Assembly: GCA_937934295.1 (NCBI GenBank)
Contig: CALHAI010000008.1
Coordinates: 32,998 to 96,997 of the forward strand
DNA from: an uncultured Blastocatellia bacterium
GTDB taxonomy: Bacteria; Acidobacteriota; Blastocatellia; HR10
Length of the DNA: 64,000 nt
Direction: 5' to 3'
Positions within the stretch are counted from its first letter, which is position 1. The number at the start of each line of letters is the position of its first letter. The translations under genes and the position numbers were made by a program. The notes beneath the pieces are model-generated. The model made no database searches. It had not been told where the DNA came from and saw nothing but the letters and a program-made list of their open reading frames with translations. Positions 1 to 64,000 of this stretch are shown in pieces.

Positions 1-156
1 AGACGTCGGCCATCCCCCTTCGGGCGATCCAGGCCGAGATCCGGTAACGGGAGAAGGCGATCCTCCAGCAATGGGGACGAAAAGGCGCGACCTTGCGTTT
101 GCCAAGACGCCTGAAAATAATAATCTGGCCATTTCGGAGACTAGGGAGGTGGGACG

Positions 157-495
157 ATGAGCGAGAAGGTGCGGACGACACGCCGACAATTTCTCAAGAC
201 GGTCGCCGCGACGGCCGTCTTCCCCTCGACGCTTCCGCTTCTGGATGGGGCGGAGGGGAGGAAAGACGCGCCGGCAGCCGCGATGCCATCGCCGCAACAA
301 TCGCTCATCCCCTCGGCTGCTGCCGAGGCTTTGGGCGAATTGGTCCGAGTCCGCTATGGACGCTTTTTGACGGAGGAACAGCTTGCGGAAGTCAAGCGGC
401 AGATCGAGCGGAGCCTCCGCTCGGCGGAACGCCTCCGGAGCTTTCCGCTCACCAATGCGGATGAACCGGATCTGATCTTCCGCGCGATGCCATGA
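157..495 (+). CDS. Small Tat-signal protein with GatC/AtzG-like C-terminus (putative amidase partner subunit)
   Basis: 112-aa ORF with RBS GGAGGTGG. N-terminal TRRQFLK twin-arginine motif. C-terminal helical segment ending LRSFPLTNADEPDLIF. Directly upstream of an amidase. Confidence 0.7.
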   Translation: MSEKVRTTRRQFLKTVAATAVFPSTLPLLDGAEGRKDAPAAAMPSPQQSLIPSAAAEALGELVRVRYGRFLTEEQLAEVKRQIERSLRSAERLRSFPLTNADEPDLIFRAMP

Positions 496-545
496 GCCCG
501 CCTCATGGTGGTTCTGCCCAAAACCGATCCTCAGGAGGGCGTGCG

Positions 546-1955
546 ATGCAGGATCATGAGCTGGCTTTCCTCTCGATTCGTGAATTGGCTCAACTCCTCC
601 GATCCCGGCGTCTGTCTCCGGTCGAACTCACGCGGCTTTATCTGGAGCGCCTGGAGCGCCTGGGACCGAAACTGGGCGCGGTCGTCACGATCACTCACGA
701 GTTGGCTCTGGAACATGCGCGCCGTGCGGAACGGGAGATCCTGCGCGGCCAATATCGCGGGTTGCTGCACGGCATCCCGTATGGGGTGAAAGACTTGCTG
801 GCGACCCGAGGCATTCCCACGACATGGGGCGCCGCCCCGTATCGAAATCAGGTCTTCGACTACGATGCGACGGTCGTCCGACGTCTTCAGCGAGCAGGCG
901 CCATCTTGGTGGCGAAGCTCGCGATGGTCGAATTGGCTGGCGGCATGGGGTACAACACGGCGGATGCCTCCTTCACCGGACCGGGACGCACGCCGTGGAA
1001 CCCCGATTACTGGAGCGGAGGGTCATCTTCGGGATCAGGAGCGGCGGTCGCGGCCGGCCTGGTCGCTTTCGCCATTGGCTCGGAGACCTCGGGCTCGATC
1101 CTCACGCCCGCGGCCTTTTGCGGCATCTCGGGTTTACGCCCAACTTATGGACTTGTGAGCCGACACGGCGCCATGGCACTCTGTTGGACGCTCGACAAAC
1201 TCGGCCCTATGTGCCGCACGGCCGACGACTGCGGGATCGTGCTCGCCGCGATCTCCGGCAAAGACCCCAAAGATCCCTCGAGCGTCGCGCGAAAATTCAC
1301 GTATTCGACGCCGCTTCTGCCCACCCGGCGACTGCGCGTGGGCATCGTCAAGGGCGCACTGGAGCGCGTGCAACCCGAAGTGCGAGAGAACTTCGAGGCA
1401 GCCGTCGAAGTCCTCAAGAGATACGCCACGATTGATCCCGAAGTCGCCTTGCCCGATCTCCCTTATGGGCAAGTCGTCGGGATCATCGTCAACGCCGAGG
1501 GCGCGAGCGCTTTCCGAGATCTGATCGAAGGCGGGCGCCTGGCGGAGCTGCAGAATCCGCGCGATCGGATTGGAGGGTATGCGGGGATGACGGTCCTAGC
1601 AGTGGATTATCTGCAGGCCCAACGCGTCCGCGTTCGGATTCGCCAAGCCCTCGACGAAGTGCTCTCCCGATACGATGCTGTGATCGCGCCGACGCGCGCG
1701 ACCGTCGCCTATCCGATCGGCGTGGAATTCGAGCGCGCGTATCCGGGTATGGGGGGCGGCCCCGCGCTCATTCCAGCGGGCAACGCGGCTGGCGTCCCGG
1801 CGCTCTCCATCCCCAACGGATTCGGACAAGCCGGACTTCCGACGGCGCTCCAACTGATGGGGCGCGCCTTCAGTGAGGCCACGCTCATCGCCCTCGCCAA
1901 CGCCTATCAACGGGAGACCGACTGGCACCGCCGACGGCCTCCCCTTGAGGCCTGA
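546..1955 (+). CDS. Amidase-signature family amidase (GatA/AtzE-like)
   Basis: GVKDLL (catalytic Lys), GGSSSGS and GSETSGSI (Ser-cisSer) signatures. Start chosen at ATG 546 after GGAGGG; the ORF is open from 492. Confidence 0.92.
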   Translation: MQDHELAFLSIRELAQLLRSRRLSPVELTRLYLERLERLGPKLGAVVTITHELALEHARRAEREILRGQYRGLLHGIPYGVKDLLATRGIPTTWGAAPYRNQVFDYDATVVRRLQRAGAILVAKLAMVELAGGMGYNTADASFTGPGRTPWNPDYWSGGSSSGSGAAVAAGLVAFAIGSETSGSILTPAAFCGISGLRPTYGLVSRHGAMALCWTLDKLGPMCRTADDCGIVLAAISGKDPKDPSSVARKFTYSTPLLPTRRLRVGIVKGALERVQPEVRENFEAAVEVLKRYATIDPEVALPDLPYGQVVGIIVNAEGASAFRDLIEGGRLAELQNPRDRIGGYAGMTVLAVDYLQAQRVRVRIRQALDEVLSRYDAVIAPTRATVAYPIGVEFERAYPGMGGGPALIPAGNAAGVPALSIPNGFGQAGLPTALQLMGRAFSEATLIALANAYQRETDWHRRRPPLEA

Positions 1956-1962
1956 CCTCTCG

Positions 1963-1989
1963 AAGAAAGGGGGAGTCCGCGCTCTCCCC
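1963..1989 (-). terminator. Probable intrinsic terminator downstream of the ybaK-like gene
   Basis: About 7-bp stem (1969-1975 with 1982-1988) followed on the minus strand by CTTTCTT. It lies between convergent genes. Confidence 0.4.
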
Positions 1990-2460
1990 TCACGCCACCT
2001 CGGAGAATGCGGCGACCGTCGGTTCGCTCAGTCGGAGAAAATCGGCCATCTGCATCCGAATCGAATCCGTGTGCGTCCCCGCATTGAAGACGATCTCCTC
2101 ATCCTGCAACAAGGGTTCAGCCACGTAAACGGGGATTCCGTAGAGATTGCCGAAGATCGGCATCGCTCCGATCTCACAATCCGGGAAGAGGTCCTTGAAC
2201 TCGGCCTCCGTCGCCAAACGGACGTAGGTCGCCCCCACGACTTCGGCAAATCGCGTCAGGTCCACCTTGTGGTGAGCCGGCAGCACGGCCATCACATATC
2301 GGTCATCAGCTTTAAGGATCACGGCCTTCGCCATCTCGCGGCCTCGCACATGAAGCGCATGGGCGATCTCCTGTGCCGTGAACGCCTGCGAATGGGTGCA
2401 GACCACGTAGGGGACGTGTTGCTCATCGAGGTATTGCTTCAATCGAGTGACGATTCCCAT
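1990..2460 (-). CDS. YbaK/ProXp-type aminoacyl-tRNA deacylase (INS superfamily)
   Basis: 156 aa. Conserved Lys in MAKAVILK and a GAMPIFG GxxxP-like loop. Confidence 0.88.
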   Translation of the reverse strand: MGIVTRLKQYLDEQHVPYVVCTHSQAFTAQEIAHALHVRGREMAKAVILKADDRYVMAVLPAHHKVDLTRFAEVVGATYVRLATEAEFKDLFPDCEIGAMPIFGNLYGIPVYVAEPLLQDEEIVFNAGTHTDSIRMQMADFLRLSEPTVAAFSEVA

Positions 2461-2568
2461 ATCGTTCTCCTCCGAAGATCACGCGCCCGCGAGGTCTCGT
2501 CCCGAAGATCGAGATCGCGCGCGGCGCCCGCCGGAGATCGTCCCTCCTTGCCGAGACGATCCCCGCTC

Positions 2569-4587
2569 TCATGCGGATGTCCAGCGCTCGAAGAAGCGCT
2601 CCACGTCTTCGATCCGCGTCGTGATCGGACACGAGGGGAGGCTCTGCAGGAAGACCGCGCCGTACCCCTTCGTGCGAATCCGAGGATCGAGGATCGAGAG
2701 GACGCCTCGATCGGTTCGACTGCGGATCAATCGCCCCAGTCCTTGCTTGAGCATGATGACAGCCTGCGGGACGGCATACTCGTAAAACGGATCACCGCCG
2801 CTTTGCTCGATATAACGTTGGCGTGCCGCCACAATGGGATCGGTCGGGACAGCGAAGGGCAACCGATCAATGATGACGCAGCTTAAGGCCTCCCCTTGCA
2901 CGTCCACACCTTGCCAAAAGCTCGACGTGGCGAACAGGACCGAATGCGGCGTCGTGCGGAACCGTGCGAGGAGGCCGGATTTCGAACCCTGTCCTTGGAC
3001 GAAACAAGGGAACGGCACGCGACGTCGGGTACGCTCGTACATCTCTACCATCGGTTGGATCGCCGTGCAGAGGACGAAGGCGCGCCCCCGCGTCACCTGC
3101 AACAGCCTCACGATCTCTTCAACGGCGGCCTCCGTGAATTCCGGGCTTCGCGGATCCGGCATGTGCGGGGGGAGGTAGAGGATCGCTTGTTCGGCATAAT
3201 CGAAATGCGAGGGGACGATCAGCTCCCGCGCGTGGCGAATCCCAAGGCGAGATCGAATGAAGTGAAAGCTTCCACCGCTCGTTAAGGTCGCTGACGTCAA
3301 GATCACCGTGCGCACGCGATCGAAGAGTCGCTCGGCCAAGATCTCGGAGACGTCAATGGGCGTCGCCTGAAGGAAAATCCCACGTCCGCGCCGCTCATAC
3401 CAGCGGACGAACTGCGGATCGTGCGGCACGAGGATGAAGTCGAGATCGGCCCGTATCTGCGCCGTCCGACGGATGAGGGCTTCGACTTCCGGCGGTGGAT
3501 CCTTCACCGCCGCGAGCGTCGCCTCCAGGAGCGAGAGGGCATTCCGAAGCGCGAGGAAACTCTCCCCCGCGCGCGTCACCGGGAGCACTTCCTCCCCCTC
3601 CCGAGCGACATCCAGGGGGAGCCCCTCCTCGGTCACCTCCGCGCGAAAGAGGAGATCCGGCTCCAGGGGATATCGCCCCTCGGGTCTGCCATCGCTCAAG
3701 AAATGCGCCCAGAAATTCTCAGCCCGTTGCTGCACGCGCAAGGTGACGCGCATCAGCTCCGCCGCAGCCGCCGTATCCGTGATCGGAAGATTTTGCACGT
3801 CGCGGATCAATTCGGCCACGCGATAATTGCTCACCTGTGCCCCGAAATATTCCGAAGCGATCTCCTCCAATTCATGCGCCTCATCGAAGATGACGATCCC
3901 ATAATCCGGGATCACCGCGCCATAGTCGTTCCCCCGCAACGCGAGATCGGCGAAGAACAGATGATGGTTGACGATCACGATGTCCGCTTTCAGGGCGCGC
4001 TCGCGCATCTTCGTGATGAAGCACGCTTCATACTCCGGGCATTTTTGTCCGAGGCAGATCTCCGAGCGCGCATCGATCGCCGACCAAAAGCCCAGATTCT
4101 CCGGGAGATCCACCAGCTCCGCGCGATCTCCCGTCTCCGACCGGAAGGCCCACTGCCGAATCTCATCGAAATAGCGCACGTCGTCCAGATCAGCGAGAAT
4201 CGGTTGCGCTTCGGCTTTCTTCAAGCGGTAGAGGCAGACGTAATTCGATCGGCCTTTCATGTACGCGACGCGCAGCTTCCGCCCAAGGGCTTTCTCCAAG
4301 AAAGGGACGTCCTTGAGGAAGAGCTGCTCTTGCAGATTCTTCGTCCCTGTCGAGATGATGAGGCGCTCGGAGGCTGCCAGCGCCGGGATGAGATAGGCGA
4401 GCGTCTTCCCCGTCCCCGTCCCCGCTTCGACGAGCAAATGCTCCCCTTCGAGGATCGCGCGATAGACAGCCTCGGCCATCTGGATCTGCCCGGGCCGATA
4501 TTCGTACTGCGGGTGATGCTTCCCCAGAAGCCCTCGTTCCCCGAAGACGTCCTCCATGCGGACGATCTCTTCGTGCTGTCGGCTCAT
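2569..4587 (-). CDS. ATP-dependent DNA helicase, DinG/YoaA family
   Basis: Q motif YRPGQ, Walker A EAGTGTGKT, Fe-S cysteines (CLYR...CLGQKCPEYEAC), DEAH box, SATL, QGLGRLIRS. Confidence 0.93.
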   Translation of the reverse strand: MSRQHEEIVRMEDVFGERGLLGKHHPQYEYRPGQIQMAEAVYRAILEGEHLLVEAGTGTGKTLAYLIPALAASERLIISTGTKNLQEQLFLKDVPFLEKALGRKLRVAYMKGRSNYVCLYRLKKAEAQPILADLDDVRYFDEIRQWAFRSETGDRAELVDLPENLGFWSAIDARSEICLGQKCPEYEACFITKMRERALKADIVIVNHHLFFADLALRGNDYGAVIPDYGIVIFDEAHELEEIASEYFGAQVSNYRVAELIRDVQNLPITDTAAAAELMRVTLRVQQRAENFWAHFLSDGRPEGRYPLEPDLLFRAEVTEEGLPLDVAREGEEVLPVTRAGESFLALRNALSLLEATLAAVKDPPPEVEALIRRTAQIRADLDFILVPHDPQFVRWYERRGRGIFLQATPIDVSEILAERLFDRVRTVILTSATLTSGGSFHFIRSRLGIRHARELIVPSHFDYAEQAILYLPPHMPDPRSPEFTEAAVEEIVRLLQVTRGRAFVLCTAIQPMVEMYERTRRRVPFPCFVQGQGSKSGLLARFRTTPHSVLFATSSFWQGVDVQGEALSCVIIDRLPFAVPTDPIVAARQRYIEQSGGDPFYEYAVPQAVIMLKQGLGRLIRSRTDRGVLSILDPRIRTKGYGAVFLQSLPSCPITTRIEDVERFFERWTSA

Positions 4588-4618
4588 GGCCGATCCCTCA
4601 ACGTCAGACAAGAGGCGG

Positions 4619-5899
4619 TCACAGCTCAGGAGGTTGACGCAGCCGATGCGGATAGAGCGGGAATTGTTCGGTCAGTTCCAGCACCCGCCGTCGGACCGAG
4701 CGTTGAACCTCTTCGCTCTCGGGCTGATCCAAGACCTCGGCGATCCACTGCGCGATCTTTCGCATCTCGGGCTCTTTCATCCCCCGCGTGGTGACCGCCG
4801 GCGTCCCCAAGCGAATGCCGCTGGCGATCATCGGTGGCTGCGTGTCGAAGGGAATGGTGTTCTTATTCACGGTGATCCCCGCGCGCTCCAAAGCGCTCTC
4901 GGCCTGCTTTCCCGTCAAGCCTCGGGAGAAGACGTCCACAAGCACCAGGTGCGTATCCGTCCCTCCGGAGACGATCCGATAGCCCGCCCGCGCCAGCTCC
5001 TCTGCCAAGACGCGAGCATTTTTGATGACCTGCTCCTGATACGTGCGGAACTCGGGCTGCATGGCCTCCTTGAAGCACACGGCCTTGGCCGCGATGATGT
5101 GAACGTGAGGTCCGCCCTGCACGCAGGGGAAGACGGCACGATCAATCTCCCGCGCGTACTTCTCCTTGCACAGGATCAGGCCCGCCCGCGGGCCGCGCAA
5201 TGTCTTATGCGTCGTCGTCGTCACGAAGTCACAGCAGGGAACGGGGCTCGGATGTAGGCCCGTCGCCACGAATCCGGCGATATGCGCGATGTCGGCCATC
5301 ACGACGGCCCCGACCTCGTGAGCGATCGCCGCGATGCGCTCGAAATCAATGACGCGCGGATAGGCGCTCGCTCCGCAGACGAGCATTTTTGGCCGATGCT
5401 CGTGGGCCAACCGCTCCAACTCCTCATAGTCGATCTGCTCCGTCTCGCGGTTCACCCCATAGGGGATCACGCGGAAGTACTTCCCTGAGAAATTCAACGG
5501 ATGCCCGTGCGTCAGATGCCCTCCGTGCGAGAGATTCATCCCGAGGATCGTATCTCCGGGCTGCAGCACGGCGATGTAGACGGCCATGTTCGCTTGCGAG
5601 CCCGAATACGGCTGCACGTTCACGTGCTCGGCGCCGAAGAGTTGCTTCGCCCGCTGGATCGCCAGCGACTCCACGACGTCCACGAATTCGCATCCCCCAT
5701 AGTAGCGCTTGCGCGGATACCCCTCGGCATACTTGTTCGTGAAGACCGATCCCATGGCTTCGAGGACGGCCTCGCTGACGAAATTCTCCGAGGCGATCAA
5801 TTCCAAACCCCGCGCCTGTCGCTCCGTCTCCTGGAGGATGGCCTCGGCGATCTCCGGGTCCACCACGCGCAGCGGCCGTGTATGCCAATCGTTCATCAT
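4619..5899 (-). CDS. glyA: Serine hydroxymethyltransferase
   Basis: [33 protein letters not shown] (PLP Lys), [26 protein letters not shown] before ATG 5899. Confidence 0.98.
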
Positions 5900-5986
5900 G
5901 ACGACTCCTTGCTTGCGGGATTCCCGCACCTTCGCATGAGACGGAATCTTACCGCAGGGCCGAGCACACCTTCAAGCAGGGCTTCG

Positions 5987-6913
5987 TCAGGAACGCCGCA
6001 CCACGACGCGCCGCCGCTCTCCGCCCTTTCCCAAATATGCGCGAGACAACTCCAGGAAAGTCCGAAGCGGCTCCGACGGCGTATCCTCTTTCCGATAGGC
6101 GACGCCCAATTCCCACCGACTCTTCAAGCCCCGAATGGGGAGCGCGCGCAGAAGTCCCGCGTGCACCTCTCGCTGAACCATGAGCCACGGGAGAATACTC
6201 ACCCCCAGACCGACCTCCACCATCTTCTTGATCGCTTCATCGCGATTCAGTTCCATGGCGACATGCGGGCGAACCCCCGCATGCTCGAAGAAGAGATCAA
6301 TGATCCGCCGCCGATTCCCTCCCCGCTCCCCGAGGATCAACGGCTCAGCGGCCAATTGCATGACCGTCACCTCTCGCGCCTGAGCTAAAGGATGCCCAGG
6401 AGGGACGACCGCCACCAACCGATCGCCGTAGAGCGATTCGGTCTGAAGCAGCGGCGCTTCGACCGGCAGGGAGATCAAACCGACATCCAGCCGATGCTCC
6501 AGAAGGCGTCGGATGATGGCTTCGCTCGTGCCGGCGAAGACGACCAGATCCAGGAGCGGAAAGCGCTTCTTCAACTCGCTGAGGATCTCCGGCAGCGGAT
6601 GAATGGCGATCATCGTCGAGGCCGTTCCCACACGCAGCGTGATCCGCTGCTCCTCAGCGAGCGCGGCGATCTCCGAACGCGCCAAATCGCACGCGCTCAA
6701 AATCGCCTGAGCATGTTTGAGCAATGCCCGCCCGGCGGACGTGAGCGTGGCCCGCTTGCGCACCCGCGCGAAGAGCTTTGTCCCCAGTTCCTCCTCCAAT
6801 GCTTTGATGTGAAGGCTCACGGCTGCTTGCGAGAGATTCACGCGGCGTCCGGCGAGCGTAAAGCTCCCCGTCTCGGCCACGGCTCGGAAGGTGCGCAGGT
6901 GTCGCAACTCCAT
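5987..6913 (-). CDS. LysR-family transcriptional regulator
   Basis: MELRHLRTF...GSFTLAG...LSQAAVSLHIKALEEELG HTH plus a PBP2 effector domain. Divergent from the SIS operon. Confidence 0.95.
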   Translation of the reverse strand: MELRHLRTFRAVAETGSFTLAGRRVNLSQAAVSLHIKALEEELGTKLFARVRKRATLTSAGRALLKHAQAILSACDLARSEIAALAEEQRITLRVGTASTMIAIHPLPEILSELKKRFPLLDLVVFAGTSEAIIRRLLEHRLDVGLISLPVEAPLLQTESLYGDRLVAVVPPGHPLAQAREVTVMQLAAEPLILGERGGNRRRIIDLFFEHAGVRPHVAMELNRDEAIKKMVEVGLGVSILPWLMVQREVHAGLLRALPIRGLKSRWELGVAYRKEDTPSEPLRTFLELSRAYLGKGGERRRVVVRRS

Positions 6914-7042
6914 GGCATTCCCCCTTGCATCAGCAATCTTCATGCATCTCATTAAAACTCTCAGTTTCCCCGCACCTTGCCTATTGTACTAGAATTCCCA
7001 CGTGAGCGCCGAAGATGCGCCGGACGCATGAGACGCGGGTGG

Positions 7043-8101
7043 ATGATGAAGGAAGGGTTGGAAGGAACATTCACATACCGGGAGATTTATCGCCAACCGG
7101 GAGCGCTGCGCGAGACGTTGCGGCGCGCGCCTTCCCGCTTCGCGCGCGTGGCGTCAATAGGTCCTCTGAGGCACTTCACGGAGGTGCTCTTCACCGGGTG
7201 CGGATCATCCTATCACATCGCCCTCTATGCGGCGCACGCCTGGGGAACGCTGCTGGGGCTTCGCGCGCGCGCGCTCCCTGCGTCTGAAATCCTGAACTTC
7301 CTGAAGGCGCATCTCTATGCGGGGGCGCGACCTTTGCTCTTCGCCATCTCGCGCAGCGGCGGGACTGATGAGACCGTTCTCGCGGCAGAACGAGTGAAGG
7401 CGACTGTTGAGGCTACGGTCATCGGCGTGACGATTGAGCCCGAATGTCCGCTCGGGCGTACGGCTGACATACATTTGTCCTTCTCCGAATGCCCCGAACA
7501 GAGCTTGGTCACCACGGGATCGCTGACGTGCATGATGCTTGGCCTGTTGCTTTTGGCCGACGCCTTCGGCGGAGGAACGCTTCAGGCCGAGGCGGCCGCT
7601 CTCCCTCAGGAGGTCGCGCAGAGCCTCCAAGAGAACGAACGCTTCCTGCGCACCTACGCCGAAGATCGCGCTCTCGCTCGTCTCATCTTCTTGGGGTCTG
7701 GTCCCTTCTATGCATTGGCGGCGGAAGCGGCTCTCAAGGTGATCGAGATGGCGCTCACCCCCGCCCACTACTATCCCACGTTGGAATTTCGACACGGGCC
7801 GCATCTGCTCCTCTCGCCGGAGACGCTGCTGGTGATCTTTCCGGCCGAGGCGGAGGGCCCGTATGTGAATCGAGTGCTCGAGGAGGCGCGCGCAGCCCAG
7901 GCGCGCCCCCTTCTCATCAGCGCTCGGGCGATGGAGACGTCGGCACCGCAGCTCATTCTCGGAGGTCGCGTGAGCGAACTCCTGCGCCCCATCCTCTTCG
8001 CTCACCTCATCCAGCAATTGGCTTTCTGGAGGGCTGCGGCCGCCGGAGTGAACCCGGATGCCCCGCCGCGATTGACGCGTATCGTGCGATGGAACGGATG
8101 A
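7043..8101 (+). CDS. Double-SIS-domain sugar-phosphate deaminase/deglycase (AgaS / NagB-II / FrlB-like)
   Basis: TYREIYRQP, FTGCGSSYH, ISRSGGT, LGSG...AAEAALKVIEM, EFRHGP, C-terminal NPDAP. No glutaminase domain, so it is not GlmS. Confidence 0.85.
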   Translation: MMKEGLEGTFTYREIYRQPGALRETLRRAPSRFARVASIGPLRHFTEVLFTGCGSSYHIALYAAHAWGTLLGLRARALPASEILNFLKAHLYAGARPLLFAISRSGGTDETVLAAERVKATVEATVIGVTIEPECPLGRTADIHLSFSECPEQSLVTTGSLTCMMLGLLLLADAFGGGTLQAEAAALPQEVAQSLQENERFLRTYAEDRALARLIFLGSGPFYALAAEAALKVIEMALTPAHYYPTLEFRHGPHLLLSPETLLVIFPAEAEGPYVNRVLEEARAAQARPLLISARAMETSAPQLILGGRVSELLRPILFAHLIQQLAFWRAAAAGVNPDAPPRLTRIVRWNG

Positions 8102-9177
8102 TGAGCGACGCGCTCGAATCGTCGCATGCCTTCCGAAGACGCGAGCCGGATGTGATGCCCGAGGGACAACCGGTGTTCCTCGCCGGCGTCGATGGTGGGG
8201 GGACGAAAACGACGGCCCTGGTCGCCGATGAACGACTGACCATCCTCGGAGAGGGACATTCCGGTCCCTCGAACTTTTTGCGCGTCGGCGTGGAAGTGGC
8301 CGTCACCGCCATCTTGGAGGCTCTTGAGGACGCCTGCCGCCGGGCTGGGCTCGTGCCCGCGAATCTCCGCGCGCTGGGGATCGGCTTGGCGGGAATCGCC
8401 CACCCCGCACATTATCGGCGCATGCGGGAAGCGCTCCTCCGAGCGCTGGTCGAGCGCTTGGCCTACGGCACGCGCGACCCCCAACAGGTGGAGAACATCG
8501 TGCTGACGACCGATGCCGAGATCGCGCTCTACGGAGCGACCGATGGTCAACCGGGCGTCGTCATCATCTCCGGGACGGGCTCGATCGCGTACGGGGTGAA
8601 CGCGCGGGGACAGAAAGCACGCTCTGGAGGCTGGGGCCCGACCTTCGGCGATGAAGGGAGCGGATACGACATCGCGCGGCGCGCGTTGACGGCGGTCGCC
8701 TCGGCCTACGATGGACGGATGCCGCCGACGCTTTTGACCGAACGGGTCTGTCGCTATTTCGGCATCGAGAGCCCGGCCGAACTGCCGCGCGTCATTTATG
8801 GGGACGCGACGAGCCCCAACATCGCCCCCTTGAGCGAAGTCGTCATTCAAGCCGCTCGCGAAGGGGATGCTGTCGCTCGAGAGATTCTGCGCGAGGCGGG
8901 CTGGGAATTGGCGCGAACGGCCATCGCCGTCATTAAACGCTTGCGCCTGCAGCAGGAGGCCTTTCGCGTCTCTTACGTCGGCGGCGTCTTCTCCGCCGGA
9001 GAATTGATTCTGGAGCCGATTCGCCAGAAGATCCGGGAGGTCGCTCCGAAGGCCGAACTCAGCCCTCCGCGCTTTCCGCCCGCTGTGGGCGCGCTTAAGC
9101 TAGCGCTCGCGCGGCTCGGACTTTCCGACCGAGAATCCGAAGCCGCCTGCCCGCTGCCCAAACTGGGCGTGCGGTGA
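8098..9177 (+). CDS. BadF/BadG/BcrA/BcrD-family amino-sugar kinase (GlcNAc/GlcN/MurNAc kinase-like)
   Basis: GVDGGGTKT, TDAEIAL, ISGTGS, GGWG...GDEGSG motifs. ATGA overlap with the SIS gene; alternative start 8155. Confidence 0.88.
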   Translation: MMSDALESSHAFRRREPDVMPEGQPVFLAGVDGGGTKTTALVADERLTILGEGHSGPSNFLRVGVEVAVTAILEALEDACRRAGLVPANLRALGIGLAGIAHPAHYRRMREALLRALVERLAYGTRDPQQVENIVLTTDAEIALYGATDGQPGVVIISGTGSIAYGVNARGQKARSGGWGPTFGDEGSGYDIARRALTAVASAYDGRMPPTLLTERVCRYFGIESPAELPRVIYGDATSPNIAPLSEVVIQAAREGDAVAREILREAGWELARTAIAVIKRLRLQQEAFRVSYVGGVFSAGELILEPIRQKIREVAPKAELSPPRFPPAVGALKLALARLGLSDRESEAACPLPKLGVR

Positions 9178-10586
9178 GCGCTCTTGAGGAAGAACCGATG
9201 GGGTGGGAGATCGCCGGATATCGAGAGATCAAGGGCGGTCACCTGCATTTGGATGGCGTGAGCGCTCGACGCTTGGCCGAACACTACGGGACGCCGCTTT
9301 TCGTCTTCTCCGAATCGCGCGTGAAGGCTAACGTCCGCGAGCTTCTGGAGAGCGCTCGGCGCGTCCATCCGCGCGTGAGGCTCTGCTATGCGGCGAAAGC
9401 GAACTCACTGCTGGCCATCCTCCGAGCCGTTCGCGAAGCGGGAGCGGACGTTGAGGTCAACAGCGGCGGCGAACTCTACAAAGCCCTGCGCGCCGGTTTT
9501 CGGCCCGAGCAGATCGTCTTCAATGGCGTGAGCAAGACGTTCGAGGAACTGGAGGAAGCGATTCGCGCCGAGATCGATGCCATCAACGTGGATTCGCTGG
9601 CGGAGTTGGAGATGATCGCGACCCTCGCCGAGCGCCTCGGCAAACGCGCCAATGTCGCGCTCCGCCTAGTCCCGGAGATCGAGACGGGCTCACACGCGGG
9701 ATTGCAAACGGCTCTGCTCACCTCGAAATTCGGCCTCTCGCCGTCGGAGATCCCCAAGGGCATTCAGCATGCGCTGGCCCATTCTCGCTCGATCAATCTC
9801 GTCGGGCTTCATGTGCATGTCGGCTCGCAGACGCCGACGCGCGAGCCTTACGCTCGCGCTTTCGCGATGATGTGGCGACTGGCCCTCGCCCTCTATCGTG
9901 AGACCGGCCATCGCTTGCGTCATGTGAACCTGGGAGGCGGCCTGCCCGTCATCTACGCGCACGACGATCGCGTGGTGGCGGAGGTTGGCGAACGCGGACA
10001 GCTCTTTCGCGCCGCATGGGACATCGGCGCGCTTCTGCGCGCAATGCTGGAGACAGCTCTTGAGGTCGCCAAAGACCGTGCGGCGCGCGACCTGCTCGAG
10101 GACCTGGAGATCCTCTTCGAGCCGGGGCGACGTGTGATCGCGGATGCCGGGACGCTCCTGGTGACGATCCGCAATCTCAAGACGCGGTCGGAGACGAGGG
10201 ATACGTGGCTTTTTCTCGATGCGGGGACGGAACTGCTCCCCTCGATGAGCCACTACAAGTGGTACTATCACGTCATCTCGGCCGATCGAACGGCCGAGCC
10301 ACATGAGACCCCATATAAATTGGCGGGCCCGCTGTGCGATGGGGGCGACGTGTATTTCGACATCGAAGGTACGGCGCAGCTCCCCGCTTATCGCTTCCTT
10401 CCCGAAGGCCTGCGTATCGGAAATGTGCTCGCCGTCTTGGACGTCGGCGCATATACGGTCGCGCAGATGTCGAACTACAACGGTCGCCCATTTCCGGCCA
10501 TCCTGTTGATCACCTCCTCCGGAGATGTGCGACCCATTCGTCCTCGCCAGAGCTATGAGGATCTGGTGAGAGGCGAATCGGTGTGA
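9174..10586 (+). CDS. Fold-type III PLP-dependent decarboxylase, D-ornithine/D-lysine decarboxylase (DokD)-like member of the Orn/Lys/Arg/DAP decarboxylase family
   Basis: YAAKAN (PLP Lys), SKFG, HVHVGSQ, GGG, EPGR, KLAGPLCDGGD, DVGAY. Lacks the LysA-typical RPxxY and CES motifs. Family is certain; the subfamily call rests on recalled resemblance to Salmonella DokD. Confidence 0.8.
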   Translation: MSALEEEPMGWEIAGYREIKGGHLHLDGVSARRLAEHYGTPLFVFSESRVKANVRELLESARRVHPRVRLCYAAKANSLLAILRAVREAGADVEVNSGGELYKALRAGFRPEQIVFNGVSKTFEELEEAIRAEIDAINVDSLAELEMIATLAERLGKRANVALRLVPEIETGSHAGLQTALLTSKFGLSPSEIPKGIQHALAHSRSINLVGLHVHVGSQTPTREPYARAFAMMWRLALALYRETGHRLRHVNLGGGLPVIYAHDDRVVAEVGERGQLFRAAWDIGALLRAMLETALEVAKDRAARDLLEDLEILFEPGRRVIADAGTLLVTIRNLKTRSETRDTWLFLDAGTELLPSMSHYKWYYHVISADRTAEPHETPYKLAGPLCDGGDVYFDIEGTAQLPAYRFLPEGLRIGNVLAVLDVGAYTVAQMSNYNGRPFPAILLITSSGDVRPIRPRQSYEDLVRGESV

Positions 10587-10601
10587 GAATCGCGCACGAC
10601 G

Positions 10602-12107
10602 ATGCGACTTCACGCGCTCGATCTGGCGATCATCGCCGCTTACTTCGTGGGGACGACGCTCCTCGGGATGTGGCTCGGGCGCGGACAGCGCACGACGAGC
10701 GAGTATTTCGTCAGCGGGCGGAATCTCCCGTGGTGGGCCATCGCGCTCTCGATCGTGGCGACCGAGACGAGCACGGTCACCTTCATCAGTGTGCCCGGAT
10801 ATGCCTATATGAAGGATGCCAACGGTGAGGGAGGTGATCTGACTTTCCTGCAGCTCGCGTGCGGATACCTGATCGGGCGCCTCATCATCAGCGTCCTGTT
10901 CATCCCCCTCTACTTTCGCGGGGAACTTCTGACGGCCTATCAGGTCCTGGCTCACCGATTCGGTGAACGCGCGCGCCGCGCAGCCTCCGGACTCTTCCTC
11001 CTCACGCGGAGTTTGGCCGATGGCTTTCGACTCTTCGCCACGGCCATTGTGCTCGCGGCGGTGACCGGATGGAGCGATCCGACTTCGATCTTATTGATCG
11101 GTGGGGCGACGATCTTCTACACGTATGTGGGGGGACAACGAGCCGTCATTTGGACGGACGTCATGCAGTTCGGCGTGTATATGGTCGGGGCCTTAGCCGC
11201 CCTGGATGTGCTTTTGGCACGTCTTCCCGGCGGTTGGGAGGCAGCCTGGGCGATGGCCGAAGCGCAGGGGAAATGGCGAGTCTTTGATTTCACGTGGGAC
11301 CTGACCCGAAGCTATACCTTCTGGTCGGGGATCATCGGCGGCGCCTTCCTGACGATGGCCACGCACGGGACCGATCAACTCATCGTGCAGCGCTACTTGG
11401 CGAGCCGCACGGCGCGACAGGCAACGGCCGCGCTCTTGGTGAGCGCACTCATCGTCCTGCTGCAGTTCTTCCTCTTCTTGCTCCTCGGCGTCCTCCTCTT
11501 CGTCTTCTATGCGCACTTTCCGCCGTCGGTGCCGTTCACCAAGAGCGATCGCATCTTCCCATATTTCATCGTGCATGAGCTGCCGATGGGGCTTGTGGGG
11601 CTCGTCATCGCGGCCATCTTCGCTGCGGCGATGTCGACGCTCTCCAGCTCCTTGAACTCTTCGGCGGCGGCAGTGGTGACGGATTTCTATCGCCCCCTTC
11701 GGGGTGAGGGTTTCTCGGAAGCCCACTATCTGCGCGTCGCTCGCAGACTGACGCTCGGTTGGGGGATCGTCCAGATCAGCGTAGCGCTTGTCGCCCGCGC
11801 GCTTTCGCAGCGCGTCGTGGACGAGGTCCTGGCGATCGCGGCCTTCACCAACGGAGCGATCCTCGGCGTCTTCTTCCTCGGCACGCTCGCGGGGCGCGTC
11901 GGCGAATCGGCGGCATTGGTGGGCATGGTCAGTGGGCTTTTGGTCATGCTGTATATCAGATTCTTCACCGCAATCGCCTGGCCGTGGTTCGTCGTGATCG
12001 GATCGGCGACGACGGTGATCACGGGCTTGGCGAGCCAAACGCTGAGAGAGATCGCTATCCGAAGGGTTGAACTGACGCGGATCGAGCGATCCCGAGCACA
12101 TCGCTGA
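10602..12107 (+). CDS. Sodium:solute symporter (SSS) family transporter
   Basis: About 13 hydrophobic segments; [42 protein letters not shown] motifs. Confidence 0.93.
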
Positions 12108-12115
12108 AGATCGTC

Positions 12116-13879
12116 ATGAAGCTGACGCAGAACGACTGGATCATTATCGTAGCGTACCTCGTCCTCTCGCTCGGGATCGGCCTCGCGTACACGCGACGAG
12201 CGGGTCAGAGTGTGGCCGAGTACTTCCTCTCAGGGCGCCACTTGCCGTGGTGGTTGGCCGGGACTTCGATGGTCGCGACGACCTTCGCCGCCGATACGCC
12301 CTTAGCCGTCACTGAGATGGTTGCCCGGCACGGCGTGGCGGGCAATTGGCTCTGGTGGAATTTCGTCATGAGCGGCATGCTCACGGTCTTCTTGTACGCC
12401 CGGCTCTGGCGGCGCGCCGGGGTGATGACGGATGTGGAGTTCATCGAGCTGCGATATGCTGGGCGGGCGGCCGCTTTCCTGCGGGGGTTTCGAGCGATCT
12501 ACCTCGGGCTCCTCATGAACAGCCTCATCATGGGCTGGGTGACTCTCGGCATGGCGAAGGTCATCGGCCTGTCGCTCAACATCGGGAAGTTGGAGGCGGC
12601 CTTCCTCTGCTTGGGGATCACAGCCTTTTATTCCCTGCTCTCGGGACTCTGGGGGGTCGTCGTCACGGATGCCGTTCAGTTTGTGATCGCAATGGTAGGG
12701 GCGATCGCGCTCGCCGTCTTCGCTCTGGAAGTCGTTGGGGGAATATCCGGGCTCATGGCGCGACTCCCGGAGCACTTCGGGAGCGTGGAAGCGGCGATCG
12801 CCGTCTGGCCGGGATGGGGATCAGCGTGGCTTCCCGCGGAGACGCTCCTCGTGTACATCGGTCTCCAGTGGTGGGCGTCTTGGTATCCGGGAGCGGAACC
12901 GGGAGGCGGGGGGTATATCGCGCAGCGCATCTTCTCGACCCGAGATGAGCGGCACGGCGTTTTGGCCACACTCTGGTTCAACATCGCTCACTACACGCTA
13001 AGGCCCTGGCCGTGGATTCTGGTCGCCCTCTCGGCCGTCGTCCTCTATCCCCATTTGCGCATGACTGATCCGACAGCCCTCTATGTGCGCGTGATGGTGG
13101 ATCATCTGCCTCCGATCTGGCGCGGATTGCTCCTCGCTTCCTTCGCGGCAGCGTACATGTCGACGATCGCGACGCATTTGAATTGGGGCACGTCGTATCT
13201 CATCAACGACTTCTATCGCCGTTTCGTCCGCCCTTCGGCAGATGAGCGGCATTATGTCCACGTCTCGCGCGTGGCGACGGGGCTCTTGGCGCTCATTTCG
13301 GTCATCGTGACGCTGAACCTACAGAGGATCACCGGGGCCTGGGAGTTGCTGCTCGGCTTAGGGGCAGGGACCGGACTCGTCTATTTGCTGCGCTGGTTCT
13401 GGTGGCGGATCAACGCCTGGTCGGAGATCGCTGCCATGACGACGGCTCTTACGGCCACCGTGGGACTGAAGATCGCGCGTCCCTTCTCCGAGGACGATCC
13501 CTTGCTCTACGCCAAATCCATGCTCGTGACCGCCACCGTGACGACGATAGTATGGCTGTTGGTGACTTGGCTCACCCCAGCCGAGCCCGAGGCGAAGCTG
13601 AGGGAGTTTTACGAGCGTGTTCGTCCGGGCGGCCCTGGTTGGGCTCCTCTCGCCCGACGACTCAACGTTCCGGCCCAGAACTCGCTCGCCCCGTATCTGG
13701 TGAGTTGGGTCCTCGGATGCGTGCTCATCTACAGCGTCCTCTTCGGGATCGGCGCTCTGATCTTTGGCCAATGGACCAGGGCTCTCCTCTCGCTCGGCGT
13801 CGGGATTTTCGCCGGTGTCGGAGCTCTCAAGCCCTTCGCTCGCCACCAAAATCCCCAAAAGGGGTTATGCTCATCATGA
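12116..13879 (+). CDS. Sodium:solute symporter (SSS) family transporter, a different subfamily from the upstream one
   Basis: EYFLSGRHLPWW, SMVATTFAADTP, GGGGYIAQR, AAYMSTIATHLNWG motifs; multi-TM. Confidence 0.93.
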   Translation: MKLTQNDWIIIVAYLVLSLGIGLAYTRRAGQSVAEYFLSGRHLPWWLAGTSMVATTFAADTPLAVTEMVARHGVAGNWLWWNFVMSGMLTVFLYARLWRRAGVMTDVEFIELRYAGRAAAFLRGFRAIYLGLLMNSLIMGWVTLGMAKVIGLSLNIGKLEAAFLCLGITAFYSLLSGLWGVVVTDAVQFVIAMVGAIALAVFALEVVGGISGLMARLPEHFGSVEAAIAVWPGWGSAWLPAETLLVYIGLQWWASWYPGAEPGGGGYIAQRIFSTRDERHGVLATLWFNIAHYTLRPWPWILVALSAVVLYPHLRMTDPTALYVRVMVDHLPPIWRGLLLASFAAAYMSTIATHLNWGTSYLINDFYRRFVRPSADERHYVHVSRVATGLLALISVIVTLNLQRITGAWELLLGLGAGTGLVYLLRWFWWRINAWSEIAAMTTALTATVGLKIARPFSEDDPLLYAKSMLVTATVTTIVWLLVTWLTPAEPEAKLREFYERVRPGGPGWAPLARRLNVPAQNSLAPYLVSWVLGCVLIYSVLFGIGALIFGQWTRALLSLGVGIFAGVGALKPFARHQNPQKGLCSS

Positions 13880-13903
13880 GGATCATTAAAGGAGGGGTAC
13901 GGT

Positions 13904-13961
13904 TTCCGAAGATTTGGAAATTTCTTCCAAATTTTTGGAAGCACCTCTCTGATATTTGGAG
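13904..13961. promoter_or_regulatory. Tandem palindromic operator/enhancer-like sites (TTCC-N8-GGAA twice plus a half-conserved third copy, 21-bp period)
   Basis: TTCCGAAGATTTGGAA at 13904-13919 and TTCCAAATTTTTGGAA at 13925-13940. TTTGGA recurs at 13913, 13934 and 13955. AT-rich patch in a GC-rich background. Confidence 0.6.
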
Positions 13962-14036
13962 AGGGGGGAGGCCCTCGTTGGCTCTATCCTGCTCTCACTG
14001 AGCAGCTTAGACAGATGCGGGAGCTCGCCTGTGTCG

Positions 14037-14052
14037 CGGAACGCAAGTTGCT
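14037..14052 (+). promoter_or_regulatory. Putative sigma54 (-24/-12) promoter for the TonB-dependent receptor
   Basis: CGGAACG-CAAG-TTGCT: GG at 14038-39 and GC at 14050-51 with canonical spacing; 2 mismatches to TGGCACG-N4-TTGCW. Confidence 0.5.
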
Positions 14053-14152
14053 TAAAAATCACTACAGCATGACGTAAGACCGGCATGATCTTTCACATTC
14101 CAGGGCCATGCAGCGATGCGAGGGCCCTGTGAGACGACCTTGGAGGAGGCTT

Positions 14153-17100
14153 ATGAAGAGATTCGTTGTGGGCGTGACTTGTTTAGCGCTTTTGGTCTCT
14201 GGACTGACGATGACGTTTGGCCAGGGGACGACCTCACGAGTCGTGGGCGTGGTGACCGATCCGATGGGAGCTGTGGTCCCTGATGCTGTCGTCACGATCA
14301 CCAACGAGGCGACGCGCGTCTCCTACACGACGCGCACGACATCGGCAGGAACCTACGTCTTCGACGCGATCCCTATTGGAACCTACACGGTGACGGTGGA
14401 GAAAGAGGGATTCAAGAAGTTCGTCTCCACGGGGAACGTCCTGACGATCGGTCAGCCGATGACCGTCAACGTGAGGCTCGAAGTCGGGCAGATCGCGGAA
14501 GCGGTGGAGGTAACGGGAGCTGCTGAGCTGGTTCAGACGAGCACGTCCGGGAACTTTGGGAATCTCGTGACCCAACAGGCGATCTTGAATCTGCCGATCG
14601 TTGGCGTTCGAGGGCGCAATCCCCTGAACTTCGTCCTCTTTCAGCCAGGCGTGGTCTCGGGAGCGAACACAGGAGGAGGCGTCCACGTTCATGGTGCGCG
14701 CGATCGCGCCTGGAACTTCACGCTCGATGGCATTGACATCAATGAGACGAGTGCGGGCGGGTCGAACTTCTCGCCGCTGCGCACGAATCCCGACACGCTG
14801 GCCGAATTCCGCGTCCTGACGAGCAATTTCACGGCCGAGTATGGACGCAACAGTGGCGGGCAGGTCACGATGGTGACCCGCTCGGGCACCAATGAGTTCC
14901 ACGGCACGCTCTTTTGGTTTTACCAAACCCCGCGTCTCCACGCCAACGAGTACGAGAATAACTTGAACGACCTACCGAAGCGTCAATTCGTCCAACACAT
15001 CCCGGGCTTCAGTCTCGGTGGACCGATCATCCGTAACAGGACCTTCTTCTTCACGAATCTTCAGGTCTTGCGCACGCGCGAGACCCGCATCGTCACGAGC
15101 ACCGTCTATACGGCCGAAGCGCGGCGCGGTCTCTTCCGCTACGTCCGAGGTGGGCGGAACCTTCCGGCGGGCGTCCCGGGCGCCTCGGTGGACTTCAATG
15201 GGAATCCGCTGCCGGGCCTCAACATCGGCGTTTACGATATCGCGGCGAATGATCCGGCTGGTTACGGCCTCGATCCGACGATCAAGCGCTTGATTGACAT
15301 GACCCCGCTGCCCAACAACTTCGCCGTTGGGGACGGTCTGAACGTCGCCGGATTCACCTGGTCGCCCATTCAGCGAGAAGAGCAGGAGGACTTCGTCCTG
15401 CGGATTGACCATGTCTTCAATGAGCGGCATACGCTCTTCGGGCGATGGGCGCATGGGCGTCAGGATACGCTGGGCGACTTCGTCAACAGCGGATGGGCAC
15501 GCTTCCCGAACACGCCGCGCTTTGTTGATACGACGCGCGATCCGCGGAACCTGGCGATCAACTGGCGGTGGACGCCGACGGCCCGCATGACGAACGAGTT
15601 CGTCGTTGGGATGAATCGGTTCACCTTCAGCTTCAACAATCCCGATCCGAATCCGCAAACGCCCCCCTTCGTCCTGAACAACGTGACGACGCCGCTGCCG
15701 GGGACGGATCCCTTCTTCTACAACGCGCGCGCGCTGACGACCTATCAACTGGTGGACAACTTCACCTACGTTCGCGGGGCACATACGTTCAAGGCAGGCG
15801 TCAACTTCCGTTACCAGCGGCACATTGATCGGCGGACGTCAGTGGCCGGGTTGAACACACGCCTCTCGGCTAATCTGAGCACAGCGGTGAACACGGTGGA
15901 TCCGGTCACCTTCAAGCTCCCGGCGGACATCAACACGACCTTCGATCGCCCGCGCCTACAGGCCGCGATCAACGATCTGCTCGGGCGCGTTGGGACGCTC
16001 AGCCGTGCCTTCGTCGCCATCAGCGATGACCAATATGGACCACCGGGGACGACGTTCAGCTTCGATGCCCGCTATCCCGAATACGACTTCTACTGGCAGG
16101 ATACTTGGAAGGTTCGTCCGAACTTGACGTTCGATCTCGGCCTGCGATGGGAGATCAAGCTCTCGCCGAGTGACCCGCGCAATCGCATCCTTCGCCCGGA
16201 GCGCCCCATGGTCTTGGGCGCGCCGCCCAGCGATACGATTCGCTGGGTGAAGGGAGAGCTGTATGATGACGATTGGAATAACTTCGGTCCCACGATCGGC
16301 TTCGCCTGGGATCCGTTCGGCACGGGGAAGACCTCGCTCCGAGCAAACTATCGCCTGGCGTACGATCGTGTGCCGACCTTTCTCTTCTCGTCCTTCATCT
16401 TCCCCACGATGCCGGGGATCGCTCTGCCGGTGATCAATCAGGAATTCGGGCAGCGCGGCGGGCGAATTCGCGATGGGCTGCCTGTGCTCGCGCCTCCGGC
16501 CGGTCTGACGCCCGCGCAACTGCGACAGCCGGCCCCCTTCTCGACAGCGAGCATCCATGTCGTGGATCCGAGCTTGCGCTCGGCGAAGACGAACATGTGG
16601 GGCTTGAGCATTCAGCGCGAGCTGATGTGGAAGACTGTGCTCGAGCTGAATTACATCGGGCGCCGTGGCGTCGGATTGCTCGGTGCCTACAACGTCAACC
16701 AGGCGGAGATCTTCCAGAACGGATTCCTGGAGGCCTTCCGCATCGTGCAGGCCGGTGGAGAGAGCGATCTCATCAACCGCTTGCTCGAGAAGGACTCGCG
16801 GCGGCGCGCTGGGGAGACCGGTTCGCAAATGCTGCGGCGGCTCTTCGCTTCGACGCTGAACTTGAATTCGGTGGCGGCTCTGGCGGCATCTTTGGCGACG
16901 CGCACGGAGGCGGGTCAACCCCTAGTTGTCGCCAGCGGTTTCAGCCCCTTCTTCTTCTTCCCCTTCCCGCAGTTCGCCGGTGGCCTGGTTGTCCTCGATA
17001 GCAATGACTTCTCGACCTACCACGCCTTCGAAGCACAGATCACACGGCAGCTCAGCCGCGGCTTGAGCTTCCAGTTCAGCTACACCTTCGCCAAATCGCT

Positions 17101-17782
17101 CGACACGCGCTCCTTCGATCCCACGTTCACAACGGCCGCGGGAGGAACCGCCCAATCGGCCTCGAGCACACCCTTTGATCTCCGCAATCGGCGATTGAAC
17201 TACGCGCGGTCAGACTTCGACCGTCGGCACTCCTTCCAGGGGTATTGGACGTGGGATCTCCCCTTCGGCTTGGGTCAGCGCTGGGGGTCTAATTGGCATC
17301 CCGCGCTGAATCATATCGCCGGAGGCTGGCAGGTTGCCGGCATCGTGCGCTGGCATTCGGGTCGTCCTTTCACCGTCTACTCCGGGGCGAATACCCTGAG
17401 CAACGTCGTCTCTTCCCCGGCCGATTGCAACGGGTGCACGCCGGACATGGGGCGCTTGATCATGGAGGCGGGAACCTTCTATTACTTCGACGCTCAACAG
17501 CGTGGACTCTTCTCGATTCCGGCTCCCGGGCGACTCGGGAACACCGGGCGTAACTTCTTCACCGGACCGTCGTTCTTCACCCTCGACCTCACCATCGGGA
17601 AGCAGTTCCGCGTCACCGAGCGTCAAAACCTCCAATTCCGGTTGGAGATTCAGAACGCGACCAACACGCCCTCATTCGGGTTCCCGACGGCGGTGGTCAC
17701 CAGCGCCGTCTTCGGCCGGGTGCGGGATAGCGTCGTCAGCAGCTCGCGGAAGATGCAACTCGCTTTGAAGTACAACTTCTGA
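14153..17782 (+). CDS. TonB-dependent receptor, Oar-like, with N-terminal carboxypeptidase-regulatory-like domain
   Basis: RBS GGAGGAGG, signal peptide, GVVTDPMGAVVP...Y domain, plug motif FRVLTSNFTAEYGRNSGGQV, C-terminal LKYNF. Confidence 0.93.
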   Translation: MKRFVVGVTCLALLVSGLTMTFGQGTTSRVVGVVTDPMGAVVPDAVVTITNEATRVSYTTRTTSAGTYVFDAIPIGTYTVTVEKEGFKKFVSTGNVLTIGQPMTVNVRLEVGQIAEAVEVTGAAELVQTSTSGNFGNLVTQQAILNLPIVGVRGRNPLNFVLFQPGVVSGANTGGGVHVHGARDRAWNFTLDGIDINETSAGGSNFSPLRTNPDTLAEFRVLTSNFTAEYGRNSGGQVTMVTRSGTNEFHGTLFWFYQTPRLHANEYENNLNDLPKRQFVQHIPGFSLGGPIIRNRTFFFTNLQVLRTRETRIVTSTVYTAEARRGLFRYVRGGRNLPAGVPGASVDFNGNPLPGLNIGVYDIAANDPAGYGLDPTIKRLIDMTPLPNNFAVGDGLNVAGFTWSPIQREEQEDFVLRIDHVFNERHTLFGRWAHGRQDTLGDFVNSGWARFPNTPRFVDTTRDPRNLAINWRWTPTARMTNEFVVGMNRFTFSFNNPDPNPQTPPFVLNNVTTPLPGTDPFFYNARALTTYQLVDNFTYVRGAHTFKAGVNFRYQRHIDRRTSVAGLNTRLSANLSTAVNTVDPVTFKLPADINTTFDRPRLQAAINDLLGRVGTLSRAFVAISDDQYGPPGTTFSFDARYPEYDFYWQDTWKVRPNLTFDLGLRWEIKLSPSDPRNRILRPERPMVLGAPPSDTIRWVKGELYDDDWNNFGPTIGFAWDPFGTGKTSLRANYRLAYDRVPTFLFSSFIFPTMPGIALPVINQEFGQRGGRIRDGLPVLAPPAGLTPAQLRQPAPFSTASIHVVDPSLRSAKTNMWGLSIQRELMWKTVLELNYIGRRGVGLLGAYNVNQAEIFQNGFLEAFRIVQAGGESDLINRLLEKDSRRRAGETGSQMLRRLFASTLNLNSVAALAASLATRTEAGQPLVVASGFSPFFFFPFPQFAGGLVVLDSNDFSTYHAFEAQITRQLSRGLSFQFSYTFAKSLDTRSFDPTFTTAAGGTAQSASSTPFDLRNRRLNYARSDFDRRHSFQGYWTWDLPFGLGQRWGSNWHPALNHIAGGWQVAGIVRWHSGRPFTVYSGANTLSNVVSSPADCNGCTPDMGRLIMEAGTFYYFDAQQRGLFSIPAPGRLGNTGRNFFTGPSFFTLDLTIGKQFRVTERQNLQFRLEIQNATNTPSFGFPTAVVTSAVFGRVRDSVVSSSRKMQLALKYNF

Positions 17783-17791
17783 GAGCTCTTC

Positions 17792-17828
17792 GGGTGCGGG
17801 AGGGAGATTCGCCTCCCCTCCCGCGCCC
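17792..17828 (+). terminator. GC-rich stem-loop after the receptor gene (terminator or mRNA stabiliser)
   Basis: GGGTGCGGGAGGGAG-ATTCGC-CTCCCCTCCCGCGCCC imperfect inverted repeat; no clear U-tract. Confidence 0.45.
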
Positions 17829-17910
17829 CTACCACGGCGAAAGCCTTCGACAATCCCCCACTCGCTTCAGGAAGACGCCTCTGCGCTTTCGGTGAGCGCG
17901 AACGGGCGTA

Positions 17911-17919
17911 TGCTATAAT
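17911..17919 (+). promoter_or_regulatory. Extended -10 promoter of hslO
   Basis: TGCTATAAT, ending 21 nt before ATG 17941, with RBS GAGGTG in between. Confidence 0.6.
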
Positions 17920-17940
17920 GGGCGATGCGAGGTGCGCGCT

Positions 17941-18864
17941 ATGGAGAAGTCGAGGGATCGGCTTGTTCGAGCAACGGCGTGCGATGGCATGGTCCGATGT
18001 GTCGCGGCGATCACGACGAATCTGGTGGATGAAGCGAGCCGCCGGCATCGCGTCTCACCAACAGTCTCGGCCGCTCTCGGGCGCACGCTGACGGCAGGCG
18101 TGCTCTTGGGGAGCTTGCTGAAGGATACGGAGAAGGTGACGATCCTCCTGCAGTGCACGGGCCCGATCGGCGGCATTACCGTCGAAGCTGATGCGCATGG
18201 AAACGTCCGTGGGTATGCGAGGAATCCGCAGGTGGATCTGCCGCTTACAGAGAGGAAGAAATTCGATGTTCGCGGCATCATCGGTGGCGGGATGCTTTAC
18301 GTCTTGCGCGAGGCCGATTATTATCGCACGGGCCTTTTCCGCGATCCCTATTGCGGTTCGGTCCCCATCGTCTCAGGGGAGATCGCCGAGGACGTCGCGT
18401 ACTATTTGACTCAGTCGGAGCAGGTTCCTTCGGCTGTCTCATTGGGCGTCTTCGTCCTCCCAGATGAGGAACGCTTCTTTCGCGTCGAGGCCGCCGGAGG
18501 ATTCCTCATCCAAACGTTCCCAGGCGTCGCGGACGACGTCCTGCGGAATCTCGAAGCTTCAGTACTGGCCGCCCCTTATATCACCGAGATGATCCGTCGG
18601 GGAATGGGGCCACGCGAGATCCTACAGACAGCGCTGGGCGACTATGCCTTCGAGATCCTCGAGGAGAAGGAGGTGCGCTTCGCCTGTACGTGTTCGTCCG
18701 AGCGGGCACGCCGTATCTTAGCGGCTCTGGATCCGGAGGAATTGCGCGCGATGCTCCGAGAGGACGGAGGAGCGGAAATGACCTGCCATTTCTGCAATGC
18801 GATGTATCGCTTCGACGTGACGGAACTGCGCGCATTGCTTCCTGAGGGCGAGGCGACGCACTAG
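17941..18864 (+). CDS. hslO: Hsp33 redox-regulated chaperone
   Basis: ALGRTLT, SGEIAEDVAYYLTQSEQVPS, AAGGFLIQ and the C-terminal zinc motif CTC...CHFC. Confidence 0.95.
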   Translation: MEKSRDRLVRATACDGMVRCVAAITTNLVDEASRRHRVSPTVSAALGRTLTAGVLLGSLLKDTEKVTILLQCTGPIGGITVEADAHGNVRGYARNPQVDLPLTERKKFDVRGIIGGGMLYVLREADYYRTGLFRDPYCGSVPIVSGEIAEDVAYYLTQSEQVPSAVSLGVFVLPDEERFFRVEAAGGFLIQTFPGVADDVLRNLEASVLAAPYITEMIRRGMGPREILQTALGDYAFEILEEKEVRFACTCSSERARRILAALDPEELRAMLREDGGAEMTCHFCNAMYRFDVTELRALLPEGEATH

Positions 18865-20138
18865 CTCAACCGTAACAGATCGCGCGCGGAAGCGGCCAAT
18901 CCCATGACGAAAGCGGCGATGAGGAGTCCCCCGATGGCCAAAGCCCAGGGAGCGCCGATCCACTCCGCGAGCGATCCCATCATGAGATTCCCGATCGGCA
19001 TCAAGCCCAGGAACGAAAGCGTGTAGAGGCTCATGACGCGGCCGCGCACGTGGCTGGACACGTGCGTCTGCAACAGCGTGTTGACGACGGCCGCGCTGCT
19101 CACCATCGCCCATCCGTCCATGAAGAGGAAAAAGAGCGAGAGCTCGAAGGTGCGCGAGAGCGCGAAGCCGAACGTCGAGAGGCCGAACGTGATCCCTCCG
19201 AGGACGGCGAGTGTCCCCTTGGATCGAAAATCTCCAAGGCGAGCGAGCACCACAGCTCCCAGGACAGCCCCCGATCCGCTGGCCGCCATCAGGTATCCAA
19301 GCCCCGTGGCTCCGCAGTGAAGGATGTCGCGGGCGAAAACCGGCAAGAGCGTGATGTAGGGAAGGCCGAAGAGGCTGATCGCGGCGACGATCGCGAGCAG
19401 GCGCAGAATCCGACCCTGCGCGCGGACGTAGGCTACGCCTTCGAGAAACCCCTCCCACAGGGAGTTCGTCCTCCGAGGACCGGATGCCTGCGGCAATCGA
19501 ATGCGCCGCAAGGCGAAGATGAGGGCCAGGAAACTCACGGCGTTGAGGTAGAAACACCCGGCTACTCCGATCGCGCCGACGGCGAATCCCGCAAGCGTCG
19601 GGCCAATCACCCGCGAGAGATTGAATTGGATGGAATTCAGCGCGATCGCGTTCATCAGATCCTCGGGCTCAACCAAATCGCGAACGATCGCTTGATATGT
19701 CGGCAAGGTCAGCGCCGTCATCACGCCGCTTAAGAGCGCAATGGTAACGATATGCCCGACTGTCACAATGCGCAGCTCCGTCAGCGTCCCCAAGCCCAAG
19801 GCCAGGAGCATCAATCCCGTTTGCGTCAGGAGCAAGAGCCGCCGCCGATCGAAGAGGTCGGCCACCACCCCACCAATGAGCGAGAAGGCGAGAACCGGAA
19901 GTGATCCGGCGAACCCCACGAACCCAAGCCAGAAGGGGGAATTCGAGAGTTGTAACACGAGCCATCCCTGCGCGACCGACTGCATCCACGTCCCGATGTT
20001 GGAGAGGAAGGAACCCGTCCAGAAGAGGCGATAGTTGCGATTTCGGAGAGCGCGAAAGATCCGTCCGGCCCCGCGTGCCCTCAGTGCGTCCGTTTCAATG
20101 GCCACTTCCGTTCGATCCACGATGATCTCCCGCCACAT
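18861..20138 (-). CDS. MFS transporter (12-TM, DHA3/EntS-like)
   Basis: ALRNRNYRLFW..SFLSNIGTWMQ, GGVVADLFDRRR motif A, RGRVMSLY. Exact start uncertain. Confidence 0.9.
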   Translation of the reverse strand: MWREIIVDRTEVAIETDALRARGAGRIFRALRNRNYRLFWTGSFLSNIGTWMQSVAQGWLVLQLSNSPFWLGFVGFAGSLPVLAFSLIGGVVADLFDRRRLLLLTQTGLMLLALGLGTLTELRIVTVGHIVTIALLSGVMTALTLPTYQAIVRDLVEPEDLMNAIALNSIQFNLSRVIGPTLAGFAVGAIGVAGCFYLNAVSFLALIFALRRIRLPQASGPRRTNSLWEGFLEGVAYVRAQGRILRLLAIVAAISLFGLPYITLLPVFARDILHCGATGLGYLMAASGSGAVLGAVVLARLGDFRSKGTLAVLGGITFGLSTFGFALSRTFELSLFFLFMDGWAMVSSAAVVNTLLQTHVSSHVRGRVMSLYTLSFLGLMPIGNLMMGSLAEWIGAPWALAIGGLLIAAFVMGLAASARDLLRLS

Positions 20139-20223
20139 TGGGAATGTAGGGGGTATTCCCCTCCTCCGTCAAGCACGACGCCCCCCGCGTTCTTCACGCA
20201 GAAGGGCTTTATGGAAATTTTAC

Positions 20224-20252
20224 TTGCGCCAGCATCCGGATCGGCTTAAAAT
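20224..20252 (+). promoter_or_regulatory. sigma70-type promoter for the second TonB-dependent receptor
   Basis: TTGCGC (20224-29), N17, TAAAAT (20247-52). Confidence 0.6.
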
Positions 20253-20259
20253 TCCCCTG

Positions 20260-20351
20260 CTTGAGATGGGCATGATGGACGAGGATTGCGAGACGCTCAC
20301 CATTGGCCCTTATCCTGCCACAAGGAGAACATCCTGTGGCGAAATCTCGAG
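20260..20351 (+). ncRNA. Candidate structured 5' leader (three-way junction), unassigned
   Basis: P1 20260-67/20344-51, P2 20268-78/20300-09, P3 20317-26/20332-40. The SD TAAGGAGG begins 2 nt after P1. I do not recognise it as a known riboswitch. Confidence 0.35.
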
Positions 20352-20370
20352 CTAAGGAGGAAGCGTGACT

Positions 20371-23300
20371 ATGAACCTCATGAGACGTGTCGTCCGGCAT
20401 TGGACAAGCCTCGCAGGGGTCTTCGTCTCGATCGGCTTCACGGTGATCTCGGCGTGGGCTCAAACACAGGCCAGCACGGGACAGATCGTCGGCCTGGTTC
20501 TGGACCCTCAAGGAGCGGTGGTGCCAAATGCGAAGGTCACGATCGTGGAGACGACGACCGGATTTCGACGCGAGGTCTTCACGAATGAGGCCGGTCAATA
20601 TCGAGCCGTATTGCTGCCGGCCGGACGCTACAGCGTGACGGTGGAGGCCTCGGGCTTTCAGACGGAGACGCGGACGGGCATCGAAGTCAATGTCGGTCGC
20701 GCCGTAGATGTAAACTTCATGCTCAAGGTGGGAGCTCTCGCGGAAATCGTCGAGGTCACAGCGAGCCTCGGTGTGGACACGACGCGATCGGAATCCGGTG
20801 CTCTCGTCACAACCCTGGCGATTCGTAATCTGCCGATCAACGGCCGTCGGTTTCATGACTTCATCCAACTCACGCCGGCCGTTCAAGTCGAACCGCAACG
20901 CAACCAGCTCTCGTTCGCCGGTCAACGCGGCATCAACAGCAACATCTCCATTGATGGCGCCGACTATAACGAACCGTTCTTCGGAGGGATTCGCGGTGGC
21001 GAACGCTCCAACAACGCCTTCACGATCCCGCAAGAGTCCGTTGCGGAATTCCAGGTAGTGACGACGAACTACGCGGCGGAGTTCGGTCGCTCGACCGGAG
21101 GTCTCGTGAACGCGGTCACAAAAACGGGGACGAACGAGCTGCATGGGAGCGCATTCTATTTGCTCCGCCACAAGGAGCTGACGGTTGAAGATGCCTTCGG
21201 TCAGCTCTCGTTGGCGACCCAGCAGCAGTTCGGCGGCTCGATCGGAGGACCCATTAAGCGTGATCAGCTCTTCTTCTTCGGCGCGATCGAGGATCAACAG
21301 TTCTCAACGCCTCGCCAAGTCTTTTTCCCCAGACTCCTCGGCGTCGCGCGAACGCCTCAGAATCAGGAAGCGTACGACTTTTACAAATCCTTGGAGGTCC
21401 CCTTCACGCAGACGAACGACGCCATCGCCTTCTTGGTCCGAACGGATGCCCAATTCGGAGCCAATCACCGACTCGCCGTGCGGTATAACTTCAGCGACAA
21501 CAACGCGGAGAATGCGAACGCGACCGGCGAACAGCTCAGTCCGTTCACGAACCGCGCGCTCAGCAACAATGGGACGGAGAAAGATCGAACGAGCACGGTT
21601 GTGGGACAGTGGAGCTCCGTCCTGACCCCCCGCCTGCTCAACGAGTTGCGCGCGCAGTATTCGTGGGAGAAGCGCCCGCGCACGGCCAATACGCTCGCGC
21701 CGAACGTGAACACCTTCATCGGATCGTTCGGCACCCGTAACTTCTTGCCGACGACGTTGACGGATTGGCGTGTCCAGATCGCCGAGGCCATGACGTGGAA
21801 CGTGGGGGCGCACAGCGTGAAGCTCGGATTCGAATGGAACCATGTCTTCGTGAACCAGCTCTTCGGCTTCAACCAAACGGGGACGTTCAATCTCGCAGGG
21901 ACGAATGCCGACGCGCATTTGCGCATCCTCTCGCTCACGCCCGGTGACCCGAATGATCACCGCTTCGATGACCCGAGCGTCACCTATGTTCGACAGATCG
22001 GGAACCTGCTTCTGGAAATGCGGAGTAATGAGCTGGCCTTCTTCGGCCAGGACAGCTGGCGCATGCGGCGGAATATCACGCTCTACTATGGACTCCGCTA
22101 TGAGGGTCAGTTCAATCCTGAGCCGGAAGTGAATAACACGGCCCTCTACAATTTGGTGAAGAACTTCCGCTTCCCGCTCGGCCAGGTGGATCCGGCGCGC
22201 ATCCCGGATAACACTGATCAAATCATGCCCAGGATGGGGATCGCGTGGGATCCCTTCGGACGGGCGCGCACGGTCGTGCGGGCGAACTTCGGGATCTACT
22301 ACGCGCGCACGCCCCTGCTCTTGATGGCCGCACCGATGAACAACTTCCGCCTGCCACCGGGTGACCTCTCGATCCAGCTCCCGTTGCGAGTTCCGACGGG
22401 GAATCCAAACACGACGGTCTATCGGCAGCTGCTCGCCATCGGCATTGATCTCGATAAGTTCACGCTGGACAAACTGCCAATCATCTCCGCGCAAGATGTT
22501 CAGCGCATCGCCGCGGCCCTGGGCATCCCCGCTCCTGATCCCTTCACCGGCGCGAACTTGATCACGTGGGCCGACAATTACCGAAATCCGCGTGCCGTAC
22601 AGTGGAGCGGAGGGATCGAGCATGAGCTCTTCAATGGCTTCACGACCGGTCTCGATTTCCGCTACGTCAACACGGTGAATCTGCAACGCACGCGCGATTA
22701 CAACCTGCCACTTCCCATCATCCGAGCCAACGATCTCAGCCGACGTCCTTTCTTCGGCTTGCGCTCGCGCGTCCAATCCCGACCGATCCCGACGCTCGGT
22801 GCTGTGTGGGTGCGCGAATCCTCAGCCCACTCCCTCTATCGAGGGTTCACCTTCAGCGCGAATCTGCGACGCTCGCGCGTTCAGTTCAATGCGTTCTACA
22901 CCCTCTCGTGGAACTACTCCGATGACGATAATGAGCGCAGCGCGACGGGCCAGGAAGACACCGTCAATGTCTACGATCTGCGACCGGAATTCCACTTCGC
23001 GCGGCTCGACGCCCGCCACCTCTTCGCGTTCAATGCGGTTGTGAGCTTACCCCTCGGGTTGGAGGCTTCCAGTATTATCCAGATGCGATCGGGGCGACCG
23101 CTGAATCCCTTGACGGGCGGAGATACGAATGAAGACTTCGCCAATAATGACCGTCCAATGGCGGCTCCCGGCGTGCTCATGAAGCGAAATTCGTTCCGGG
23201 ATCGGGCCGTGCGCGTCGTGGATCTGCGCATCTTGAAGGGCTTCAATCTCTGGAACGAGACCTCGAAGCTGCAGCTCTCGGTGGAGTTCTTCAATCTCTT

Positions 23301-23490
23301 CAACTTCGACAATATCACCTTCGGTGGATCGAGCCGCATCTACGGGTTGGGGATCGATCCGGCGACCGGCAATCCCGCTCCGGTGGATCCGCGCTTCCGG
23401 CAGCTTCGGCTTCCTGACGGACGCCTGAATCAGGACAATCTCCCCGGCACGCCCTTCCAAGCTCAAGTCGGCGTGCGCTTGATCTTCTGA
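20371..23490 (+). CDS. TonB-dependent receptor, Oar-like
   Basis: RBS AAGGAGG, signal peptide ending AWA-Q, GLVLDPQGAVVP, NLPINGRRF, FQVVTTNYAAEFGRSTGG, C-terminal VRLIF. Confidence 0.93.
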   Translation: MNLMRRVVRHWTSLAGVFVSIGFTVISAWAQTQASTGQIVGLVLDPQGAVVPNAKVTIVETTTGFRREVFTNEAGQYRAVLLPAGRYSVTVEASGFQTETRTGIEVNVGRAVDVNFMLKVGALAEIVEVTASLGVDTTRSESGALVTTLAIRNLPINGRRFHDFIQLTPAVQVEPQRNQLSFAGQRGINSNISIDGADYNEPFFGGIRGGERSNNAFTIPQESVAEFQVVTTNYAAEFGRSTGGLVNAVTKTGTNELHGSAFYLLRHKELTVEDAFGQLSLATQQQFGGSIGGPIKRDQLFFFGAIEDQQFSTPRQVFFPRLLGVARTPQNQEAYDFYKSLEVPFTQTNDAIAFLVRTDAQFGANHRLAVRYNFSDNNAENANATGEQLSPFTNRALSNNGTEKDRTSTVVGQWSSVLTPRLLNELRAQYSWEKRPRTANTLAPNVNTFIGSFGTRNFLPTTLTDWRVQIAEAMTWNVGAHSVKLGFEWNHVFVNQLFGFNQTGTFNLAGTNADAHLRILSLTPGDPNDHRFDDPSVTYVRQIGNLLLEMRSNELAFFGQDSWRMRRNITLYYGLRYEGQFNPEPEVNNTALYNLVKNFRFPLGQVDPARIPDNTDQIMPRMGIAWDPFGRARTVVRANFGIYYARTPLLLMAAPMNNFRLPPGDLSIQLPLRVPTGNPNTTVYRQLLAIGIDLDKFTLDKLPIISAQDVQRIAAALGIPAPDPFTGANLITWADNYRNPRAVQWSGGIEHELFNGFTTGLDFRYVNTVNLQRTRDYNLPLPIIRANDLSRRPFFGLRSRVQSRPIPTLGAVWVRESSAHSLYRGFTFSANLRRSRVQFNAFYTLSWNYSDDDNERSATGQEDTVNVYDLRPEFHFARLDARHLFAFNAVVSLPLGLEASSIIQMRSGRPLNPLTGGDTNEDFANNDRPMAAPGVLMKRNSFRDRAVRVVDLRILKGFNLWNETSKLQLSVEFFNLFNFDNITFGGSSRIYGLGIDPATGNPAPVDPRFRQLRLPDGRLNQDNLPGTPFQAQVGVRLIF

Positions 23491-23498
23491 GGGATTCG

Positions 23499-23533
23499 AA
23501 GAGGCGCTGGCTCTGTGGGAGTCAGCGCCTCTT
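23499..23533 (+). terminator. Probable intrinsic terminator
   Basis: AAGAGGCGCTGGCTC-TGTGG-GAGTCAGCGCCTCTT, a 15-bp stem with one G-U pair, 9 nt after the stop and followed by T. Confidence 0.65.
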
Positions 23534-23753
23534 TGGAGGAGCCGGTCCGCGCCCTAGCTGAAGCGCAGCAACCGCACTGAGGAACAGACTGGGACTCTCG
23601 CGGAAGCTCAGCGATATACGAACGAACGGCTCAAAGCGCTCACTGAGCGAAAAGGCATGATCTCGAGCGATGAACGCAAAGATATTCTCATAAGTGGCGT
23701 CGTCCCTAATCGCGCATGGGGAAGAAGAGCATCAGCGCGCCTCCCATTCGCCT

Positions 23754-24947
23754 TCACCGAGAGGGCCAGCTCGCCTCCCTCTTCACAACCTGATATGCGC
23801 GCAGGATGTCCAACGTCCGCTCCAAAGGAAGCGCTTCAACGACGCGCCCCCCTCGTCCGCGCATCGTCGTCGCTCGAAAGAGCGAGTTATAGATGGCTTC
23901 CTCGGTCGCCTCGATGACGGCGAGAAAGAGCGGCGAGAGCGCCTCATCGCTGAGGACCGTGAGCGTTCGCTCTCGTCCAGCTCCAACTTTGATCCGAACG
24001 GACGCCGCCGTGCTGAAGGCGATCACATAGTCGCCGCTGCCGTGCGTCATGACCGATCCCGTCCGCGCCAGTCCGAACAAGGCGCGCATGGCGAGCCGCC
24101 GGAGCCCTCGCGCATCAAGTGGTGCGTCCGTCGCCACGACGATGATGACGGATCCTCCTATGGACCCCTCATCATGGGTGCGCCTCTCCAACTCCTCGCG
24201 GAGATAATACCGCCCTAATTCCCGACCCACCGGCGCCCCATTGATCGTCAAGATGCCTCCGAAATTCGTTTGAACGAGGACGCCGACCGTGTACCCCCCT
24301 AAGTCGGGGGGAAGCACGCGCGAGGCCGTTCCGATCCCCCCTTTGAACCCGAACGCCACCGTGCCCGTCCCAGCCCCCACGCATCCTTCCTCGACCGGTC
24401 CCTCTCGAGCGCTCCGCACAGCCGCTAAGACGTCCTCTTTCGAGACGTGACGACCGCGAATGTCGTTCAAGAGCCCATCGTTCGTCTCCGCCACAATGGG
24501 ATTCACCGATCGCACATCTTCATTCCCCGGCATGGAGAGCACATAATCCAGCAGCGCATCGGCCGCACGCGGCACGCTCAACGTATTCGTCAGGACGATC
24601 GGCGTCTCGATCTCCCCCAGTTCAGCGACCTGCGTCGACCCCATCAACTTTCCGAATCCGTTGCCGACGACGATGGCCGCCGGGACCCGCTCACGGAAGA
24701 TGTCCCCCCCATGCGGGAGAATAGCCGTCACTCCCGTGCGAACGTCGTCCCCACGAATGAGCGTCACGTGACCGACGCGGACACCTCTCACATCGGTGAT
24801 GGCGTTCCACCGTCCAGGCGGAAGCACACCGACTACGATTCCGACCTCTCGCGCTCGCGGTCGTGATTCCTGTGGCGTTGTCCTCTCCCCACCGTTAACG
24901 GAAGCCCCACCCAAGAGCATCGCGCTGATAATGACGAAGAGCCCCAT
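23754..24947 (-). CDS. DmpA-family (S58/P1) aminopeptidase with N-terminal signal peptide
   Basis: NAITDVRGVRVGH, GNGFGK, ETNDGLLND, GAGTG, GGS autocleavage site followed by VIIVVATDAPL, GSGDY. Hydrophobic N-terminus. Confidence 0.9.
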   Translation of the reverse strand: MGLFVIISAMLLGGASVNGGERTTPQESRPRAREVGIVVGVLPPGRWNAITDVRGVRVGHVTLIRGDDVRTGVTAILPHGGDIFRERVPAAIVVGNGFGKLMGSTQVAELGEIETPIVLTNTLSVPRAADALLDYVLSMPGNEDVRSVNPIVAETNDGLLNDIRGRHVSKEDVLAAVRSAREGPVEEGCVGAGTGTVAFGFKGGIGTASRVLPPDLGGYTVGVLVQTNFGGILTINGAPVGRELGRYYLREELERRTHDEGSIGGSVIIVVATDAPLDARGLRRLAMRALFGLARTGSVMTHGSGDYVIAFSTAASVRIKVGAGRERTLTVLSDEALSPLFLAVIEATEEAIYNSLFRATTMRGRGGRVVEALPLERTLDILRAYQVVKREASWPSR

Positions 24948-24974
24948 CGCTCTCCCCTCCTTCGCGTCGAACGC

Positions 24975-27389
24975 TCAAAACGGCGAATATGGCTCGAAGA
25001 ACCGGCGCCCAGCCGCCGTATGAGAACCGAAGCTTCCGATCCCATTCAAGGCGAGGGCGACGGCGAAGCGATTCTCGCTCCGCACGCCCACTTTGAAGGT
25101 CGTGTTTTGAAAGAAGAGCTGGCAACAGTTGAATCCATACCCGATCCGTACCGAGGAAGAGATCAGACGTCCGGGCAAGGGGCGATCGCTCACGCTCCTG
25201 TCCGTGAAATCGTAGAGCACGTCCGCGCCCACGAAGAGCCCGCGCGTCACCCTCCCCACGGTGAAGGAGGCGTGGTAGAGATTCCCCGAAAACGTCCCAA
25301 GCTCCAATCGGCCATCAGGAAGCGTGAGGCGTTTCGTCCAATACCACGTGTGGGCGAAAGCGAAGGTCTCTCGCTTGATCCCCGCCGTCATGCCGAACGC
25401 GCGGATCGTCTTCTCCGCAGGATCGTACTCGAAGCGCACGTCGGCGAAGAGCGAAGCGAGCGATTGCGCGCGCGCGCTCACGCGGATCGGAGAGAAGCGA
25501 CGCGCACGGCCCCCAAAGGCGAATCCGGAGAGCGTGTAGATCGGGAGGAATTGATTCCGCCGATCGGGTTGCAACGCTCCGCCAAATCGAGGATCAAAAA
25601 AATATTTCTGCACGATGCGGATGGAGAGCCACTCAGCGCCCTCCTCGGACTCCCACGATGTATCCGATCGCTCATGTCCGAGAGGCTGTTCGGCGGAGGA
25701 ATAATCCCCGTGCGCTCTATCGCGAGTCCTCAAAAAGCGATGGATCACCGCATACTCCACCTCATGGGTGTCGGCGATCGTATCGCGTTCGTCCACGCGA
25801 ATCGCCCGGAGGGCGTCGGCCCCGATCCCCACGATGCGCCGATACGTGATCGTGGACTCGATGAGATGTCGGAACCAAGGACGTCCATCGCGATGATGGA
25901 AGATCCGCTCCAGCGTCGGCAACTCGATATTCACGTTCGCATCCGCATAACGGCGCATCCAGCTTTGCCCTCGAATGCGCGTCCGATCGTGAGGATCGGC
26001 GCTCTCGGCATAAAACGTCGCGCGCAACGCGAGTTCGGGCGTCAGCGTCACCCCACCCAGCGAGAAGACGGGGAGCGTGAACCGAGGATACACATCGAAT
26101 CGCTGTACGAGAGAGGGCGTTCGAAACGTCGGCTCCTTGCGGGCGATCCCCTCGACAGCCGCATCGAAGGAGAAATAAACGGGGGCTTTCGCGGAGAGCT
26201 GCCGCGGGCGCCCGGAGAACACAAACGAAGGGAGTTGGCGCAACGTGACGAGGGTCGTCGGGAGGATGACATCGCGTGAGACAAGGAGCATGTTGAAACT
26301 ATAATCGCCGAAGTTATTTGAGAGCGAGATCTGGATGCGCTCCTCCGGAGAGATGGCCTGTTGGAAGTTATCCGAGAAGACCTGCCGAAAGGCGAAACTG
26401 CTGGTGAGGCTCACATCAGCTGTGCCGACGAATCCCATCGGGAAGTGCTGCACCGCTCGCAAGTAATAGGCACTCCCCCCCTGATTCGGACCGGGAGGGC
26501 CGAAGAGCCGATCCTGCACGAGGAAGAATCCGGTCTCCAACGAGGAATCCTCGCGCGTCCGCCATCGGAGGTCGGCCCCGTAGCCCAATCCTCGCGCGCT
26601 GAAGATATGGACGCGCGGGGTGATGTCCGCGCTGCGGCCGAGAGTCTGGTAATACGGGATCGTGAGGGAAAGCCCCTTGACGCTGGAGTTGCTGAACCCA
26701 GGCAGAAGGAGACCCGAATTCCGCACGCGCTTGCTGATAGGGACCGAAGCGTACGGCAAGACGAGCAGCGGGACGCCCTTCACCCGAAAGGTGGGCCAGA
26801 GGAGCGATACCCGCTCGTTCACGCGCAACGTCATCCGGCGCGTGGCGAAACTCCATTTCGGCACGCGTTCCTCGCAAGAAGTGACGCGACCACGCGAGAT
26901 GACGAACGTGTTCGGCGCGATCCGATCTATCCGCGCCGCTTCGATATAGAGCCTCGTCCCATCCGGCGTCCGATCGGTGAATCCTCGAACGTCCCATACC
27001 GTTCCCTGTCCCGTGTTGAAATTGAACCAGGCCCGACGCCCGGTGAAGCGCTGTCCCTCAGCGAGGAGAACGACGCTTCCGATGGCTTCGGCGTCTTCAG
27101 TCGCTTCGTTGTACACCACGCGATCGGCCTGGAGATGAATCGTCCCGTACCGGATCTCCACGCCGCCCTCATAGGTGACGCGCGCTCCCTCACGCGATAA
27201 CCGATCGGCTTCGATCTCGATCCGGAGCTCTTGAAGCGGGCGGGCGCAACGAACGCGAGCAGGAATATGAGGGAGGGTTCTTCCCCAAAGAGGAGGCGCA
27301 CTCTCGCGCGGAGCCGAGAGACCGTATGTCGAAGAGTCCCCCCCTGCTATGAGACCGAGGATCCCGATGCCAAATGCAATGGCTCTCAT
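24975..27389 (-). CDS. lptD: LPS-assembly protein LptD
   Basis: Signal peptide, OstA-like beta-jellyroll (IEADRL...LQADRVVYN), TSCEERVPKW, RNSGLLLP, beta-barrel with GFNCC near the C-terminus. Confidence 0.85.
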   Translation of the reverse strand: MRAIAFGIGILGLIAGGDSSTYGLSAPRESAPPLWGRTLPHIPARVRCARPLQELRIEIEADRLSREGARVTYEGGVEIRYGTIHLQADRVVYNEATEDAEAIGSVVLLAEGQRFTGRRAWFNFNTGQGTVWDVRGFTDRTPDGTRLYIEAARIDRIAPNTFVISRGRVTSCEERVPKWSFATRRMTLRVNERVSLLWPTFRVKGVPLLVLPYASVPISKRVRNSGLLLPGFSNSSVKGLSLTIPYYQTLGRSADITPRVHIFSARGLGYGADLRWRTREDSSLETGFFLVQDRLFGPPGPNQGGSAYYLRAVQHFPMGFVGTADVSLTSSFAFRQVFSDNFQQAISPEERIQISLSNNFGDYSFNMLLVSRDVILPTTLVTLRQLPSFVFSGRPRQLSAKAPVYFSFDAAVEGIARKEPTFRTPSLVQRFDVYPRFTLPVFSLGGVTLTPELALRATFYAESADPHDRTRIRGQSWMRRYADANVNIELPTLERIFHHRDGRPWFRHLIESTITYRRIVGIGADALRAIRVDERDTIADTHEVEYAVIHRFLRTRDRAHGDYSSAEQPLGHERSDTSWESEEGAEWLSIRIVQKYFFDPRFGGALQPDRRNQFLPIYTLSGFAFGGRARRFSPIRVSARAQSLASLFADVRFEYDPAEKTIRAFGMTAGIKRETFAFAHTWYWTKRLTLPDGRLELGTFSGNLYHASFTVGRVTRGLFVGADVLYDFTDRSVSDRPLPGRLISSSVRIGYGFNCCQLFFQNTTFKVGVRSENRFAVALALNGIGSFGSHTAAGRRFFEPYSPF

Positions 27390-27411
27390 CAGAGGAGCGA
27401 ATGAGCAGCGG

Positions 27412-27939
27412 TCATACCGGATCCTCCGCCAGCGAGAGGCATCGCCGTTCGATCACCACACGCGCCTGATATTCGATGGCCTCCAAGAGCAAGATCACGC
27501 GTTCGCGATCATCTAACTCGCGCTCGAAAATCCCCGTCAGCCCACGCAGTGGTCCTTCGCGAACGAGAACGCGATCGCCGGGTTGAGGTGATCGGTCCTC
27601 CAAACGGACATACCCATCCGGTCCGATGCGCGATCGGATCTCCTGAACGATCGCTTCGTCCACCGGAAGGGGAGTGTCGCCACAACTGACGACGCGCAAG
27701 ACCCCGCGAGCATATCGGATGAGATGGAGATGGGCGGCCGGACGAAACCGCGCGAAGAGGTACCCTGGGAAGAGCGGCTTGATCACGTCACGAGGAACGC
27801 CACAGATCAGGCGCTCCTGCTTGATCTTCGGAAGGAAGACCTCCAGATCGAGGCGCGCGATGTTCAGGGCAGCCGCGTCTTCTCGATGAGGTTTCGTGTG
27901 AACGGCGAACCAATGTATCTCCCGATAGAAATCCGCCAT
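27412..27939 (-). CDS. RfaH-like NusG paralogue (transcription antitermination factor)
   Basis: NGN domain WFAVHTKP..E, PLFPGYLF, IRYARGV; KOW domain GDRVLVREGPLRGLTGIF. Confidence 0.88.
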   Translation of the reverse strand: MADFYREIHWFAVHTKPHREDAAALNIARLDLEVFLPKIKQERLICGVPRDVIKPLFPGYLFARFRPAAHLHLIRYARGVLRVVSCGDTPLPVDEAIVQEIRSRIGPDGYVRLEDRSPQPGDRVLVREGPLRGLTGIFERELDDRERVILLLEAIEYQARVVIERRCLSLAEDPV

Positions 27940-27982
27940 ATCGCTCCCCTCGCTCGCGTGATTCCCTCCGGTCAGCCCGTCA

Positions 27983-28010
27983 ATTGTAACGGTTAGCCAA
28001 GGGTTGTCAA
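27983..28010 (-). promoter_or_regulatory. sigma70 promoter for the rfaH-like/lptD operon
   Basis: Minus strand TTGACA (28010-28005), N16, TACAAT (27988-27983). Confidence 0.7.
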
Positions 28011-28015
28011 GGACT

Positions 28016-28945
28016 TCAGCGCGGCGACGACTCGCCGCGCGTCGTGGCCAGTCGCATGGTCGCCAATCGGCCTCGCCGTTCTTCGATCAAATGCGCGCAA
28101 TGCAATACCGCCGTCATCTGAGCGCCAAAGAGCATGATGAGACTTGAAATGTAAATCCACGTCAGCGTCGCCACAACGGCGGCGATGGAGCCGTAGAGCT
28201 GATCATAGGGGAACTTCACGAGGCTCCACGCGAAGAGATACTTGGCGATCTCCCATGCGAGCCCCGCAATGAGCGCCCCCGGCAGAGCCTCGATGACGGT
28301 CACCCTCGTGTTCGGCAGGATCTTGTAGACGAGGAGGAAGAGGATCACCGTGAGCGCCAGGCCAACGAATCCGAAGACCACCTGCCAGAAATACCGATCT
28401 AAGATGAGCACCATTCCCGCCGCCGGCGGCGAGAAGCCGCTCATCTCCGACTGGAGGAAGGTGAGAAACCCCGTCATCAGCGCGGAGAGGACCAAGAGGA
28501 TCCCCACGACGACGAGCATCGCGAGCGTCAGCAACCGCCCTCGCACGAACGAGCGGCAGGGCGTGCGCCAGATGCGATTGATCGCTTTCTCCGTGATCGT
28601 GAACGCCCAAGAGGTGACCCAGAGGATGATGGCGAGACATGTGAGCACTTGTCCCCGCGAAAGCGAGGGGAAGGAGCCCAAATGCGTTTCGAGGACCTCA
28701 CGCGAGGCCGGTAAGAAGGCGAGGATGATCTCGATCGCCCGGAGATTCAACTCCCGGAACGTCGGATACTCCTGACTCAACGTGAAGAGAAGCAGCAAAA
28801 ACGGATAGAGACCGAGCATGGCGAAGTAGGAGATGGCCGCCGCCGAGGTCGGCAGCTCATTGGCGAGGAAATGGGAGAACGTGCTCGCGACGATCGCCCG
28901 CTTCGGCACCCCATTCCGCAATGTCGCAAAAGGCCCCTGTGCCAT
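28016..28945 (-). CDS. YihY/BrkB-family inner membrane protein
   Basis: AAAISYFAM...PFL, AINRIW, YKILPN, G-ALIAG..WE..K..F, LYGSIAAVV..L.WIY motifs. Confidence 0.92.
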   Translation of the reverse strand: MAQGPFATLRNGVPKRAIVASTFSHFLANELPTSAAAISYFAMLGLYPFLLLLFTLSQEYPTFRELNLRAIEIILAFLPASREVLETHLGSFPSLSRGQVLTCLAIILWVTSWAFTITEKAINRIWRTPCRSFVRGRLLTLAMLVVVGILLVLSALMTGFLTFLQSEMSGFSPPAAGMVLILDRYFWQVVFGFVGLALTVILFLLVYKILPNTRVTVIEALPGALIAGLAWEIAKYLFAWSLVKFPYDQLYGSIAAVVATLTWIYISSLIMLFGAQMTAVLHCAHLIEERRGRLATMRLATTRGESSPR

Positions 28946-28990
28946 CGGCGACGATCCCCCCTCCAACTCGGCGCGATGAAAGGCGGGTTA

Positions 28991-28999
28991 ATTATACCA
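28991..28999 (-). promoter_or_regulatory. Extended -10 promoter of the yihY-like gene
   Basis: Minus strand TGGTATAAT. Confidence 0.55.
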
Positions 29000-29135
29000 C
29001 ACCAGGAGAATGTGCAAAGGGGGAGGCCCCTCCTCGTAAGAACGAACGGCCCCCTTGATCCTTCGTCGCATCGCCACTCCGGTGCGAGAAGGGGCATCGG
29101 CACATGTGCGGGTGCCTGAAAAATCGACTCGCTTG

Positions 29136-29144
29136 TGCTACAAT
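29136..29144 (+). promoter_or_regulatory. Extended -10 promoter of the glycerate kinase gene
   Basis: TGCTACAAT ending 9 nt before ATG 29154. Confidence 0.55.
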
Positions 29145-29153
29145 GCGGGGGCG

Positions 29154-30485
29154 ATGAAGGAGGTGGCGCGGGATCTCTTTCTGCGGACGCTCGAGCGGAT
29201 TGACGTGCGCGCCGTCGTGCGTGCTCAGGTCGCGCTGGAAGGCGAACGGCTCGTGCTCTGCGGGGAGGTCTTCGATCTGTCCCTCTATTCGCGCCTCTTT
29301 GTGATCGCATTCGGGAAGGCGGCCCTCGCTATGGCGAGCGCCGTTCACGAGCTGCTGGGGCCACGCCTCACAGCCGGCATCGTCGTCACCAACACCCTCC
29401 CCGCACAGCACGATCTCCGCGAAGCGAAACACTTCGTCCTCATCGAAGGTGGACATCCCGTTCCTAACCGAGGGAGTCTGGAGGGAGCCGAGCGAATCAT
29501 GGAGCACCTCCGTACTGCCGATGATCGTACGCTCGTCATCTTCCTCGTCTCCGGAGGTGGATCGGCCTTGGTCGAGAAACCCATTGAGGACTCGATCACC
29601 TTAGACGACCTGCAGCAATTGAATCGAACTCTGGTCACCGCAGGAGCGACCATCGCGGAGATCAACGCCGTTCGGAAACATCTCTCGGCCATCAAAGGGG
29701 GACGATTGGCCGCCCTCGCTCATCCGGCGCGACAGGTGACACTGTACATCTCCGATGTGAACCCCGGCGATCTCTCCTCCATCGCCTCGAATCCGACGGG
29801 ACCCGATGAGACGACGCTCGACGATGTCTATCGGGTGATCGAACGCTACGATCTCCTGCCGCGCCTCCCCGAGCAGATCGCCCGCCTCATTCGGGAGCGC
29901 CGCTTGTGCGAGACGCCGAAGCCGGGTGATCCGATCTTCTCGCGCAGTAGCTATCACGTGCTCATGGATAACCGAACGGCTCTCCAAGCGGCGGCTGACA
30001 TCGCAGCGTCGCTCGGATTCCGCGTGAGCGTGGATCCCGAACCGTATGAGGGGTATTACCGCGACGTGGCCGATCATCTCCTGGCTCGACTCGTCGCCAT
30101 GCGCGAGGCGCACGTGGGAGAACCCGTGTGCTTGATCGCCGGTGGCGAAGTGAGTTGCCCCGTACGGGGGTCGGGGATCGGGGGACGGAATCAGGAGTTC
30201 ACCCTTTATGTGGCGCTCCGACTCCCCGAGTTGGCCGCTGGCGGCGAGATCGCCGTGCTGAGCGCCGGCACGGATGGGATTGACGGGATCAGCCCGGCTG
30301 CCGGGGCTGTCGCTGATGCGCAGACGGTTGCTCGTGCGCGCGCTCTGGGACTTGATCCGGAGCGCTTCCTCCGGGAGAACGACTCCTACACATTCTTCCA
30401 CCTGCTGGGCGACGCAGTGGTCACGGGCCCGACGGGGAATAACGTCCGCGATCTTCGCATCCTTTTGGCGCGACGGCTACCGTGA
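29154..30485 (+). CDS. Glycerate 2-kinase (class II, TtuD/MOFRL family)
   Basis: FGKAA, GGHPVP, LVSGGGSAL, KHLSAIKGG, ISDV, GGE, GGRNQE, GTDGIDG, TGPTGNNVRD. Confidence 0.94.
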   Translation: MKEVARDLFLRTLERIDVRAVVRAQVALEGERLVLCGEVFDLSLYSRLFVIAFGKAALAMASAVHELLGPRLTAGIVVTNTLPAQHDLREAKHFVLIEGGHPVPNRGSLEGAERIMEHLRTADDRTLVIFLVSGGGSALVEKPIEDSITLDDLQQLNRTLVTAGATIAEINAVRKHLSAIKGGRLAALAHPARQVTLYISDVNPGDLSSIASNPTGPDETTLDDVYRVIERYDLLPRLPEQIARLIRERRLCETPKPGDPIFSRSSYHVLMDNRTALQAAADIAASLGFRVSVDPEPYEGYYRDVADHLLARLVAMREAHVGEPVCLIAGGEVSCPVRGSGIGGRNQEFTLYVALRLPELAAGGEIAVLSAGTDGIDGISPAAGAVADAQTVARARALGLDPERFLRENDSYTFFHLLGDAVVTGPTGNNVRDLRILLARRLP

Positions 30486-30630
30486 TGGCCTTCGCCCCGC
30501 GATGCGAAGAAGTCTCCAGACCTTCCCCGTGGATCTCGGTCCGGAGCTTCGACGGACCATTCGGAAGGCGCTCGGTCTGGACCTCCCATGAGTTGCTGCA
30601 TCTCCGGGCATGATGGATCAAGAGCGTCCG

Positions 30631-33102
30631 TCACGTCTGGGACTTAACGGTCTTCTTAAGAGCCTTCTGCGAACGTCCATGTCGGGCGCCCACCGTGAGT
30701 CGTCGCTGATGCCCGTTGCGATCCCCCGCCGGAGATGCTCCGAAAACATGTTGCAGGACCTCATCAATCGTCTCGACGGGAAGGATCGTGAGATCGGTCC
30801 GCACCTCCGGGGGCAGCTCATCCAGCTCTTGGAGATTCGGTTTGGGGAGGATGACCGTCTTGATGCCGGCGCGCCGTGCGGCCAGGACCTTCTCCTTCAC
30901 CCCTCCGATGGGGAGCACCAAGCCCGAGAGAGTGATCTCCCCGGTCATCGCCACATCGGCGCGCACGGGGCGCTTCAAGTAGAGCGAAGCCAGTGCGGCG
31001 ACCATCGTCACGCCAGCCGAGGGGCCATCCTTCGGCACCGCTCCTGCCGGGACGTGCAGATGCACGCCATTTTTCTCAAAGAGTGAGGGGGCGATCCCCA
31101 ACTCGCGCGCGTGCGCCCAGAGATAGCTTTGAGCGGCGCGCGCCGATTCTTGCATGACCTCACCCAACTGCCCGGTGAGCGTCAGCCCCTTGCCACCGGG
31201 CAATAATGTCGCTTCGACGTAGATGACTTCCCCACCGGTCTCCGTCCACGCCAGCCCCGGCGCCACACCCGGAGGCAGCGTCTTCCGCGCCTGCTCGGAG
31301 AAGAACCTCTCCGGCCCGAGGTACTCCTTCACTTCGGCGATGTCCACGCGGACGGCCGTCACCTTCCCTTCGGCGACCTTTCGCGCGACCTTGCGCGCGA
31401 TCTGCCCGATGCTGCGTTCGAGCTGCCGCACGCCGGCCTCGCGCGTGTACCGAGAGATGATGTGTCGCAGGGCGTCATCGGTGAGCGTCAACTGTTCCGG
31501 CTGCAGCCCGTTCTCACGGATCTGCCGCGGCAGTAAGAACCGACGCGCGATCTCGAACTTCTGCTCCTCGCTGTACCCCGGCAAAGGGATGACCTCCATG
31601 CGATCGCGCAAGGCGGGAGGAACCGTCGTCAGCGTATTCGCCGTGCCAATGAAGAAGACGCGCGAGAGATCGAACGGTAAGTCGAGATAGTGATCTCGAA
31701 ACGTGTGGTTCTGCTGCGGATCGAGCACCTCCAAGAGAGCGGCCGCCGGGTCTCCGCGGAAATCCACGCCGAGCTTATCCACCTCATCGAGCATGAGGAC
31801 AGGGTTATTCGTCCCGGCTCGACGCAGCGCTTGAATGATGCGCCCCGGCAAGGCCCCCACATACGTTCGACGATGTCCTCGCAGCTCCGCTTCATCGCGG
31901 ACGCCCCCTAGGCTCATGCGTTCGAACTTCCGCCCCAGAGCGCGCGCGATGGATTGTCCCAGACTCGTCTTCCCCACACCCGGCGGTCCGACAAAGCAAA
32001 GGATCGGACTCTTAGCTCCCGGCTTGAGCTTGAGCACGGCCAAGAATTCGAGGATGCGATCCTTCACTTCCTCCAGGTCATAGTGGTCTTCGTCTAAGAT
32101 CTGACGCGCATGCTCCAAATCGAGATTGTCCTCCGTGCTCTTACGCCAGGGCAGTTCCAGAATCCACTCCAGGTACGTGCGGATAACGTGATAATCCGGC
32201 GCCGTCACCGGCAGTCGCTCCATACGACGCAATTCGCGTTCGGCTTCGGCGCGCACCTCATCGGGGAGATCGGCCGCTTCCAGCCGCTCCCGCAGGAGGT
32301 TGACCTCGGCCATCTCCGGCTCTTCCTCGCCCAGCTCCCGCTGGATCGCTTTCAACTGCTGGCGCAAGAAGTACTCCCGCTGGGCGCGATCCATCTCCGC
32401 TTGCACCTCTCCAGCGACCTTCTGCCGCAACTCCAAGATCTCGATCTCACGCACGAGGTATCGATGGATCAAGCGCAGCAGCTCGCAGCGGGTCGGCGCT
32501 TCCAAAAGCGCTTGCTCCTTTTCCACATCGAGATTCAAGAGCGCGGCCAGCGTGAACGCCAACCGCACCGGATCATCTGTCGAAGTCGTGATAGCCGTCG
32601 CGACCTCTTGCGGCACGTTCGGCAACAGGTTCAGCCCGCGCTGAAGGAGATCGAGGATGTTCCGATGCAGGGCCTCAACTTCGATGCTCTCTTCCTCGGG
32701 AAACTCCACGACTTCGACCCGCGCCAAGAGGTATCGCTCGCCTTGACGATACTCCAGAACACGCATCCGCTCCATCCCGTGGACGAGGATTTGAATCGTA
32801 TCCTCAGAGGTGCGCAACATCTTCTTGACGACCACGAGCGTGCCAATCGTGTAGAGATCCTCCGGCGTTGGCTCATCTTCCACTTGACATCGTTGGGCCA
32901 CCGTGACGAGCCACCGCTCCTCAGTGGCTACCGCCGATTCCACGGCCGCGACCGACCGCCGTCGCCCCACCACCAGCGGAACCGGCATGAACGGGAAGAC
33001 CACCGTATTGCGAAGCGGCAACACGGGAAGCTCTAAGACCTTCTGTCCGGACGCCGTCGCCTCTTCCTTAAGCACCACGTTCGTGCCCTCTTTCACCCCC
33101 AT
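30631..33102 (-). CDS. lon: Lon protease (endopeptidase La)
   Basis: LON N-domain LPLRNTVVFP, Walker A GPPGVGKTS, GGVRDEAELRGHRRTYVGA, catalytic PKDGPSAG (Ser) and IGGVKEK (Lys). Confidence 0.97.
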   Translation of the reverse strand: MGVKEGTNVVLKEEATASGQKVLELPVLPLRNTVVFPFMPVPLVVGRRRSVAAVESAVATEERWLVTVAQRCQVEDEPTPEDLYTIGTLVVVKKMLRTSEDTIQILVHGMERMRVLEYRQGERYLLARVEVVEFPEEESIEVEALHRNILDLLQRGLNLLPNVPQEVATAITTSTDDPVRLAFTLAALLNLDVEKEQALLEAPTRCELLRLIHRYLVREIEILELRQKVAGEVQAEMDRAQREYFLRQQLKAIQRELGEEEPEMAEVNLLRERLEAADLPDEVRAEAERELRRMERLPVTAPDYHVIRTYLEWILELPWRKSTEDNLDLEHARQILDEDHYDLEEVKDRILEFLAVLKLKPGAKSPILCFVGPPGVGKTSLGQSIARALGRKFERMSLGGVRDEAELRGHRRTYVGALPGRIIQALRRAGTNNPVLMLDEVDKLGVDFRGDPAAALLEVLDPQQNHTFRDHYLDLPFDLSRVFFIGTANTLTTVPPALRDRMEVIPLPGYSEEQKFEIARRFLLPRQIRENGLQPEQLTLTDDALRHIISRYTREAGVRQLERSIGQIARKVARKVAEGKVTAVRVDIAEVKEYLGPERFFSEQARKTLPPGVAPGLAWTETGGEVIYVEATLLPGGKGLTLTGQLGEVMQESARAAQSYLWAHARELGIAPSLFEKNGVHLHVPAGAVPKDGPSAGVTMVAALASLYLKRPVRADVAMTGEITLSGLVLPIGGVKEKVLAARRAGIKTVILPKPNLQELDELPPEVRTDLTILPVETIDEVLQHVFGASPAGDRNGHQRRLTVGARHGRSQKALKKTVKSQT

Positions 33103-33111
33103 CCCCTCCTT

Positions 33112-33468
33112 TCATCCCCCCTCGCAAACCAGTCGGATGATGAGCAGCCCATTGAGATAGTCGGTCTCGATGCGCCGAAGATTCAGAGTGCGAGGGAACG
33201 AGACGATGCGTTCGAAGCGACTGTAGACCAGCTCCATCTGGTAGCACTCCAAACATTCGCCCAACTCCATATCGCGACGCACGCCACGAATATAGAGGTC
33301 CGCCCCATCAAGCGAGATCTCCACATCCTCCAGATTCACGCCCGCCAACTCGACCTTCACCAACCATCCATAAGGCGTTCGATAGACATCGGCGGCTGGG
33401 CTCCAGGTCATCTCAGAGGCCCGTTCGCTACGCATGAGCAGCCAAAGCAGATCGCGTCTCTCCGCCAT
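33112..33468 (-). CDS. Hsp20/alpha-crystallin small heat-shock protein
   Basis: WSPAADVY...VELAGV...LYIRG.R...ME..Y..FER...P...Y.NGLL.I alpha-crystallin pattern. RBS GGAG before ATG 33468. Confidence 0.9.
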   Translation of the reverse strand: MAERRDLLWLLMRSERASEMTWSPAADVYRTPYGWLVKVELAGVNLEDVEISLDGADLYIRGVRRDMELGECLECYQMELVYSRFERIVSFPRTLNLRRIETDYLNGLLIIRLVCEGG

Positions 33469-33488
33469 CGTCTTGCTCCCTTCTATGT

Positions 33489-34754
33489 TCACACGGCGCG
33501 AACCACGACGATCGTCAAATCATCAGATCGCGTTTCGGAATCCACATGCTGTCGCACATCCTCAATTATAGCGTCGCACAATTCGGAAGCGGAACGTCGA
33601 AGGTGACGCCGAACCACCTGCTCGAGCCGATGCACGCCATAAGGTTCGCCTTCTGCGTTCTCGGCCTCAGTGATACCATCGGTGTAGAGGATGAGGCTGT
33701 CCCCCGGCATGAAATACACGATGTCCTCTGAGAAAGCGGCGTTCTTCAAGACGCCAAGTGGGATGCCGCCGGTGGAGAGCAACCGAACCGGCTCGCCCTC
33801 ACGGATGAAGAGAGGCGGGTTATGCCCCGCGTTCAGATAGAACATCCGACGCCCCTCGGCATCCAACTCCCCATAGAACGCTGTGACGAAGTGGCGATCA
33901 TGCGTGCTCTCCAAAAGCAACCGATTCAGCCGGGAGAAGACCGCCCGCAAGGCGAAGTCGTTCCCCAAGAGCGCGTGCAGGGAGGCGCGGAATGTCGCCA
34001 TGATCAACGCCGCCGGAACGCCCTTGCCCGAGACATCGGCGATCACAATGCCCAGGCGCCCATCGGCCACATCAATGAAGTCGTAGTAATCGCCGCCGAC
34101 TTCGGCCGAAGGGATCATGCGTCCGAAGATCTCGAAATTCCTCACCACGGGCGCGCGCGCGGGCATGAGCGCTTCCATGACTTGCCGAGCGATGCGCAGC
34201 TCGCTCTCCAGACGCCGCTTCTCCAGCATCTCCCGATGGAGGTTGGCCTTCTCGATGGCAATCGCCACCAAGCTCGCGAAGAGCGTGAGCAACTCCAAGT
34301 CCGCCTCGCTGTACGCGTTCGGTATATCCGACTCCAGATTGATCACCCCAATGGTCTTCCCCCCACTCCCGATCAAAGGCGCAGCCAGTTCCGATCGCGT
34401 CTCCTCGCGCGCTCGAACATAATAGGGATCCACCGTGACATCGGGGACGACGCGCCCGCGACTCGTCTGCAAGACGTGCCCGACGATCCCTTCGCAGCAG
34501 TGGAGCGGACCGGCGCGCGCCAGATCCTCCGGATATCCCACCGTCTCGTATCCGTGGAGGAGTCCCGTCGAGGGATCGAAGATGAAAACGCCTGCCGCAT
34601 CATATGGGATGAGCTGCTGCACCGCGCGCAAGATCCCCTGCAGGATCTCGCCGAGGTCGAGTGAGACGCTCACCAACCGGAACGTGTGGATCAGCGTGTG
34701 CAAGCGTTCCTCGACAAGAAGCGGTGGCCCCACGCTGCGCTCTCGATCGTCCAT
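33489..34754 (-). CDS. GAF-domain PP2C/SpoIIE (RsbU-like) phosphatase
   Basis: N-terminal GAF (GIVGHV...TRSELAAPL...GVINLES); PP2C motifs VGGDYYD, IADVSGKG.PAAL, LYTDGITEA, DDLT. Confidence 0.93.
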   Translation of the reverse strand: MDDRERSVGPPLLVEERLHTLIHTFRLVSVSLDLGEILQGILRAVQQLIPYDAAGVFIFDPSTGLLHGYETVGYPEDLARAGPLHCCEGIVGHVLQTSRGRVVPDVTVDPYYVRAREETRSELAAPLIGSGGKTIGVINLESDIPNAYSEADLELLTLFASLVAIAIEKANLHREMLEKRRLESELRIARQVMEALMPARAPVVRNFEIFGRMIPSAEVGGDYYDFIDVADGRLGIVIADVSGKGVPAALIMATFRASLHALLGNDFALRAVFSRLNRLLLESTHDRHFVTAFYGELDAEGRRMFYLNAGHNPPLFIREGEPVRLLSTGGIPLGVLKNAAFSEDIVYFMPGDSLILYTDGITEAENAEGEPYGVHRLEQVVRRHLRRSASELCDAIIEDVRQHVDSETRSDDLTIVVVRAV

Positions 34755-34810
34755 GGCTCATCACCCGACCATTCGCCCGCGACGCCCCCGGCCATTTTCG
34801 CGCGACCCCT

Positions 34811-35533
34811 TCACCAGGGGAGGCGTCGCACGCGAAAATAATCGCGTCGCTTGAAGATGTGCACCAAGACGGCCCCGGCGACGAATCCCCCGATATGCGC
34901 CCACCACGCGACGCCGCCCGTCTGCGCCGATTCGACGCCGAGACTCAACATCCCATAGAAGAATTGTTGCACGAACCAGAAGCCGAGAAAGAAGAGGGCC
35001 GGAATCTCGATGAACTGCAAGAAGATCCAAATCGGGACGAGCGTCACCACACGCGCGCCCGGATAGAGCATGAAATAGGCTCCGAGCACGCCGCTGATCG
35101 CGCCGCTCGCCCCCAAACTCGGAACGCGCGAATCGGCATTGGTTATCACATGCCCCATCGTCGCCAGCACGCCACACAAGAGATAGAAGATGAGAAACCG
35201 AAAGTGCCCCATCCGGTCCTCGACGTTGTCTCCGAAGATCCAGAGATAGAGCATGTTGCCCCCAAGATGCAACCACCCACCATGCAGGAACATCGCCGTG
35301 AAGATCGGAAGGACCAGCTCCGAGGTCCCATACTCGTGAAAGGTCCCCCACCAATCGTAATATCCCCGCGCGAAATATCTCACGGGGACGACGGCATAGG
35401 CATAAAAAAACCGCTGGAGTTCCTCCGGCCCCAAGAACAATTCGTAAAAGAAGACGAGGACGTTGATGATGATCAGGACGACGGTGACGATGGGATACCG
35501 TCGAGATGGAATGTCATCGCGAATGGGTATCAT
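34811..35533 (-). CDS. Rhomboid-family intramembrane serine protease
   Basis: MIPIRDDIP N-terminus, MFLHGGWLHLGGNM, GASG (Ser), AWWAHIGGF (His). Confidence 0.93.
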   Translation of the reverse strand: MIPIRDDIPSRRYPIVTVVLIIINVLVFFYELFLGPEELQRFFYAYAVVPVRYFARGYYDWWGTFHEYGTSELVLPIFTAMFLHGGWLHLGGNMLYLWIFGDNVEDRMGHFRFLIFYLLCGVLATMGHVITNADSRVPSLGASGAISGVLGAYFMLYPGARVVTLVPIWIFLQFIEIPALFFLGFWFVQQFFYGMLSLGVESAQTGGVAWWAHIGGFVAGAVLVHIFKRRDYFRVRRLPW

Positions 35534-35640
35534 CGCCTCCCTCGCTCCACGCGGGCACGCGTCGCACATGCCCGAAGAGGCGGACGCTCACATCGGCATC
35601 GCACCGCCTCATGCTCACGGCTCCCTCGAGACAAGAAAAG

Positions 35641-35670
35641 ATCATAGCCTCATGGGCGAGGATCACGCAA
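35641..35670 (-). promoter_or_regulatory. Putative sigma70 promoter of the rhomboid-PP2C-hsp20-lon unit
   Basis: Minus strand TTGCGT (35670-35665), N18, TATGAT (35646-35641). Confidence 0.5.
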
Positions 35671-35729
35671 GGCGATGAGACTTCTCCCGCACCTTCGGAC
35701 AAAGGGCAGCTCCCTGCGCGAAGAGCAGG

Positions 35730-36311
35730 TCAGGAGAAGTGCCCACATAGCGCGAGGAAATTCCGGAGCAGAAGCTTTCCGGCCTGTCCCGTCATGATGG
35801 ATTCGGGATGAAACTGCACGCCCTCGCACACGAACTCTCGATGTCGCAGTCCCATGATCAAGCCGTCCGAAGACGTGGCCGAGATCTCCAAACACGAGGG
35901 CACCGACTCGCGCTCCACGACGAGCGAGTGATAGCGCGTGGCCGGGAAGGGATTCGGGAGATCGCGAAAGATCGTGCGACCATCGTGCATGATCATGCTC
36001 GTCTTCCCGTGCATGAGCACGGGCGCGCGCACAATGCGCCCGCCGAAGGCCCGCCCAATGGCCTGATGTCCCAAACAGACGCCGAGGATGGGGATGCGCC
36101 CGGCGAACGCCCGAATCACGTCCAACGTGACCCCGGCCTCTTCTGGCGTGCCCGGTCCCGGCGAGATCACGAGCGCCCGCGGCGAACGAGCCGCGATCTC
36201 CTCCACGCGGATCCGATCGTTCCGATAGACCTCCACCGCCGCGCCCAACTCAGCCAGATATTGCACGAGATTGAAGGTGAACGAGTCGTAGTTATCAATG
36301 ACGAGGATCAT
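35730..36311 (-). CDS. trpG: Anthranilate/aminodeoxychorismate synthase component II (glutamine amidotransferase)
   Basis: [37 protein letters not shown]. Could equally serve as PabA. Confidence 0.93.
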
Positions 36312-37456
36312 CGCCCCTCCTCCACGCGCACGACGCGGAAGTGGATCGGCATCTTGGTCACCGGGGCTTTCTGAGCATCGGTCTCCAGTTTCTCGAATTT
36401 CTCCAAGACATCCATCCCCTCGACGACGCGCCCGAAGGCCGTGTATTTCCCATCCAGATGTGGCGCGCGCCCGAGGCAAATGAAGAAGATGGCGCTGCCC
36501 GAATTCGGATCCTCCGGCTTCATCTGAAGCATGCCCACGATCCCACGATCGAATTCGATCTGGCTGATCTCGGCCGGGAGGAATTCGCACGCCCAACCGC
36601 GCCCCCAGAGCGACCGATCTTCGCCGCGCGTCAGCGGATCGCCGCCAAGCAGCATATATCCGGGATAGATGCGATGAAACGTCGTCCCGTCGTAGAAGCC
36701 CCCACCGGCGAGCGCGACGAAATGCCGCGCATGACGCGGGGCGACTTCCGGCATCACCGCGATCGTGATCTTCCCCAAGGGGCTCTCCAAAACGACGCGA
36801 TACCTCTTCAACTCCTCCGGGCGCGCGAGCGGCGATGGGCGAATCCGCACTGATTTCATCACGATGCGCTGCGTGGCCAACCCCTCAGCATCAGTCGGCG
36901 TCTCGGCGATCCTCTCCACCACGTCCATCCCTTCGACGACGCGCCCGAAGGCCGTGAATTTTCGATCGAGCTGTCCCTGATCGGTGACGCAGATGAAGAA
37001 CTGTGAGCCCGCGCTATTTGGATTCCCCGGGCGTAAGACCGCGCCCACAACCCCTCGGGTGAAGGGATGCTCGTTGAACTCCGGCGGCAGCCGATCCAAT
37101 CCCCCTCGCCCCAATGCTTCGCGCGGCGTGCGCGGATTGCGACTCAGAGGATCTCCGCCCTGAATCAGGCTCTTCGGCAGGATGCGATGGAACGTCGTCC
37201 CATCGTAAAACCCCTGCCGCGCCAGATGGACGAAATACGCGACATGCCGCGGCGCATCCCGGACGAAGAATTCGATCACGATGGTCCCGAACTCCGTCTC
37301 GATGACTGCTTGAAGGTCTTTCAACTCCTCGACGTCAATCCGCTCCGGAGGCGGTGGCGCTTCCGCACCTGGGCGCCGCTGCGGAGCGACGCCCTCGGAA
37401 GGCCGCGCCACACTCCACAACGCCAATACCAGGAGAGCGATCTCTCGCGTCCTCAT
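36308..37456 (-). CDS. Secreted tandem two-domain cyclophilin-type peptidyl-prolyl isomerase
   Basis: Signal peptide; two copies of [10 protein letters not shown]...GGDP...NS(A)GS..FFIC...LD.K(F/Y)[12 protein letters not shown]. Confidence 0.92.
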
Positions 37457-38937
37457 AGCTCCGTGCTCGCCATCTCGATGGCGCGGATCACCGAACGGGC
37501 TTTGTTCACCGTCTCCTGATGCTCCCGCTCGGGAAGAGAATCGGCGACGATCCCGGCACCGGCTTGGACATAGGCCCGCCCGTGCCGGACGAGCGCCGTG
37601 CGAATGACGATGCAGGAATCGAGGTTCCCGGAATAGTCGGCGTAGAAGACGGTCCCGGCATAGATGCCGCGCCGTGTCGGCTCCAATTCGTCAATGATCT
37701 CCATGGCGCGAATTTTCGGAGCGCCGGTGACCGTGCCGGCCGGGAAACATGCGGCCAGGACATCGAAGCGATCTTTGTCCGGCCGACGTCGCCCGCGAAT
37801 CGTCGAGACCAAATGCATGACATGCGAGTAGCGTTCGACGACCATCAGGTCGGTGACCTCTACCGAGCCGGGGGCAGCCACGCGCCCGACATCATTGCGC
37901 CCCAAATCCACGAGCATCACATGCTCGGCCCTCTCTTTCTCATCCGCGAGCAAGTCGGATTCGAGTGCGCGATCCTCAGCGTCGGTCGCCCCTCGCGGGC
38001 GCGTTCCCGCGATCGGACGATAGGTGATCTCCTCCCCCACGAGCCGCACAAGCATCTCCGGCGACGCGCCGACCAGATGCATCCCGTCCAGCTCCATGTA
38101 GAACATGTACGGCGAGGGATTGATCATCCGCAGCGCCCGATACACTTGAAACGGGTCGAGATCGCCCACCTCGACCTCGAATCGCTGTGAGAGGACGATT
38201 TGAAAGGCATCACCGCGCGCGATGTAGTCCTTCGCCCGGCGCACCCGCTGCTCGAACTCATCCGGCTTCATGTTGGAGCGCACAAGGAGCGGATGGGCCG
38301 GCGCACTCGTTCTCGGGATCTCCACAGAGCGCTGCAGCAGCGCTTCCATCGCTTCGATCTCGGCGACGGCGTGCTCATACTTCTCTCGCAACCGATGCTC
38401 GCGTCCGCCAGTGAAAACGTTGGCGACGAGAAGAATCTGATGGCGCGCGTGATCGAAGGCCAGCAAGGTCGAGTAGAACATCACCTGAGCGAGATCGAGC
38501 GGCAGATCGTTCTGCGCGCGCGCCGGAATGCGCTCGAACCACCGCACGGCATCGTAGGCCATATAGCCGACCGCCCCCGCCGTGAAGGGCGGCAGACCCG
38601 GCCACGTCACGGGATGATACGAAGCCGTCAGCTCCCGCAAGAGGTCGAGGAAAGCGTCGCCGCGCTCGACCCGTTCGTGAGCCGCCTCGACCACACAGTG
38701 CTCCTCCTGCGCACGAACGACCGTATGCGGATTCGCCCCGATGAAGGAATAGCGGGCGATTTTCTCCCCCCCTTCGACCGATTCGAGTAAGAAGGGGAAC
38801 CGCGCCTGCGCACGAAGGCGTAGGAACGCCGAGACGGGCGTGAGCATATCGGCCGCAATGACCTTCGTCACGGGGATGACATTCCCCTCTCGCGCCAGAT
38901 CGCGCACCTCCGCGAACGTCGGTCGAATCATTCCCAT
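37453..38937 (-). CDS. trpE: Anthranilate synthase component I
   Basis: LTPVSAF, LLESVEGGE..ARYS, NPSPYMF, PIAGTRPRG, KERAEHVMLVDLGRND, ERYSHVMH, FPAGTVTGAPK.RAM, QAGAGIVADS. Confidence 0.95.
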   Translation of the reverse strand: MGMIRPTFAEVRDLAREGNVIPVTKVIAADMLTPVSAFLRLRAQARFPFLLESVEGGEKIARYSFIGANPHTVVRAQEEHCVVEAAHERVERGDAFLDLLRELTASYHPVTWPGLPPFTAGAVGYMAYDAVRWFERIPARAQNDLPLDLAQVMFYSTLLAFDHARHQILLVANVFTGGREHRLREKYEHAVAEIEAMEALLQRSVEIPRTSAPAHPLLVRSNMKPDEFEQRVRRAKDYIARGDAFQIVLSQRFEVEVGDLDPFQVYRALRMINPSPYMFYMELDGMHLVGASPEMLVRLVGEEITYRPIAGTRPRGATDAEDRALESDLLADEKERAEHVMLVDLGRNDVGRVAAPGSVEVTDLMVVERYSHVMHLVSTIRGRRRPDKDRFDVLAACFPAGTVTGAPKIRAMEIIDELEPTRRGIYAGTVFYADYSGNLDSCIVIRTALVRHGRAYVQAGAGIVADSLPEREHQETVNKARSVIRAIEMASTEL

Positions 38938-38941
38938 GCGT

Positions 38942-39625
38942 TCACCTCGACGGCAAGACGCGGCTCTCGCTCGCTCGCCCCGTACGACTCCGCAGCTCGA
39001 AGAGAATGTCTCTCGGATTCAGCTCCCGATCGGCCATCAGCACAAGCAGATGGTAGAAGAGATCGGCGATCTTGCCGCTGAGCTCCTTCTTCGATCCCGC
39101 TTTGGCCGCGATGGCCGTGTCCACGAGCTGTTCGCCCAGGCGCCGCAGGATGACATCCACACCGCCGCTGAGCAAGAGGGCCGTGTACGAATTCTCCGGA
39201 CGTTCGCGATTTCGCTCTTGAATGAACTCGAACAACTCGGCGAGCAGAATCCCCATCTCCATCGAAGCGAGCCCCACGACCGAGACTTCATCCCGCTTCT
39301 CCTCCAGCTCCGCGAGCTCTCGAAAGAAGCATGTCCCTTCGCCCGTGCGACAAGCCGGACCGCGCGGATCCACTTTCACGATCAAGGCGTCCCCATCGCA
39401 ATCCACGATGATGTTCACGACGCGCTGCGTATTCCCCTCAGCTCCCACCTCCCGTTGCACGCACCGAGCGCGCGCGTTCCAGGTGTGCGTCTCGCCCGTT
39501 CGCAGCGTGAGCGCCAAGGCCTCGGCGTTCATATAGGCGAGCATGAGGATGCCTCCCGTCTCATGATCCTGAATGATCGCAGGGATCAAGCCGCGTTCGT
39601 CGAAGCGCAGCCCTTGGATCACCAT
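38942..39625 (-). CDS. hisIE: HisI-HisE fusion homologue with degenerate catalytic motifs
   Basis: HisI-like FDERGLIPAIIQD..LMLAYMN..DCDGD..GPAC.TG..TCFF and HisE-like SYT.LL..G...ADLFYHLLV. The SRSR/LWxKGETSG and EExxE...ExxD motifs are altered (see findings). Confidence 0.8.
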   Translation of the reverse strand: MVIQGLRFDERGLIPAIIQDHETGGILMLAYMNAEALALTLRTGETHTWNARARCVQREVGAEGNTQRVVNIIVDCDGDALIVKVDPRGPACRTGEGTCFFRELAELEEKRDEVSVVGLASMEMGILLAELFEFIQERNRERPENSYTALLLSGGVDVILRRLGEQLVDTAIAAKAGSKKELSGKIADLFYHLLVLMADRELNPRDILFELRSRTGRASESRVLPSR

Positions 39626-39672
39626 AGCCCCCTTCGCCTCGATCGCGCTGCTCCCCCAGAAAATCCTTGGGA

Positions 39673-39702
39673 AATGTACGCCAGGAAGACAGAGACTGTC
39701 AA
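39673..39702 (-). promoter_or_regulatory. sigma70 promoter of the hisIE-trpE-cyclophilin-trpG unit
   Basis: Minus strand TTGACA (39702-39697), N18, TACATT (39678-39673). Confidence 0.65.
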
Positions 39703-39740
39703 CGACGGCACTCGACGCCCGAGTCCCCAAACAAAGTCCC

Positions 39741-40067
39741 TCACGGAACGTTCTCGCCCGACGTCCATCCGGGCGGCTCCGGCAACCAATCGCGCGTGAA
39801 GATGTCGGCTCCCGTTAAACCAACGATCAAGAGGAACCAAAAGAGCGCAGCGCCGACAAACCCCCAGATCAACCGCGGGCTGTATTTCAAGTGCATGAAG
39901 TAGAAGACGACAAGGAGCGCCTTGGTCGTCGCCAGCGCAAGCGCCACAGAGATGTTCAACCATCCGAGATCGTAAAAGGCCACATCCACCGTCACCAGCG
40001 TCAGCAGCAACAGCGTGATGAAGACGAGCCAATACACGCGTTGCGGAACGATCGGGGAATGCGCCAT
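39741..40067 (-). CDS. ctaF: Cytochrome c oxidase subunit IV (caa3 type)
   Basis: 108 aa, 3 TMs, L.LA..KALLVVFYFMHLKY motif. Confidence 0.9.
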   Translation of the reverse strand: MAHSPIVPQRVYWLVFITLLLLTLVTVDVAFYDLGWLNISVALALATTKALLVVFYFMHLKYSPRLIWGFVGAALFWFLLIVGLTGADIFTRDWLPEPPGWTSGENVP

Positions 40068-40084
40068 AGAGCCTCCCCCTCCCT

Positions 40085-40780
40085 TTATGCCCGGCTGATC
40101 AGATACAGCAACGGGAAGAGATAAATCCACACGACGTCCACGAAATGCCAGTAGAGCCCGGCGACTTCCACCGGGGTGTAGTAGTGCGGCGAGAAGCGCT
40201 CGCGCCACGCTAAGATCCAGAGGACGGCGAGCACGCCGATCCCTATGACCAGATGAAGAGCATGAAGCCCGGTCATCGCGAAGTAAAAGGAGAAGAAGAG
40301 TTGCGCCGTGCGCGCATGCGGTCCCTCGAACTGAAAGGACGGTCCAGGCACCAGATGCTCGTGCGCCTTATGCGAGTATTCGATGACCTTCACGCCGAGG
40401 AAGACCACCCCCAAAGCCATCGTCAGGGCCAGAAAGAGCCGCAGCGCACGCGACCGCCCCAGTTGCGCGCTCCGCACGGCGAGCGCCATCGTTAAGCTGC
40501 TGCAGATGAGCACTGCTGTATTCAAGGCGCCGAGCCGATAATCGAGGTGACGACTCGCCACGGCAAAGCCTTCTGGATAAAGCGATCGGTAGATGGCATA
40601 GCTGGCGAACAGACCACCGAAGAACATGATCTCGGTGATGAGGAACACCCACATGCCGAGCGTGGAGGCCTCGAACTGTTGCTCCGGGTCATCGAAATGA
40701 GACGCTAGCGGGGAACGTCCCGACGCGATGGACGTCACCGAAGCCGTCGGAGGTGAGGTCGAGGACTGCTCAGCGCACAT
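40085..40780 (-). CDS. ctaE: Cytochrome c oxidase subunit III
   Basis: [49 protein letters not shown]. Confidence 0.95.
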
Positions 40781-42404
40781 GGGCTCCCTCCGATTTGGGG
40801 GAGTAATCATAAGGCTCTCCCGTGACCACCGGCGTCACATCGAAATTATGCGGCGGAGGCGGCGAAGGCACGAGCCACTCCAGACCTTTCGCCCCCCATG
40901 GATTCTCCGGCGCCTTCGGCCCGTAGCGCAGCGACCAGATGAAATAGATCATCGGGATGAGATACCCGACGCCAAGGATCGAAGCGCCCGCCGAAGACAT
41001 GACGTTCAGGACCTGAAATTCCTCGGGATAAACATGATACCGCCGCGGCATCCCCAGATACCCGAGGACGAACTGCGGGAGGAACGTCAGGTTGAAGCCC
41101 ACGAAGATGACCAGCGCGGCAAAGCGCGCCCAGCCCTCCGGGTAGACCTTCCCCGTCATCTTCGGCCACCAGTAGTGGAGTCCGCCCAAGTACGCCATGA
41201 TCGTCCCGCCCACCATGATGTAGTGGAAGTGCGCGACGACGAAATACGTGTCGTGCACGTGCACATCCACCGCCAGCGTGGCCAGGAAGATCCCCGTCAG
41301 CCCGCCAATCGTGAAGAGCCCGATGAAACCGAGCGCATAGAGCATCGGTGCCTGATAAGAGACCGAGCCCTTATACAGCGTGGCCGTCCAGTTGAACACC
41401 TTCACAGCCGAGGGAATCGCCACCAGCATCGAGAGCACCGAGAACACCATGCCGGCATAGACGGACTGCCCACTCGTGAACATGTGATGCCCCCATACGA
41501 GAAAACCCAGGGTCGCGATGGCGATGCTGGAGAAGGCGATGAAGGAATAACCGAAAATGCGTCGCCGGGAGAAGCAGGTGATCAACTCGTTAATGACCCC
41601 CATGGCCGGAAGGATCATGATGTATACGGCCGGATGCGAGTAGAACCAGAACAGATGCTGAAAGAGCAAGGGATCCCCCCCGAGCTTCGGATCGAAGATC
41701 CCGATGTGGAACAACCGCTCCAAGCCCACGAGCAGAATGGCGATGGCGACCACCGGCGTCCCCAGGATCATGATGAGGCTCGTCGCATAGTGCGCCCAGA
41801 TGAACAGTGGCAACCGGAACCACACCATCCCCGGCGCCCGCATCTTGTGAATGGTCACCAGGAAATTCAGCCCTGTCAGGATTGAAGAGAATCCCGTAAT
41901 GAAGATCCCGACGGCCGTGAGCATGACGTTGGAGTTGGAATACGTGCTGCTGTAGGGCGTGTAGAACGTCCAGCCCGTGTCCACCCCACCGAAGAGAGTC
42001 GCTGCCAGCGTGAACAGCCCCCCCAGGGTGTAGATATACCAGCTCAACAGGTTCAACCGCGGGAAGGCCAGATCCCGCGCCCCAATCATGAGCGGCACCA
42101 AGAAGTTCCCGAGTACGGCCGGGATGGCCGGGATGAGGAAGAAGAAGATCATGATGACGCCGTGCATCGTGAAGAGCCGATTGTACGTCTCCGATTGCAC
42201 CAGATCTCCCGGCGGCGTCATCAGCTCCAAGCGAATCAAAACGGCGAAGAAGCCGCCCAGGAAGAAAAAGAGTGTGACCGAGACCAAATACAGCAGCGCG
42301 ATCCGCTTATGGTCGGTCGTGAACAACCACGATCGTATCCCATAACTCACGTTCAGATAGTTCACGCGCGAAGCGCGCGGCGATTCCACCACAGGCGTGC
42401 TCAT
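40770..42404 (-). CDS. ctaD: Cytochrome c oxidase subunit I (A-type heme-copper oxidase)
   Basis: [54 protein letters not shown]. Helix VI reads YSHPAVY, i.e. A2-type without the Glu. Confidence 0.97.
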
Positions 42405-43354
42405 CGCTGCTCTCCTCCGAGCGACTTGAGATAGGCCAAAAGCTGCAGCAATTGCTCCTCAGTGATCTGCCCCTGATAGGTCGGCATACTCGATGGCGAG
42501 GCGAATCCAGCGACGATCTTCGCGTCTGGATTCAGAATGGATTCCCGCAGATATGCCTCGTCAGCCACGACCGTCCGCCCATCCGCGAGCCTCACCGGAC
42601 GACCAAAGAGCCCGCGCAGCGATGGGCCCAGCCCTGGATCGTCCTCTCCATGACAGGTGTGACAGGCCAACTGCTGAAAGAGGCGTTCCCCCGCTTGCGC
42701 GAGCGACTCGATGCGCCCGCCGCCCCCGCTGTTCAGCCAATTCTGATACTCAACCGGGTTCATGACGATAACCCATCCGCTCATCTCCGAATGCTTCGTG
42801 CCGCAATATTCCGCACAGAAGAGGCGATACCGTCCCGGTCGCGTCGCTTCGAACCATATGCTCGTGTATCGGCCCGGCACGACGTCCTTCTTCACGCGAA
42901 AGTCGGGGATGTAGAAGCTGTGGATCACGTCCTCGGTCGTCATCGTCAGTTTGATCGGGCGACCGGCCGGAATGTGCAGCTCGTTGATCTCCCGCTGACC
43001 GGTCGGATGCTGAATGTGCCACATCCACTGCTTCCCGACGACATAGACTTCGAGCGCCTCCGCCGGCGCGCGCCCGTACATCTTGAAATAGAGCGCCGCT
43101 CCCCATCCGAAGATCATCAGCACAAGCCCCAAGGGGACGGCGATCCAAATGATCTCCAGCGTCAACGAACCGCGAACCGGTGGCGGCACCTCCTCCTCCG
43201 AACGCCGCCGATATTTGATCGCGAAGACCGTGATCAAGATGAAGATGAGGGCGATGAAGAAAAGGCTCATACCGACCAAGAATCCGTAGAGCGCGTCCAC
43301 CTCAGGCGCGAACGTGGAAGCGCGCTCAGGGAGAAGTGGGAAATCCCTCCACAT
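42401..43354 (-). CDS. ctaC: Cytochrome c oxidase subunit II with fused cytochrome c (caa3)
   Basis: Two TMs, DVIHSF, CuA motif [13 protein letters not shown]-terminal CHTCH heme site. Confidence 0.95.
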
Positions 43355-43365
43355 GGCTTCCTCCC

Positions 43366-44223
43366 TCACCCCAGCATACGCTTCTTTCGACGATCCCGAT
43401 GAAGCATCACGAGGATGAAACCGCCCAGGGCCAGCACCGTCGCCGCGCCCGCCAGCCGAAGAACGTTCATGACAAGCAGGCTGTATTTGCCCGTCTTCGG
43501 GTCATAGTGGTAGCAGTAGAGCAAAATCTGATCCACCGGCGAGCCGATTCTCCCTTGCGCTGCTTCAATCAGACCGAAGCGGAGGTCTCGCGGGGCATAC
43601 TCGATCCCATAGAAGTATCGAGCGATACGTCCTTGCGGCGTGAGGACCATGATCCCACTGGCGTGCGCGAATTGCCCGGTCTCAGGGTCAAAGGCATAGC
43701 GGAAGCCAACGGCTTCCGTCAACCGCCGAATCGCCGTCTCCTCCCCAGTTAGGAAGTGCCATCCCCCCTCGGCCTCTGGACGCCCATAGCTTCGCACATA
43801 CGCGCGCTTTTTGGCCGCCGCCAACTCCGGCCCCTCGCGCGGATCGAAACTCACGGTCAGGACGGTGAATTCCTTTCCCACGGTCAGAGGGAGCGCGCGC
43901 AAGCTCCGCAACACCCCATTCAAAATGAGCGTGCAGAGCATCGGACACTCGTAGTAGACGAGCGCGAGAATGACCGGCTTCTCGCCAAAATATTCGCGGA
44001 GCGAGATGGCGCGCCCCTGTTCATCGCGGAAAACGAGATCCAGCGGAATCTGCGCATCGAGCTTCTGGTCAATGCCGACCTCTCGCAGGATCGGCGCCGG
44101 TTGCCCCGACGGCAAGCTCTGCCCTCGACCCTCGCCAATGAGCGAAAGCCCAAAGCCCCAGGCCAACGCCAGGCTGAGGCTCACCCAGGACATCGCGTGA
44201 ACATGACTCTCCCGAATCCTCAT
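43366..44223 (-). CDS. SCO/SenC-family copper chaperone
   Basis: YYECPMLC (CxxxC), FAHASG, signal peptide and C-terminal TM. Confidence 0.9.
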   Translation of the reverse strand: MRIRESHVHAMSWVSLSLALAWGFGLSLIGEGRGQSLPSGQPAPILREVGIDQKLDAQIPLDLVFRDEQGRAISLREYFGEKPVILALVYYECPMLCTLILNGVLRSLRALPLTVGKEFTVLTVSFDPREGPELAAAKKRAYVRSYGRPEAEGGWHFLTGEETAIRRLTEAVGFRYAFDPETGQFAHASGIMVLTPQGRIARYFYGIEYAPRDLRFGLIEAAQGRIGSPVDQILLYCYHYDPKTGKYSLLVMNVLRLAGAATVLALGGFILVMLHRDRRKKRMLG

Positions 44224-44678
44224 CGTTCTTCCCCCTTGTTCTCCCGCACCATGCCCTCCTTGGCGTGAAGGCCCCCTTCAGGAGGCGAAGAGGACTCCAT
44301 CGCCTGACCGCGAGGGCGAACCGGAACGCCGCGTTCCAAGAGAAGCTCCATCGCCCGTTCGATGGGGATGCGGACGACGCCCGCTTCCCGATTGATCCAT
44401 CCGTAGGTGTTCAACCGCTCCTCCTCCCGCTGACGCAGCGCCTGCAAATTCCGCTCCGGAGCGACCTGCAGTCGCGGCGGAGGCGGTAACACGCGCTCTT
44501 CACGGAGGGGCGAAGGCGGCTCCATGGCTCGTTCGGCACGCTTCTGGAAGAAGGTGAAGCTCCCCCACATGAGGAGTACGGCACCCACAGTCAGGGCAGC
44601 GAGTCCGAAGATCAAGACCACGATCATTCGCGGGCTCACATCCCGTTTCTCGTAGCGCGGTTCGGTTGCCTCACTCAT
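44220..44678 (-). CDS. Single-TM membrane protein in the act-cta operon (possible ActG-like accessory subunit)
   Basis: 152 aa, one TM, PPPRLQ..P and IPIERAMELL motifs; overlaps both neighbouring genes. Confidence 0.65.
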   Translation of the reverse strand: MSEATEPRYEKRDVSPRMIVVLIFGLAALTVGAVLLMWGSFTFFQKRAERAMEPPSPLREERVLPPPPRLQVAPERNLQALRQREEERLNTYGWINREAGVVRIPIERAMELLLERGVPVRPRGQAMESSSPPEGGLHAKEGMVRENKGEER

Positions 44679-45831
44679 GAGAAGCTCGTCCCTCCACGGC
44701 TCCGGGATCATGGACGGGGATCAGCTCATGCCGCATTGCGGCCCTCGCCCAGGAGGCGAACCAAAGTCCCCCGATCCCGAAAAACGCCGCCGCGTTCGAC
44801 CAATGGGGCCCGATCCCCCTCTCTTCGAACGCCGGCATGATGGTCCAATAGAGGTCCACCACGCGCATGGTCAGAATCATCCCGGCCAAGGCCGCCAGCG
44901 TCCGTACGTTTCGCTTCATCGCGCGGGAGAGCAACAACAGGAACGGGATCAGAAGATGGAAGATGATCAAAAGCCCGGCCATCCCCTCCCATCGCCCTCG
45001 CGTTCGGCGTAAATACCATGGAATCTCTTCCGGGAGGTTCCCCGACCAAATGATGAGGAACTGTGAGAACGCGACATAGGCCCACAACATCACGAGCGCG
45101 AGCAAGAGATTCCCCAGATCGTGGGACACATCGCTCGTCAGAATCTCCGACAGCGGCCGAGCGCGCGAGAGCCAAACGGCGATGAGGATCGCCGCGGCGA
45201 ACGCCGTGAGCCCTTGCCCGAGGATGAATTGGATCCCATAGATCGTCGAATACCAGTGTGGTTCCAACGACATGACCCAATCCACCGCCGCGAAGGTGAT
45301 CGTCCCTCCATAGAGGACGAGGCCTGGCCCACTGAGTGCTCGCAGCCGGTGGCTCAGCTTGGGATCCCCCGTGCGATCCTGTTCGTAGGACCACCTCGTC
45401 ACCAATTGCGCCAGCGCGATCCACACGACGAAATAGAGGACGGCGCGAAGGGAAAAGAAGGGGACGTTCAAATATCGGCTCTTATGTCGAAGGATATCGT
45501 CGGCGGCGACGGCCTCCGCATGCGTCCACTCATAAAGAGAGGAAAGCCCGAAGAAGATGGGGACGAAGAGCACGGCCATCAAGACGGTCGTTCGCGCTCC
45601 CGCCTCCAGGATGCGCCGGATGGCGAATCCCCAGCGACCGCCGGTCAGATGATGCAGCATCACTAATCCCGCGGAACCGATCGAGAGCCCGAGCCAGAAG
45701 AAATGCCCAAAGAGATACGACGGCCAGAAATGTTCCGGATCCACAAGCGCCACAATGAGCGCCAACGACAGCCCGACGAGCCCGATGCCCACGGCGCGGC
45801 GCGAGAGCGCTTCGAGCATCTTCGCGTTCAC
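44671..45831 (-). CDS. actF: Alternative complex III subunit ActF
   Basis: About 10 TMs, HLTGGRWG, DWVMSLEPHWYSTIYG, WAYVAFSQFLIIWSGNLPEE. GTG start overlaps the actE stop. Confidence 0.9.
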   Translation of the reverse strand: MNAKMLEALSRRAVGIGLVGLSLALIVALVDPEHFWPSYLFGHFFWLGLSIGSAGLVMLHHLTGGRWGFAIRRILEAGARTTVLMAVLFVPIFFGLSSLYEWTHAEAVAADDILRHKSRYLNVPFFSLRAVLYFVVWIALAQLVTRWSYEQDRTGDPKLSHRLRALSGPGLVLYGGTITFAAVDWVMSLEPHWYSTIYGIQFILGQGLTAFAAAILIAVWLSRARPLSEILTSDVSHDLGNLLLALVMLWAYVAFSQFLIIWSGNLPEEIPWYLRRTRGRWEGMAGLLIIFHLLIPFLLLLSRAMKRNVRTLAALAGMILTMRVVDLYWTIMPAFEERGIGPHWSNAAAFFGIGGLWFASWARAAMRHELIPVHDPGAVEGRASHE

Positions 45832-46418
45832 TCCCCCCCTCCCCTCAACTGACGTCGTTGGGCCGGCGGAACGTCCTGGAGCGCCGCGTTCTGGCTGAGC
45901 TGCAAAGCGCGAATGTAGGCGATGATCGCCCACCGATCCTCCGGCCGAATGCGCGACGCGTAACCGTACATCGTCCCAAAGCCGTTGGTGATGACCTCGA
46001 AGAAATGGCCGACCGGCGCCTGTCGCAATCGGTCCGTGTGCAACGATGGCGGTTGCCGGAACCCACGCTGGATGATCATCCCCTCGCCATAACCATCGCG
46101 CCCGTGACATGGCGCACAGAAGATATCGTAGCGTTCCCTCCCGCGCTCGAGGATCGGACGCGTGATGGGAAAGGGGAAGGTCTCCGCGAGTCGACCATTG
46201 CTCTTACCCGTGTACAGATGCTCATCCATCTTCGCATAGCCGCGGGGGACCGTTCCCTCGACCAAAGGACGTGACGCCCGACCATCCTCGAAGAAGGGGC
46301 TTCCGGCCAATGGCTTATATCTCGGCTGATCATGCATATCTTGGCGACACGCGCTCCCCCCAAGAGCGAGCACAAGGAGAACGCCCGCACCCAACCGGCC
46401 TCGCGCGCCAGCGTTCAT
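45828..46418 (-). CDS. actE: Alternative complex III subunit ActE (monoheme cytochrome c lipoprotein)
   Basis: Lipobox LALGGSAC, RQDMHDQPRYKP, CAPCHG, WAIIAYIRALQ. Confidence 0.9.
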   Translation of the reverse strand: MNAGARGRLGAGVLLVLALGGSACRQDMHDQPRYKPLAGSPFFEDGRASRPLVEGTVPRGYAKMDEHLYTGKSNGRLAETFPFPITRPILERGRERYDIFCAPCHGRDGYGEGMIIQRGFRQPPSLHTDRLRQAPVGHFFEVITNGFGTMYGYASRIRPEDRWAIIAYIRALQLSQNAALQDVPPAQRRQLRGGGE

Positions 46419-46435
46419 GCGCCGAGTGCTCTTCC

Positions 46436-46975
46436 TCACGGCTCCACCTCCCAAACGCCATCGGCCCCGAGCGCTTCCAAGAAGCGGCGCGTGGCCTCCC
46501 GATCGAACTTCGGATCGCGCGCCTCAATCAACAGGAAGAACCGATCGCGACTGGCCAATGCGAAGCGCGGCACGTTGAAGACGGGATGATAGGGCATCGG
46601 CAATCCGTTCAACGCGAGCATGCCCAAAACGGCGGAGAGCGCGGCGAAGAAGATCGTCGTCTCAAAGACGATGGGGATGAACGCCGGCCAGCTATGAAAG
46701 GGCTTCCCGCCGACGATGAGCGGATAATCGATGACCTCGGCATAGTAAAGGAGGGCATAGCCGAGCGCGCCGCCGAAGAGCCCGCCGAGCAAGACGAGTA
46801 TCGGCAAGCGCGTGCGATGAAAGCCGAGGGCTTCGGCCAGGCCTTCGACGGGGAAAGGCGTATAGGCATCCATCCGCCGATACCCCTCGGCATACGCGCG
46901 TTGTGCTGCCGCCAAGACCTTCTCCGGAGCATTGAACTCCGCCAACAATCCGTAGATGTCCGTCCGTTCGGCCAT
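46436..46975 (-). CDS. actD: Alternative complex III subunit ActD (DUF3341)
   Basis: GLLAEF, DAYTPFPV, 2 TMs, GGKP..SWPAFIPIVFE, DRFFL.IEA. Confidence 0.9.
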   Translation of the reverse strand: MAERTDIYGLLAEFNAPEKVLAAAQRAYAEGYRRMDAYTPFPVEGLAEALGFHRTRLPILVLLGGLFGGALGYALLYYAEVIDYPLIVGGKPFHSWPAFIPIVFETTIFFAALSAVLGMLALNGLPMPYHPVFNVPRFALASRDRFFLLIEARDPKFDREATRRFLEALGADGVWEVEP

Positions 46976-46990
46976 GTGTCTCCCCTTCGC

Positions 46991-48421
46991 TCATGACAAC
47001 GTCGGCGCCTCGGCCGGCCGCGTCGTCCCTTTGCCCGAGGCCGGAGCCACCTCCGGCAGCAGCGCCCGCATCTCGAAGATCGAGATGACCGGCAGCAGTC
47101 GAATGAACAGAAACAGCAGCGTCAGGAAGAGTCCGATCGAGCCCAAGAACATCGTCCAGTCGAAGACCGTCGGCCTGTACATCCCCCACGACGAGGGGAG
47201 GAAATCCCGATGCAAGCTCGTCACGACAATGACGAATCGTTCCAACCACATCCCCACATTCACGAGGAGCGCGATCGCAAAGAGCGCGCGCACGCTCCGA
47301 CGCACGCGCGCCGACCAGAGCGCCTGCAACACCCCCACATTGCACACGAGCAGTGCCCAGTAGATGGGCGCATACGGACCACGCAGTCGATTGAGGATCA
47401 TATAGCGCTCATATGGATTCCCGCTGTACCACGCCATGAAGGCCTCCATCAGATAGCCGTAGCCGACGAGCAAGCCCGTCGCGAGCATGATCTTGGCCAT
47501 ATTGTCCAGATGCTTCATCGTGATGAGGTCCTCCAACTCATAGAACTTTCGGAGCGGAATGGCCAAGGTCATCACCATGGCGAAACCAGAATAAATCGCT
47601 CCAGCGACGAAATACGGCGGGAAGATCGTGGCATGCCATCCCGGGATGATCGAGATGGCGAAATCGAAGCTCACGACCGTATGCACGGAGACGACGAGCG
47701 GCGTCGCCAATCCCGCCAACAGCAGATACGCCATCTCATATCGCGCCCAATGGCGCGCCGACCCGCGCCACCCCATGGCGAGGAATCCGTAGAGAATTCG
47801 CCAGAGCCGCCGCCGCGCCCGATCCCGCAACGTCGCCAGATCGGGGATCAAGCCGATGAACCAGAACAAGAACGAGACCGTCGCATACGTCGTGATGGCG
47901 AAGACATCCCACACCAAGGGACTGCGCGGCTGCGGCCACGTCCCCATCGTGTTCGGATAGGGCAGAAGCCAATAGAAGAGCCACGGCCGCCCCATGTGCA
48001 GCAAGGGATAGAGTCCGGCGCATGCGACGGCGAAGAGCGTCATGGCTTCAGCGAAGCGATTGATCGAAGTCCGCCACCGCTGCCGCAGCAACAGCAAGAT
48101 CGCGGAGATCAGCGTCCCCGCATGCCCGATCCCAATCCACCAGACGAAGTTGATGATGTCGAACCCCCAACCGACCGGGACCGTGACGCCCCAGATGCCC
48201 ACTCCCGTCGCCAGCAAATACGCCGCCGTGAAAAGCAGCAGCAGGAGCAGAAGGAACGCCATCGTGAATCCGAAGAACCATCCGCGCGGCGTGCGCCGCG
48301 TGAGCACGAGGGCGCTGATCTTATCCGTGATCGAAGCGTACGTGTACCCGGGCGCCAAGATCGCCGATTGCGGATCAAACGGCGTCCCGATCTCCACCAT
48401 TCGGTCCTTCTCTTCGCTCAT
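46991..48421 (-). CDS. actC: Alternative complex III subunit ActC (NrfD/PsrC family)
   Basis: [57 protein letters not shown]. Confidence 0.95.
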
Positions 48422-51400
48422 GGCGTCCCCTCTTCCAAAAGTGCCGCCACTTCCGGATTCGGATTGCGCAATCGCGCCAGATAGGTCGTGCGCGGTCGCG
48501 TGTTCAGTTCAGTCAGGATCCCATAGTTGAGCACATGCGCCTTCAACTGCGCCACACGACTCTCGAGATCGTTCAGATTCCCGAAGACGATCGCCTCAGT
48601 CGGACAGGCCTGCTGACATGCCGTCACGACTTCTCCGTCCCGAATTGCCCGATCCCGCTTCTTCGCCTCGATGCGCGCAGCATTGATCCGCTGCACGCAA
48701 TAGGTGCACTTCTCCATAACGCCGCGACTGCGCACGGTCACATCGGGATTTCGCTGCATCTTCAACGTCTCGGTCGCCCAATCCGCGTAGAGCCGGAAAT
48801 TGAACCGGCGGACCTTGTACGGGCAATTGTTCGAACAGTAGCGCGTCCCCACGCACCGATTGTAGGTCATCTGGTTCAAGCCCTCGTGGCTGTGAACCGT
48901 CGCCCCCGTCGGACACACGACCTCGCACGGCGCATGGTCACAATGCATGCAGAGGACGGGTTGATGGTAGATGTCCGGACGCTCCAGATCGCGCCCCTCG
49001 AAATATCGGTCGATACGAATCCAGTGCATCTCGCGCCCGATCTTCACCTCGCGCTTCCCGACGACGGGGATGTTGTTCTCCGCCTGACAGGCGATGACGC
49101 AGGCATTGCACCCGATGCAGGCGTTCAGGTCAATGACCATACCCCAGGAGTAACCGTCATATCGATGCTCGGGATAAAGCGTGAGATCGGGCGGCGGATC
49201 CTGTCCCAACTCTTTGGCGAACCGGGGATTCTCCCGATACTCGCCAAGCGTCGCCGTGCGCACCAGATGCCGCCCCTCCATGCTGTGATGATCCTGCGTG
49301 CTGACGAGCTCATGACGGCGATGGGTTCGGCGAATCTCAACCCCCACCTCAAACCACGGCGCCCCCGACGTGCGCAGACGATAGGCGTTGAATCCCAAAT
49401 GCGATCCCACGCGTCCGGCACGCCACCGCCCATAGCCGAGATGCACCGTCACCGTCTCCACCGCCTGCCCCGGCAGGATCCACACCGGGGCGAGCACCTG
49501 ACGATCTCCACGCCGCAGCTCGACGACCTCTCCATTCTTCACCCCTAAGCGTTCGGCCAACGTCGGCGCAATTATCGCCGCGTTATCCCACGTCAGCTTC
49601 GTGAGTGGCTTCGGCAACTCCTGCAACCACCCGTTATTCGCAAAGCGTCCATCCCAGACGGTCGGATCCGGACGGAAGACGATCTCGATCCCTTCGGGCG
49701 CGCGCGCCGGCCGCTTCGCCAGCTCCGCCGCGATCGCCGCCCATTGCACGGAGACCGAAACGGGCGGAAGGCTCGTCCCGGAGACCACCCCCTCATGCAG
49801 CGCCATTCGCCAAAACGTCTGGAAATCGGAGAATCCTCCGACTTGGCCCGCTTCGAACTGCTGCTGCCAATACGCGCGCACGATCTCGTAGCCAGGGCGT
49901 TCCGCCTCTCCAAGGAGCGCGGCCAGAACTTCGTGCGCCGACCGCGTCTCGTGAAGCGGCGCAATGAGCGGTTGCATGATGGTGACCGTCCCATCTGGCG
50001 CGCGCCCGTCGCTCCAAGCCTCCAGGAAATGACTCTCCGGGAGATGCCAGTGGCAGAGCTGCGCCGTCTCATCCGCATATTGCCCGAGATGGACGCGCAG
50101 ACGAACGCGGTTCATCCGCTCGGCGAAATCGAGATCGGCCGGCGCCGTGTACGCCGGATTCGCCCCCACGATGAACAGAGCATCCACGCGCCCGGCCTCC
50201 ATATCTTCGGCCAGCTCCCGAAGCGACGCCATGTGCTGGATCGGCTCTGCTTCCACAGGCTCAGTATAGATGACCGTTCGTCCGACATTTCCCAAAGCTT
50301 GGTTCAGCGCATGCCCGAGCGCGTGCACAAGCGGCGGCTGCGTCTCCCCAACGAGCACGAGGCTCTCTCCGCGATGCTGATCGAGATCGCGCGCGAGCGC
50401 CTCCACAAGGCGCGGATCAATACCGAGGGACGCCAGGTCTGGCTCCGGCACTTCCAGCCCCAATCGTCGCGCGAGCGCCCGCGCGATCGACTCGATCGCA
50501 CTCGCTCGCACGGGGAACCGATGATCGGCCATCGCGCCCGTCAGCGAAGGCGTGCTCTCAAACACGTAGAGGCGATTCCACTCGGTCGGTTCAGTCTCCG
50601 CACGCCGTCGCAGGATGAACTCGCGCGCCTGCCGAAGATGGTTCGGCCCCCAGGCCAGAAAATCCGCCTCCAGCGAGAGCATCACGCGCGCCTCCTGCAG
50701 GCGATAGTGCGTCTCGACGAAGCGACCGAAAGCCAGACGCGCTCCCGCCTTCTGATGATCCCGCGAGACGGGCTCATACTGATGCCATCGGGCTTCGGGA
50801 AAGAGGGTGAGCACCTGTCGCACTTGATCCGCGAGCGTCGGCGAGGTCACCGTCTCCGTCAGAATGCGCATGCCAGCTCCGCGCGTCGCTTGCCATCGCT
50901 CCCGCTCGATGGCCAACGCCCCCCAGAAAGCTGCCCACGTATGAATTCCCCCACGATACAAGACGACTTGCGAACGGTCGGGATCGTAGAGCGTGAGAAT
51001 CGCAGCTTGCGCGAAGACGTCCGTTGCGCCCAAGCTCGCCGGATGCTGCGGATTCCCTTCGATCTTGGTCGGCCGCCCCATGTGACTCTCGACAAGAAGG
51101 CCGGCGGCGAATCCCCCAAACGTCATCGCCGTCGCATAGAAGAGCGGCCGGCCCGGAACGACCTCCTCCGGCGCTCGCGTGTAGGGGAAGATCTGCTCGG
51201 TCGGCTGCCGCGTGCATGCCGAAGAGAGCCCCGCGAGTGCAAGCGACGCTCCCATCAGCTTCAAGAACGTGCGCCGATCGACTTCCGCCGGAGCCGGCGT
51301 CGGAAACTCGCCTTCCAAGAATCGAACGAACGCCGGATCCCCCGCTAACTCCTCCAAGCTCCTCCAGAAGACCCGACCACGCTGCTTGGCCAAACGCTCC

Positions 51401-51453
51401 CGCAACGCGGCCATGCCCCACGATGCTTCGCTTCCCTTCTCCACCACCGCCAT
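48418..51453 (-). CDS. actB: Alternative complex III subunit ActB (molybdopterin-oxidoreductase-like domain plus Fe-S domain)
   Basis: WRSLEEL, Tat-like [30 protein letters not shown], Fe-S motifs CIGCNAC..AC, CMHC..APC...C, CVGTRYC..NC. Start is approximate. Confidence 0.94.
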
Positions 51454-51458
51454 CCCCC

Positions 51459-52118
51459 TCACCGATGGCACACGGAGCAATCCGTCAATTTCTCCGGCCG
51501 ATCAATCCCGTACTCTCGAACGAGCCGTCGTCCCAGCTCCCGCTGATCCTCGCGCGGCGCCCAATCCGTGCGGAAGACATACTCGCGCGGACGGACGTAC
51601 AGCTCCGGCTGCCGATGACACTCCAGGCACCACTCCATGTGCAATGTGCTCGCCTTCCATACCAACGGCATCTCGTCTACCGGACCATGACAGGTGACGC
51701 AGGCGACGCCCTGCTTCACATGGATCGAATGGTCGAAGTAGACGAAATCCGGCAGATCGTAGACGCGCGTCCACGGGATCGGCCGATTCGTGCGCCAGCT
51801 CTCGCGTACGGGCTCCAACATGGGGCTCGTCGCATGAATCTGCGAATGGCAGGTCATACAGGTCTCCGTCGGTGGAATCCCAGCGAAACGACTCTCCTCG
51901 ACCGATGTATGGCAGTAACGGCAATCAATGCCGAGCTGCTTCACATGATGTTTATGACTGAACGGAACAGGTTGCTCCCGCGCTACACCCACCTGCGTCA
52001 CATAAGGGGACCGATTGAGCGCCGCCAATGCCCACGTCACTGCCGCAATGATGAACACGGCGCCGAGAATGCTCACCCTCGCGATAAGATTCGTGCTGCG
52101 ATGGAAGATCTGTGCCAT
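51459..52118 (-). CDS. actA: Alternative complex III subunit ActA (pentaheme cytochrome c)
   Basis: N-terminal TM and five CxxCH motifs (CRYCH, CMTCH, CVTCH, CLECH, CSVCH). Confidence 0.94.
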   Translation of the reverse strand: MAQIFHRSTNLIARVSILGAVFIIAAVTWALAALNRSPYVTQVGVAREQPVPFSHKHHVKQLGIDCRYCHTSVEESRFAGIPPTETCMTCHSQIHATSPMLEPVRESWRTNRPIPWTRVYDLPDFVYFDHSIHVKQGVACVTCHGPVDEMPLVWKASTLHMEWCLECHRQPELYVRPREYVFRTDWAPREDQRELGRRLVREYGIDRPEKLTDCSVCHR

Positions 52119-52614
52119 ACGAAGGCTTTACCCACTGGCCACACTATGCTCTCTGTCCGTCTCCTCCGCGCTCACGACCTCCCACACCGATGACATCTAT
52201 GAGACGCCCCGCTGAATTAAGCGGGATTTTACCCGAGAACGCTCAATTTGGCAACGGGCAAAAGCGCCAAACCTTGGGACATGGACACGACCCGATCTGA
52301 ACGAGATCTCTCCCTGATCAGGACCGATCCCGGTCAGAACGTTGGGCGACCGCACTCATAGTGGGCTGCTGTGCTCTTACACTGTTCCGCGCGAACCATG
52401 TGGGCTTCCTGAAGTACGATCTGAGATCGGGGGCCTCAGCCAAAGCCCGAGAGGGAGATGGGCGATTTGTGATCCGAGCCCTCAGGACCTGGAGGCGTCA
52501 TCACTCGTACAGGGTGGGAGCGGAGCCACTTGCTTGGATGAGTCCCGGGCAGAATGGGGATTCGGTTCGTGTTCCCCGATTTGGGGATCGTCCGCATCTG
52601 CGGGCTCCTCCTTC

Positions 52615-52643
52615 TTGACCGGCCATCGAGCGTCCTCTATCCT
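52615..52643 (+). promoter_or_regulatory. sigma70 promoter of kdsB
   Basis: TTGACC (52615-20), N17, TATCCT (52638-43), followed 7 nt later by GTG 52651. Confidence 0.6.
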
Positions 52644-52650
52644 CCACAAC

Positions 52651-53433
52651 GTGGCGCGCGAGCGTGTCGTCGTCGTCATCCCAGTGCGATATGCCTCGCA
52701 GCGGCTGCCGGGGAAACCGCTTCTGGAGATCGGCGGACGCCCGATGATCTTGCACGTATACGAACGGGCCCGGCGCGTCCCACGCGTCGAACGCGTCCTG
52801 GTGGCGACCGATGATGAGCGGATCGCCGACGTCGTGCGGCGAGCTGGTGGAGAAGCGCTCCTGACTTCTCCGCACCACCGGAGCGGAACCGAACGCGTGG
52901 CCGAAGCGGCCATGCATTTGGAGGCCGAGATCATCGTCAACCTGCAGGGTGATGAGCCGCTCATCGAACCCGCGGTGATCGCGGCGGCTCTTGAGCCCGT
53001 GCTTGCCGATCCCAATATCCTCATGGCGACGACGAGCGAACCCATGGAGAGCACCCAAGAGGTCCTCAATCCGAATGTCGTCAAAGTCGTCACCGATCGC
53101 GAGGGGTTCGCCCTCTACTTCTCCCGACAGCCGATCCCATGGCCACGCGAGGCCGTCCGACGATCGGGCTCGCTTGAGGCGGCGCTTCACGCCGACCCCT
53201 CACTGCTTGGGCTCTATCGTCGGCACACAGGCCTGTACGTCTATCGGCGCGAGTTGCTGCAGCAATGGGCGGCGTGGCCCCCGACGCCTCTTGAAGAGGC
53301 CGAACAATTGGAGCAGCTCCGCGCTGTGGAACATGGCGTTCGGATCAAGGTCGTGCCCGTCACCGAACGCTCCATCGGCGTGGACACGCCGGAGGACCTC
53401 AACCGTGTGCGCGCCTTGATCGCGAGGAGATGA
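52651..53433 (+). CDS. kdsB: 3-deoxy-manno-octulosonate cytidylyltransferase (CMP-Kdo synthetase)
   Basis: IPVRYASQRLPGKPL, SGTER, VNLQGDEP, NVVKVV, LYFSR, HTGLYVY, EQLEQLR, GVDTPEDL. Confidence 0.95.
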   Translation: MARERVVVVIPVRYASQRLPGKPLLEIGGRPMILHVYERARRVPRVERVLVATDDERIADVVRRAGGEALLTSPHHRSGTERVAEAAMHLEAEIIVNLQGDEPLIEPAVIAAALEPVLADPNILMATTSEPMESTQEVLNPNVVKVVTDREGFALYFSRQPIPWPREAVRRSGSLEAALHADPSLLGLYRRHTGLYVYRRELLQQWAAWPPTPLEEAEQLEQLRAVEHGVRIKVVPVTERSIGVDTPEDLNRVRALIARR

Positions 53434-53482
53434 AGCCGCAACTCCGTCACCGGCGCGCCGCGGCTTCGACCGCAGGGGCGAC

Positions 53483-53511
53483 TGGACAGAATGGGGGAGT
53501 CGTGGTATCCT
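53483..53511 (+). promoter_or_regulatory. Promoter of tRNA-Arg
   Basis: TGGACA, N17, TATCCT with an extended-10 TG. Confidence 0.55.
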
Positions 53512-53531
53512 TGCGCACGGGTGCTGGAGGT

Positions 53532-53608
53532 GCACCCGTAGCTCAGTTGGATAGAGCGTCGGACTACGAATCCGAAGGCCGCAGGTTCAAGTCCTGCCGG
53601 GTGCACCA
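53532..53608 (+). tRNA. tRNA-Arg (anticodon ACG)
   Basis: 77 nt. Acceptor GCACCCG/CGGGTGC, D-loop AGTTGGATA, anticodon arm TCGGA-CTACGAA-TCCGA, T-loop TTCAAGT, encoded CCA. Confidence 0.97.
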
Positions 53609-53714
53609 TCGAAATCGTTCCGCGTATGCAGAAGGCTTATCTCGATGTTTTTGGTCTCGTGGCCCCCTTGATCCCCAGCCCGGAGACTGGCCCAGCGTCA
53701 TGAGCTCTTGATGA

Positions 53715-55238
<1,524 letters not shown>

Positions 55239-55248
55239 GACGGGGGCG

Positions 55249-55665
55249 ATGAGGGGAAAGATCAAATTGGAAGTCGTGACCCCCGAGCGCTTGGTGCTCG
55301 AAGAATGGGTGGATGAGGTCACGGTCCCCGGCCTCGGAGGCGAGTTGGGCATTCTTCCCGAGCACACGTATCTGCTGAGCTTGCTGCAGACGGGGATCGT
55401 GAGCTATCGGGTTGGGAACGAGCGGCACCTGCTCGCCGTACGCGGGGGGTACGTGGAGGTGCTCCCCGACAAAGTGACCATCCTCGCCGATACAGCGGAG
55501 CGTCCCGAGGAGATCGACGTCGAGCGCGCGCGCCGCTCACGCGAACGCGCGCTGCGCGAGATGCGACAGAGCACGAGCGAAATCGAATTCCTGCGCGCTC
55601 AGGCTCGTTTGCAACGGGCGCTCGTGCGCTTGCGCGTCGCTGGAAAAGGTCTCGAGGAGGAGTGA
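55249..55665 (+). CDS. atpC: F1 ATP synthase epsilon subunit
   Basis: LEVVTPER, GELGILPEH, GGYVEV...VTILADTAE..EEID.ERA. Confidence 0.95.
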   Translation: MRGKIKLEVVTPERLVLEEWVDEVTVPGLGGELGILPEHTYLLSLLQTGIVSYRVGNERHLLAVRGGYVEVLPDKVTILADTAERPEEIDVERARRSRERALREMRQSTSEIEFLRAQARLQRALVRLRVAGKGLEEE

Positions 55666-55668
55666 CCC

Positions 55669-56736
55669 CTACAGGATATATCCGCGCCGATGACGGATGC
55701 GAAGGCCCTTGCGCGTCGGAACGCGGATCTCGATTTGTCGGAATCGTCCATCGGGAGTAGGATCGGAAGGGTAATAGGCGACCAAGTATTGACTCCGCAA
55801 TTCGGTCTCAATCTCTCGAAAGGCGCGCGCCAGATCCTCGGCATTCCTCGGGAAATAAGCACGTCCGCCCGTCTCCTGCGTCAGCCGTCGAAGCACGCTG
55901 CTATTGATCCCGAACCGATACCGATCGCCAATGCCGATGGCGTAAATGGTCGCTTCCGCGCGCAGCGCCTCGGCGATGGCTTCGGGAAGCTGATACAGGC
56001 TCGTCGTGTCCTCGCCATCGGTGAGCAAGAGGATCATGCGGCGTCCCGGTTGCTTGGCCAGAAGCTCGCGCGCCGCGAGCACGATCGCATCGTAAAGCGA
56101 CGTGCCGCCGAAGCGCGGATCGCGCCCCGTCGGCGGCGTATAGCGCACGCGGTTCAACGCCGCTTCCAGTCGCGAGACCGTGGATGTGAAATCCTCGATG
56201 AGCCGCACCTCGTCGCGGAACGCGACGATGGCGACGACGTCCTTTCCCGGACGCACGATGGAGCGGATGAACCGCATGGCCGCCGCCTTCTCCTCCGGCA
56301 AGGTGTATTGCTGACTCGCACTGACATCAATGAGCAGCGCGATCGTCAGCGGCAGGTCCGTTTGGCGCACGAAGGTGAAGATCTCCTGCTCCCGGCCATC
56401 CTCGAAGACTCGCACGTCTCCACGTTGAAGATCAGTGACGATGGCACGACGCCGATCGGTGGCTGTGAAGAAGACGTTGACCAGCCGAGCGCTCAAATGC
56501 ACCGGCTCATCCGGCTCCGCAGCGATCGCGCGCTTGGGCTTCTGCGCAGAGCGATCGCCGAAGTCGCGAGGGACGCTCTCCTGAACCCCACCTTCCCCAA
56601 CGCCCGATCGGCCCACGAGCGGCGACGGAGAGGCCAGCGCGAGCCCAAGTCCGATGAGGAGAAAGCCGATCGCGAGGCGACGTCTCCCTCGCCTCTCAAA
56701 GCGAAGCATGAAATCGCAGCCTGACATCTCGCTCAC
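55669..56736 (-). CDS. Acidobacterial-type VWA-domain protein (signal/TM-anchored)
   Basis: LVNVFFTATD, F.VFEDG.EQ.I, MIDAS DVSAS, TSLYDAI, LTDGED, ETGGRAYF, ELRSQY. The start may be 56709. Confidence 0.9.
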   Translation of the reverse strand: MSEMSGCDFMLRFERRGRRRLAIGFLLIGLGLALASPSPLVGRSGVGEGGVQESVPRDFGDRSAQKPKRAIAAEPDEPVHLSARLVNVFFTATDRRRAIVTDLQRGDVRVFEDGREQEIFTFVRQTDLPLTIALLIDVSASQQYTLPEEKAAAMRFIRSIVRPGKDVVAIVAFRDEVRLIEDFTSTVSRLEAALNRVRYTPPTGRDPRFGGTSLYDAIVLAARELLAKQPGRRMILLLTDGEDTTSLYQLPEAIAEALRAEATIYAIGIGDRYRFGINSSVLRRLTQETGGRAYFPRNAEDLARAFREIETELRSQYLVAYYPSDPTPDGRFRQIEIRVPTRKGLRIRHRRGYIL

Positions 56737-57680
56737 GAAGCCTGAGGCGCTTTATACCCGCGCTTGGTGCGCGCCCGTAGGTCCTTGCGGCCGGAGATGC
56801 GCACTTCGATCTTGCGGAATCGCCCATCGCGATTCTGATTGCTGGAGACGTAGAAGAGGAAGTACTGGCTGCGCAATTCCGTGCTGATGTCGGAGAAATT
56901 GCGTTCCAGATCGAGCGCTTTCTGGGGGAAGAAGGCGCGGCCACCGGTCTCCTCAGCGATACGCCGCAATTCCTTCGTCCCTGGGGCGTCCACCATCCCC
57001 ATCGTCACCCCGAAGCCGCCGGCATGGGCCGTTCCAATGGCATAGATGACGACCTCATGGCGCTGCGCCAGCTCGATGACTTCCTCCAACGTGCGTTCAC
57101 TCGCATTATCCTCCCCATCGGAGATGAGGACGAGGACGCGACGCCCCGACGCCATCACCATCTTCTCCTCGATCACGCGATAGAGGGCATCGTAAAGCGG
57201 CGTGGCTCCCCCGGCCTTCACGGCCTGGATCGCCGCCTTCAAATCCTCCACATCATCGGTGAAGTCCTGATGCAGCTCGATCACCGAACCGAAAGTGACA
57301 AAGAGCGCGCGATCTCTCTTCGGGCGGATGATCCCATCGAGGAACGCGATCGTCGCCTCCTTCTCGAACTTCAACTTCGGGCGAACGCTGTTGCTGGTGT
57401 CCATGACCAACGCGACGCTGAGTGGGAGCTCGTTCTCCTTGGAGAAGGAGAGAATGCGCTGCGGGACGCCATCCTCGCGCACCTCGAAATCCTCGACCGT
57501 GAGGTCGGTCACCAAGCGGCCATCCTTATCATAGACCGTGACCGGCAGGTTGACGCCGATCGTGCCCAGCCGCACTTCCTCCTGAGGCGGAGAGGCCGTT
57601 GGCGATGGGTGCTGTGAGAAGACGGGTCCACTTCCGATCGTGATGAGAACGGCGAGTGTACCGATCAGTCGCCAGCTCAT
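56733..57680 (-). CDS. Acidobacterial-type VWA-domain protein (secreted)
   Basis: Signal peptide, MIDAS DTSNS, TPLYDAL, ISDGED, ETGGRAFF, ELRSQY, RARTKRGY. Confidence 0.9.
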   Translation of the reverse strand: MSWRLIGTLAVLITIGSGPVFSQHPSPTASPPQEEVRLGTIGVNLPVTVYDKDGRLVTDLTVEDFEVREDGVPQRILSFSKENELPLSVALVMDTSNSVRPKLKFEKEATIAFLDGIIRPKRDRALFVTFGSVIELHQDFTDDVEDLKAAIQAVKAGGATPLYDALYRVIEEKMVMASGRRVLVLISDGEDNASERTLEEVIELAQRHEVVIYAIGTAHAGGFGVTMGMVDAPGTKELRRIAEETGGRAFFPQKALDLERNFSDISTELRSQYFLFYVSSNQNRDGRFRKIEVRISGRKDLRARTKRGYKAPQAS

Positions 57681-57728
57681 AGGACGATCTCATTGTAGGC
57701 GGGTGCGCGCGCTTCTGTCAAACTCGGA

Positions 57729-60700
57729 TCAGATCGCGCGCTCAGGACAGAAGCCCGCGCACGGACAACGCCGACACCGAGCGGGATCGGGACGCGCCAG
57801 AAAGTCCGCCAGCGTTCGAGCCCGCGCGATCTCTTCGGTCAAACGTCCCAGGAGCGCCGCCGTCTCGTCGAAGGCCTCCACCGGCACAGGCACGCGCACA
57901 TCGGGATCGAGGAAATAGAGCTCCGCGCGAACCGCACGTGGCCGCCACGCTTGCTGGACGGCGAGCGCGTAGATCTGCATTTGCAGCGCGTACTCTTCGA
58001 CGAGCGCCCCGAGGTCTTCACCGACGCGATTCGTCTTGAAGTCGATGATCCACGCCGTCCCCTCCTTGGTCCAGATCACCGTATCCAATCGTCCCCGCAC
58101 AATCCCCCACGCCGTGCGGTAGAGGACTTCCCGCTCGCTCTCGACGCGCCCCGGCTCCTCCCCCCACAGGATCGCCTCGATCGTGCGATAGAGGTCGCTC
58201 CGTACATAAGTCTCAACGAGCGGGCGCACATCTCTCAGAACTTTCTCCCGATACACACGCGCGCGTTCATCCCATGACGCTTCGATCTCCAGCTCCGCCG
58301 CTTGAGCAGTCCCGGCCGACACTCCCCTCAACACGTCGGACTCCCTGATGACCATCTCCTCGACGAGGCGATCGAGCACAACTTCCCACGGTTCCGATCC
58401 GTCGTACTCTTCGCAAAAGCGATGGACGATGCGTCCGCGAAGTATCGAAGGAATGCGCTCCGCCGAGAGCGCCATGGCATCCTCGACTTCGTCCCACGCC
58501 GGCAGGTTGAGGACGCTCTCGAAATAAAACCGCAGCGGACAGCGATGGAACGCGAGCACGCGCGTGACGGTGATCGGGGAGACGTGCGCGCTCACATCCA
58601 CCGGAGGAGGAGCCAGACGATGCCGCACGCGCTCCATCACTGCGCGCTGGCTCTCGGAGAGCGGAGGCAGAAGCGACGGAGCAATGGGTTCGCCGCGCTC
58701 AAGTTGCGGATAGCGAGCGATCAACATCCCCGAAGCGGCCGCTTCCCTTTCGCGAGCTTCCCCCGTGCCCCGAGTGATCCGAATCTTCACGCCGTTCCAC
58801 TCGTACTCCTCGGGAAGCGTTTCGACGTCCGAGAGCCCTAAGACGCGCACGATCCATTCGAGCCAGCTCGCTCCGGGAAGGAGAGACGCCGCCTCGGCGC
58901 CTTCCTCTCGAACGCCGAGCCGCTCGGTAGCGCCAGAGAGAATGAGGTAATCGCGCGCGCGCGTCATCGCGACGAAGAGCAATCGTTGGTGCTCGAAATA
59001 CTCGCGAAGCTGAAGGACTTCGAGAACGCGCCGTCGCGACCACGTCTCGTGAAGCCGCCCGCGGTGATCCGGGACTTTCACCCCGATGCCCGCAGCGCGG
59101 TCGAAGACCACAGGCGGCGCGTCCCTTCGGAAGGGGCGCCCCAAGTCCGGGATGATGACGACGGGAAACTCCAGGCCCTTAGCCTTATGCACGGTCATCA
59201 CCCGCACCGCATCGGCAGCCTCAGTTGTCACCTGGGCCTCGCTCTCCTCAGCCATCTCCGCGAATTGCTGGACGAAGGCCGTGAAATCGCTGAGCGCATG
59301 TGGTCCACTCGCGTCAAATCCGCGCGCCAGCTCGATGAGTTTTCGGATATTGGCCACGCGCTGATGGCCATCGAAGGCCGTCGCTTGAATGGCGTCAAAC
59401 TGCGTGAGCGCGAGGATCTCCTGGAGCAACTCCACCAGAGAGAGCCGATCCCGCAGATGAAGGAGGTGCGCGAGCACCTCAGCCGCCCGAGCGACGCGCG
59501 GGCGCTCTTCCGCTGCGATCCCCCACACGCGCTCGTGATGTCGCAAGCTCGTCAGAAGCGGATGGGGATCGAGCCATCCCTCGCCCGACGCCTCTGCCGC
59601 TTGCCGCAGCCAGAAGAGCGTCTCATCCGAGAGGCCGAAAAGCGGTGAGCGCAAGGCTGCGGCGAGGGCCAACTCATCGGTCGTATTCGCCAGGAATTGG
59701 AGCAGCGAGAGGAGGTCTCGAATCTCCTCGCGCTCGTAGAAACCACGCCCCGCGAGCACATAGTACGGAATGCCCCGTTCGCGCAGAGCGCGCTCGTAGA
59801 CCTTCACGTCGGTCATCGCGCGAAAGAGCAGCGCCACATCGCCGTAGCGGACCGCGCGCATGTGCTCGCGCCCTCCTTCCACCTCCTCTCCCACGAGCCG
59901 CTCGCCCTCGCGCACCATGCGCGCGATGCGCTCGGCCAACCGCTGCGCCTCCCATCGGCGTGCGTCCTCCGCCGTGCGGACATGCGGGCCAATCTCCAGA
60001 AGCAACTCGATGGGCGTCGCCACGTTCCCCTCGCGCTGCGCCACGCTCTCGACAAAGGACGTTCGCCCTAAGGCTTCGAGCAGCTCTGCCGGCCACGCGT
60101 CCTCCTCCACACGCATGAGGCGGGAGAAGAACGCGTTGAAGAAGCGCACAAGCCCGGCCGTGCTCCGAAAATTGCGCTCTAACTCGATGTGCGCGCCGCC
60201 TTGCTCCTGCAACTCTCGCTGCGCTCTCAGAAAGACTTCGACAGCCGCCCCGCGAAAGTTGTAGATGGACTGCTTGGCATCGCCGACGATGAAGAGCTTG
60301 GGCCAATCCCCACCTCCCCGCAAGAGATCAATGATCTCCTTCTGCAAGGCATTCGTGTCTTGGAACTCATCCACAAGGAGGAACTTGACCTCTCGTCGGA
60401 GAGAGGCTGCGATCGCAGCCTGTGTGCGAAGCAACTCGCGCGCTTTCCACTGCAGATCCTCGTAATCAAGACCGACCACTTCCCGCTTGAGCGCCGTGTA
60501 GCGTTCGTCAACGTGCTGCAAGAGGCGACCCAGCGCGGCGATCACCTCCCCTGCGCTCGCGTCATAGAACGTCAGCTCGATCTCCTCCAAACAGGCCTCC
60601 ACGTCTGCGGCCAGCTCGCTCATGCGCCCGCGCTTCTCGACCCGTGCGTCTCGCAGCGCCCGCAAACACTCTTCCAAGACGGGCGCATCCTCGATCCGCG

Positions 60701-61436
60701 GATCCAGACGCAGAAGCGGCCCGTATAACCGATAGGCGTGGATGAAGGCTGCGATCTGCGCAGCCATGCGCTCGGTCGGCTTCGGGAACGCCTCCAGTCT
60801 CTTCACGATCTCCTCGAGTCGTTCGACCGCTGCCTGATAGTCGGCCGATGTGCGCCGCTCGCACTCGGTCAGCGCGATGACCTGTTCCAGGTGCATACCC
60901 AAAGCACGTACCATCATGTAGAGATCGGCGATCGCTTCGATGAGCCCGCGCCGCGAATACCCGATGACCAAGCGCCCGATGACCACGTCTTCCGCCTCAA
61001 GGCTCTCCTCGATGACCTCCTCAACAGCTCGCAGAAGAAGCATGCGGCTTCGGAATTCGTCGAGGATGGTGAACTCCGGATCCACTTGAGCCTCGACCGG
61101 ATGCGCGCGCAGCAAGCGCGCGCAGAATCCGTGGATCGTGGAGATCGCTGCCGTCTCCAGCTGCCGCTTCGCTTCGTGCCACCGCCGCGAGGGGGCGCGC
61201 CGCACCAGCTCTCTCAGGGCGAGCCGAATCTTCGTCTTCATCTCATTGGCCGCTTTGTTGGTGAACGTGATGGCGACGATCTCCTCCATGTTGGCGAGGC
61301 CGCCCTCGAGGATCCGAAGCACGCGCTCGACGAGCACCCGCGTCTTCCCAGCCCCCGGTCCGGCCGTCACAACGAGTGACCGATCGAGCGTCTCCACAGC
61401 GCGACGTTGATCGAGAGTGAGGGGCTCGCGAGTCAT
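57729..61436 (-). CDS. addA: AddA-like UvrD-family helicase with C-terminal PD-(D/E)xK nuclease
   Basis: AGPGAGKT, ITFTNKAA, STIHGFC, VDEFQDTN, GDAKQSIYNFRGA, MTVHKAKGLEF, FVAMTRA, GRLD...IIDFKT. ATGA overlap with addB. Confidence 0.9.
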   Translation of the reverse strand: MTREPLTLDQRRAVETLDRSLVVTAGPGAGKTRVLVERVLRILEGGLANMEEIVAITFTNKAANEMKTKIRLALRELVRRAPSRRWHEAKRQLETAAISTIHGFCARLLRAHPVEAQVDPEFTILDEFRSRMLLLRAVEEVIEESLEAEDVVIGRLVIGYSRRGLIEAIADLYMMVRALGMHLEQVIALTECERRTSADYQAAVERLEEIVKRLEAFPKPTERMAAQIAAFIHAYRLYGPLLRLDPRIEDAPVLEECLRALRDARVEKRGRMSELAADVEACLEEIELTFYDASAGEVIAALGRLLQHVDERYTALKREVVGLDYEDLQWKARELLRTQAAIAASLRREVKFLLVDEFQDTNALQKEIIDLLRGGGDWPKLFIVGDAKQSIYNFRGAAVEVFLRAQRELQEQGGAHIELERNFRSTAGLVRFFNAFFSRLMRVEEDAWPAELLEALGRTSFVESVAQREGNVATPIELLLEIGPHVRTAEDARRWEAQRLAERIARMVREGERLVGEEVEGGREHMRAVRYGDVALLFRAMTDVKVYERALRERGIPYYVLAGRGFYEREEIRDLLSLLQFLANTTDELALAAALRSPLFGLSDETLFWLRQAAEASGEGWLDPHPLLTSLRHHERVWGIAAEERPRVARAAEVLAHLLHLRDRLSLVELLQEILALTQFDAIQATAFDGHQRVANIRKLIELARGFDASGPHALSDFTAFVQQFAEMAEESEAQVTTEAADAVRVMTVHKAKGLEFPVVIIPDLGRPFRRDAPPVVFDRAAGIGVKVPDHRGRLHETWSRRRVLEVLQLREYFEHQRLLFVAMTRARDYLILSGATERLGVREEGAEAASLLPGASWLEWIVRVLGLSDVETLPEEYEWNGVKIRITRGTGEAREREAAASGMLIARYPQLERGEPIAPSLLPPLSESQRAVMERVRHRLAPPPVDVSAHVSPITVTRVLAFHRCPLRFYFESVLNLPAWDEVEDAMALSAERIPSILRGRIVHRFCEEYDGSEPWEVVLDRLVEEMVIRESDVLRGVSAGTAQAAELEIEASWDERARVYREKVLRDVRPLVETYVRSDLYRTIEAILWGEEPGRVESEREVLYRTAWGIVRGRLDTVIWTKEGTAWIIDFKTNRVGEDLGALVEEYALQMQIYALAVQQAWRPRAVRAELYFLDPDVRVPVPVEAFDETAALLGRLTEEIARARTLADFLARPDPARCRRCPCAGFCPERAI

Positions 61437-64000
61437 TCCCTTTCCTCGGAGGGAGATAGGCTGTCCTCCATCACGAAGCGCGCCTGATAGGGATCGAAGC
61501 GACATACGGCCCGAAATTCGCAGCGCTGACACACGCGCACGCTCTTTGGCCGGACGCGAAAGTCTCCGCAGCGCATCCCCTCGACATACCGCCAGACGAA
61601 GCTCTCGGCGCGCGCGAGCCGCTCCTCCCACTCCGGCGTCGGCAGTGAGGAGCGCGCGCGCTCGCTGATGGCCGTCAGCGCCGCCGCTTCCCGCCGATAG
61701 AGGCCATGCGTGCGCTTCCCCGTGCGAATCGAGTAATACCCTCCGCCGATGACCTCCTCGTCCGGCCGAAGAAACAGCCGCTCCAGCGCGAGGATATAGA
61801 GGGGGAGTTGTAAATCGGCGCCCTCTTCGATCTCCTCCACAGAAGCCCCGCTCCCCGATTTGTAGTCGTAAGCGATGTATCGGCCCTCGTCCGATCGATC
61901 CACGCGATCGATGCGTCCACGAATCTGGATGCGATCCTCCTCGACGACGGTTCGAGCGCGCCCCGAAGACGCCCCCGCGCGACGCAACACGAGCGGGTCT
62001 CGCCGAGAGTCGGGATGACAGCGCTCTCTCTCCTGAGGTCCCATGCCGAATCCGAGCTCCAACCAGTACGGGCGCATGCGCCCTTCGGTCTGCCGCTGAT
62101 ACGCGATCTCGGCATCGAGGAACTGGATCAACGCATCGAGGATCTCGGCCTTCTCCAACTCCCAGAGGGCACGATTGATCGGGAGCGCCTTCTGCTCATA
62201 CTCGGAGAAGATGCGCTCAGCCACGCGCGCCATCTCTTCGCGATACGCATGACGCCGCTCGGGCATGAGCGAGCCTCGCGCATGTCGCTCGAAGAAGCCA
62301 TGTAGAATGGCGTGCAACAAATACCCGCGATCCAAGGCGACGAGGTCGAGCGAGGCTTCCTCTCGCTTCTCCAAGCGCAGCACGCGCTGCGCGAAGAACC
62401 GGAACGGACATTGACCATACGTGTTCAACTGGCTCGGAGAATACACGCGTCTTGGGCCAAATCGCACCCGCAGATGCTGGCGCAGGGTCGTCGCGGTGAG
62501 CACGCCGGTGAACGGCCCCAGCTCCCCGCGCTCCCGCCGACGTTCGATCGCAGCGCGGTGAAGGAGCAGCGGATCCATCCACCCGGCTCGAAGCGCTTCA
62601 TTATAGAGGTGAAGCACAAGGGCGTCGTCCGGCGTTGTTTGATAGAAGCCCGCCAAAAGCGCGCGACGCCCATCGTCCAGCGAGGCGATGGCGCGCACAT
62701 CGTATGTCGTCGGATCCACCTCGTGAACGGGGATCGCCGGAGTCCCGCTTTGGGCCTCGCCGTAGACTTCGCGCACGTCGTCAAGGAAGGGGGAAGGGAC
62801 GGTCTCCTCGCCCGTCGCTTCCGCGCGCGGATAGGTCAGGTACACGCGCTCGGTCGCTTGACAGACGGCATGATAGAAGAAGTGCGCTTCTTTGGCCTCG
62901 AAGCGGCGCGGCGAGAGGTCTTCGAGGAAAAGACCGGCGGCCGCCAATCGTTCCCGCTCGGCGACCGAATAGACCCAATCGCGTTCGGGCGCGCGAGGGA
63001 ATCCCCCCTCGATGAGGCCCGGTAGAATGACCACGCGAAAGGCGAGACCACGCGCCTGCGTGGCTTCCAACAAGCGGACCCCGGCGGGATCGCCGCGCTC
63101 CCGACGAAATTCCACGTGTTCGATCCAATGCGTGAACAGATCGCGAAATTCCCGGACGTCAAGTGGCCGTCGGAGCGCAGCCGCGGCAGCGATCGTGGCC
63201 TTGTCCTCTTCCCGAAGTGTGCGCGCCGCGAACGCGCGATCGGCGCGTTCGCTGAGCTGCAGGAGCCGATCCAAACACTCCTCCAAGACCTGCACGCCAC
63301 GCAGATCGCGCGCGAGCCGTCGCCACGTCTCTTCGTCCCCCCTCGCTCCGAGAAGCTCGCGTCGCAGGCGCTCTCGCAGCCCGAAGGCATCAAGCGTGCG
63401 CCGGAACCCTTCCACGAAATCCGGGATCCTCCCCCGCTCGGGGATGTGCGCGAGCGCGCGCCGCATGCCGTCCACGGCTTCGAGCATCGCTTCGAGCGCC
63501 GCCTCGGCGCGCCGAAGCCGTGCCAGCTCCTGCTGCACCTCTTCGAGATCCACCGTCCGCGCCGTGAGCGTGCGCGCTTGGTGTTCTTTGATCCGCCGAA
63601 GGTCGCGCGCCCGTTTCCGAAACTCATGGATATTCAGGTCCATACCCACGGCGCGCATCGCGCTCTCGAGGGCATCGCGATCGTACGAGCTGAACGGATG
63701 GAGATAGTCGCTCTTGAGCAGCGCCGCATACGCGGCAGCCATCTCCTGCCCCACACGCGCTTCCAGGACGCGCAACGCGGCCCTGACGACGGGGACGGCG
63801 GTCAGCGGCTCTCGCACATCGAGCGCGATGGGAATGCCCAGGCGCGGCAGTTCCTCGCCCAGCGCCCGCAGATAGGCGACGTCGCGGGCGATCACGGCGA
63901 TCTCCGATGCCCGATATCCTTCATCATGAATGAGCCGCTTGATGAGGCGGGCGATCTCCCGAACCTCTTCGGCGAACCCCATCGCCGCGACGATCCTGAT
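61433..64000 (-). CDS. addB: AddB-like helicase/nuclease partner (5' end outside the window)
   Basis: Degenerate UvrD 2A fold (ARGLAFRVVILPG), YSPSQLNTYGQCPFRFF, GRIDRVD, YDYKSG, QLPLY, CQRC-x5-C. The frame stays open to the window edge. Confidence 0.9.
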   Translation of the reverse strand: MRIVAAMGFAEEVREIARLIKRLIHDEGYRASEIAVIARDVAYLRALGEELPRLGIPIALDVREPLTAVPVVRAALRVLEARVGQEMAAAYAALLKSDYLHPFSSYDRDALESAMRAVGMDLNIHEFRKRARDLRRIKEHQARTLTARTVDLEEVQQELARLRRAEAALEAMLEAVDGMRRALAHIPERGRIPDFVEGFRRTLDAFGLRERLRRELLGARGDEETWRRLARDLRGVQVLEECLDRLLQLSERADRAFAARTLREEDKATIAAAAALRRPLDVREFRDLFTHWIEHVEFRRERGDPAGVRLLEATQARGLAFRVVILPGLIEGGFPRAPERDWVYSVAERERLAAAGLFLEDLSPRRFEAKEAHFFYHAVCQATERVYLTYPRAEATGEETVPSPFLDDVREVYGEAQSGTPAIPVHEVDPTTYDVRAIASLDDGRRALLAGFYQTTPDDALVLHLYNEALRAGWMDPLLLHRAAIERRRERGELGPFTGVLTATTLRQHLRVRFGPRRVYSPSQLNTYGQCPFRFFAQRVLRLEKREEASLDLVALDRGYLLHAILHGFFERHARGSLMPERRHAYREEMARVAERIFSEYEQKALPINRALWELEKAEILDALIQFLDAEIAYQRQTEGRMRPYWLELGFGMGPQERERCHPDSRRDPLVLRRAGASSGRARTVVEEDRIQIRGRIDRVDRSDEGRYIAYDYKSGSGASVEEIEEGADLQLPLYILALERLFLRPDEEVIGGGYYSIRTGKRTHGLYRREAAALTAISERARSSLPTPEWEERLARAESFVWRYVEGMRCGDFRVRPKSVRVCQRCEFRAVCRFDPYQARFVMEDSLSPSEERE

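Follow-up and report, generated by a model that had tools for sequence, protein, structure and literature searches.

A LysR-linked gene cluster with a DokD-like decarboxylase and a putative role in cell-wall scavenging in a thermophilic Blastocatellia bacterium

Organization of the Gene Cluster

We analyzed a gene cluster in a 64,000-nt stretch of DNA (hereafter the window) from an uncultured, thermophilic hot-spring member of the Blastocatellia. The original prediction of five tightly packed, co-oriented genes next to a divergent LysR gene was confirmed by the open reading frames (ORFs), which lie where they had been placed, by the gene junctions, and by an independent gene call on a public contig with identical proteins. 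The LysR-family regulator (5987–6913, minus strand) is followed on the plus strand by a double-SIS sugar-phosphate isomerase/deaminase of the GlmD/NagB-II-like type (7043–8101; Pfam SIS in two stretches), a MurK/NagK-like amino-sugar kinase of the BadF/BadG family (8098–9177, start at 8098 or 8101; BcrAD_BadFG, 168.5 bits), a fold-III PLP decarboxylase assigned to a DokD-like clade by PDB matches, tree, and motifs (9198–10586, alternative start 9174), and two sodium:solute symporters. Of these, SSS1 (10602–12107; SSF, 147.6 bits) belongs to a SiaT/SMVT/SMCT-like (anionic-substrate) subgroup, and SSS2 (12116–13879; SSF, 109 bits) is divergent and SGLT-like. A TonB-dependent receptor (TBDR) of the acidobacterial type (14153–17782, plus strand; OMP_b-brl_4, 541 bits; CarboxypepD_reg, 67 bits) completes the cluster. 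The Pfam matches of all cluster proteins were far over the cut-offs. SIS gene and kinase gene stand in the reverse of the order that had been proposed (kinase, then SIS).

The SIS stop and the kinase start overlap in an ATGA at 8098–8101, and the predicted gaps of 15 nt between decarboxylase and SSS1 and of 8 nt between SSS1 and SSS2 were found as well. The GTGA at 9174, where a GTG start overlaps the kinase stop, also exists, but the gene caller favors ATG 9198, which leaves a gap of 20 nt. The TBDR is present downstream as predicted, but its start, with a signal peptide from MKRFVV, is separated from the end of SSS2 by 273 nt, and it probably has its own promoter. The LysR ORF could be extended to 6952, with the gene caller placing the start at 6913 (MELRHLRTF). 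The regulator matched HTH_1 (77 bits) and LysR_substrate (172 bits) and reached no NCBIfam equivalog cut-off; orthologues in the same divergent position share 71% identity in the related locus L086 and 43% in L072.

Putative Regulatory Elements

The LysR/SIS intergenic region contains the inverted repeat AAACT-CTC-AGTTT (6955–6967), a candidate LysR box of the T-N11-A type. Alignment with three relatives (L001–L003) revealed an invariant block around this repeat; its counterpart in L086 is AAACT-TTC-AGTTT, and L072 has the similar sequence AAAATCTTTTAGTTTT. LysR may bind at this repeat.

Upstream of the TBDR, a sigma54-type −24/−12 element (GGAAC-N5-TTGCT; GGAACGCAAGTTGCT, i.e., GG-N10-GC) is located at 14038–14052 on the plus strand, 100 nt 5' of the start. 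The element is invariant in four genomes (window and L001–L003) while its flanks diverge, and it occurs once in the whole window compared to 0.06 expected matches; it is not kept in the more distant L086. Sigma54-like control had been predicted, and a putative promoter of this type ahead of the TBDR is supported by this conservation, although a strict consensus search of the region was empty: the element differs from TGGCACG-N4-TTGCW at two positions and was recognized by sequence reading and from the alignment of relatives. The gap between SSS2 and TBDR further contains two TTCC-N8-GGAA palindromes, 21 bp apart (13904–13940, plus strand). This pair is unique in the window (0 expected), and L001–L003 show no change in its TTCC and GGAA columns. 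The palindromes could represent an enhancer (UAS) for a sigma54 activator; no gene for such an activator was found within the cluster. A promoter/terminator scan gave no match exceeding the shuffle expectation.

Sugar Enzymes and Transport Proteins

In the SIS protein, a pair of SIS domains is combined with the CGSS phosphate loop and the E-x-R/K-H-G catalytic motif; the motifs CGSS, SRSGxTxE, and EFRHGP are intact and align with P. furiosus 2cb0. This structure was also the best PDB match (132 bits), along with 2dec and 1j5x ("glucosamine-6-phosphate deaminase"), and GlmD-type structures ranged from 118 to 132 bits, compared to only 29–31 bits for the FrlB-like 3eua and 3fkj. Among NCBIfam models, GlmD scored 159.5 bits (cut-off 580), GlmS 124, AgaS 91, and NagB-II 57.1 (cut-off 430); both GlcN-6-P deaminase equivalogs (GlmD NF041128 and NagB-II NF046059) thus fall short of their cut-offs. 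By similarity, the protein is closest to the GlmD-type GlcN-6-P deaminases, a known type. The C-terminal Lys of GlmS and the P. furiosus protein (LDKVV) is replaced by Arg in the SIS protein and in most acidobacterial homologues.

For the kinase, the best PDB match was 8zo3, an "N-acetylmuramic acid/N-acetylglucosamine kinase" (141.6 bits), and the NCBIfam model NagK_SO3507 gave 149.5 bits, under the cut-off of 370. Judged by these matches, it is closest to MurK and is a BadF-type amino-sugar kinase, again a known type.

SSS1 matched SMVT (192 bits), the sialic-acid transporter SiaT (5nv9, 184 bits), and NIS (180 bits) in the PDB. It is 47–68% identical to the symporters of L072, L087, and L086 and is the transporter kept with the kinase across all cluster variants. 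SSS2, with SGLT2/SGLT1 as best PDB matches (70–76 bits) and 28% identity to SSS1, is found only in the clade of the window; L086, L087, and L072 lack it, and a GH3 gene takes its place in L086. A TBDR orthologue with 71% identity lies 3' of the operon in L086. The substrate of the receptor would be wall fragments.

Conservation and Variation in Relatives

L001–L003 retain the whole cluster, with decarboxylases that share 90, 83, and 77% identity with that of the window. In L086 (decarboxylase 62% identical), a divergent LysR gene precedes SIS-kinase-decarboxylase-SSS-GH3-TBDR. A core of LysR, kinase, SSS1, and decarboxylase recurs in more distant Blastocatellia (L072, L033, L057, and L004), so that a conserved LysR-linked unit, the subject of the neighborhood check proposed earlier, does exist. 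Next to LysR, L072 carries kinase-TonB_C-MurQ-unknown-SSS-GH3-decarboxylase, L033 carries kinase-MurQ-YkuD-(VanY)-decarboxylase, and L057 carries SSS-GH3-decarboxylase; L087, without a decarboxylase, carries SIS-kinase-SSS-(Beta-lactamase+NamZ)-TBDR. LysR, kinase, SSS1, and GH3 are orthologous between the variants, and kinase orthologues (38–64% identity) are present in every one of them. The MurQ proteins of L072 and L033 are authentic (391.6 bits, cut-off 168), and NagZ-like GH3 genes occur in the operons of L086, L072, L057, and L004. The co-occurrence of the cluster genes exceeds chance.

The predicted operon of the window itself contains no wall-specific enzyme (MurQ, NagZ, NamZ, amidase, or LD-carboxypeptidase) and no glycosidase, peptidase, or NagA. 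Searches by tblastn with E. coli queries revealed neither NagA nor NagB across the window and 86 loci, and neither NagA nor NagB-I was found within 10 kb in any cluster variant. The partners of the decarboxylase vary by lineage and comprise TBDR, SSS, APC permease, DAO, MurQ, and GH3. In 51 of 80 related loci, it adjoins an APC amino-acid permease without sugar genes, so its link to sugar genes is not universal. Furthermore, a DAP-type MurE is encoded near the decarboxylase in 31 loci, and Pyrinomonadaceae relatives have such a neighbor.

The Decarboxylase Belongs to a DokD-Like Clade

The best PDB match of the decarboxylase was Salmonella DokD (6n2h, 274.6 bits), compared to 229 bits for the best diaminopimelate decarboxylase (DAPDC). 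In the tree, canonical DAPDC and DokD-like proteins are split with a support of 100/97, and the decarboxylase family (100/100) falls on the DokD side as sister to D/E-type representatives (93/95). It shares with DokD a Cys-Asp motif (GPLCDGGD, versus the Cys-Glu motif GPxCE(S/T) in canonical LysA), the helix motif D-A-G-x4-L-x4-(Y/F)-x-W, and a long insertion (46 residues versus 21–28 in canonical LysA), and the EPGR Arg and helix Tyr are retained.

In LysA, an Arg of the specificity helix (R343 in MjDAPDC, R307 in E. coli) holds the distal carboxylate of DAP (PMC7857480); its counterpart in DokD is D356, an acidic residue for the distal ammonium. The window protein carries Ser357 at this position (470-residue numbering). 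Our alignment revealed Ser in all 66 members of the decarboxylase family, Asp or Glu in 23 of 23 DokD-like representatives, and Arg in 103 of 103 canonical LysA proteins. As the family has neither the Arg nor an Asp/Glu, the known rules (PMC7857480), applied together with our alignments, predict neither meso-DAP nor D-Lys/D-Orn as substrate.

The protein passed the NCBIfam lysA model TIGR01048 (316.5 bits, cut-off 297.9). However, D/E-type DokD-like proteins (322–332 bits) pass as well, so this cut-off fails to separate the two clades; a 437-residue piece of Salmonella DokD scored 292.6 bits and E. coli LysA 487.7. Against the DokD equivalog NF052544, the protein reached 336.2 bits (cut-off 700), compared to 860.5 for the Salmonella DokD fragment. 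By clade and motifs, the decarboxylase falls outside canonical LysA and is really an uncharacterized relative of a D-amino-acid decarboxylase, mislabeled in databases. The predicted assignment to the DokD type rather than to ordinary LysA is thereby borne out by PDB match, motif, and tree, while D-Lys/D-Orn as the substrate was overstated, with Ser replacing the acidic residue. The characterized relatives DAPDC and DokD both act on D-centers (PMC12091041), and meso-DAP, D-Lys/D-Orn, or another D-center compound are candidate substrates.

Among species-representative genomes, at least 411 stretches, most of them from Blastocatellia, encode the family; identity is about 55%, the tree resembles the species tree, and the family is near-universal among Pyrinomonadaceae of soil. 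When the tree was rooted with DokD, the sugar/wall context was found in three early-branching lineages. No second LysA-like gene was detected by tblastn with E. coli LysA in the window and 80 loci (about 20 kb per genome). Acidobacterial canonical LysA was sought via cluster names, and the nearest canonical representatives were archaeal.

Comparison with Known Systems

The novelty of the locus had been overstated: kinase, double-SIS protein, transporter, and TBDR form a known NagK/NagB-II amino-sugar module. The cluster is a variant of known systems, with sugar enzymes of known types and the decarboxylase as the odd part. Tannerella forsythia scavenges MurNAc with a MurT-MurK-MurQ cluster and AmpG (PMC7670621, PMC10465942). 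As in this cluster, a single operon of the window joins a BadF-family MurNAc/GlcNAc kinase to a sugar transporter of the inner membrane, presumably for the wall sugars of other bacteria, and L072 and L033 share the true MurQ. In contrast, MurQ is missing from the window, which encodes a GlmD-like double-SIS protein and carries an SSS as transporter, and TBDR, LysR regulator, and fold-III decarboxylase are additions to the Tannerella cluster as described. In Shewanella oneidensis, the cluster reportedly consists of NagK (SO3507), NagB-II (SO3506), NagA, and NagP with a TBDR (model names from NCBIfam). This GlcNAc pathway likewise uses a BadF-type kinase, a double-SIS deaminase (for NagB-II enzymology, see PMC10201695), an inner-membrane permease, and a TBDR. 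Unlike in Shewanella, the window proteins score far under the equivalog cut-offs (149.5 versus 370 and 57 versus 430), NagA is not clustered, the transporter is an SSS and not MFS, a decarboxylase is embedded, and relatives carry MurNAc-specific enzymes.

The Salmonella operon STM2358–STM2360 encodes ornithine racemase, DokD, and amino-acid transporters (PMC13397332). Here too, a DokD-clade decarboxylase of the same fold, with Cys-Asp motif and insertion, lies beside transporters; however, no racemase is present here, Asp356 is replaced by Ser, and the partners are amino-sugar and wall-degrading enzymes. Fold, presumed D-center action, EPGR Arg, and helix Tyr are in common with canonical LysA (E. 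coli b2838; M. jannaschii 1twi) and the chemistry is likely similar, whereas the clade, the Ser in place of Arg307 (E. coli) or R343 (M. jannaschii), the Cys-Asp motif, and the 46-residue insertion set the window protein apart. In Bacillus subtilis, murQ-murR-murP-amiE-nagZ-namZ form a muropeptide rescue operon. It differs from the window in PTS uptake instead of SSS and TBDR, in lacking a decarboxylase, and in its glycosidases, which the window itself does not have; NagZ, NamZ, and MurQ do occur across the acidobacterial variants.

Proposed Scavenging Route and Alternative Explanations

We consider it fairly probable that the locus serves the LysR-controlled scavenging of bacterial cell-wall (peptidoglycan) fragments. 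Cell-wall salvage was one of two options in the original prediction and is supported by the MurQ, NagZ-like GH3, YkuD, VanY, and NamZ (the latter in L087) of orthologous operons in relatives. The DAP-type MurE near the decarboxylase in Pyrinomonadaceae relatives, the sugar/wall context of three early-branching lineages, and the D-center action of both characterized decarboxylase relatives also speak for this reading. The peptidoglycan reading leans on relatives, as the window operon has no glycosidase, amidase, peptidase, MurQ, or NagA; kinase, NagB-II-like SIS protein, and TBDR fit chitin or GlcNAc use equally well. What the analysis shows is the gene content of the locus, its homologies and conservation, and the clade of the decarboxylase; substrates, transport roles, and regulation are predictions. 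In the proposed route, the TBDR, expressed from its own sigma54-type promoter, would carry wall fragments over the outer membrane, and periplasmic glycosidases, such as the NagZ-like GH3 and NamZ encoded in relatives' operons, would release single sugars. The anion-type SSS1 would then import an acidic amino sugar, e.g., MurNAc, and the SGLT-like SSS2 a neutral one, e.g., GlcNAc or GlcN. The MurK/NagK-like kinase would yield sugar 6-phosphates, which the GlmD/NagB-II-like enzyme would convert to fructose-6-phosphate; this step would require NagA and perhaps MurQ encoded elsewhere, unless the SIS enzyme itself performs the MurQ step. Finally, the decarboxylase would act on the D-center of an amino acid released from the stem peptide, most likely converting meso-diaminopimelate to L-lysine or, alternatively, D-Lys/D-Orn to cadaverine/putrescine.

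The locus could instead be an ordinary amino-sugar operon (GlcNAc/chitin-type NagK, NagB-II, transporter, and TBDR) into which a housekeeping DAP decarboxylase was inserted by chance, the Ser-type family being the LysA of Blastocatellia lysine biosynthesis. The TIGR01048 score, the breadth and species-like tree of the family, as for a vertically inherited core gene, its varying neighborhood, and the nearby DAP-type MurE agree with this, and the retained EPGR Arg and helix Tyr could still bind a carboxylate. Against it stand the non-discriminating nature of TIGR01048, the nesting within the DokD-like clade, the invariant Ser in place of the Arg, the position between kinase (20 nt or less) and symporter (15 nt), and the repeated re-association, in several lineages, with differing genes for uptake and wall degradation. 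Cultured Chloracidobacterium, of the same class, are lysine auxotrophs, reportedly without lysine biosynthesis genes (PMC4376005, PMC12816986), and yet a MAG labeled Chloracidobacterium (L057) carries the family. Overall, we regard a housekeeping LysA as unlikely.

Still less probable is that the enzyme truly decarboxylates D-ornithine/D-lysine like its Salmonella counterpart, forming putrescine/cadaverine from D-amino acids that derive from neighbors' walls (e.g., Thermotoga-type D-Lys) or a racemase. DokD is the nearest solved structure, clade, Cys-Asp motif, W-containing helix motif, and insertion are common to both, and the Salmonella enzyme is also found beside amino-acid transporters (PMC13397332), as is the Pyrinomonadaceae version, with an APC permease behind it in 51 of 80 loci; however, the acidic residue is Ser in all family members, the DokD equivalog score is less than half the cut-off, and no racemase was noticed among the examined neighbor genes at any locus. 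Cell walls seldom contain D-Lys or D-Orn, yet nearly all soil Pyrinomonadaceae carry the family. The other option of the original prediction, breakdown of Amadori-type sugar–amino acid conjugates by phosphorylation, SIS deglycation, and decarboxylation of the freed lysine or ornithine, appears very improbable and did not hold up. Double-SIS proteins do include the deglycases FrlB and GfrE/F, and the APC permease of relatives has a weak FrlA-like match (111 bits, cut-off 800), but the SIS protein is GlmD-type by its PDB scores, the FrlB model is absent among its NCBIfam matches, and the kinase is BadF/MurK-like and not a pfkB-type FrlD. Moreover, relatives contribute MurQ, NagZ, and NamZ and no Amadori genes, and the decarboxylase relatives use D-centers, whereas Amadori lysine is L. 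A biosynthetic (aminoglycoside-like) cluster was ruled out by the LysR, two symporters, and TBDR, and by the catabolic enzymes in relatives.

As a more speculative and rather unlikely reading, we tentatively propose two non-orthologous replacements at the locus: a Ser-type DokD-clade D-center decarboxylase and the SIS protein in place of MurQ. The GlmD-like SIS protein may substitute for the MurQ etherase, as it occupies the slot of MurQ in orthologous operons and no NagA is clustered; in one such operon (L087), the sole glycosidase is the MurNAc-releasing NamZ. The Ser-type enzyme may be an unrecognized D-center decarboxylase specific to Blastocatellia. It could be a DAP decarboxylase re-invented within the D-Orn/D-Lys clade, possibly a salvage or even the sole route to lysine, e.g., in relatives of the lysine-auxotrophic Chloracidobacterium, or it could act on a neutral or peptide-bound D-center substrate, e.g., DAP in the stem peptide.

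If the scavenging reading is right, Acidobacteria of an entire class that is common in soils and hot springs consume the walls of other bacteria via TonB receptors and sodium symporters and, besides the sugars, would recover an amino acid, which may be lysine derived from diaminopimelate. This would help explain the life of lysine-requiring relatives such as Chloracidobacterium in microbial mats. Thousands of Blastocatellia proteins named "diaminopimelate decarboxylase" fall within the DokD-like clade and do not have the arginine that binds DAP, so that metabolic reconstructions counting these proteins as LysA may be wrong. With Ser in place of Asp/Arg at a known specificity position, the family offers a clear-cut and testable example of how fold-III decarboxylases switch substrates.

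Conservation and Organization of the Cluster

The cluster is real and conserved. It consists of a divergent LysR gene (5987–6913, minus strand) and, on the plus strand, the genes for a double-SIS protein (7043–8101), a BadF-family kinase (8098/8101–9177), a fold-III PLP decarboxylase (9174 or 9198–10586), two sodium:solute symporters (SSS1, 10602–12107; SSS2, 12116–13879), and, after a 273-nt gap, a TonB-dependent receptor (TBDR, 14153–17782). Assignments were based on ORF listings, translations, and Pfam; Pfam scores were far over the cut-offs for all cluster proteins, and the gene calls of a public contig with identical proteins match the cluster ORFs. The ORF coordinates bear out the originally predicted ATGA overlap at 8098 and the gaps of 15 and 8 nt, and the GTGA at 9174 is present, but marks only one of two possible decarboxylase starts. 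The gene order given in the original prediction was reversed, as the SIS gene precedes the kinase gene. The cluster lies between housekeeping genes: those for SHMT and a DEAD helicase border one end, and those for Hsp33 and an MFS transporter the opposite end; Lon, LptD, cytochrome oxidase, and ATP synthase are encoded elsewhere in the window. Further downstream lie a second acidobacterial-type TonB receptor (20365–23490), which shares 37% identity with the first in a local match of 315 residues, and a Peptidase_S58 (DmpA-like aminopeptidase) gene (23754–24947) adjoining LptD.

We compared 80 loci obtained by scanning a single genome per species; nearly all are from Blastocatellia/Pyrinomonadaceae. 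The co-occurrence implied by the original prediction was found: the full cluster, from SHMT through MFS, recurs in three close relatives (L001–L003; decarboxylases 90, 83, and 77% identical), and variants occur in further loci. The more distant L086 (decarboxylase 62% identical) has the order SHMT-RpiB-LysR / SIS-kinase-decarboxylase-SSS-GH3-TBDR, L072 has LysR / kinase-TonB_C-MurQ-354-residue protein-SSS-GH3-decarboxylase, L033 has LysR / kinase-MurQ-YkuD-(VanY)-decarboxylase, and L057 has LysR / SSS-GH3-decarboxylase. L004 carries kinase-decarboxylase-GH3, and L087, from another acidobacterium, carries SIS-kinase-SSS-(beta-lactamase+NamZ fusion)-TBDR without the decarboxylase. Across variants, LysR (43–71% identical), the kinase (38–64%), SSS1 (47–68%), and GH3 (42–57%) are orthologous. 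The SIS gene of L072 encodes a true MurNAc-6-P etherase (391.6 bits versus a cut-off of 168) and its GH3 protein is NagZ-like; the recurring partners MurQ, NagZ, NamZ, YkuD, and VanY are peptidoglycan enzymes. Regarding single loci, the fusion protein of L087 (8407–10914; MAG GCA_040754075.1) comprises 835 residues, with a beta-lactamase/PBP-like domain joined to NamZ_N and NamZ_C (exo-beta-N-acetylmuramidase); the 354-residue protein between MurQ and the SSS symporter of L072 (5399–6463) has no Pfam or NCBIfam match; and in L086, a GHL10/GHL6 (glycoside-hydrolase-like) protein (18864–20243) and a second TBDR are encoded 3′ of the operon’s TBDR.

Other contexts were found as well. In one Blastocatellia clade (L042:4625–11374, L005, and about seven related loci), the decarboxylase gene lies 3′ of genes for a DAO-family FAD oxidoreductase, a TBDR, and a DUF6624 protein, in this order, which is another uptake context and hints at D-amino acids. 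In the Pyrinomonadaceae (51 of the 80 loci, i.e., L006:8794–15360 and 50 others), it is directly followed by a gene for a LAT-like APC amino-acid permease; a SufS-like class-V aminotransferase gene is divergent and upstream, and a DAP-type MurE (554 bits) and a PRK09061-type amidohydrolase are encoded a few kb off. In a decarboxylase tree rooted with the D-ornithine/D-lysine decarboxylase DokD, three early-branching lineages show the sugar/wall context, and one large later clade shows that with the permease.

A Kinase and SIS Protein of Amino-Sugar Type

Among solved structures, the best relative of the kinase is the MurNAc/GlcNAc kinase MurK (8zo3, 141.6 bits), with Sulfolobus hexokinase and human GlcNAc kinase ranking behind. 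The SIS protein, with intact phosphate-loop and E-F-R-H-G-P motifs, is closest to GlmD-type glucosamine-6-phosphate deaminases from Pyrococcus and Thermotoga (118–132 bits), whereas FrlB-like deglycases match with 29–31 bits only. Both proteins stay below the NCBIfam equivalog cut-offs. Judged by these likenesses, the pair belongs to an established type of amino-sugar module, “NagK + NagB-II”, which argues against the breakdown of Amadori-type sugar-lysine/ornithine conjugates that had been put forward as one option. The sugar half of the cluster resembles both the MurT-MurK-MurQ cluster of Tannerella (PMC7670621, PMC10465942) and the Shewanella-type NagK/NagB-II pathway with its TBDR.

Among the orthologous operons, the double-SIS gene (window, L001–L003, L086, and L087) and MurQ (L072 and L033) are mutually exclusive, and in L087 the SIS protein occurs together with NamZ, which releases MurNAc. 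This raises the hypothesis that the SIS protein might itself perform the etherase step. SSS1 is similar to members of the anion-substrate branch of its family (SMVT, the sialic-acid transporter SiaT, and iodide and monocarboxylate carriers), a likeness that would fit MurNAc, an acidic sugar. SSS2 is similar to neutral-sugar carriers of the SGLT type and may act as such; it is confined to the window clade, and a GH3 gene replaces it in L086.

A Distinct Decarboxylase Subfamily

The window decarboxylase barely exceeds the cut-off of the NCBI lysA model TIGR01048 (316.5 versus 297.9 bits), and public records therefore name these proteins diaminopimelate decarboxylase. E. coli LysA scores 487.7 bits, D/E-type DokD relatives 322–332, and a 437-residue piece of Salmonella DokD 292.6. 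As the model is passed, with 317–352 bits, by DokD-like proteins whose specificity position holds Asp, Glu, or Ser, its threshold does not discriminate between LysA and DokD-like proteins, and “diaminopimelate decarboxylase” as an automatically assigned name is unreliable for this clade. A full HMMER scan covering 1.84 billion representatives supplied the 74 sequences of a maximum-likelihood tree. In this tree, canonical DAP decarboxylases, including E. coli LysA, are set apart from a DokD-like clade by a 100/97 split; the window family (support 100/100) falls within the latter, as sister to the D/E-type members (93/95). In the alignment, the clades differ in the specificity-helix residue responsible for binding the substrate’s distal group: it is Arg in 103 of 103 canonical DAP decarboxylases (R307 in E. 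coli, R343 in M. jannaschii; PMC7857480), Asp or Glu in 23 of 23 DokD-like representatives (D356 in DokD), and Ser in 66 of 66 members of the window family. The family further has Cys-Asp (GPLCDGGD) in place of Cys-Glu and an insertion of 43–47 residues, and thus forms a distinct, uncharacterised subfamily. The decarboxylase of the Salmonella OrnR-DokD-transporter operon (PMC13397332) resembles that of the window; our literature search found no description of a DokD-clade decarboxylase within a wall-sugar operon, nor of any Ser-type subfamily. The cluster enzymes are of known kinds, except for this uncharacterised and widely mis-annotated subfamily.

Proposed Function

The cluster is most likely a peptidoglycan/amino-sugar scavenging locus, in line with the salvage of cell-wall fragments suggested as the other option originally. 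Wall fragments would enter via the TBDR and be trimmed by periplasmic glycosidases, which are operon-encoded in relatives and would have to lie elsewhere in the window’s organism. The symporters would import the sugars, the kinase would phosphorylate them, and the SIS enzyme would channel them to fructose-6-phosphate, with the decarboxylase acting on a stem-peptide amino acid that has a D-centre. Points that weaken this reading are that the majority of decarboxylase family members are not beside sugar genes, that the window’s own operon contains no wall-specific enzyme, and that NagA is clustered in no variant.

For the Ser-type decarboxylase, a D-centre substrate is a reasonable expectation, since both characterised neighbours of the family act on D-configured centres (PMC12091041). 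Context makes conversion of meso-DAP to L-lysine the most economical interpretation. Ordinary Gram-negative walls are not known to contain any D-centre diamino acid other than DAP. Chloracidobacterium, a cultured member of the same class, requires lysine and reportedly lacks lysine biosynthesis genes (PMC4376005, PMC8245765, PMC12816986). The missing DAP-binding arginine is a further weak point; binding of the meso-DAP carboxylate could still fall to the conserved EPGR arginine together with Tyr361 and Ser357. Alternatively, the distal group accommodated by the pocket may be neutral or substituted, as in FigC, which has Thr and Tyr in place of the acidic residue and accepts N-citrylornithine (PMC7857480).

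Regulatory DNA

A strict sigma54 consensus search gave no match in the region. The gap 5′ of the TBDR gene contains a GG-N10-GC element, GGAACGCAAGTTGCT (14038–14052), which is invariant in an alignment with three relatives in which the surrounding DNA has diverged, and which occurs once in the window versus 0.06 expected; it is not conserved in L086, a more distant relative. About 100–135 nt upstream, two conserved TTCC-N8-GGAA palindromes, 21 bp apart (13904–13940), are unique in the window. A −24/−12-type element with an upstream activator site is the usual layout of sigma54 promoters, and the gap appears to match this layout, in keeping with the sigma54-like control predicted originally; no activator gene lies within the cluster. 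A 66-residue minus-strand ORF (13886–14086) in the public gene call is probably spurious, as it lies directly over the palindromes and the sigma54-like element. The LysR/SIS intergenic region holds a conserved inverted repeat, AAACT-N3-AGTTT (6955–6967), a plausible candidate LysR box that is kept in L001–L003 and L086, with a similar sequence in L072.

Follow-up and report, generated by a model that had tools for sequence, protein, structure and literature searches.

Which substrate does a fold-III decarboxylase take when its sequence groups with one enzyme and its database name is that of another? The window analyzed here (64,000 nucleotides of a contig from an uncultured Blastocatellia bacterium) contains such a gene, which the initial annotation regarded as a trap: a LysA-like protein, readily taken for a diaminopimelate (DAP) decarboxylase, with signatures of the D-ornithine/D-lysine decarboxylase DokD. 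The 470-aa open reading frame (ORF) is real, and all of the motifs quoted for it were located (Table 1). Its GTG start overlaps the stop codon of the preceding sugar kinase gene. The true start is probably ATG 9198, with GAGGAAG upstream, which would give a protein of 462 aa, the size of its nearest homologues; residue numbers used here nevertheless count from the GTG 9174 ORF. The PLP lysine, Lys75, does not vary across 53 clade sequences, and SYEDLV occupies residues 460 to 465 at the C terminus. The AlphaFold model (pLDDT 91.4) has a short helix at residues 356 to 360.

Table 1. Features of the decarboxylase gene and its surroundings, in window positions
Feature	Position	Strand	Basis or remark
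Divergent LysR-family regulator	5987..6952	-	Kept beside the sugar cluster in relatives
Double-SIS protein, nearest GlmD-type glucosamine-6-phosphate deaminases	6977..8101	+	
BadF/BcrAD-family sugar kinase	8098..9177	+	Best solved relative MurNAc/GlcNAc kinase (8zo3)
Fold-III (alanine-racemase-fold) PLP decarboxylase, DokD lineage	9174..10586	+	Longest ORF, 470 aa
Lys75 codon, PLP Schiff-base lysine (CYAAKANS)	9396..9398	+	Alignment; DokD K80, E. coli LysA K54
NLGGGLPVIYAHDD, glycine-rich phosphate-binding loop, residues 252-265	9927..9968	+	Resembles DokD GGGIPVPYKYDD
DAGTELLPSMSHYKWYY, specificity-helix segment, residues 349-365	10218..10268	+	Alignment; helix role from PMC7857480
KLAGPLCDGGD, catalytic-Cys loop C388-D389-G390, residues 382-392	10317..10349	+	Alignment
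Sodium:solute symporter 1	10602..12107	+	15 nt downstream of decarboxylase
Sodium:solute symporter 2	12116..13879	+	
Large outer-membrane TonB-dependent-receptor-like protein	14108..17782	+	1224 aa, no NCBIfam match

Descent from the DokD lineage

The initial annotation cited a likeness to Salmonella DokD, and a HMMER alignment with PDB entry 6n2h bore it out: KLAGPLCDGGD is identical in the two proteins, and DokD has DAGYSVLSDSQHFDW, GGGIPVPYKYDD, and SYEDMV. A phmmer search of the PDB gave DokD 6n2h as top match (1.4e-80, versus 1.1e-66 for the best LysA), and the 15 best Foldseek matches to the predicted model were all DokD (TM 0.85 to 0.87, versus 0.82 to 0.83 for LysA). Among NCBIfam models, that for DokD (NF052544) scored 336.2 bits and that for lysA (TIGR01048) 316.5 bits. 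In a FastTree phylogeny of 165 sequences, DokD and the Blastocatellia clade form a "C-D" group (53 tips; support, 0.98) with all canonical LysA outside it; the clustering with bona fide LysA for which the initial annotation had allowed was not seen. The decarboxylase is a member of the DokD lineage by descent, with the "C-D" loop and the long (~470-aa) form. DokD-like representatives in the outgroup came from Chloroflexota, Roseospira marina, and Jordarchaeales; their gene surroundings gave no further clue.

Pipelines label the gene LysA because it passes the TIGR01048 equivalog cutoff (297.9 bits) and because its names at NCBI and JGI read diaminopimelate decarboxylase. These two points would also favor a plain canonical LysA, the DokD-like motifs being chance or lineage noise; we give that explanation next to no credence, as it is contradicted both by the phylogeny and by the motif states described below. 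A further alternative is that the enzyme, like Salmonella DokD, truly decarboxylates D-ornithine and D-lysine (or D-arginine). D-Amino acids taken up by the neighboring permeases would then be converted to putrescine or cadaverine, and most Blastocatellia would be lysine auxotrophs. In favor of this alternative, DokD is the best match in the PDB, in NCBIfam, and by fold, the decarboxylase lies inside the DokD group, and its C-D-G-G-D loop is identical to that of DokD. However, its NF052544 score is less than half of the DokD equivalog cutoff of 700 bits.

Residues of the substrate pocket

The role assigned to the specificity helix follows an earlier study (PMC7857480). Roles of DokD residues were taken from alignment, from that study, and from general background, and DokD numbering was cross-checked via Y430, equivalent to Y435 here. 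Aligned canonical LysA proteins (E. coli 1knw, M. jannaschii 1twi, and A. aeolicus 2p3e) have RPxxY and CE(S/T) at the equivalent sites. The Arg-Pro-x-x-Tyr of LysA reads Ser-Met-x-x-Tyr in the decarboxylase. Ser357, unchanged throughout the Blastocatellia clade, takes the site of the carboxylate-binding Arg that every canonical-group sequence in our tree possesses (D356 in DokD); Tyr361 takes that of LysA's Tyr (F360 in DokD), and Lys362 that of DokD D361. In DAGTELLPSMSHYKWYY, proposed to replace RPxxY, the Arg is absent and the Tyr is kept. The companion proposal, that KLAGPLCDGGD stands in for the LysA CES loop, agrees with the alignment: C388-D389-G390 matches C387-D388-G389 of DokD, and the loop reads C-D-S in many clade members and C-E-S/T in canonical LysA. 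Both R-P and C-E-S are invariant in the canonical group, and the decarboxylase has neither; the Arg of EPGR is retained, as in LysA. Phillips and colleagues are said to have found, in 2019, that a DokD Asp takes the place of LysA's distal Arg; DokD also reportedly does not use DAP, according to their work of 2017.

D-Ornithine/D-lysine specificity is not supported by these predicted pocket residues, since both DokD helix acids are missing (S357 and K362 versus D356 and D361) and Phe360 is replaced by Tyr. We considered whether Lys362 makes up for the lost Arg specifically in this clade, but this idea is weakened because Lys, His, or Arg is also common at that position in DokD-group members that have Glu or Asp at the Arg site.

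A different specificity can be proposed for what would be a dimeric fold-III PLP enzyme acting, like LysA and DokD, on a D-configured α-carbon. The decarboxylase has lost the two helix acids to which DokD owes its affinity for cationic side chains, while the retained Asp after the catalytic Cys may bind the distal amine; with the Tyr and the EPGR Arg also retained as in LysA, the pocket might accept a zwitterionic distal end, that is, meso-DAP. Ser for the DAP-carboxylate-binding Arg and Asp for the Glu of C-E-S speak against this proposal, as does the grouping of the enzyme with DokD, which reportedly does not use DAP, and with no characterized DAP decarboxylase.

Distribution in Blastocatellia and the lysine pathway

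The decarboxylase belongs to a clade restricted to Blastocatellia. We searched 201 Blastocatellia genomes, each at least 90% complete, with a clade HMM. The clade enzyme is present in 171 and is near-universal in families f1, f4, f5, f6, and f8; 15 genomes have a canonical-type match only, and 15 have neither. About 15 carriers show a second match, most of which look like split genes. Across this census, the clade enzyme and canonical LysA are nearly exclusive (one genome, G038, has both), and the former is almost always the sole LysA homolog. In the window's genome, it is the only TIGR01048 match over the cutoff, the sole other match being a SpeA-like gene; near-complete genomes of the same genus likewise have a single match over the cutoff. 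DapB occurs in 167 of 171 carriers versus 12 of 30 noncarriers (p = 2e-14 by Fisher's test, without correction for phylogeny), and DapF was found in 41 of 41 relatives.

LysX is absent from 11 genomes (the window's and 10 further carriers, including Pyrinomonas K22); we therefore rejected the aminoadipate (LysW/LysX) route as the source of lysine. LysW-like zinc-ribbon ORFs are widespread yet score below cutoff, and those in the window's genome do not cluster with AAA-pathway genes. Family f2 has canonical LysA elsewhere in the genome and keeps the MurQ/GH3/SSS/kinase/LysR cluster without the decarboxylase. An in-situ swap for canonical LysA was not seen in this family, because the canonical gene is located elsewhere. 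In Pyrinomonas methylaliphatogenes K22, the clade enzyme is the only LysA homolog; for nitrogen, this strain can reportedly draw on nitrate, ammonium, or urea (PMC4644332), a statement that does not prove growth in lysine-free medium. Reports on GAL08 and by Eichorst et al. contain nothing on lysine.

Family membership, residue states, distribution, and gene linkage are observed directly; for substrate and physiological role, we infer with moderate confidence that this DokD-lineage enzyme serves as a meso-DAP decarboxylase, in lysine biosynthesis and in the salvage of cell-wall DAP. Its status as sole LysA homolog, co-occurrence with DapB and DapF, the lack of LysX, the f2 pattern, nitrogen use by K22, the residues, and the gene context together give this reading about an even chance of being right. 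Most Blastocatellia would then rely on it as their working DAP decarboxylase, the enzyme that completes lysine biosynthesis. On the other side, Chloracidobacterium thermophilum is a lysine auxotroph within the class (PMC4376005), several Blastocatellia lineages are without any LysA homolog, and G038 keeps both enzymes. The charge of mis-annotation is partly borne out: the protein is DokD-like by sequence, fold, and tree and is nevertheless called LysA, but comparative genomics favors a LysA-type role. From its sole-homolog status, near exclusivity with canonical LysA, co-occurrence with DapB and DapF, and the absence of LysX, the LysA label may describe the function correctly, although for the wrong reason.

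Gene neighborhood and comparison with known systems

The association with sugar catabolism suggested by the initial annotation is real and conserved, and the sugars concerned are amino sugars. The combination kinase-MurQ/SIS-decarboxylase occurs in 22 of 80 species loci, with MurQ in place of the double-SIS protein in other families, and an APC amino-acid permease follows the decarboxylase in 27 of the 80; two loci (L073 and L115) have kinase-MurQ-decarboxylase-APC-GH3 as one string. In 15 of 80 relatives, homologs of the TonB-dependent-receptor-like protein lie within 3 to 8 kb of the decarboxylase. The LysR regulator stays by the sugar cluster in relatives, even in those without the decarboxylase. 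Most of the 80 loci have no sugar genes nearby, but linkage to a MurNAc/GlcNAc kinase, MurQ or glucosamine-6-phosphate deaminase, GH3, and SSS or APC permeases survives several rearrangements. Neither the window cluster nor the recurrent neighbors in 20 and 80 loci include a racemase, and there is no lysine riboswitch or other Rfam element near the cluster (the only hit was a tRNA at 53532). Scans for sigma-70 promoters and terminators between 5800 and 18200 gave nothing over shuffled expectation, and the sequencing runs that contain the stretch are DNA only.

These data bear on the D-ornithine/D-lysine alternative in both directions. Permeases adjoin the decarboxylase, as in the Salmonella operon, and the class already includes lysine auxotrophy; however, a racemase is not nearby, and an accessory catabolic enzyme would not be near-universal and single-copy, exclude canonical LysA, and track DapB in this way. 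Along with the pocket residues and the low DokD score, this leaves the specificity claimed by the initial annotation unlikely.

The conserved linkage could also mean that the enzyme acts on some other peptidoglycan-released D-center substrate and serves an operon for scavenging necromass or cell walls as a step of its own. Such a substrate might be the free D-center of DAP still bound in L-Ala-γ-D-Glu-mDAP, amidated DAP, lanthionine, or D-Glu. The small Ser and, in the window's genus, Gly390 would widen the distal pocket relative to LysA. However, the f2 sugar cluster works without a decarboxylase, sugar genes are missing near the decarboxylase in most of the 80 loci, the sequence indicates no particular alternative substrate, and the lack of any LysA is left unexplained; we consider such a role unlikely. 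We think it quite improbable that the specificity is that of neither LysA nor DokD and that the enzyme, within a peptidoglycan (necromass) scavenging operon, acts on a cell-wall D-center substrate other than free meso-DAP (it would, for example, decarboxylate L-Ala-γ-D-Glu-mDAP and so convert a DAP-type to a Lys-type peptide). Most Blastocatellia would in that case be auxotrophic for lysine and live on wall material that they scavenge.

Under our preferred reading, as a meso-DAP decarboxylase, the enzyme may also convert DAP from scavenged or recycled peptidoglycan to lysine, because its gene appears to be cotranscribed with the kinase, the SIS enzyme (MurQ/glucosamine-6-phosphate deaminase), permeases, and GH3. 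On the other hand, an operon with transporters, catabolic genes, and a LysR regulator suggests catabolism or salvage rather than housekeeping biosynthesis, which counts against this reading. If the preferred reading is right, the last step of lysine biosynthesis in a major Acidobacteriota class of soils and hot springs is carried out by a DokD-lineage enzyme, without the Arg thought essential for DAP recognition: a second solution to binding DAP. Motif-based reannotation as DokD would then predict lysine auxotrophy in error, whereas LysA calls made by HMM would conceal a distinct type of enzyme. Should the preferred reading be wrong, most Blastocatellia are without LysA, and metabolic models of these abundant soil bacteria change. 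Either way, the linkage of MurNAc/GlcNAc catabolism to amino-acid permeases suggests a peptidoglycan-scavenging operon with an amino-acid branch, to our knowledge so far undescribed.

Like DokD (DOKDC; STM2360; PDB 6n2h, 8d2y, and others), to which it is 37% identical, the decarboxylase has the same fold and long form, GGG(I/L)PV.Y..DD, SYED(M/L)V, the shared Cys loop, the Tyr430 counterpart, and adjoining permease genes; unlike DokD, it has Ser, Tyr, and Lys at the three helix positions. DokD is an accessory beside LysA, whereas the Blastocatellia enzyme is class-wide, single-copy, and replaces LysA. The Salmonella DokD operon includes ornithine racemase and amino-acid transporter homologs (PMC13397332); near the decarboxylase, permeases are present but an ornithine racemase is not.

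Like LysA (TIGR01048; 1twi, 1knw, 2p3e), it is predicted to be a D-center-specific fold-III decarboxylase, and the two have in common the PLP-Lys, a His, EPGR, the Tyr of RPxxY, and the Tyr of YN.RP. Its genomic role is apparently equivalent: it is the only family member, it occurs together with DapB and DapF, and no other route to lysine is seen. It differs in its 29 to 35% identity and separate clade, in Ser-Met for helix Arg-Pro and C-D-G (or C-D-S) for C-E-S, and in being embedded in amino-sugar/transport operons.

MurT/MurK/MurQ form a MurNAc utilization cluster in Tannerella forsythia, and we know of no decarboxylase or amino-acid permease among the members of described clusters of this type. 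The Blastocatellia loci resemble MurK-MurQ(-MurT) clusters (Clostridium acetobutylicum MurK, 8zo3) in their BadF-type MurNAc/GlcNAc kinase, sodium:solute symporters, and, in other families of the class, MurQ; unlike in those clusters, a GlmD-type deaminase stands for MurQ in the window's genus.

Family placement of the decarboxylase

The initial annotation took the LysA-like product of the decarboxylase ORF, which carries the Pfam domains Orn_Arg_deC_N and Orn_DAP_Arg_deC, for DokD, the D-ornithine/D-lysine decarboxylase of Salmonella. Every motif it quoted is present, and the likeness it noted is borne out by a HMMER alignment to DokD (PDB 6n2h), in which KLAGPLCDGGD is identical and DAGYSVLSDSQHFDW, GGGIPVPYKYDD, and SYEDMV also occur; at the matching sites, canonical LysA (meso-diaminopimelate [DAP] decarboxylase, the last lysine step) instead has DAG.N..(I/M)RP..Y and C-E-(S/T). 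Among solved structures, DokD is the closest by sequence (1.4e-80, versus 1.1e-66 for the best LysA), sharing 37% identity, compared to 34.7% for M. jannaschii LysA and 29% for Escherichia coli LysA. The protein scores 336 bits against the NCBIfam DokD model, below the equivalog cutoff of 700, and 316.5 bits against the lysA equivalog TIGR01048, above its cutoff of 297.9; nearly all homologues at NCBI and JGI therefore bear the name diaminopimelate decarboxylase, with D-ornithine/D-lysine decarboxylase used in a handful of JGI entries. The AlphaFold model (pLDDT 91.4) matches 15 DokD chains first (TM 0.85 to 0.87) and M. jannaschii DAP decarboxylase next (0.82 to 0.83).

Phylogeny was inferred from 165 sequences, made up of representatives of the entire family at 50% identity, homologues from Blastocatellia, DokD, and three LysA proteins of solved structure. 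The tree resolved into two groups: a canonical group, all of whose members have the specificity-helix Arg and Tyr and a C-E loop, and a "C-D" group of 53 tips (support 0.98), which contains DokD, a tight Blastocatellia clade (support 1.0), and members from Chloroflexota, Roseospira, and Jordarchaeales. The decarboxylase falls in the "C-D" group and does not cluster with bona fide LysA, the outcome that the initial annotation held would refute it. That it is an ordinary LysA, as the database names have it, is contradicted by this tree and is very improbable. Sequence, curated models, fold, and phylogeny are four concordant lines on its family.

The real start is probably ATG 9198 rather than the longest-ORF start, GTG 9174, which overlaps the stop codon of the upstream kinase gene (GTGA), because GAGGAAG sits 6 to 12 nt 5' of ATG 9198 and the nearest homologues are 462 aa long.

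Features of the window and, where a contig is named, of the rest of its genome
Feature	Position	Strand	Remark
Amidase-signature protein	492-1955		upstream of cluster, by eye
DinG-like helicase	2569-4611	-	upstream of cluster, by eye
Serine hydroxymethyltransferase	4619-5929	-	upstream of cluster, by eye
Decarboxylase	9174-10586	+	470 aa from GTG
DAG motif	10218-10232		residues 349-353
Specificity-helix segment	10218-10268		residues 349-365
TonB-dependent-receptor-like outer-membrane protein	14108-17782		1224 aa; directly after two symporters
tRNA gene	53532-53605		Rfam
dapB	C8:28906-29490		same contig as decarboxylase
LysW-like zinc-ribbon ORF	C21:47115-47261		outside window

The distal substrate site

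In this enzyme family, a residue on a 3-10 "specificity helix" recognizes the distal end of the substrate, being Asp where substrates are basic and Arg where the DAP carboxylate is bound; the side-chain amine is bound by the residue following the catalytic Cys (PMC7857480). The predicted model has a short helix at residues 356 to 360. With DokD numbering checked through Y430, the site of LysA's distal Arg is D356 in DokD and S357 in the decarboxylase, that of its Tyr is F360 and Y361, and the next residue is D361 and K362; the catalytic Cys loops are C387-D388-G389 and C388-D389-G390, respectively. All 53 clade sequences compared have Ser357 and Tyr361, and nearly all have Lys362; many clade members have C-D-S at the Cys loop, keeping LysA's Ser. 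Elsewhere in the "C-D" group, the Arg position is mostly filled by an acidic residue, Glu or Asp. The Blastocatellia enzyme thus has the Cys loop of DokD without the two acidic residues that suit the DokD pocket to a cationic side chain, and, unlike LysA, it lacks the distal Arg. Its distal site is a third state, neither DokD's nor LysA's, and the D-Orn/D-Lys specificity initially proposed cannot be deduced from it. A true D-Lys/D-Orn (or D-Arg) decarboxylase, which kinship to DokD would favor and the missing acidic pair would not, seems unlikely.

The DAG motif has Glu as its fifth residue in two Blastocatellia families, f1 and f3 (T-E-L or Y-E-L), Asn or Ser in other clade members, and Asn in LysA; residue 356 is Pro in the genus of the window and Leu in others.

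Gene neighborhood

In the window, a divergent LysR gene is followed by genes for a GlmD-type double-SIS deaminase, a BadF kinase, the decarboxylase, and two SSS symporters, with junctions that overlap or nearly abut. The best solved relatives of the double-SIS protein are GlcN-6-P deaminases, and that of the kinase is the MurNAc/GlcNAc kinase 8zo3. The receptor-like protein that follows has no NCBIfam match; 15 of 80 relatives encode a homologue within 3 to 8 kb of the decarboxylase gene. Arrangements in other families include LysR, kinase, MurQ (400 bits, above cutoff), SSS, GH3, and decarboxylase; kinase, MurQ, and decarboxylase; and an APC amino-acid permease directly after the decarboxylase. 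At two relatives' loci, L073 and L115, kinase, MurQ, decarboxylase, APC permease, and GH3 genes form a single codirectional string, which would be a peptidoglycan-utilization operon with an amino-acid branch. Sugar genes adjoin the decarboxylase in 22 of 80 species loci, and the permease follows it in 27. That the enzyme acts on another D-center substrate derived from peptidoglycan is a possibility we regard as doubtful. Family f2 lacks the clade gene, has a canonical LysA elsewhere in the genome, and keeps the MurQ/GH3/SSS/kinase/LysR cluster; therefore, the sugar pathway does not require the decarboxylase.

Distribution and lysine synthesis

A clade HMM found the enzyme in 171 of 201 Blastocatellia genomes (≥90% complete); 15 had a canonical-type match alone and 15 neither. 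About 15 of the 171 carriers have a second match, the majority resembling split genes. Among 151 genomes sampled from the phylum, no other class had the clade enzyme. In the genome of the window (94.5% complete), the decarboxylase is the sole TIGR01048 match over the cutoff, the other match being SpeA-like, and near-complete genomes of the same genus give the same picture. All 41 relatives searched have DapF, and DapB occurs in 167 of 171 carriers versus 12 of 30 noncarriers (Fisher p = 2e-14, phylogeny ignored). LysX was not found in the genome of the window, nor in 10 other carriers, among them Pyrinomonas methylaliphatogenes K22, and the LysW-like ORF sits outside any AAA-pathway cluster. 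K22 has the clade enzyme alone, with no second LysA homologue, and its reported use of nitrate, ammonium, or urea as nitrogen source (PMC4644332) suggests that it may be a lysine prototroph. Chloracidobacterium thermophilum, a lysine auxotroph by experiment (PMC4376005), lacks both the clade enzyme and DapB.

The most economical reading, to which we give an even chance, is that in most Blastocatellia a decarboxylase of DokD lineage came to fill the place of LysA and was joined to an operon scavenging and recycling cell-wall amino sugars, within which it would also convert recovered DAP to lysine. Against this stand the absent canonical Arg, DokD as closest characterized relative, the catabolic look of the operon surroundings, and the lysine auxotrophy known within Blastocatellia (PMC4376005). 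Substrates beyond those named take up the remaining probability.

The LysW-like ORF (MPSGICPECDGEV...EEDEEEW), which has no LysX partner, may be an orphan carrier-like protein; 36 of 41 Blastocatellia genomes have similar LysW-like matches below the cutoff. DapB matches in the class cover only model positions ∼70 to 270. DapF is present and DapB undetected in genomes G023, G027, and G031 (Chloracidobacterium-like), G028, G039, and others, some without any LysA homologue. In the genome of the window, ∼13 kb separate the decarboxylase from dapB upstream of it (∼18 kb in the same-genus genome G001), a loose and probably incidental linkage.

DokD and LysA are both already known enzymes. The Blastocatellia clade is uncharacterized, has its own type of distal site, and is confined to one class, where it is dominant; its gene context is undescribed for either DokD or LysA.

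Follow-up and report, generated by a model that had tools for sequence, protein, structure and literature searches.

A conserved, half-fossil HisIE orthologue upstream of trpE in a Blastocatellia bacterium evolves under strong purifying selection despite missing catalytic residues

This study provides evidence that the HisIE-like gene standing upstream of trpE in an uncultured Blastocatellia bacterium is a conserved, selected and half-fossil HisIE orthologue: the encoded protein lacks catalytic residues and yet is under strong purifying selection. Its HisI function has been displaced by a separate gene, its HisE metal site carries fixed replacements, and it has no other HisE homologue beside it in the genome. 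The initial annotation of this gene had reported degenerate active sites in both domains and had proposed a non-catalytic role; our analysis confirms the observation and supports part of the interpretation.

The gene lies in a window of 64,000 nucleotides (contig CALHAI010000008.1). The host is a hot-spring acidobacterium, and its assembly of 2.79 Mb is 94.5% complete. The longest open frame containing the HisIE-like gene covers positions 38942..39730 on the minus strand, in which the ATG at 39625 (MVIQGLRF, 227 aa) is the start backed by orthologues. The TTG start at 39730 was rejected, since the orthologues begin at the ATG and, in genome G001, a stop closes the frame 10 codons before it. 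Coordinate 39702, from which the gene had been annotated initially, is the first base of a promoter-like site and not of the gene. The promoter itself, TTGACA-N18-TACATT, is indeed matched at 39702..39673 (minus strand), but the scan spanned 4.8 kb, in which one match of this quality is expected by chance. No leader RNA or attenuator was found upstream of the gene, Rfam giving only a tRNA elsewhere in the window, and the sequence occurs in DNA metagenome runs only, with no RNA runs listed. Downstream, the TGA stop (38942-38944) and the trpE ATG (38935-38937) are separated by a 4-nt gap, and a GAGGTGA Shine-Dalgarno-like sequence for trpE lies within the final codons of the HisIE-like gene. The trpE product scores 559 bits against the TIGR00564 cut-off of 518 and is thus a genuine anthranilate synthase component I. 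The initial statements that the open frame is intact, adjoins trpE and has no other his gene nearby were all correct: no other his gene occurs within the window, and the his operon lies on a different contig (Table 1).

Table 1. Features of the HisIE-like gene and its surroundings, in window coordinates.
Feature	Position	Strand	Remark
CDS of the HisIE-like protein	38942..39625	-	227 aa + TGA stop; orthologue of canonical Blastocatellia HisIE by synteny and tree
HisI-like (PRA-CH) domain	39311..39625	-	Residues 1-105; beta-grasp kept, substrate loops lost
Former PR-AMP binding loop	39434..39481	-	Residues 49-64, WNARARCVQREVGAEG
CGC codon	39347..39349	-	R93, at the place of the ACHTG catalytic His
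HisE-like (PRA-PH) domain	38981..39271	-	Residues 119-215; four-helix bundle, pLDDT 86-94
E165-Q166-L-V-D169	39119..39133	-	Remodelled ExxE metal motif
K185-I-A-D188	39062..39073	-	Remodelled ExxD motif
Sigma-70-like promoter match	39673..39702	-	TTGACA-N18-TACATT, 10/12; scan
Terminator-like hairpin	39736..39749	-	Closes the upstream caa3 oxidase operon; scan
trpE	37453..38937	-	Anthranilate synthase component I; 4 nt downstream of the HisIE-like gene
Tandem-cyclophilin PPIase	36308..37456	-	N-terminal signal-like segment; start overlaps the trpE stop
trpG	35730..36311	-	Glutamine amidotransferase component II; start overlaps the PPIase stop

The assignment to HisIE made in the initial annotation is supported by Pfam and NCBIfam profiles. 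The protein scored 69.2 bits with PF01502 (PRA-CH; cut-off 27) and 53.3 bits with PF01503 (PRA-PH; cut-off 21.3), and it narrowly passed the NCBIfam HisIE equivalog NF002747 (192.2 bits against a cut-off of 187). Automatic annotation labels it a bifunctional HisIE. The AlphaFold2 model has a mean pLDDT of 75, with 86-94 in the C-domain, and its best PDB matches are HisIE 6J22 (E = 1e-16) and HisE 1YVW; the HisE-like domain of the model fits B. cereus HisE 1YVW with a target-normalised TM-score of 0.91 and an rmsd of 1.4 A. As these best matches are HisIE and HisE structures, the predicted structure indicates that the protein keeps the ancestral fold.

Several lines of comparison place the gene as an orthologue of canonical HisIE. 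The arrangement hisIE-trpE-cyclophilin-trpG was found with a fully canonical HisIE in four relatives in the class (G012, G014, G022 and G028), and at least the hisIE-trpE linkage, again with canonical HisIE, in G019 and G039; relatives with canonical trpE-linked HisIE have no other HisI in the genome. In the maximum-likelihood tree, the degenerate sequences form one clade (SH-aLRT 100) nested in canonical Blastocatellia HisIE, with a stem of 1.09 substitutions per site and long internal branches. This degenerate clade corresponds to the window's order and consists of genome families f1, f2 and f3 and about twenty metagenomic proteins, the latter publicly labelled as HisIE of Blastocatellia. 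Since the arrangement occurs with canonical HisIE in class relatives, the HisIE-like gene is a vertical orthologue whose linkage is older than its degeneration, and gene order across the class indicates that the arrangement is ancestral in Blastocatellia. The linkage to trpE had been read as a hint of a role at anthranilate synthase. Being ancestral and common to canonical HisIE, it is uninformative on a new role, and it is absent in family f2, whose members of the clade carry the gene away from trpE, so that retention of the gene is independent of trpE. Gene loss in G002 and G005 was considered and rejected, because trpE is missing there too and the region is thus unassembled. Most hits of a contig search with the family alignment were canonical HisIE from other phyla, with no degenerate-clade members among them, and no description of the hisIE-trpE-cyclophilin-trpG operon or of the remodelled HisIE variant was found in the searchable literature.

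The motif reading was checked by alignment to 109 canonical Blastocatellia HisIE, in which WSRSRxELWHKGxTSG, the His of ACHTG, GEExxE and ExxDL are 90-100% conserved. In the HisI-like domain, the first of these, whose substrate-binding positions are more than 95% conserved in the canonical set, reads WNARARCVQREVGAEG and ACHTG reads ACRTG (R93), while DCDGD and the Zn Cys triad (C76, C92 and C99) are present, as had been noted at the outset, and are invariant across the window's genus (g1). Concerning the function of these residues, in the PRA-CH domain of MtHISN2 His143 is the general base and the SRS and WTKGETS segments hold both phosphoribosyl groups, Cys126* and Asp129* from the partner chain contribute to the HisI active sites, and HISN2 forms a dimer by domain swapping, so that monomers of either domain are not expected (PMC8102479). 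MtHISN2 His143 aligns to R93 of the HisIE-like protein. The loss of the substrate loops and of the catalytic His strongly implies that HisI activity is absent from this protein. Judging from the alignment, the HisI loop is free to drift even within the genus, where nine consecutive loop positions are variable and residue 93 is R, Q or H. Across the degenerate clade, entropy is high at C76, C92, H93 and C99 and exceeds 2 bits in the former substrate loop (residues 48-63), and the HisI metal ligands (Cys triad and DxDxD) are lost in its other lineages. The N-terminal half (F8, D9, G12, L13, Q19, M32, N33, L37, T40, G44 and W49) shows the same conservation as its counterpart in active enzymes.

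A canonical hisI that forms part of the his operon accounts for the decay of the HisI domain. On another contig, the same genome carries a complete operon, hisG-hisD-hisC-HAD-hisB-hisH-hisA-hisF-hisI, whose terminal gene encodes a monofunctional HisI of 119 aa with every canonical motif (121 bits for PRA-CH; 157.6 bits for NF000768, cut-off 126). HisG is here of the long type, which carries a regulatory domain of its own. The same operon was found in G001, G007 and G008, and G010 shows the part from hisB to hisI; a monofunctional hisI stands at the operon end in all five genomes examined, and it is present in every order member that is at least 87% complete and also in G005 (73%). The nearest relatives of this HisI outside the clade belong to Thaumarchaeota/Nitrososphaerota and Aquificota (Thermovibrio and Desulfurobacterium) at 60-74% identity, against only 43-52% for the N-domains of Blastocatellia HisIE. 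The operon hisI is thus of archaeal/Aquificota type and was most likely acquired horizontally.

In the HisE-like domain, KKxGEExxE reads RRLGEQLVD and ExxDL reads KIADL, in agreement with the initial reading of the motifs and ligand changes. In MtHISN2, the PRA-PH metal site judged relevant to catalysis consists of Glu214, Glu234 and Asp237, sometimes with Glu217, and R183, T197 and Y240 position the N1-phosphoribosyl group of PR-ATP (PMC8102479). Alignment shows that Glu214, Glu217, Glu234 and Asp237 correspond to Q166, D169, K185 and D188, so that only one of the three main metal ligands is left, the other two having been exchanged (E166Q and E185K). The rarity of this site was assessed in the 150 nearest 50%-identity cluster representatives from a protein collection of 1.84 billion entries: E-E-E-D occupies the four ligand sites in 141 of them, and Q together with a basic residue occurs in the degenerate clade only. 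Within that clade, position 166 is Q in 94% and position 185 is K, R or H in all, and E165, E169 (D in the genus), A173-A174-K175 and L189-Y191-H192 are still present. The residues equivalent to R183, T197 and Y240 of MtHISN2 (R138, T148 and Y191) are all present in the HisIE-like protein; across the clade, at least 94% of sequences have T148 and Y191, and 50% have R138. Y150 and K158, invariant in Blastocatellia, are relaxed in the degenerate clade and are also missing from the active M. tuberculosis HisE, which in the alignment has Q at the Asp position of ExxD.

As the changed residues (Q; K/R/H) are fixed across the whole order, the HisE site has been remodelled and is not drifting. The initial claim of independent loss in both domains therefore stands in so far as near-invariant residues are missing from both, but the two cases differ, since the HisI domain drifts whereas the HisE changes are fixed. 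Further erosion was seen in G007, where the ExxD motif has become K..A with the full his operon still present, and in G009, where all four HisE metal ligands are gone, which suggests that HisE-domain catalysis is dispensable in the order.

A second HisE was not found in the genome when all open reading frames were searched with PF01503, PF03819 and a custom HisE HMM; the matches were the HisIE-like protein and an ordinary tandem-domain MazG beside lpxB, which is present also in relatives with canonical HisIE. Likewise, a comparison of degenerate-clade genomes with canonical relatives (PF01503 and PF03819; 10-12 genomes) revealed no extra MazG-like or HisE-like gene in the former. The HisIE-like protein is thus the sole HisE homologue in its genome. 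The second canonical hisIE that had been suggested as a possible check does not exist there; the genome has instead the monofunctional operon hisI. Since the protein is the sole HisE homologue and the his operon is otherwise complete, the non-catalytic role proposed initially is no more likely than a HisE role in residual or modified form.

Selection was evaluated from five species of the genus with dS of 0.26-0.8. The whole gene had an omega of 0.084, its HisI-like domain one of 0.069 and its HisE-like domain one of 0.094, compared with 0.105 for trpE and 0.065 for trpG in the same genus. The open frame is intact in every order genome in which the region is assembled and in more than 20 metagenomic sequences. 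A decaying pseudogene was rejected because omega is as low as in trpE and trpG; the relaxed selection by which an incipient pseudogene was to be recognised did not appear, and the initial view that the fold is retained under selection agrees with both the structural model and these values.

Decay of the N-domain is not confined to the window's order, since it arose independently at least four times in the class, with four origins in the C-domain tree. In family f8, HisI motifs can no longer be recognised in the trpE-linked HisIE, its HisE domain is canonical, and hisF is followed by a separate hisI of Blastocatellia type. In genus g9 and in G035, the trpE-linked HisIE also combines a decayed N-domain with a canonical HisE domain. 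The g9 copy has an omega of 0.06-0.11 (0.02-0.03 in the C-domain), and for the G035 protein the protein collection held no close relatives for dN/dS. Two of the three g9 genomes (G048 and G049) carry a divergent hisD; in G049 it lies on a short contig, in a cluster that includes an open frame joining HisA to a canonical HisI and HisE, and this genome thus has a second, complete HisI-HisE besides the trpE-linked copy. In the assemblies of G015, G035 and G009, hisD, hisG, hisF and a canonical hisI were not found, and the trpE-linked gene is present. The only HisI match in G015 is a weak one, to its decayed N-domain. We withdrew the reading of G015 as a histidine auxotroph proving a histidine-independent role: as its congeners G048 and G049 carry hisD, the missing his genes in G015 are probably an assembly gap.

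Based on this evidence, we tentatively favour the explanation that the fossil N-domain is kept as a dimer scaffold and that the remodelled HisE module still handles PR-ATP. In the class ancestor, hisIE would have headed the hisIE-trpE-ppi-trpG operon, which was inherited vertically down to the window lineage. In the order ancestor, an archaeal/Aquificota-type hisI would have become the last gene of the his operon and taken over the cyclohydrolase step, after which the HisI domain could shed its PR-AMP binding loops and catalytic His while staying folded and selected. A structural role of the N-domain is suggested by the conservation of its N-terminal half and by the domain-swapped dimer of HISN2: HisIE being an obligate domain-swapped dimer, the C-terminal domain probably needs the N-domain as a scaffold, and the fossil N-domain may also dock the free HisI. 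The HisE metal site would have been rebuilt a single time, when the order arose (E166Q; E185 to K, R or H), and held since. The HisE-like domain would still bind PR-ATP and most likely hydrolyse it with an altered metal chemistry, in which fewer Mg2+ ions and a cationic side chain may act at the phosphates. Retained PR-ATP hydrolysis and the scaffold role are what we infer here. In favour of the explanation as a whole, the domain keeps the residues for positioning the N1-phosphoribosyl group (R138, T148 and Y191), the active M. tuberculosis HisE points to plasticity of the HisE site, and family f8 offers a precedent in its combination of a decayed N-domain, a canonical HisE and a separate hisI.

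Retained catalysis must be weighed against the fact that, in the alignment, E166 and E185 correspond to two of the three catalytically relevant ligands of MtHISN2. A true pseudoenzyme, with both sites dead and PR-ATP hydrolysis performed by the tandem MazG or an unrelated pyrophosphatase, is the main, though less likely, alternative; its candidate roles are binding of a nucleotide or PR-ATP without turnover, docking of HisI via a composite dimer interface, and modulation of anthranilate synthase. E166Q with E185K/R/H is a classic substrate-trapping, metal-free pattern at near-invariant Glu residues. The strong purifying selection on both domains also fits a pseudoenzyme. Q166 and a basic residue at 185 would, however, be constrained in a modified enzyme too. 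Ligands are progressively lost across the order, as in G007 and G009, with the open frame intact and linked to trpE; the f2 members, on the other hand, are not next to trpE. In Desulfovibrio, a MazG-family protein of the DVU1186 type is genetically required for histidine synthesis and replaces HisE (PMC5764234), and by analogy the normal tandem MazG of our genome may count against retained catalysis, but degenerate-clade genomes have gained no MazG-like or HisE-like gene over their canonical relatives. The trpE-linked copy of g9 is kept despite the second HisI-HisE of G049, hinting at a role beyond the need of the pathway; yet the g9 and f8 copies retain all HisE catalytic residues, so that whatever keeps them appears to need catalysis. 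The use of partner-chain Cys126* and Asp129* in HisI sites, together with the retention of exactly DCDGD in genus g1, would suit docking of HisI, whereas the probable assembly gap in G015 removes the strongest argument for independence from histidine.

An extended form of the pseudoenzyme explanation is unlikely when taken with all its parts. The protein would be a doubly inactive, non-hydrolysing adaptor for PR-ATP or a nucleotide, combining a HisI heterodimer, MazG chemistry and a histidine-tryptophan interlock. If it were true, the fossil HisI domain would heterodimerise with the xenologous HisI, for which g1 keeps the in-trans DCDGD; the Q166/K185 site would hold PR-ATP without metal; pyrophosphohydrolysis would have passed to MazG; and the hisIE-trpE operon would reflect a histidine-tryptophan interlock on anthranilate synthase.

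It is improbable that the HisE-like domain has been neofunctionalised towards another nucleotide (a house-cleaning NTP or a ZTP-like compound) or a transition metal, with a function unrelated to histidine. The all-alpha NTP pyrophosphohydrolase superfamily is diverse in substrates, and fold matches to dCTPase and MazG were obtained; His185 with Gln166 in f2 would suit Mn/Zn/Fe coordination, and a long stem branch followed by a conserved state is compatible with such a change. Nevertheless, the residues that are specific to PR-ATP, through its N1-phosphoribosyl group, are conserved, no new conserved partner gene was found in the clade or the neighbourhood, and the histidine pathway would be left without any HisE homologue. 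An incipient pseudogene, or an open frame kept only for translational coupling to trpE, is very improbable, because the 4-nt gap, the Shine-Dalgarno-like sequence in the last codons and the accelerated divergence between lineages are outweighed by an omega of 0.07-0.09 for each domain, which matches that of trpE and trpG, by the frame being intact across the order genomes with the region and the metagenomic sequences, and by f2 copies that are not followed by trpE.

Among known systems, canonical HisIE (NF002747) is represented by kinetics from Acinetobacter baumannii (PMC10242683) and by the structures of Shigella flexneri HisIE (6J22/6J2L) and Medicago HISN2 (7BGM). The HisIE-like protein resembles it in two-domain architecture, fold, length, synteny and phylogeny, and shares its Zn Cys triad, DxDxD and N1-phosphoribosyl-binding residues; it differs in being without the SRSR/WxKGETSG segments and the catalytic His, and in having Gln and Lys where canonical HisIE has Glu ligands. 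The long proteins of f8, G035 and g9, labelled 'phosphoribosyl-ATP diphosphatase', are likewise encoded upstream of trpE, have a decayed N-domain with the N-terminal FDERGLIP..Q segment conserved as in the window protein, and, like the window clade, are accompanied by a separate HisI elsewhere wherever his genes were found. Unlike the window clade with its Q/K site, they keep the canonical HisE site (EE..E, E..D); the window clade, in genus g1, still has the HisI metal ligands. Desulfovibrio DVU1186 shows that histidine synthesis can run on a monofunctional HisI without canonical HisE, but the search here gave neither a further MazG nor one linked to his genes, the tandem MazG beside lpxB being the sole copy.

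Dead modules are also retained in other proteins. HisZ, a HisRS paralogue without catalytic activity, regulates HisG, and yeast Ura2 keeps an inactive DHOase-like domain within a multi-enzyme protein. The likeness lies in a dead module of a biosynthetic pathway that stays under selection although a different gene provides the activity; the difference is that a regulatory or scaffold function of the HisIE-like protein is putative.

These data suggest that the bifunctional HisIE annotation is misleading, as the HisI step is almost surely not performed by this protein and the HisE step perhaps not, so that metabolic reconstructions of these hot-spring Acidobacteriota relying on the label would misassign both steps. 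Further, the class provides a natural series of domain fossilisation, in which a xenologous hisI displaced the domain's function, the substrate loops then decayed and the metal sites went later. Finally, the fixed replacements of Glu by Gln and of Glu by Lys, Arg or His offer a natural test of an all-alpha NTP pyrophosphohydrolase with fewer metal ligands.

The degenerate hisIE homologue heads a hisIE-trpE-cyclophilin-trpG operon whose genes overlap or lie 4 nt apart at their junctions, and this arrangement is kept in much of the class Blastocatellia. No description of the operon was found in the searchable literature. The peptidyl-prolyl isomerase (PPIase) that it encodes is a tandem cyclophilin with a signal-like N-terminus; it is odd that a double PPIase, apparently exported, is placed between both anthranilate synthase subunits. 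In the C-terminal tail of the HisIE homologue, a comparison of five genomes showed zero amino-acid changes, with synonymous changes present.

In family f2 of the degenerate clade (genomes G010 and G008), the degenerate hisIE and trpE are no longer linked; in G008 (locus L034) the cyclophilin gene directly follows hisIE, without trpE or trpG.

Features of the hisIE, trpE and his loci
Feature	Location	Strand	Context
hisIE-trpE-cyclophilin-trpG operon	window 35730-39625	-	also loci L027-L031 and L035-L039
C-terminal tail of the HisIE homologue, GRASESRVLPSR	window 38945-38980	-	overlaps Shine-Dalgarno-like GAGGTGA of trpE
Degenerate hisIE of G010	L032 6579-7268		moeA/moaC-like genes on one side, gene for a Clp-like AAA+ ATPase on the other
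HisA-HisI-HisE open frame, genus g9	L157 (G049:C218) about 10937-12150	-	
Monofunctional hisI	L006 8806-9165 (own genome C4:146805-147164)		end of his operon
HAD-family ORF, 415 aa	L006 4819-6066		between hisC and hisB

Public proteins of about 215-230 aa labelled phosphoribosyl-ATP diphosphatase were found to be HisIE proteins with a completely fossilised HisI domain (L047, L049, L051 and L053 of family f8; L060 of G035). The protein collection holds many further such proteins, with PF01503 only. In a divergent his cluster of genus g9 (G049), HisA shares a single open frame with canonical HisI and HisE domains, and a divergent hisD lies next to this frame; g9 additionally has a trpE-linked copy with a decayed N-domain.

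No hisD, hisG, hisF or hisI was detected in the whole genomes G035, G009, G013 and G017 (completeness 97%, 78%, 100% and 100%, respectively), and a trpE-linked hisIE-like ORF is still present in G035 and G009. Either these four genomes belong to real auxotrophs or their assemblies have gaps.

Within the his operon of the organism itself, the 415-aa HAD-family ORF, also kept in the related genomes G001 and G007, matches TIGR01548 only weakly, at 74 bits against a cut-off of 140. The missing histidinol-phosphate phosphatase may be encoded by this ORF. The closest proteins to the monofunctional HisI are those of Thaumarchaeota/Nitrososphaerota and Aquificota (60-74% identity), and the gene was probably acquired horizontally at the base of the order.
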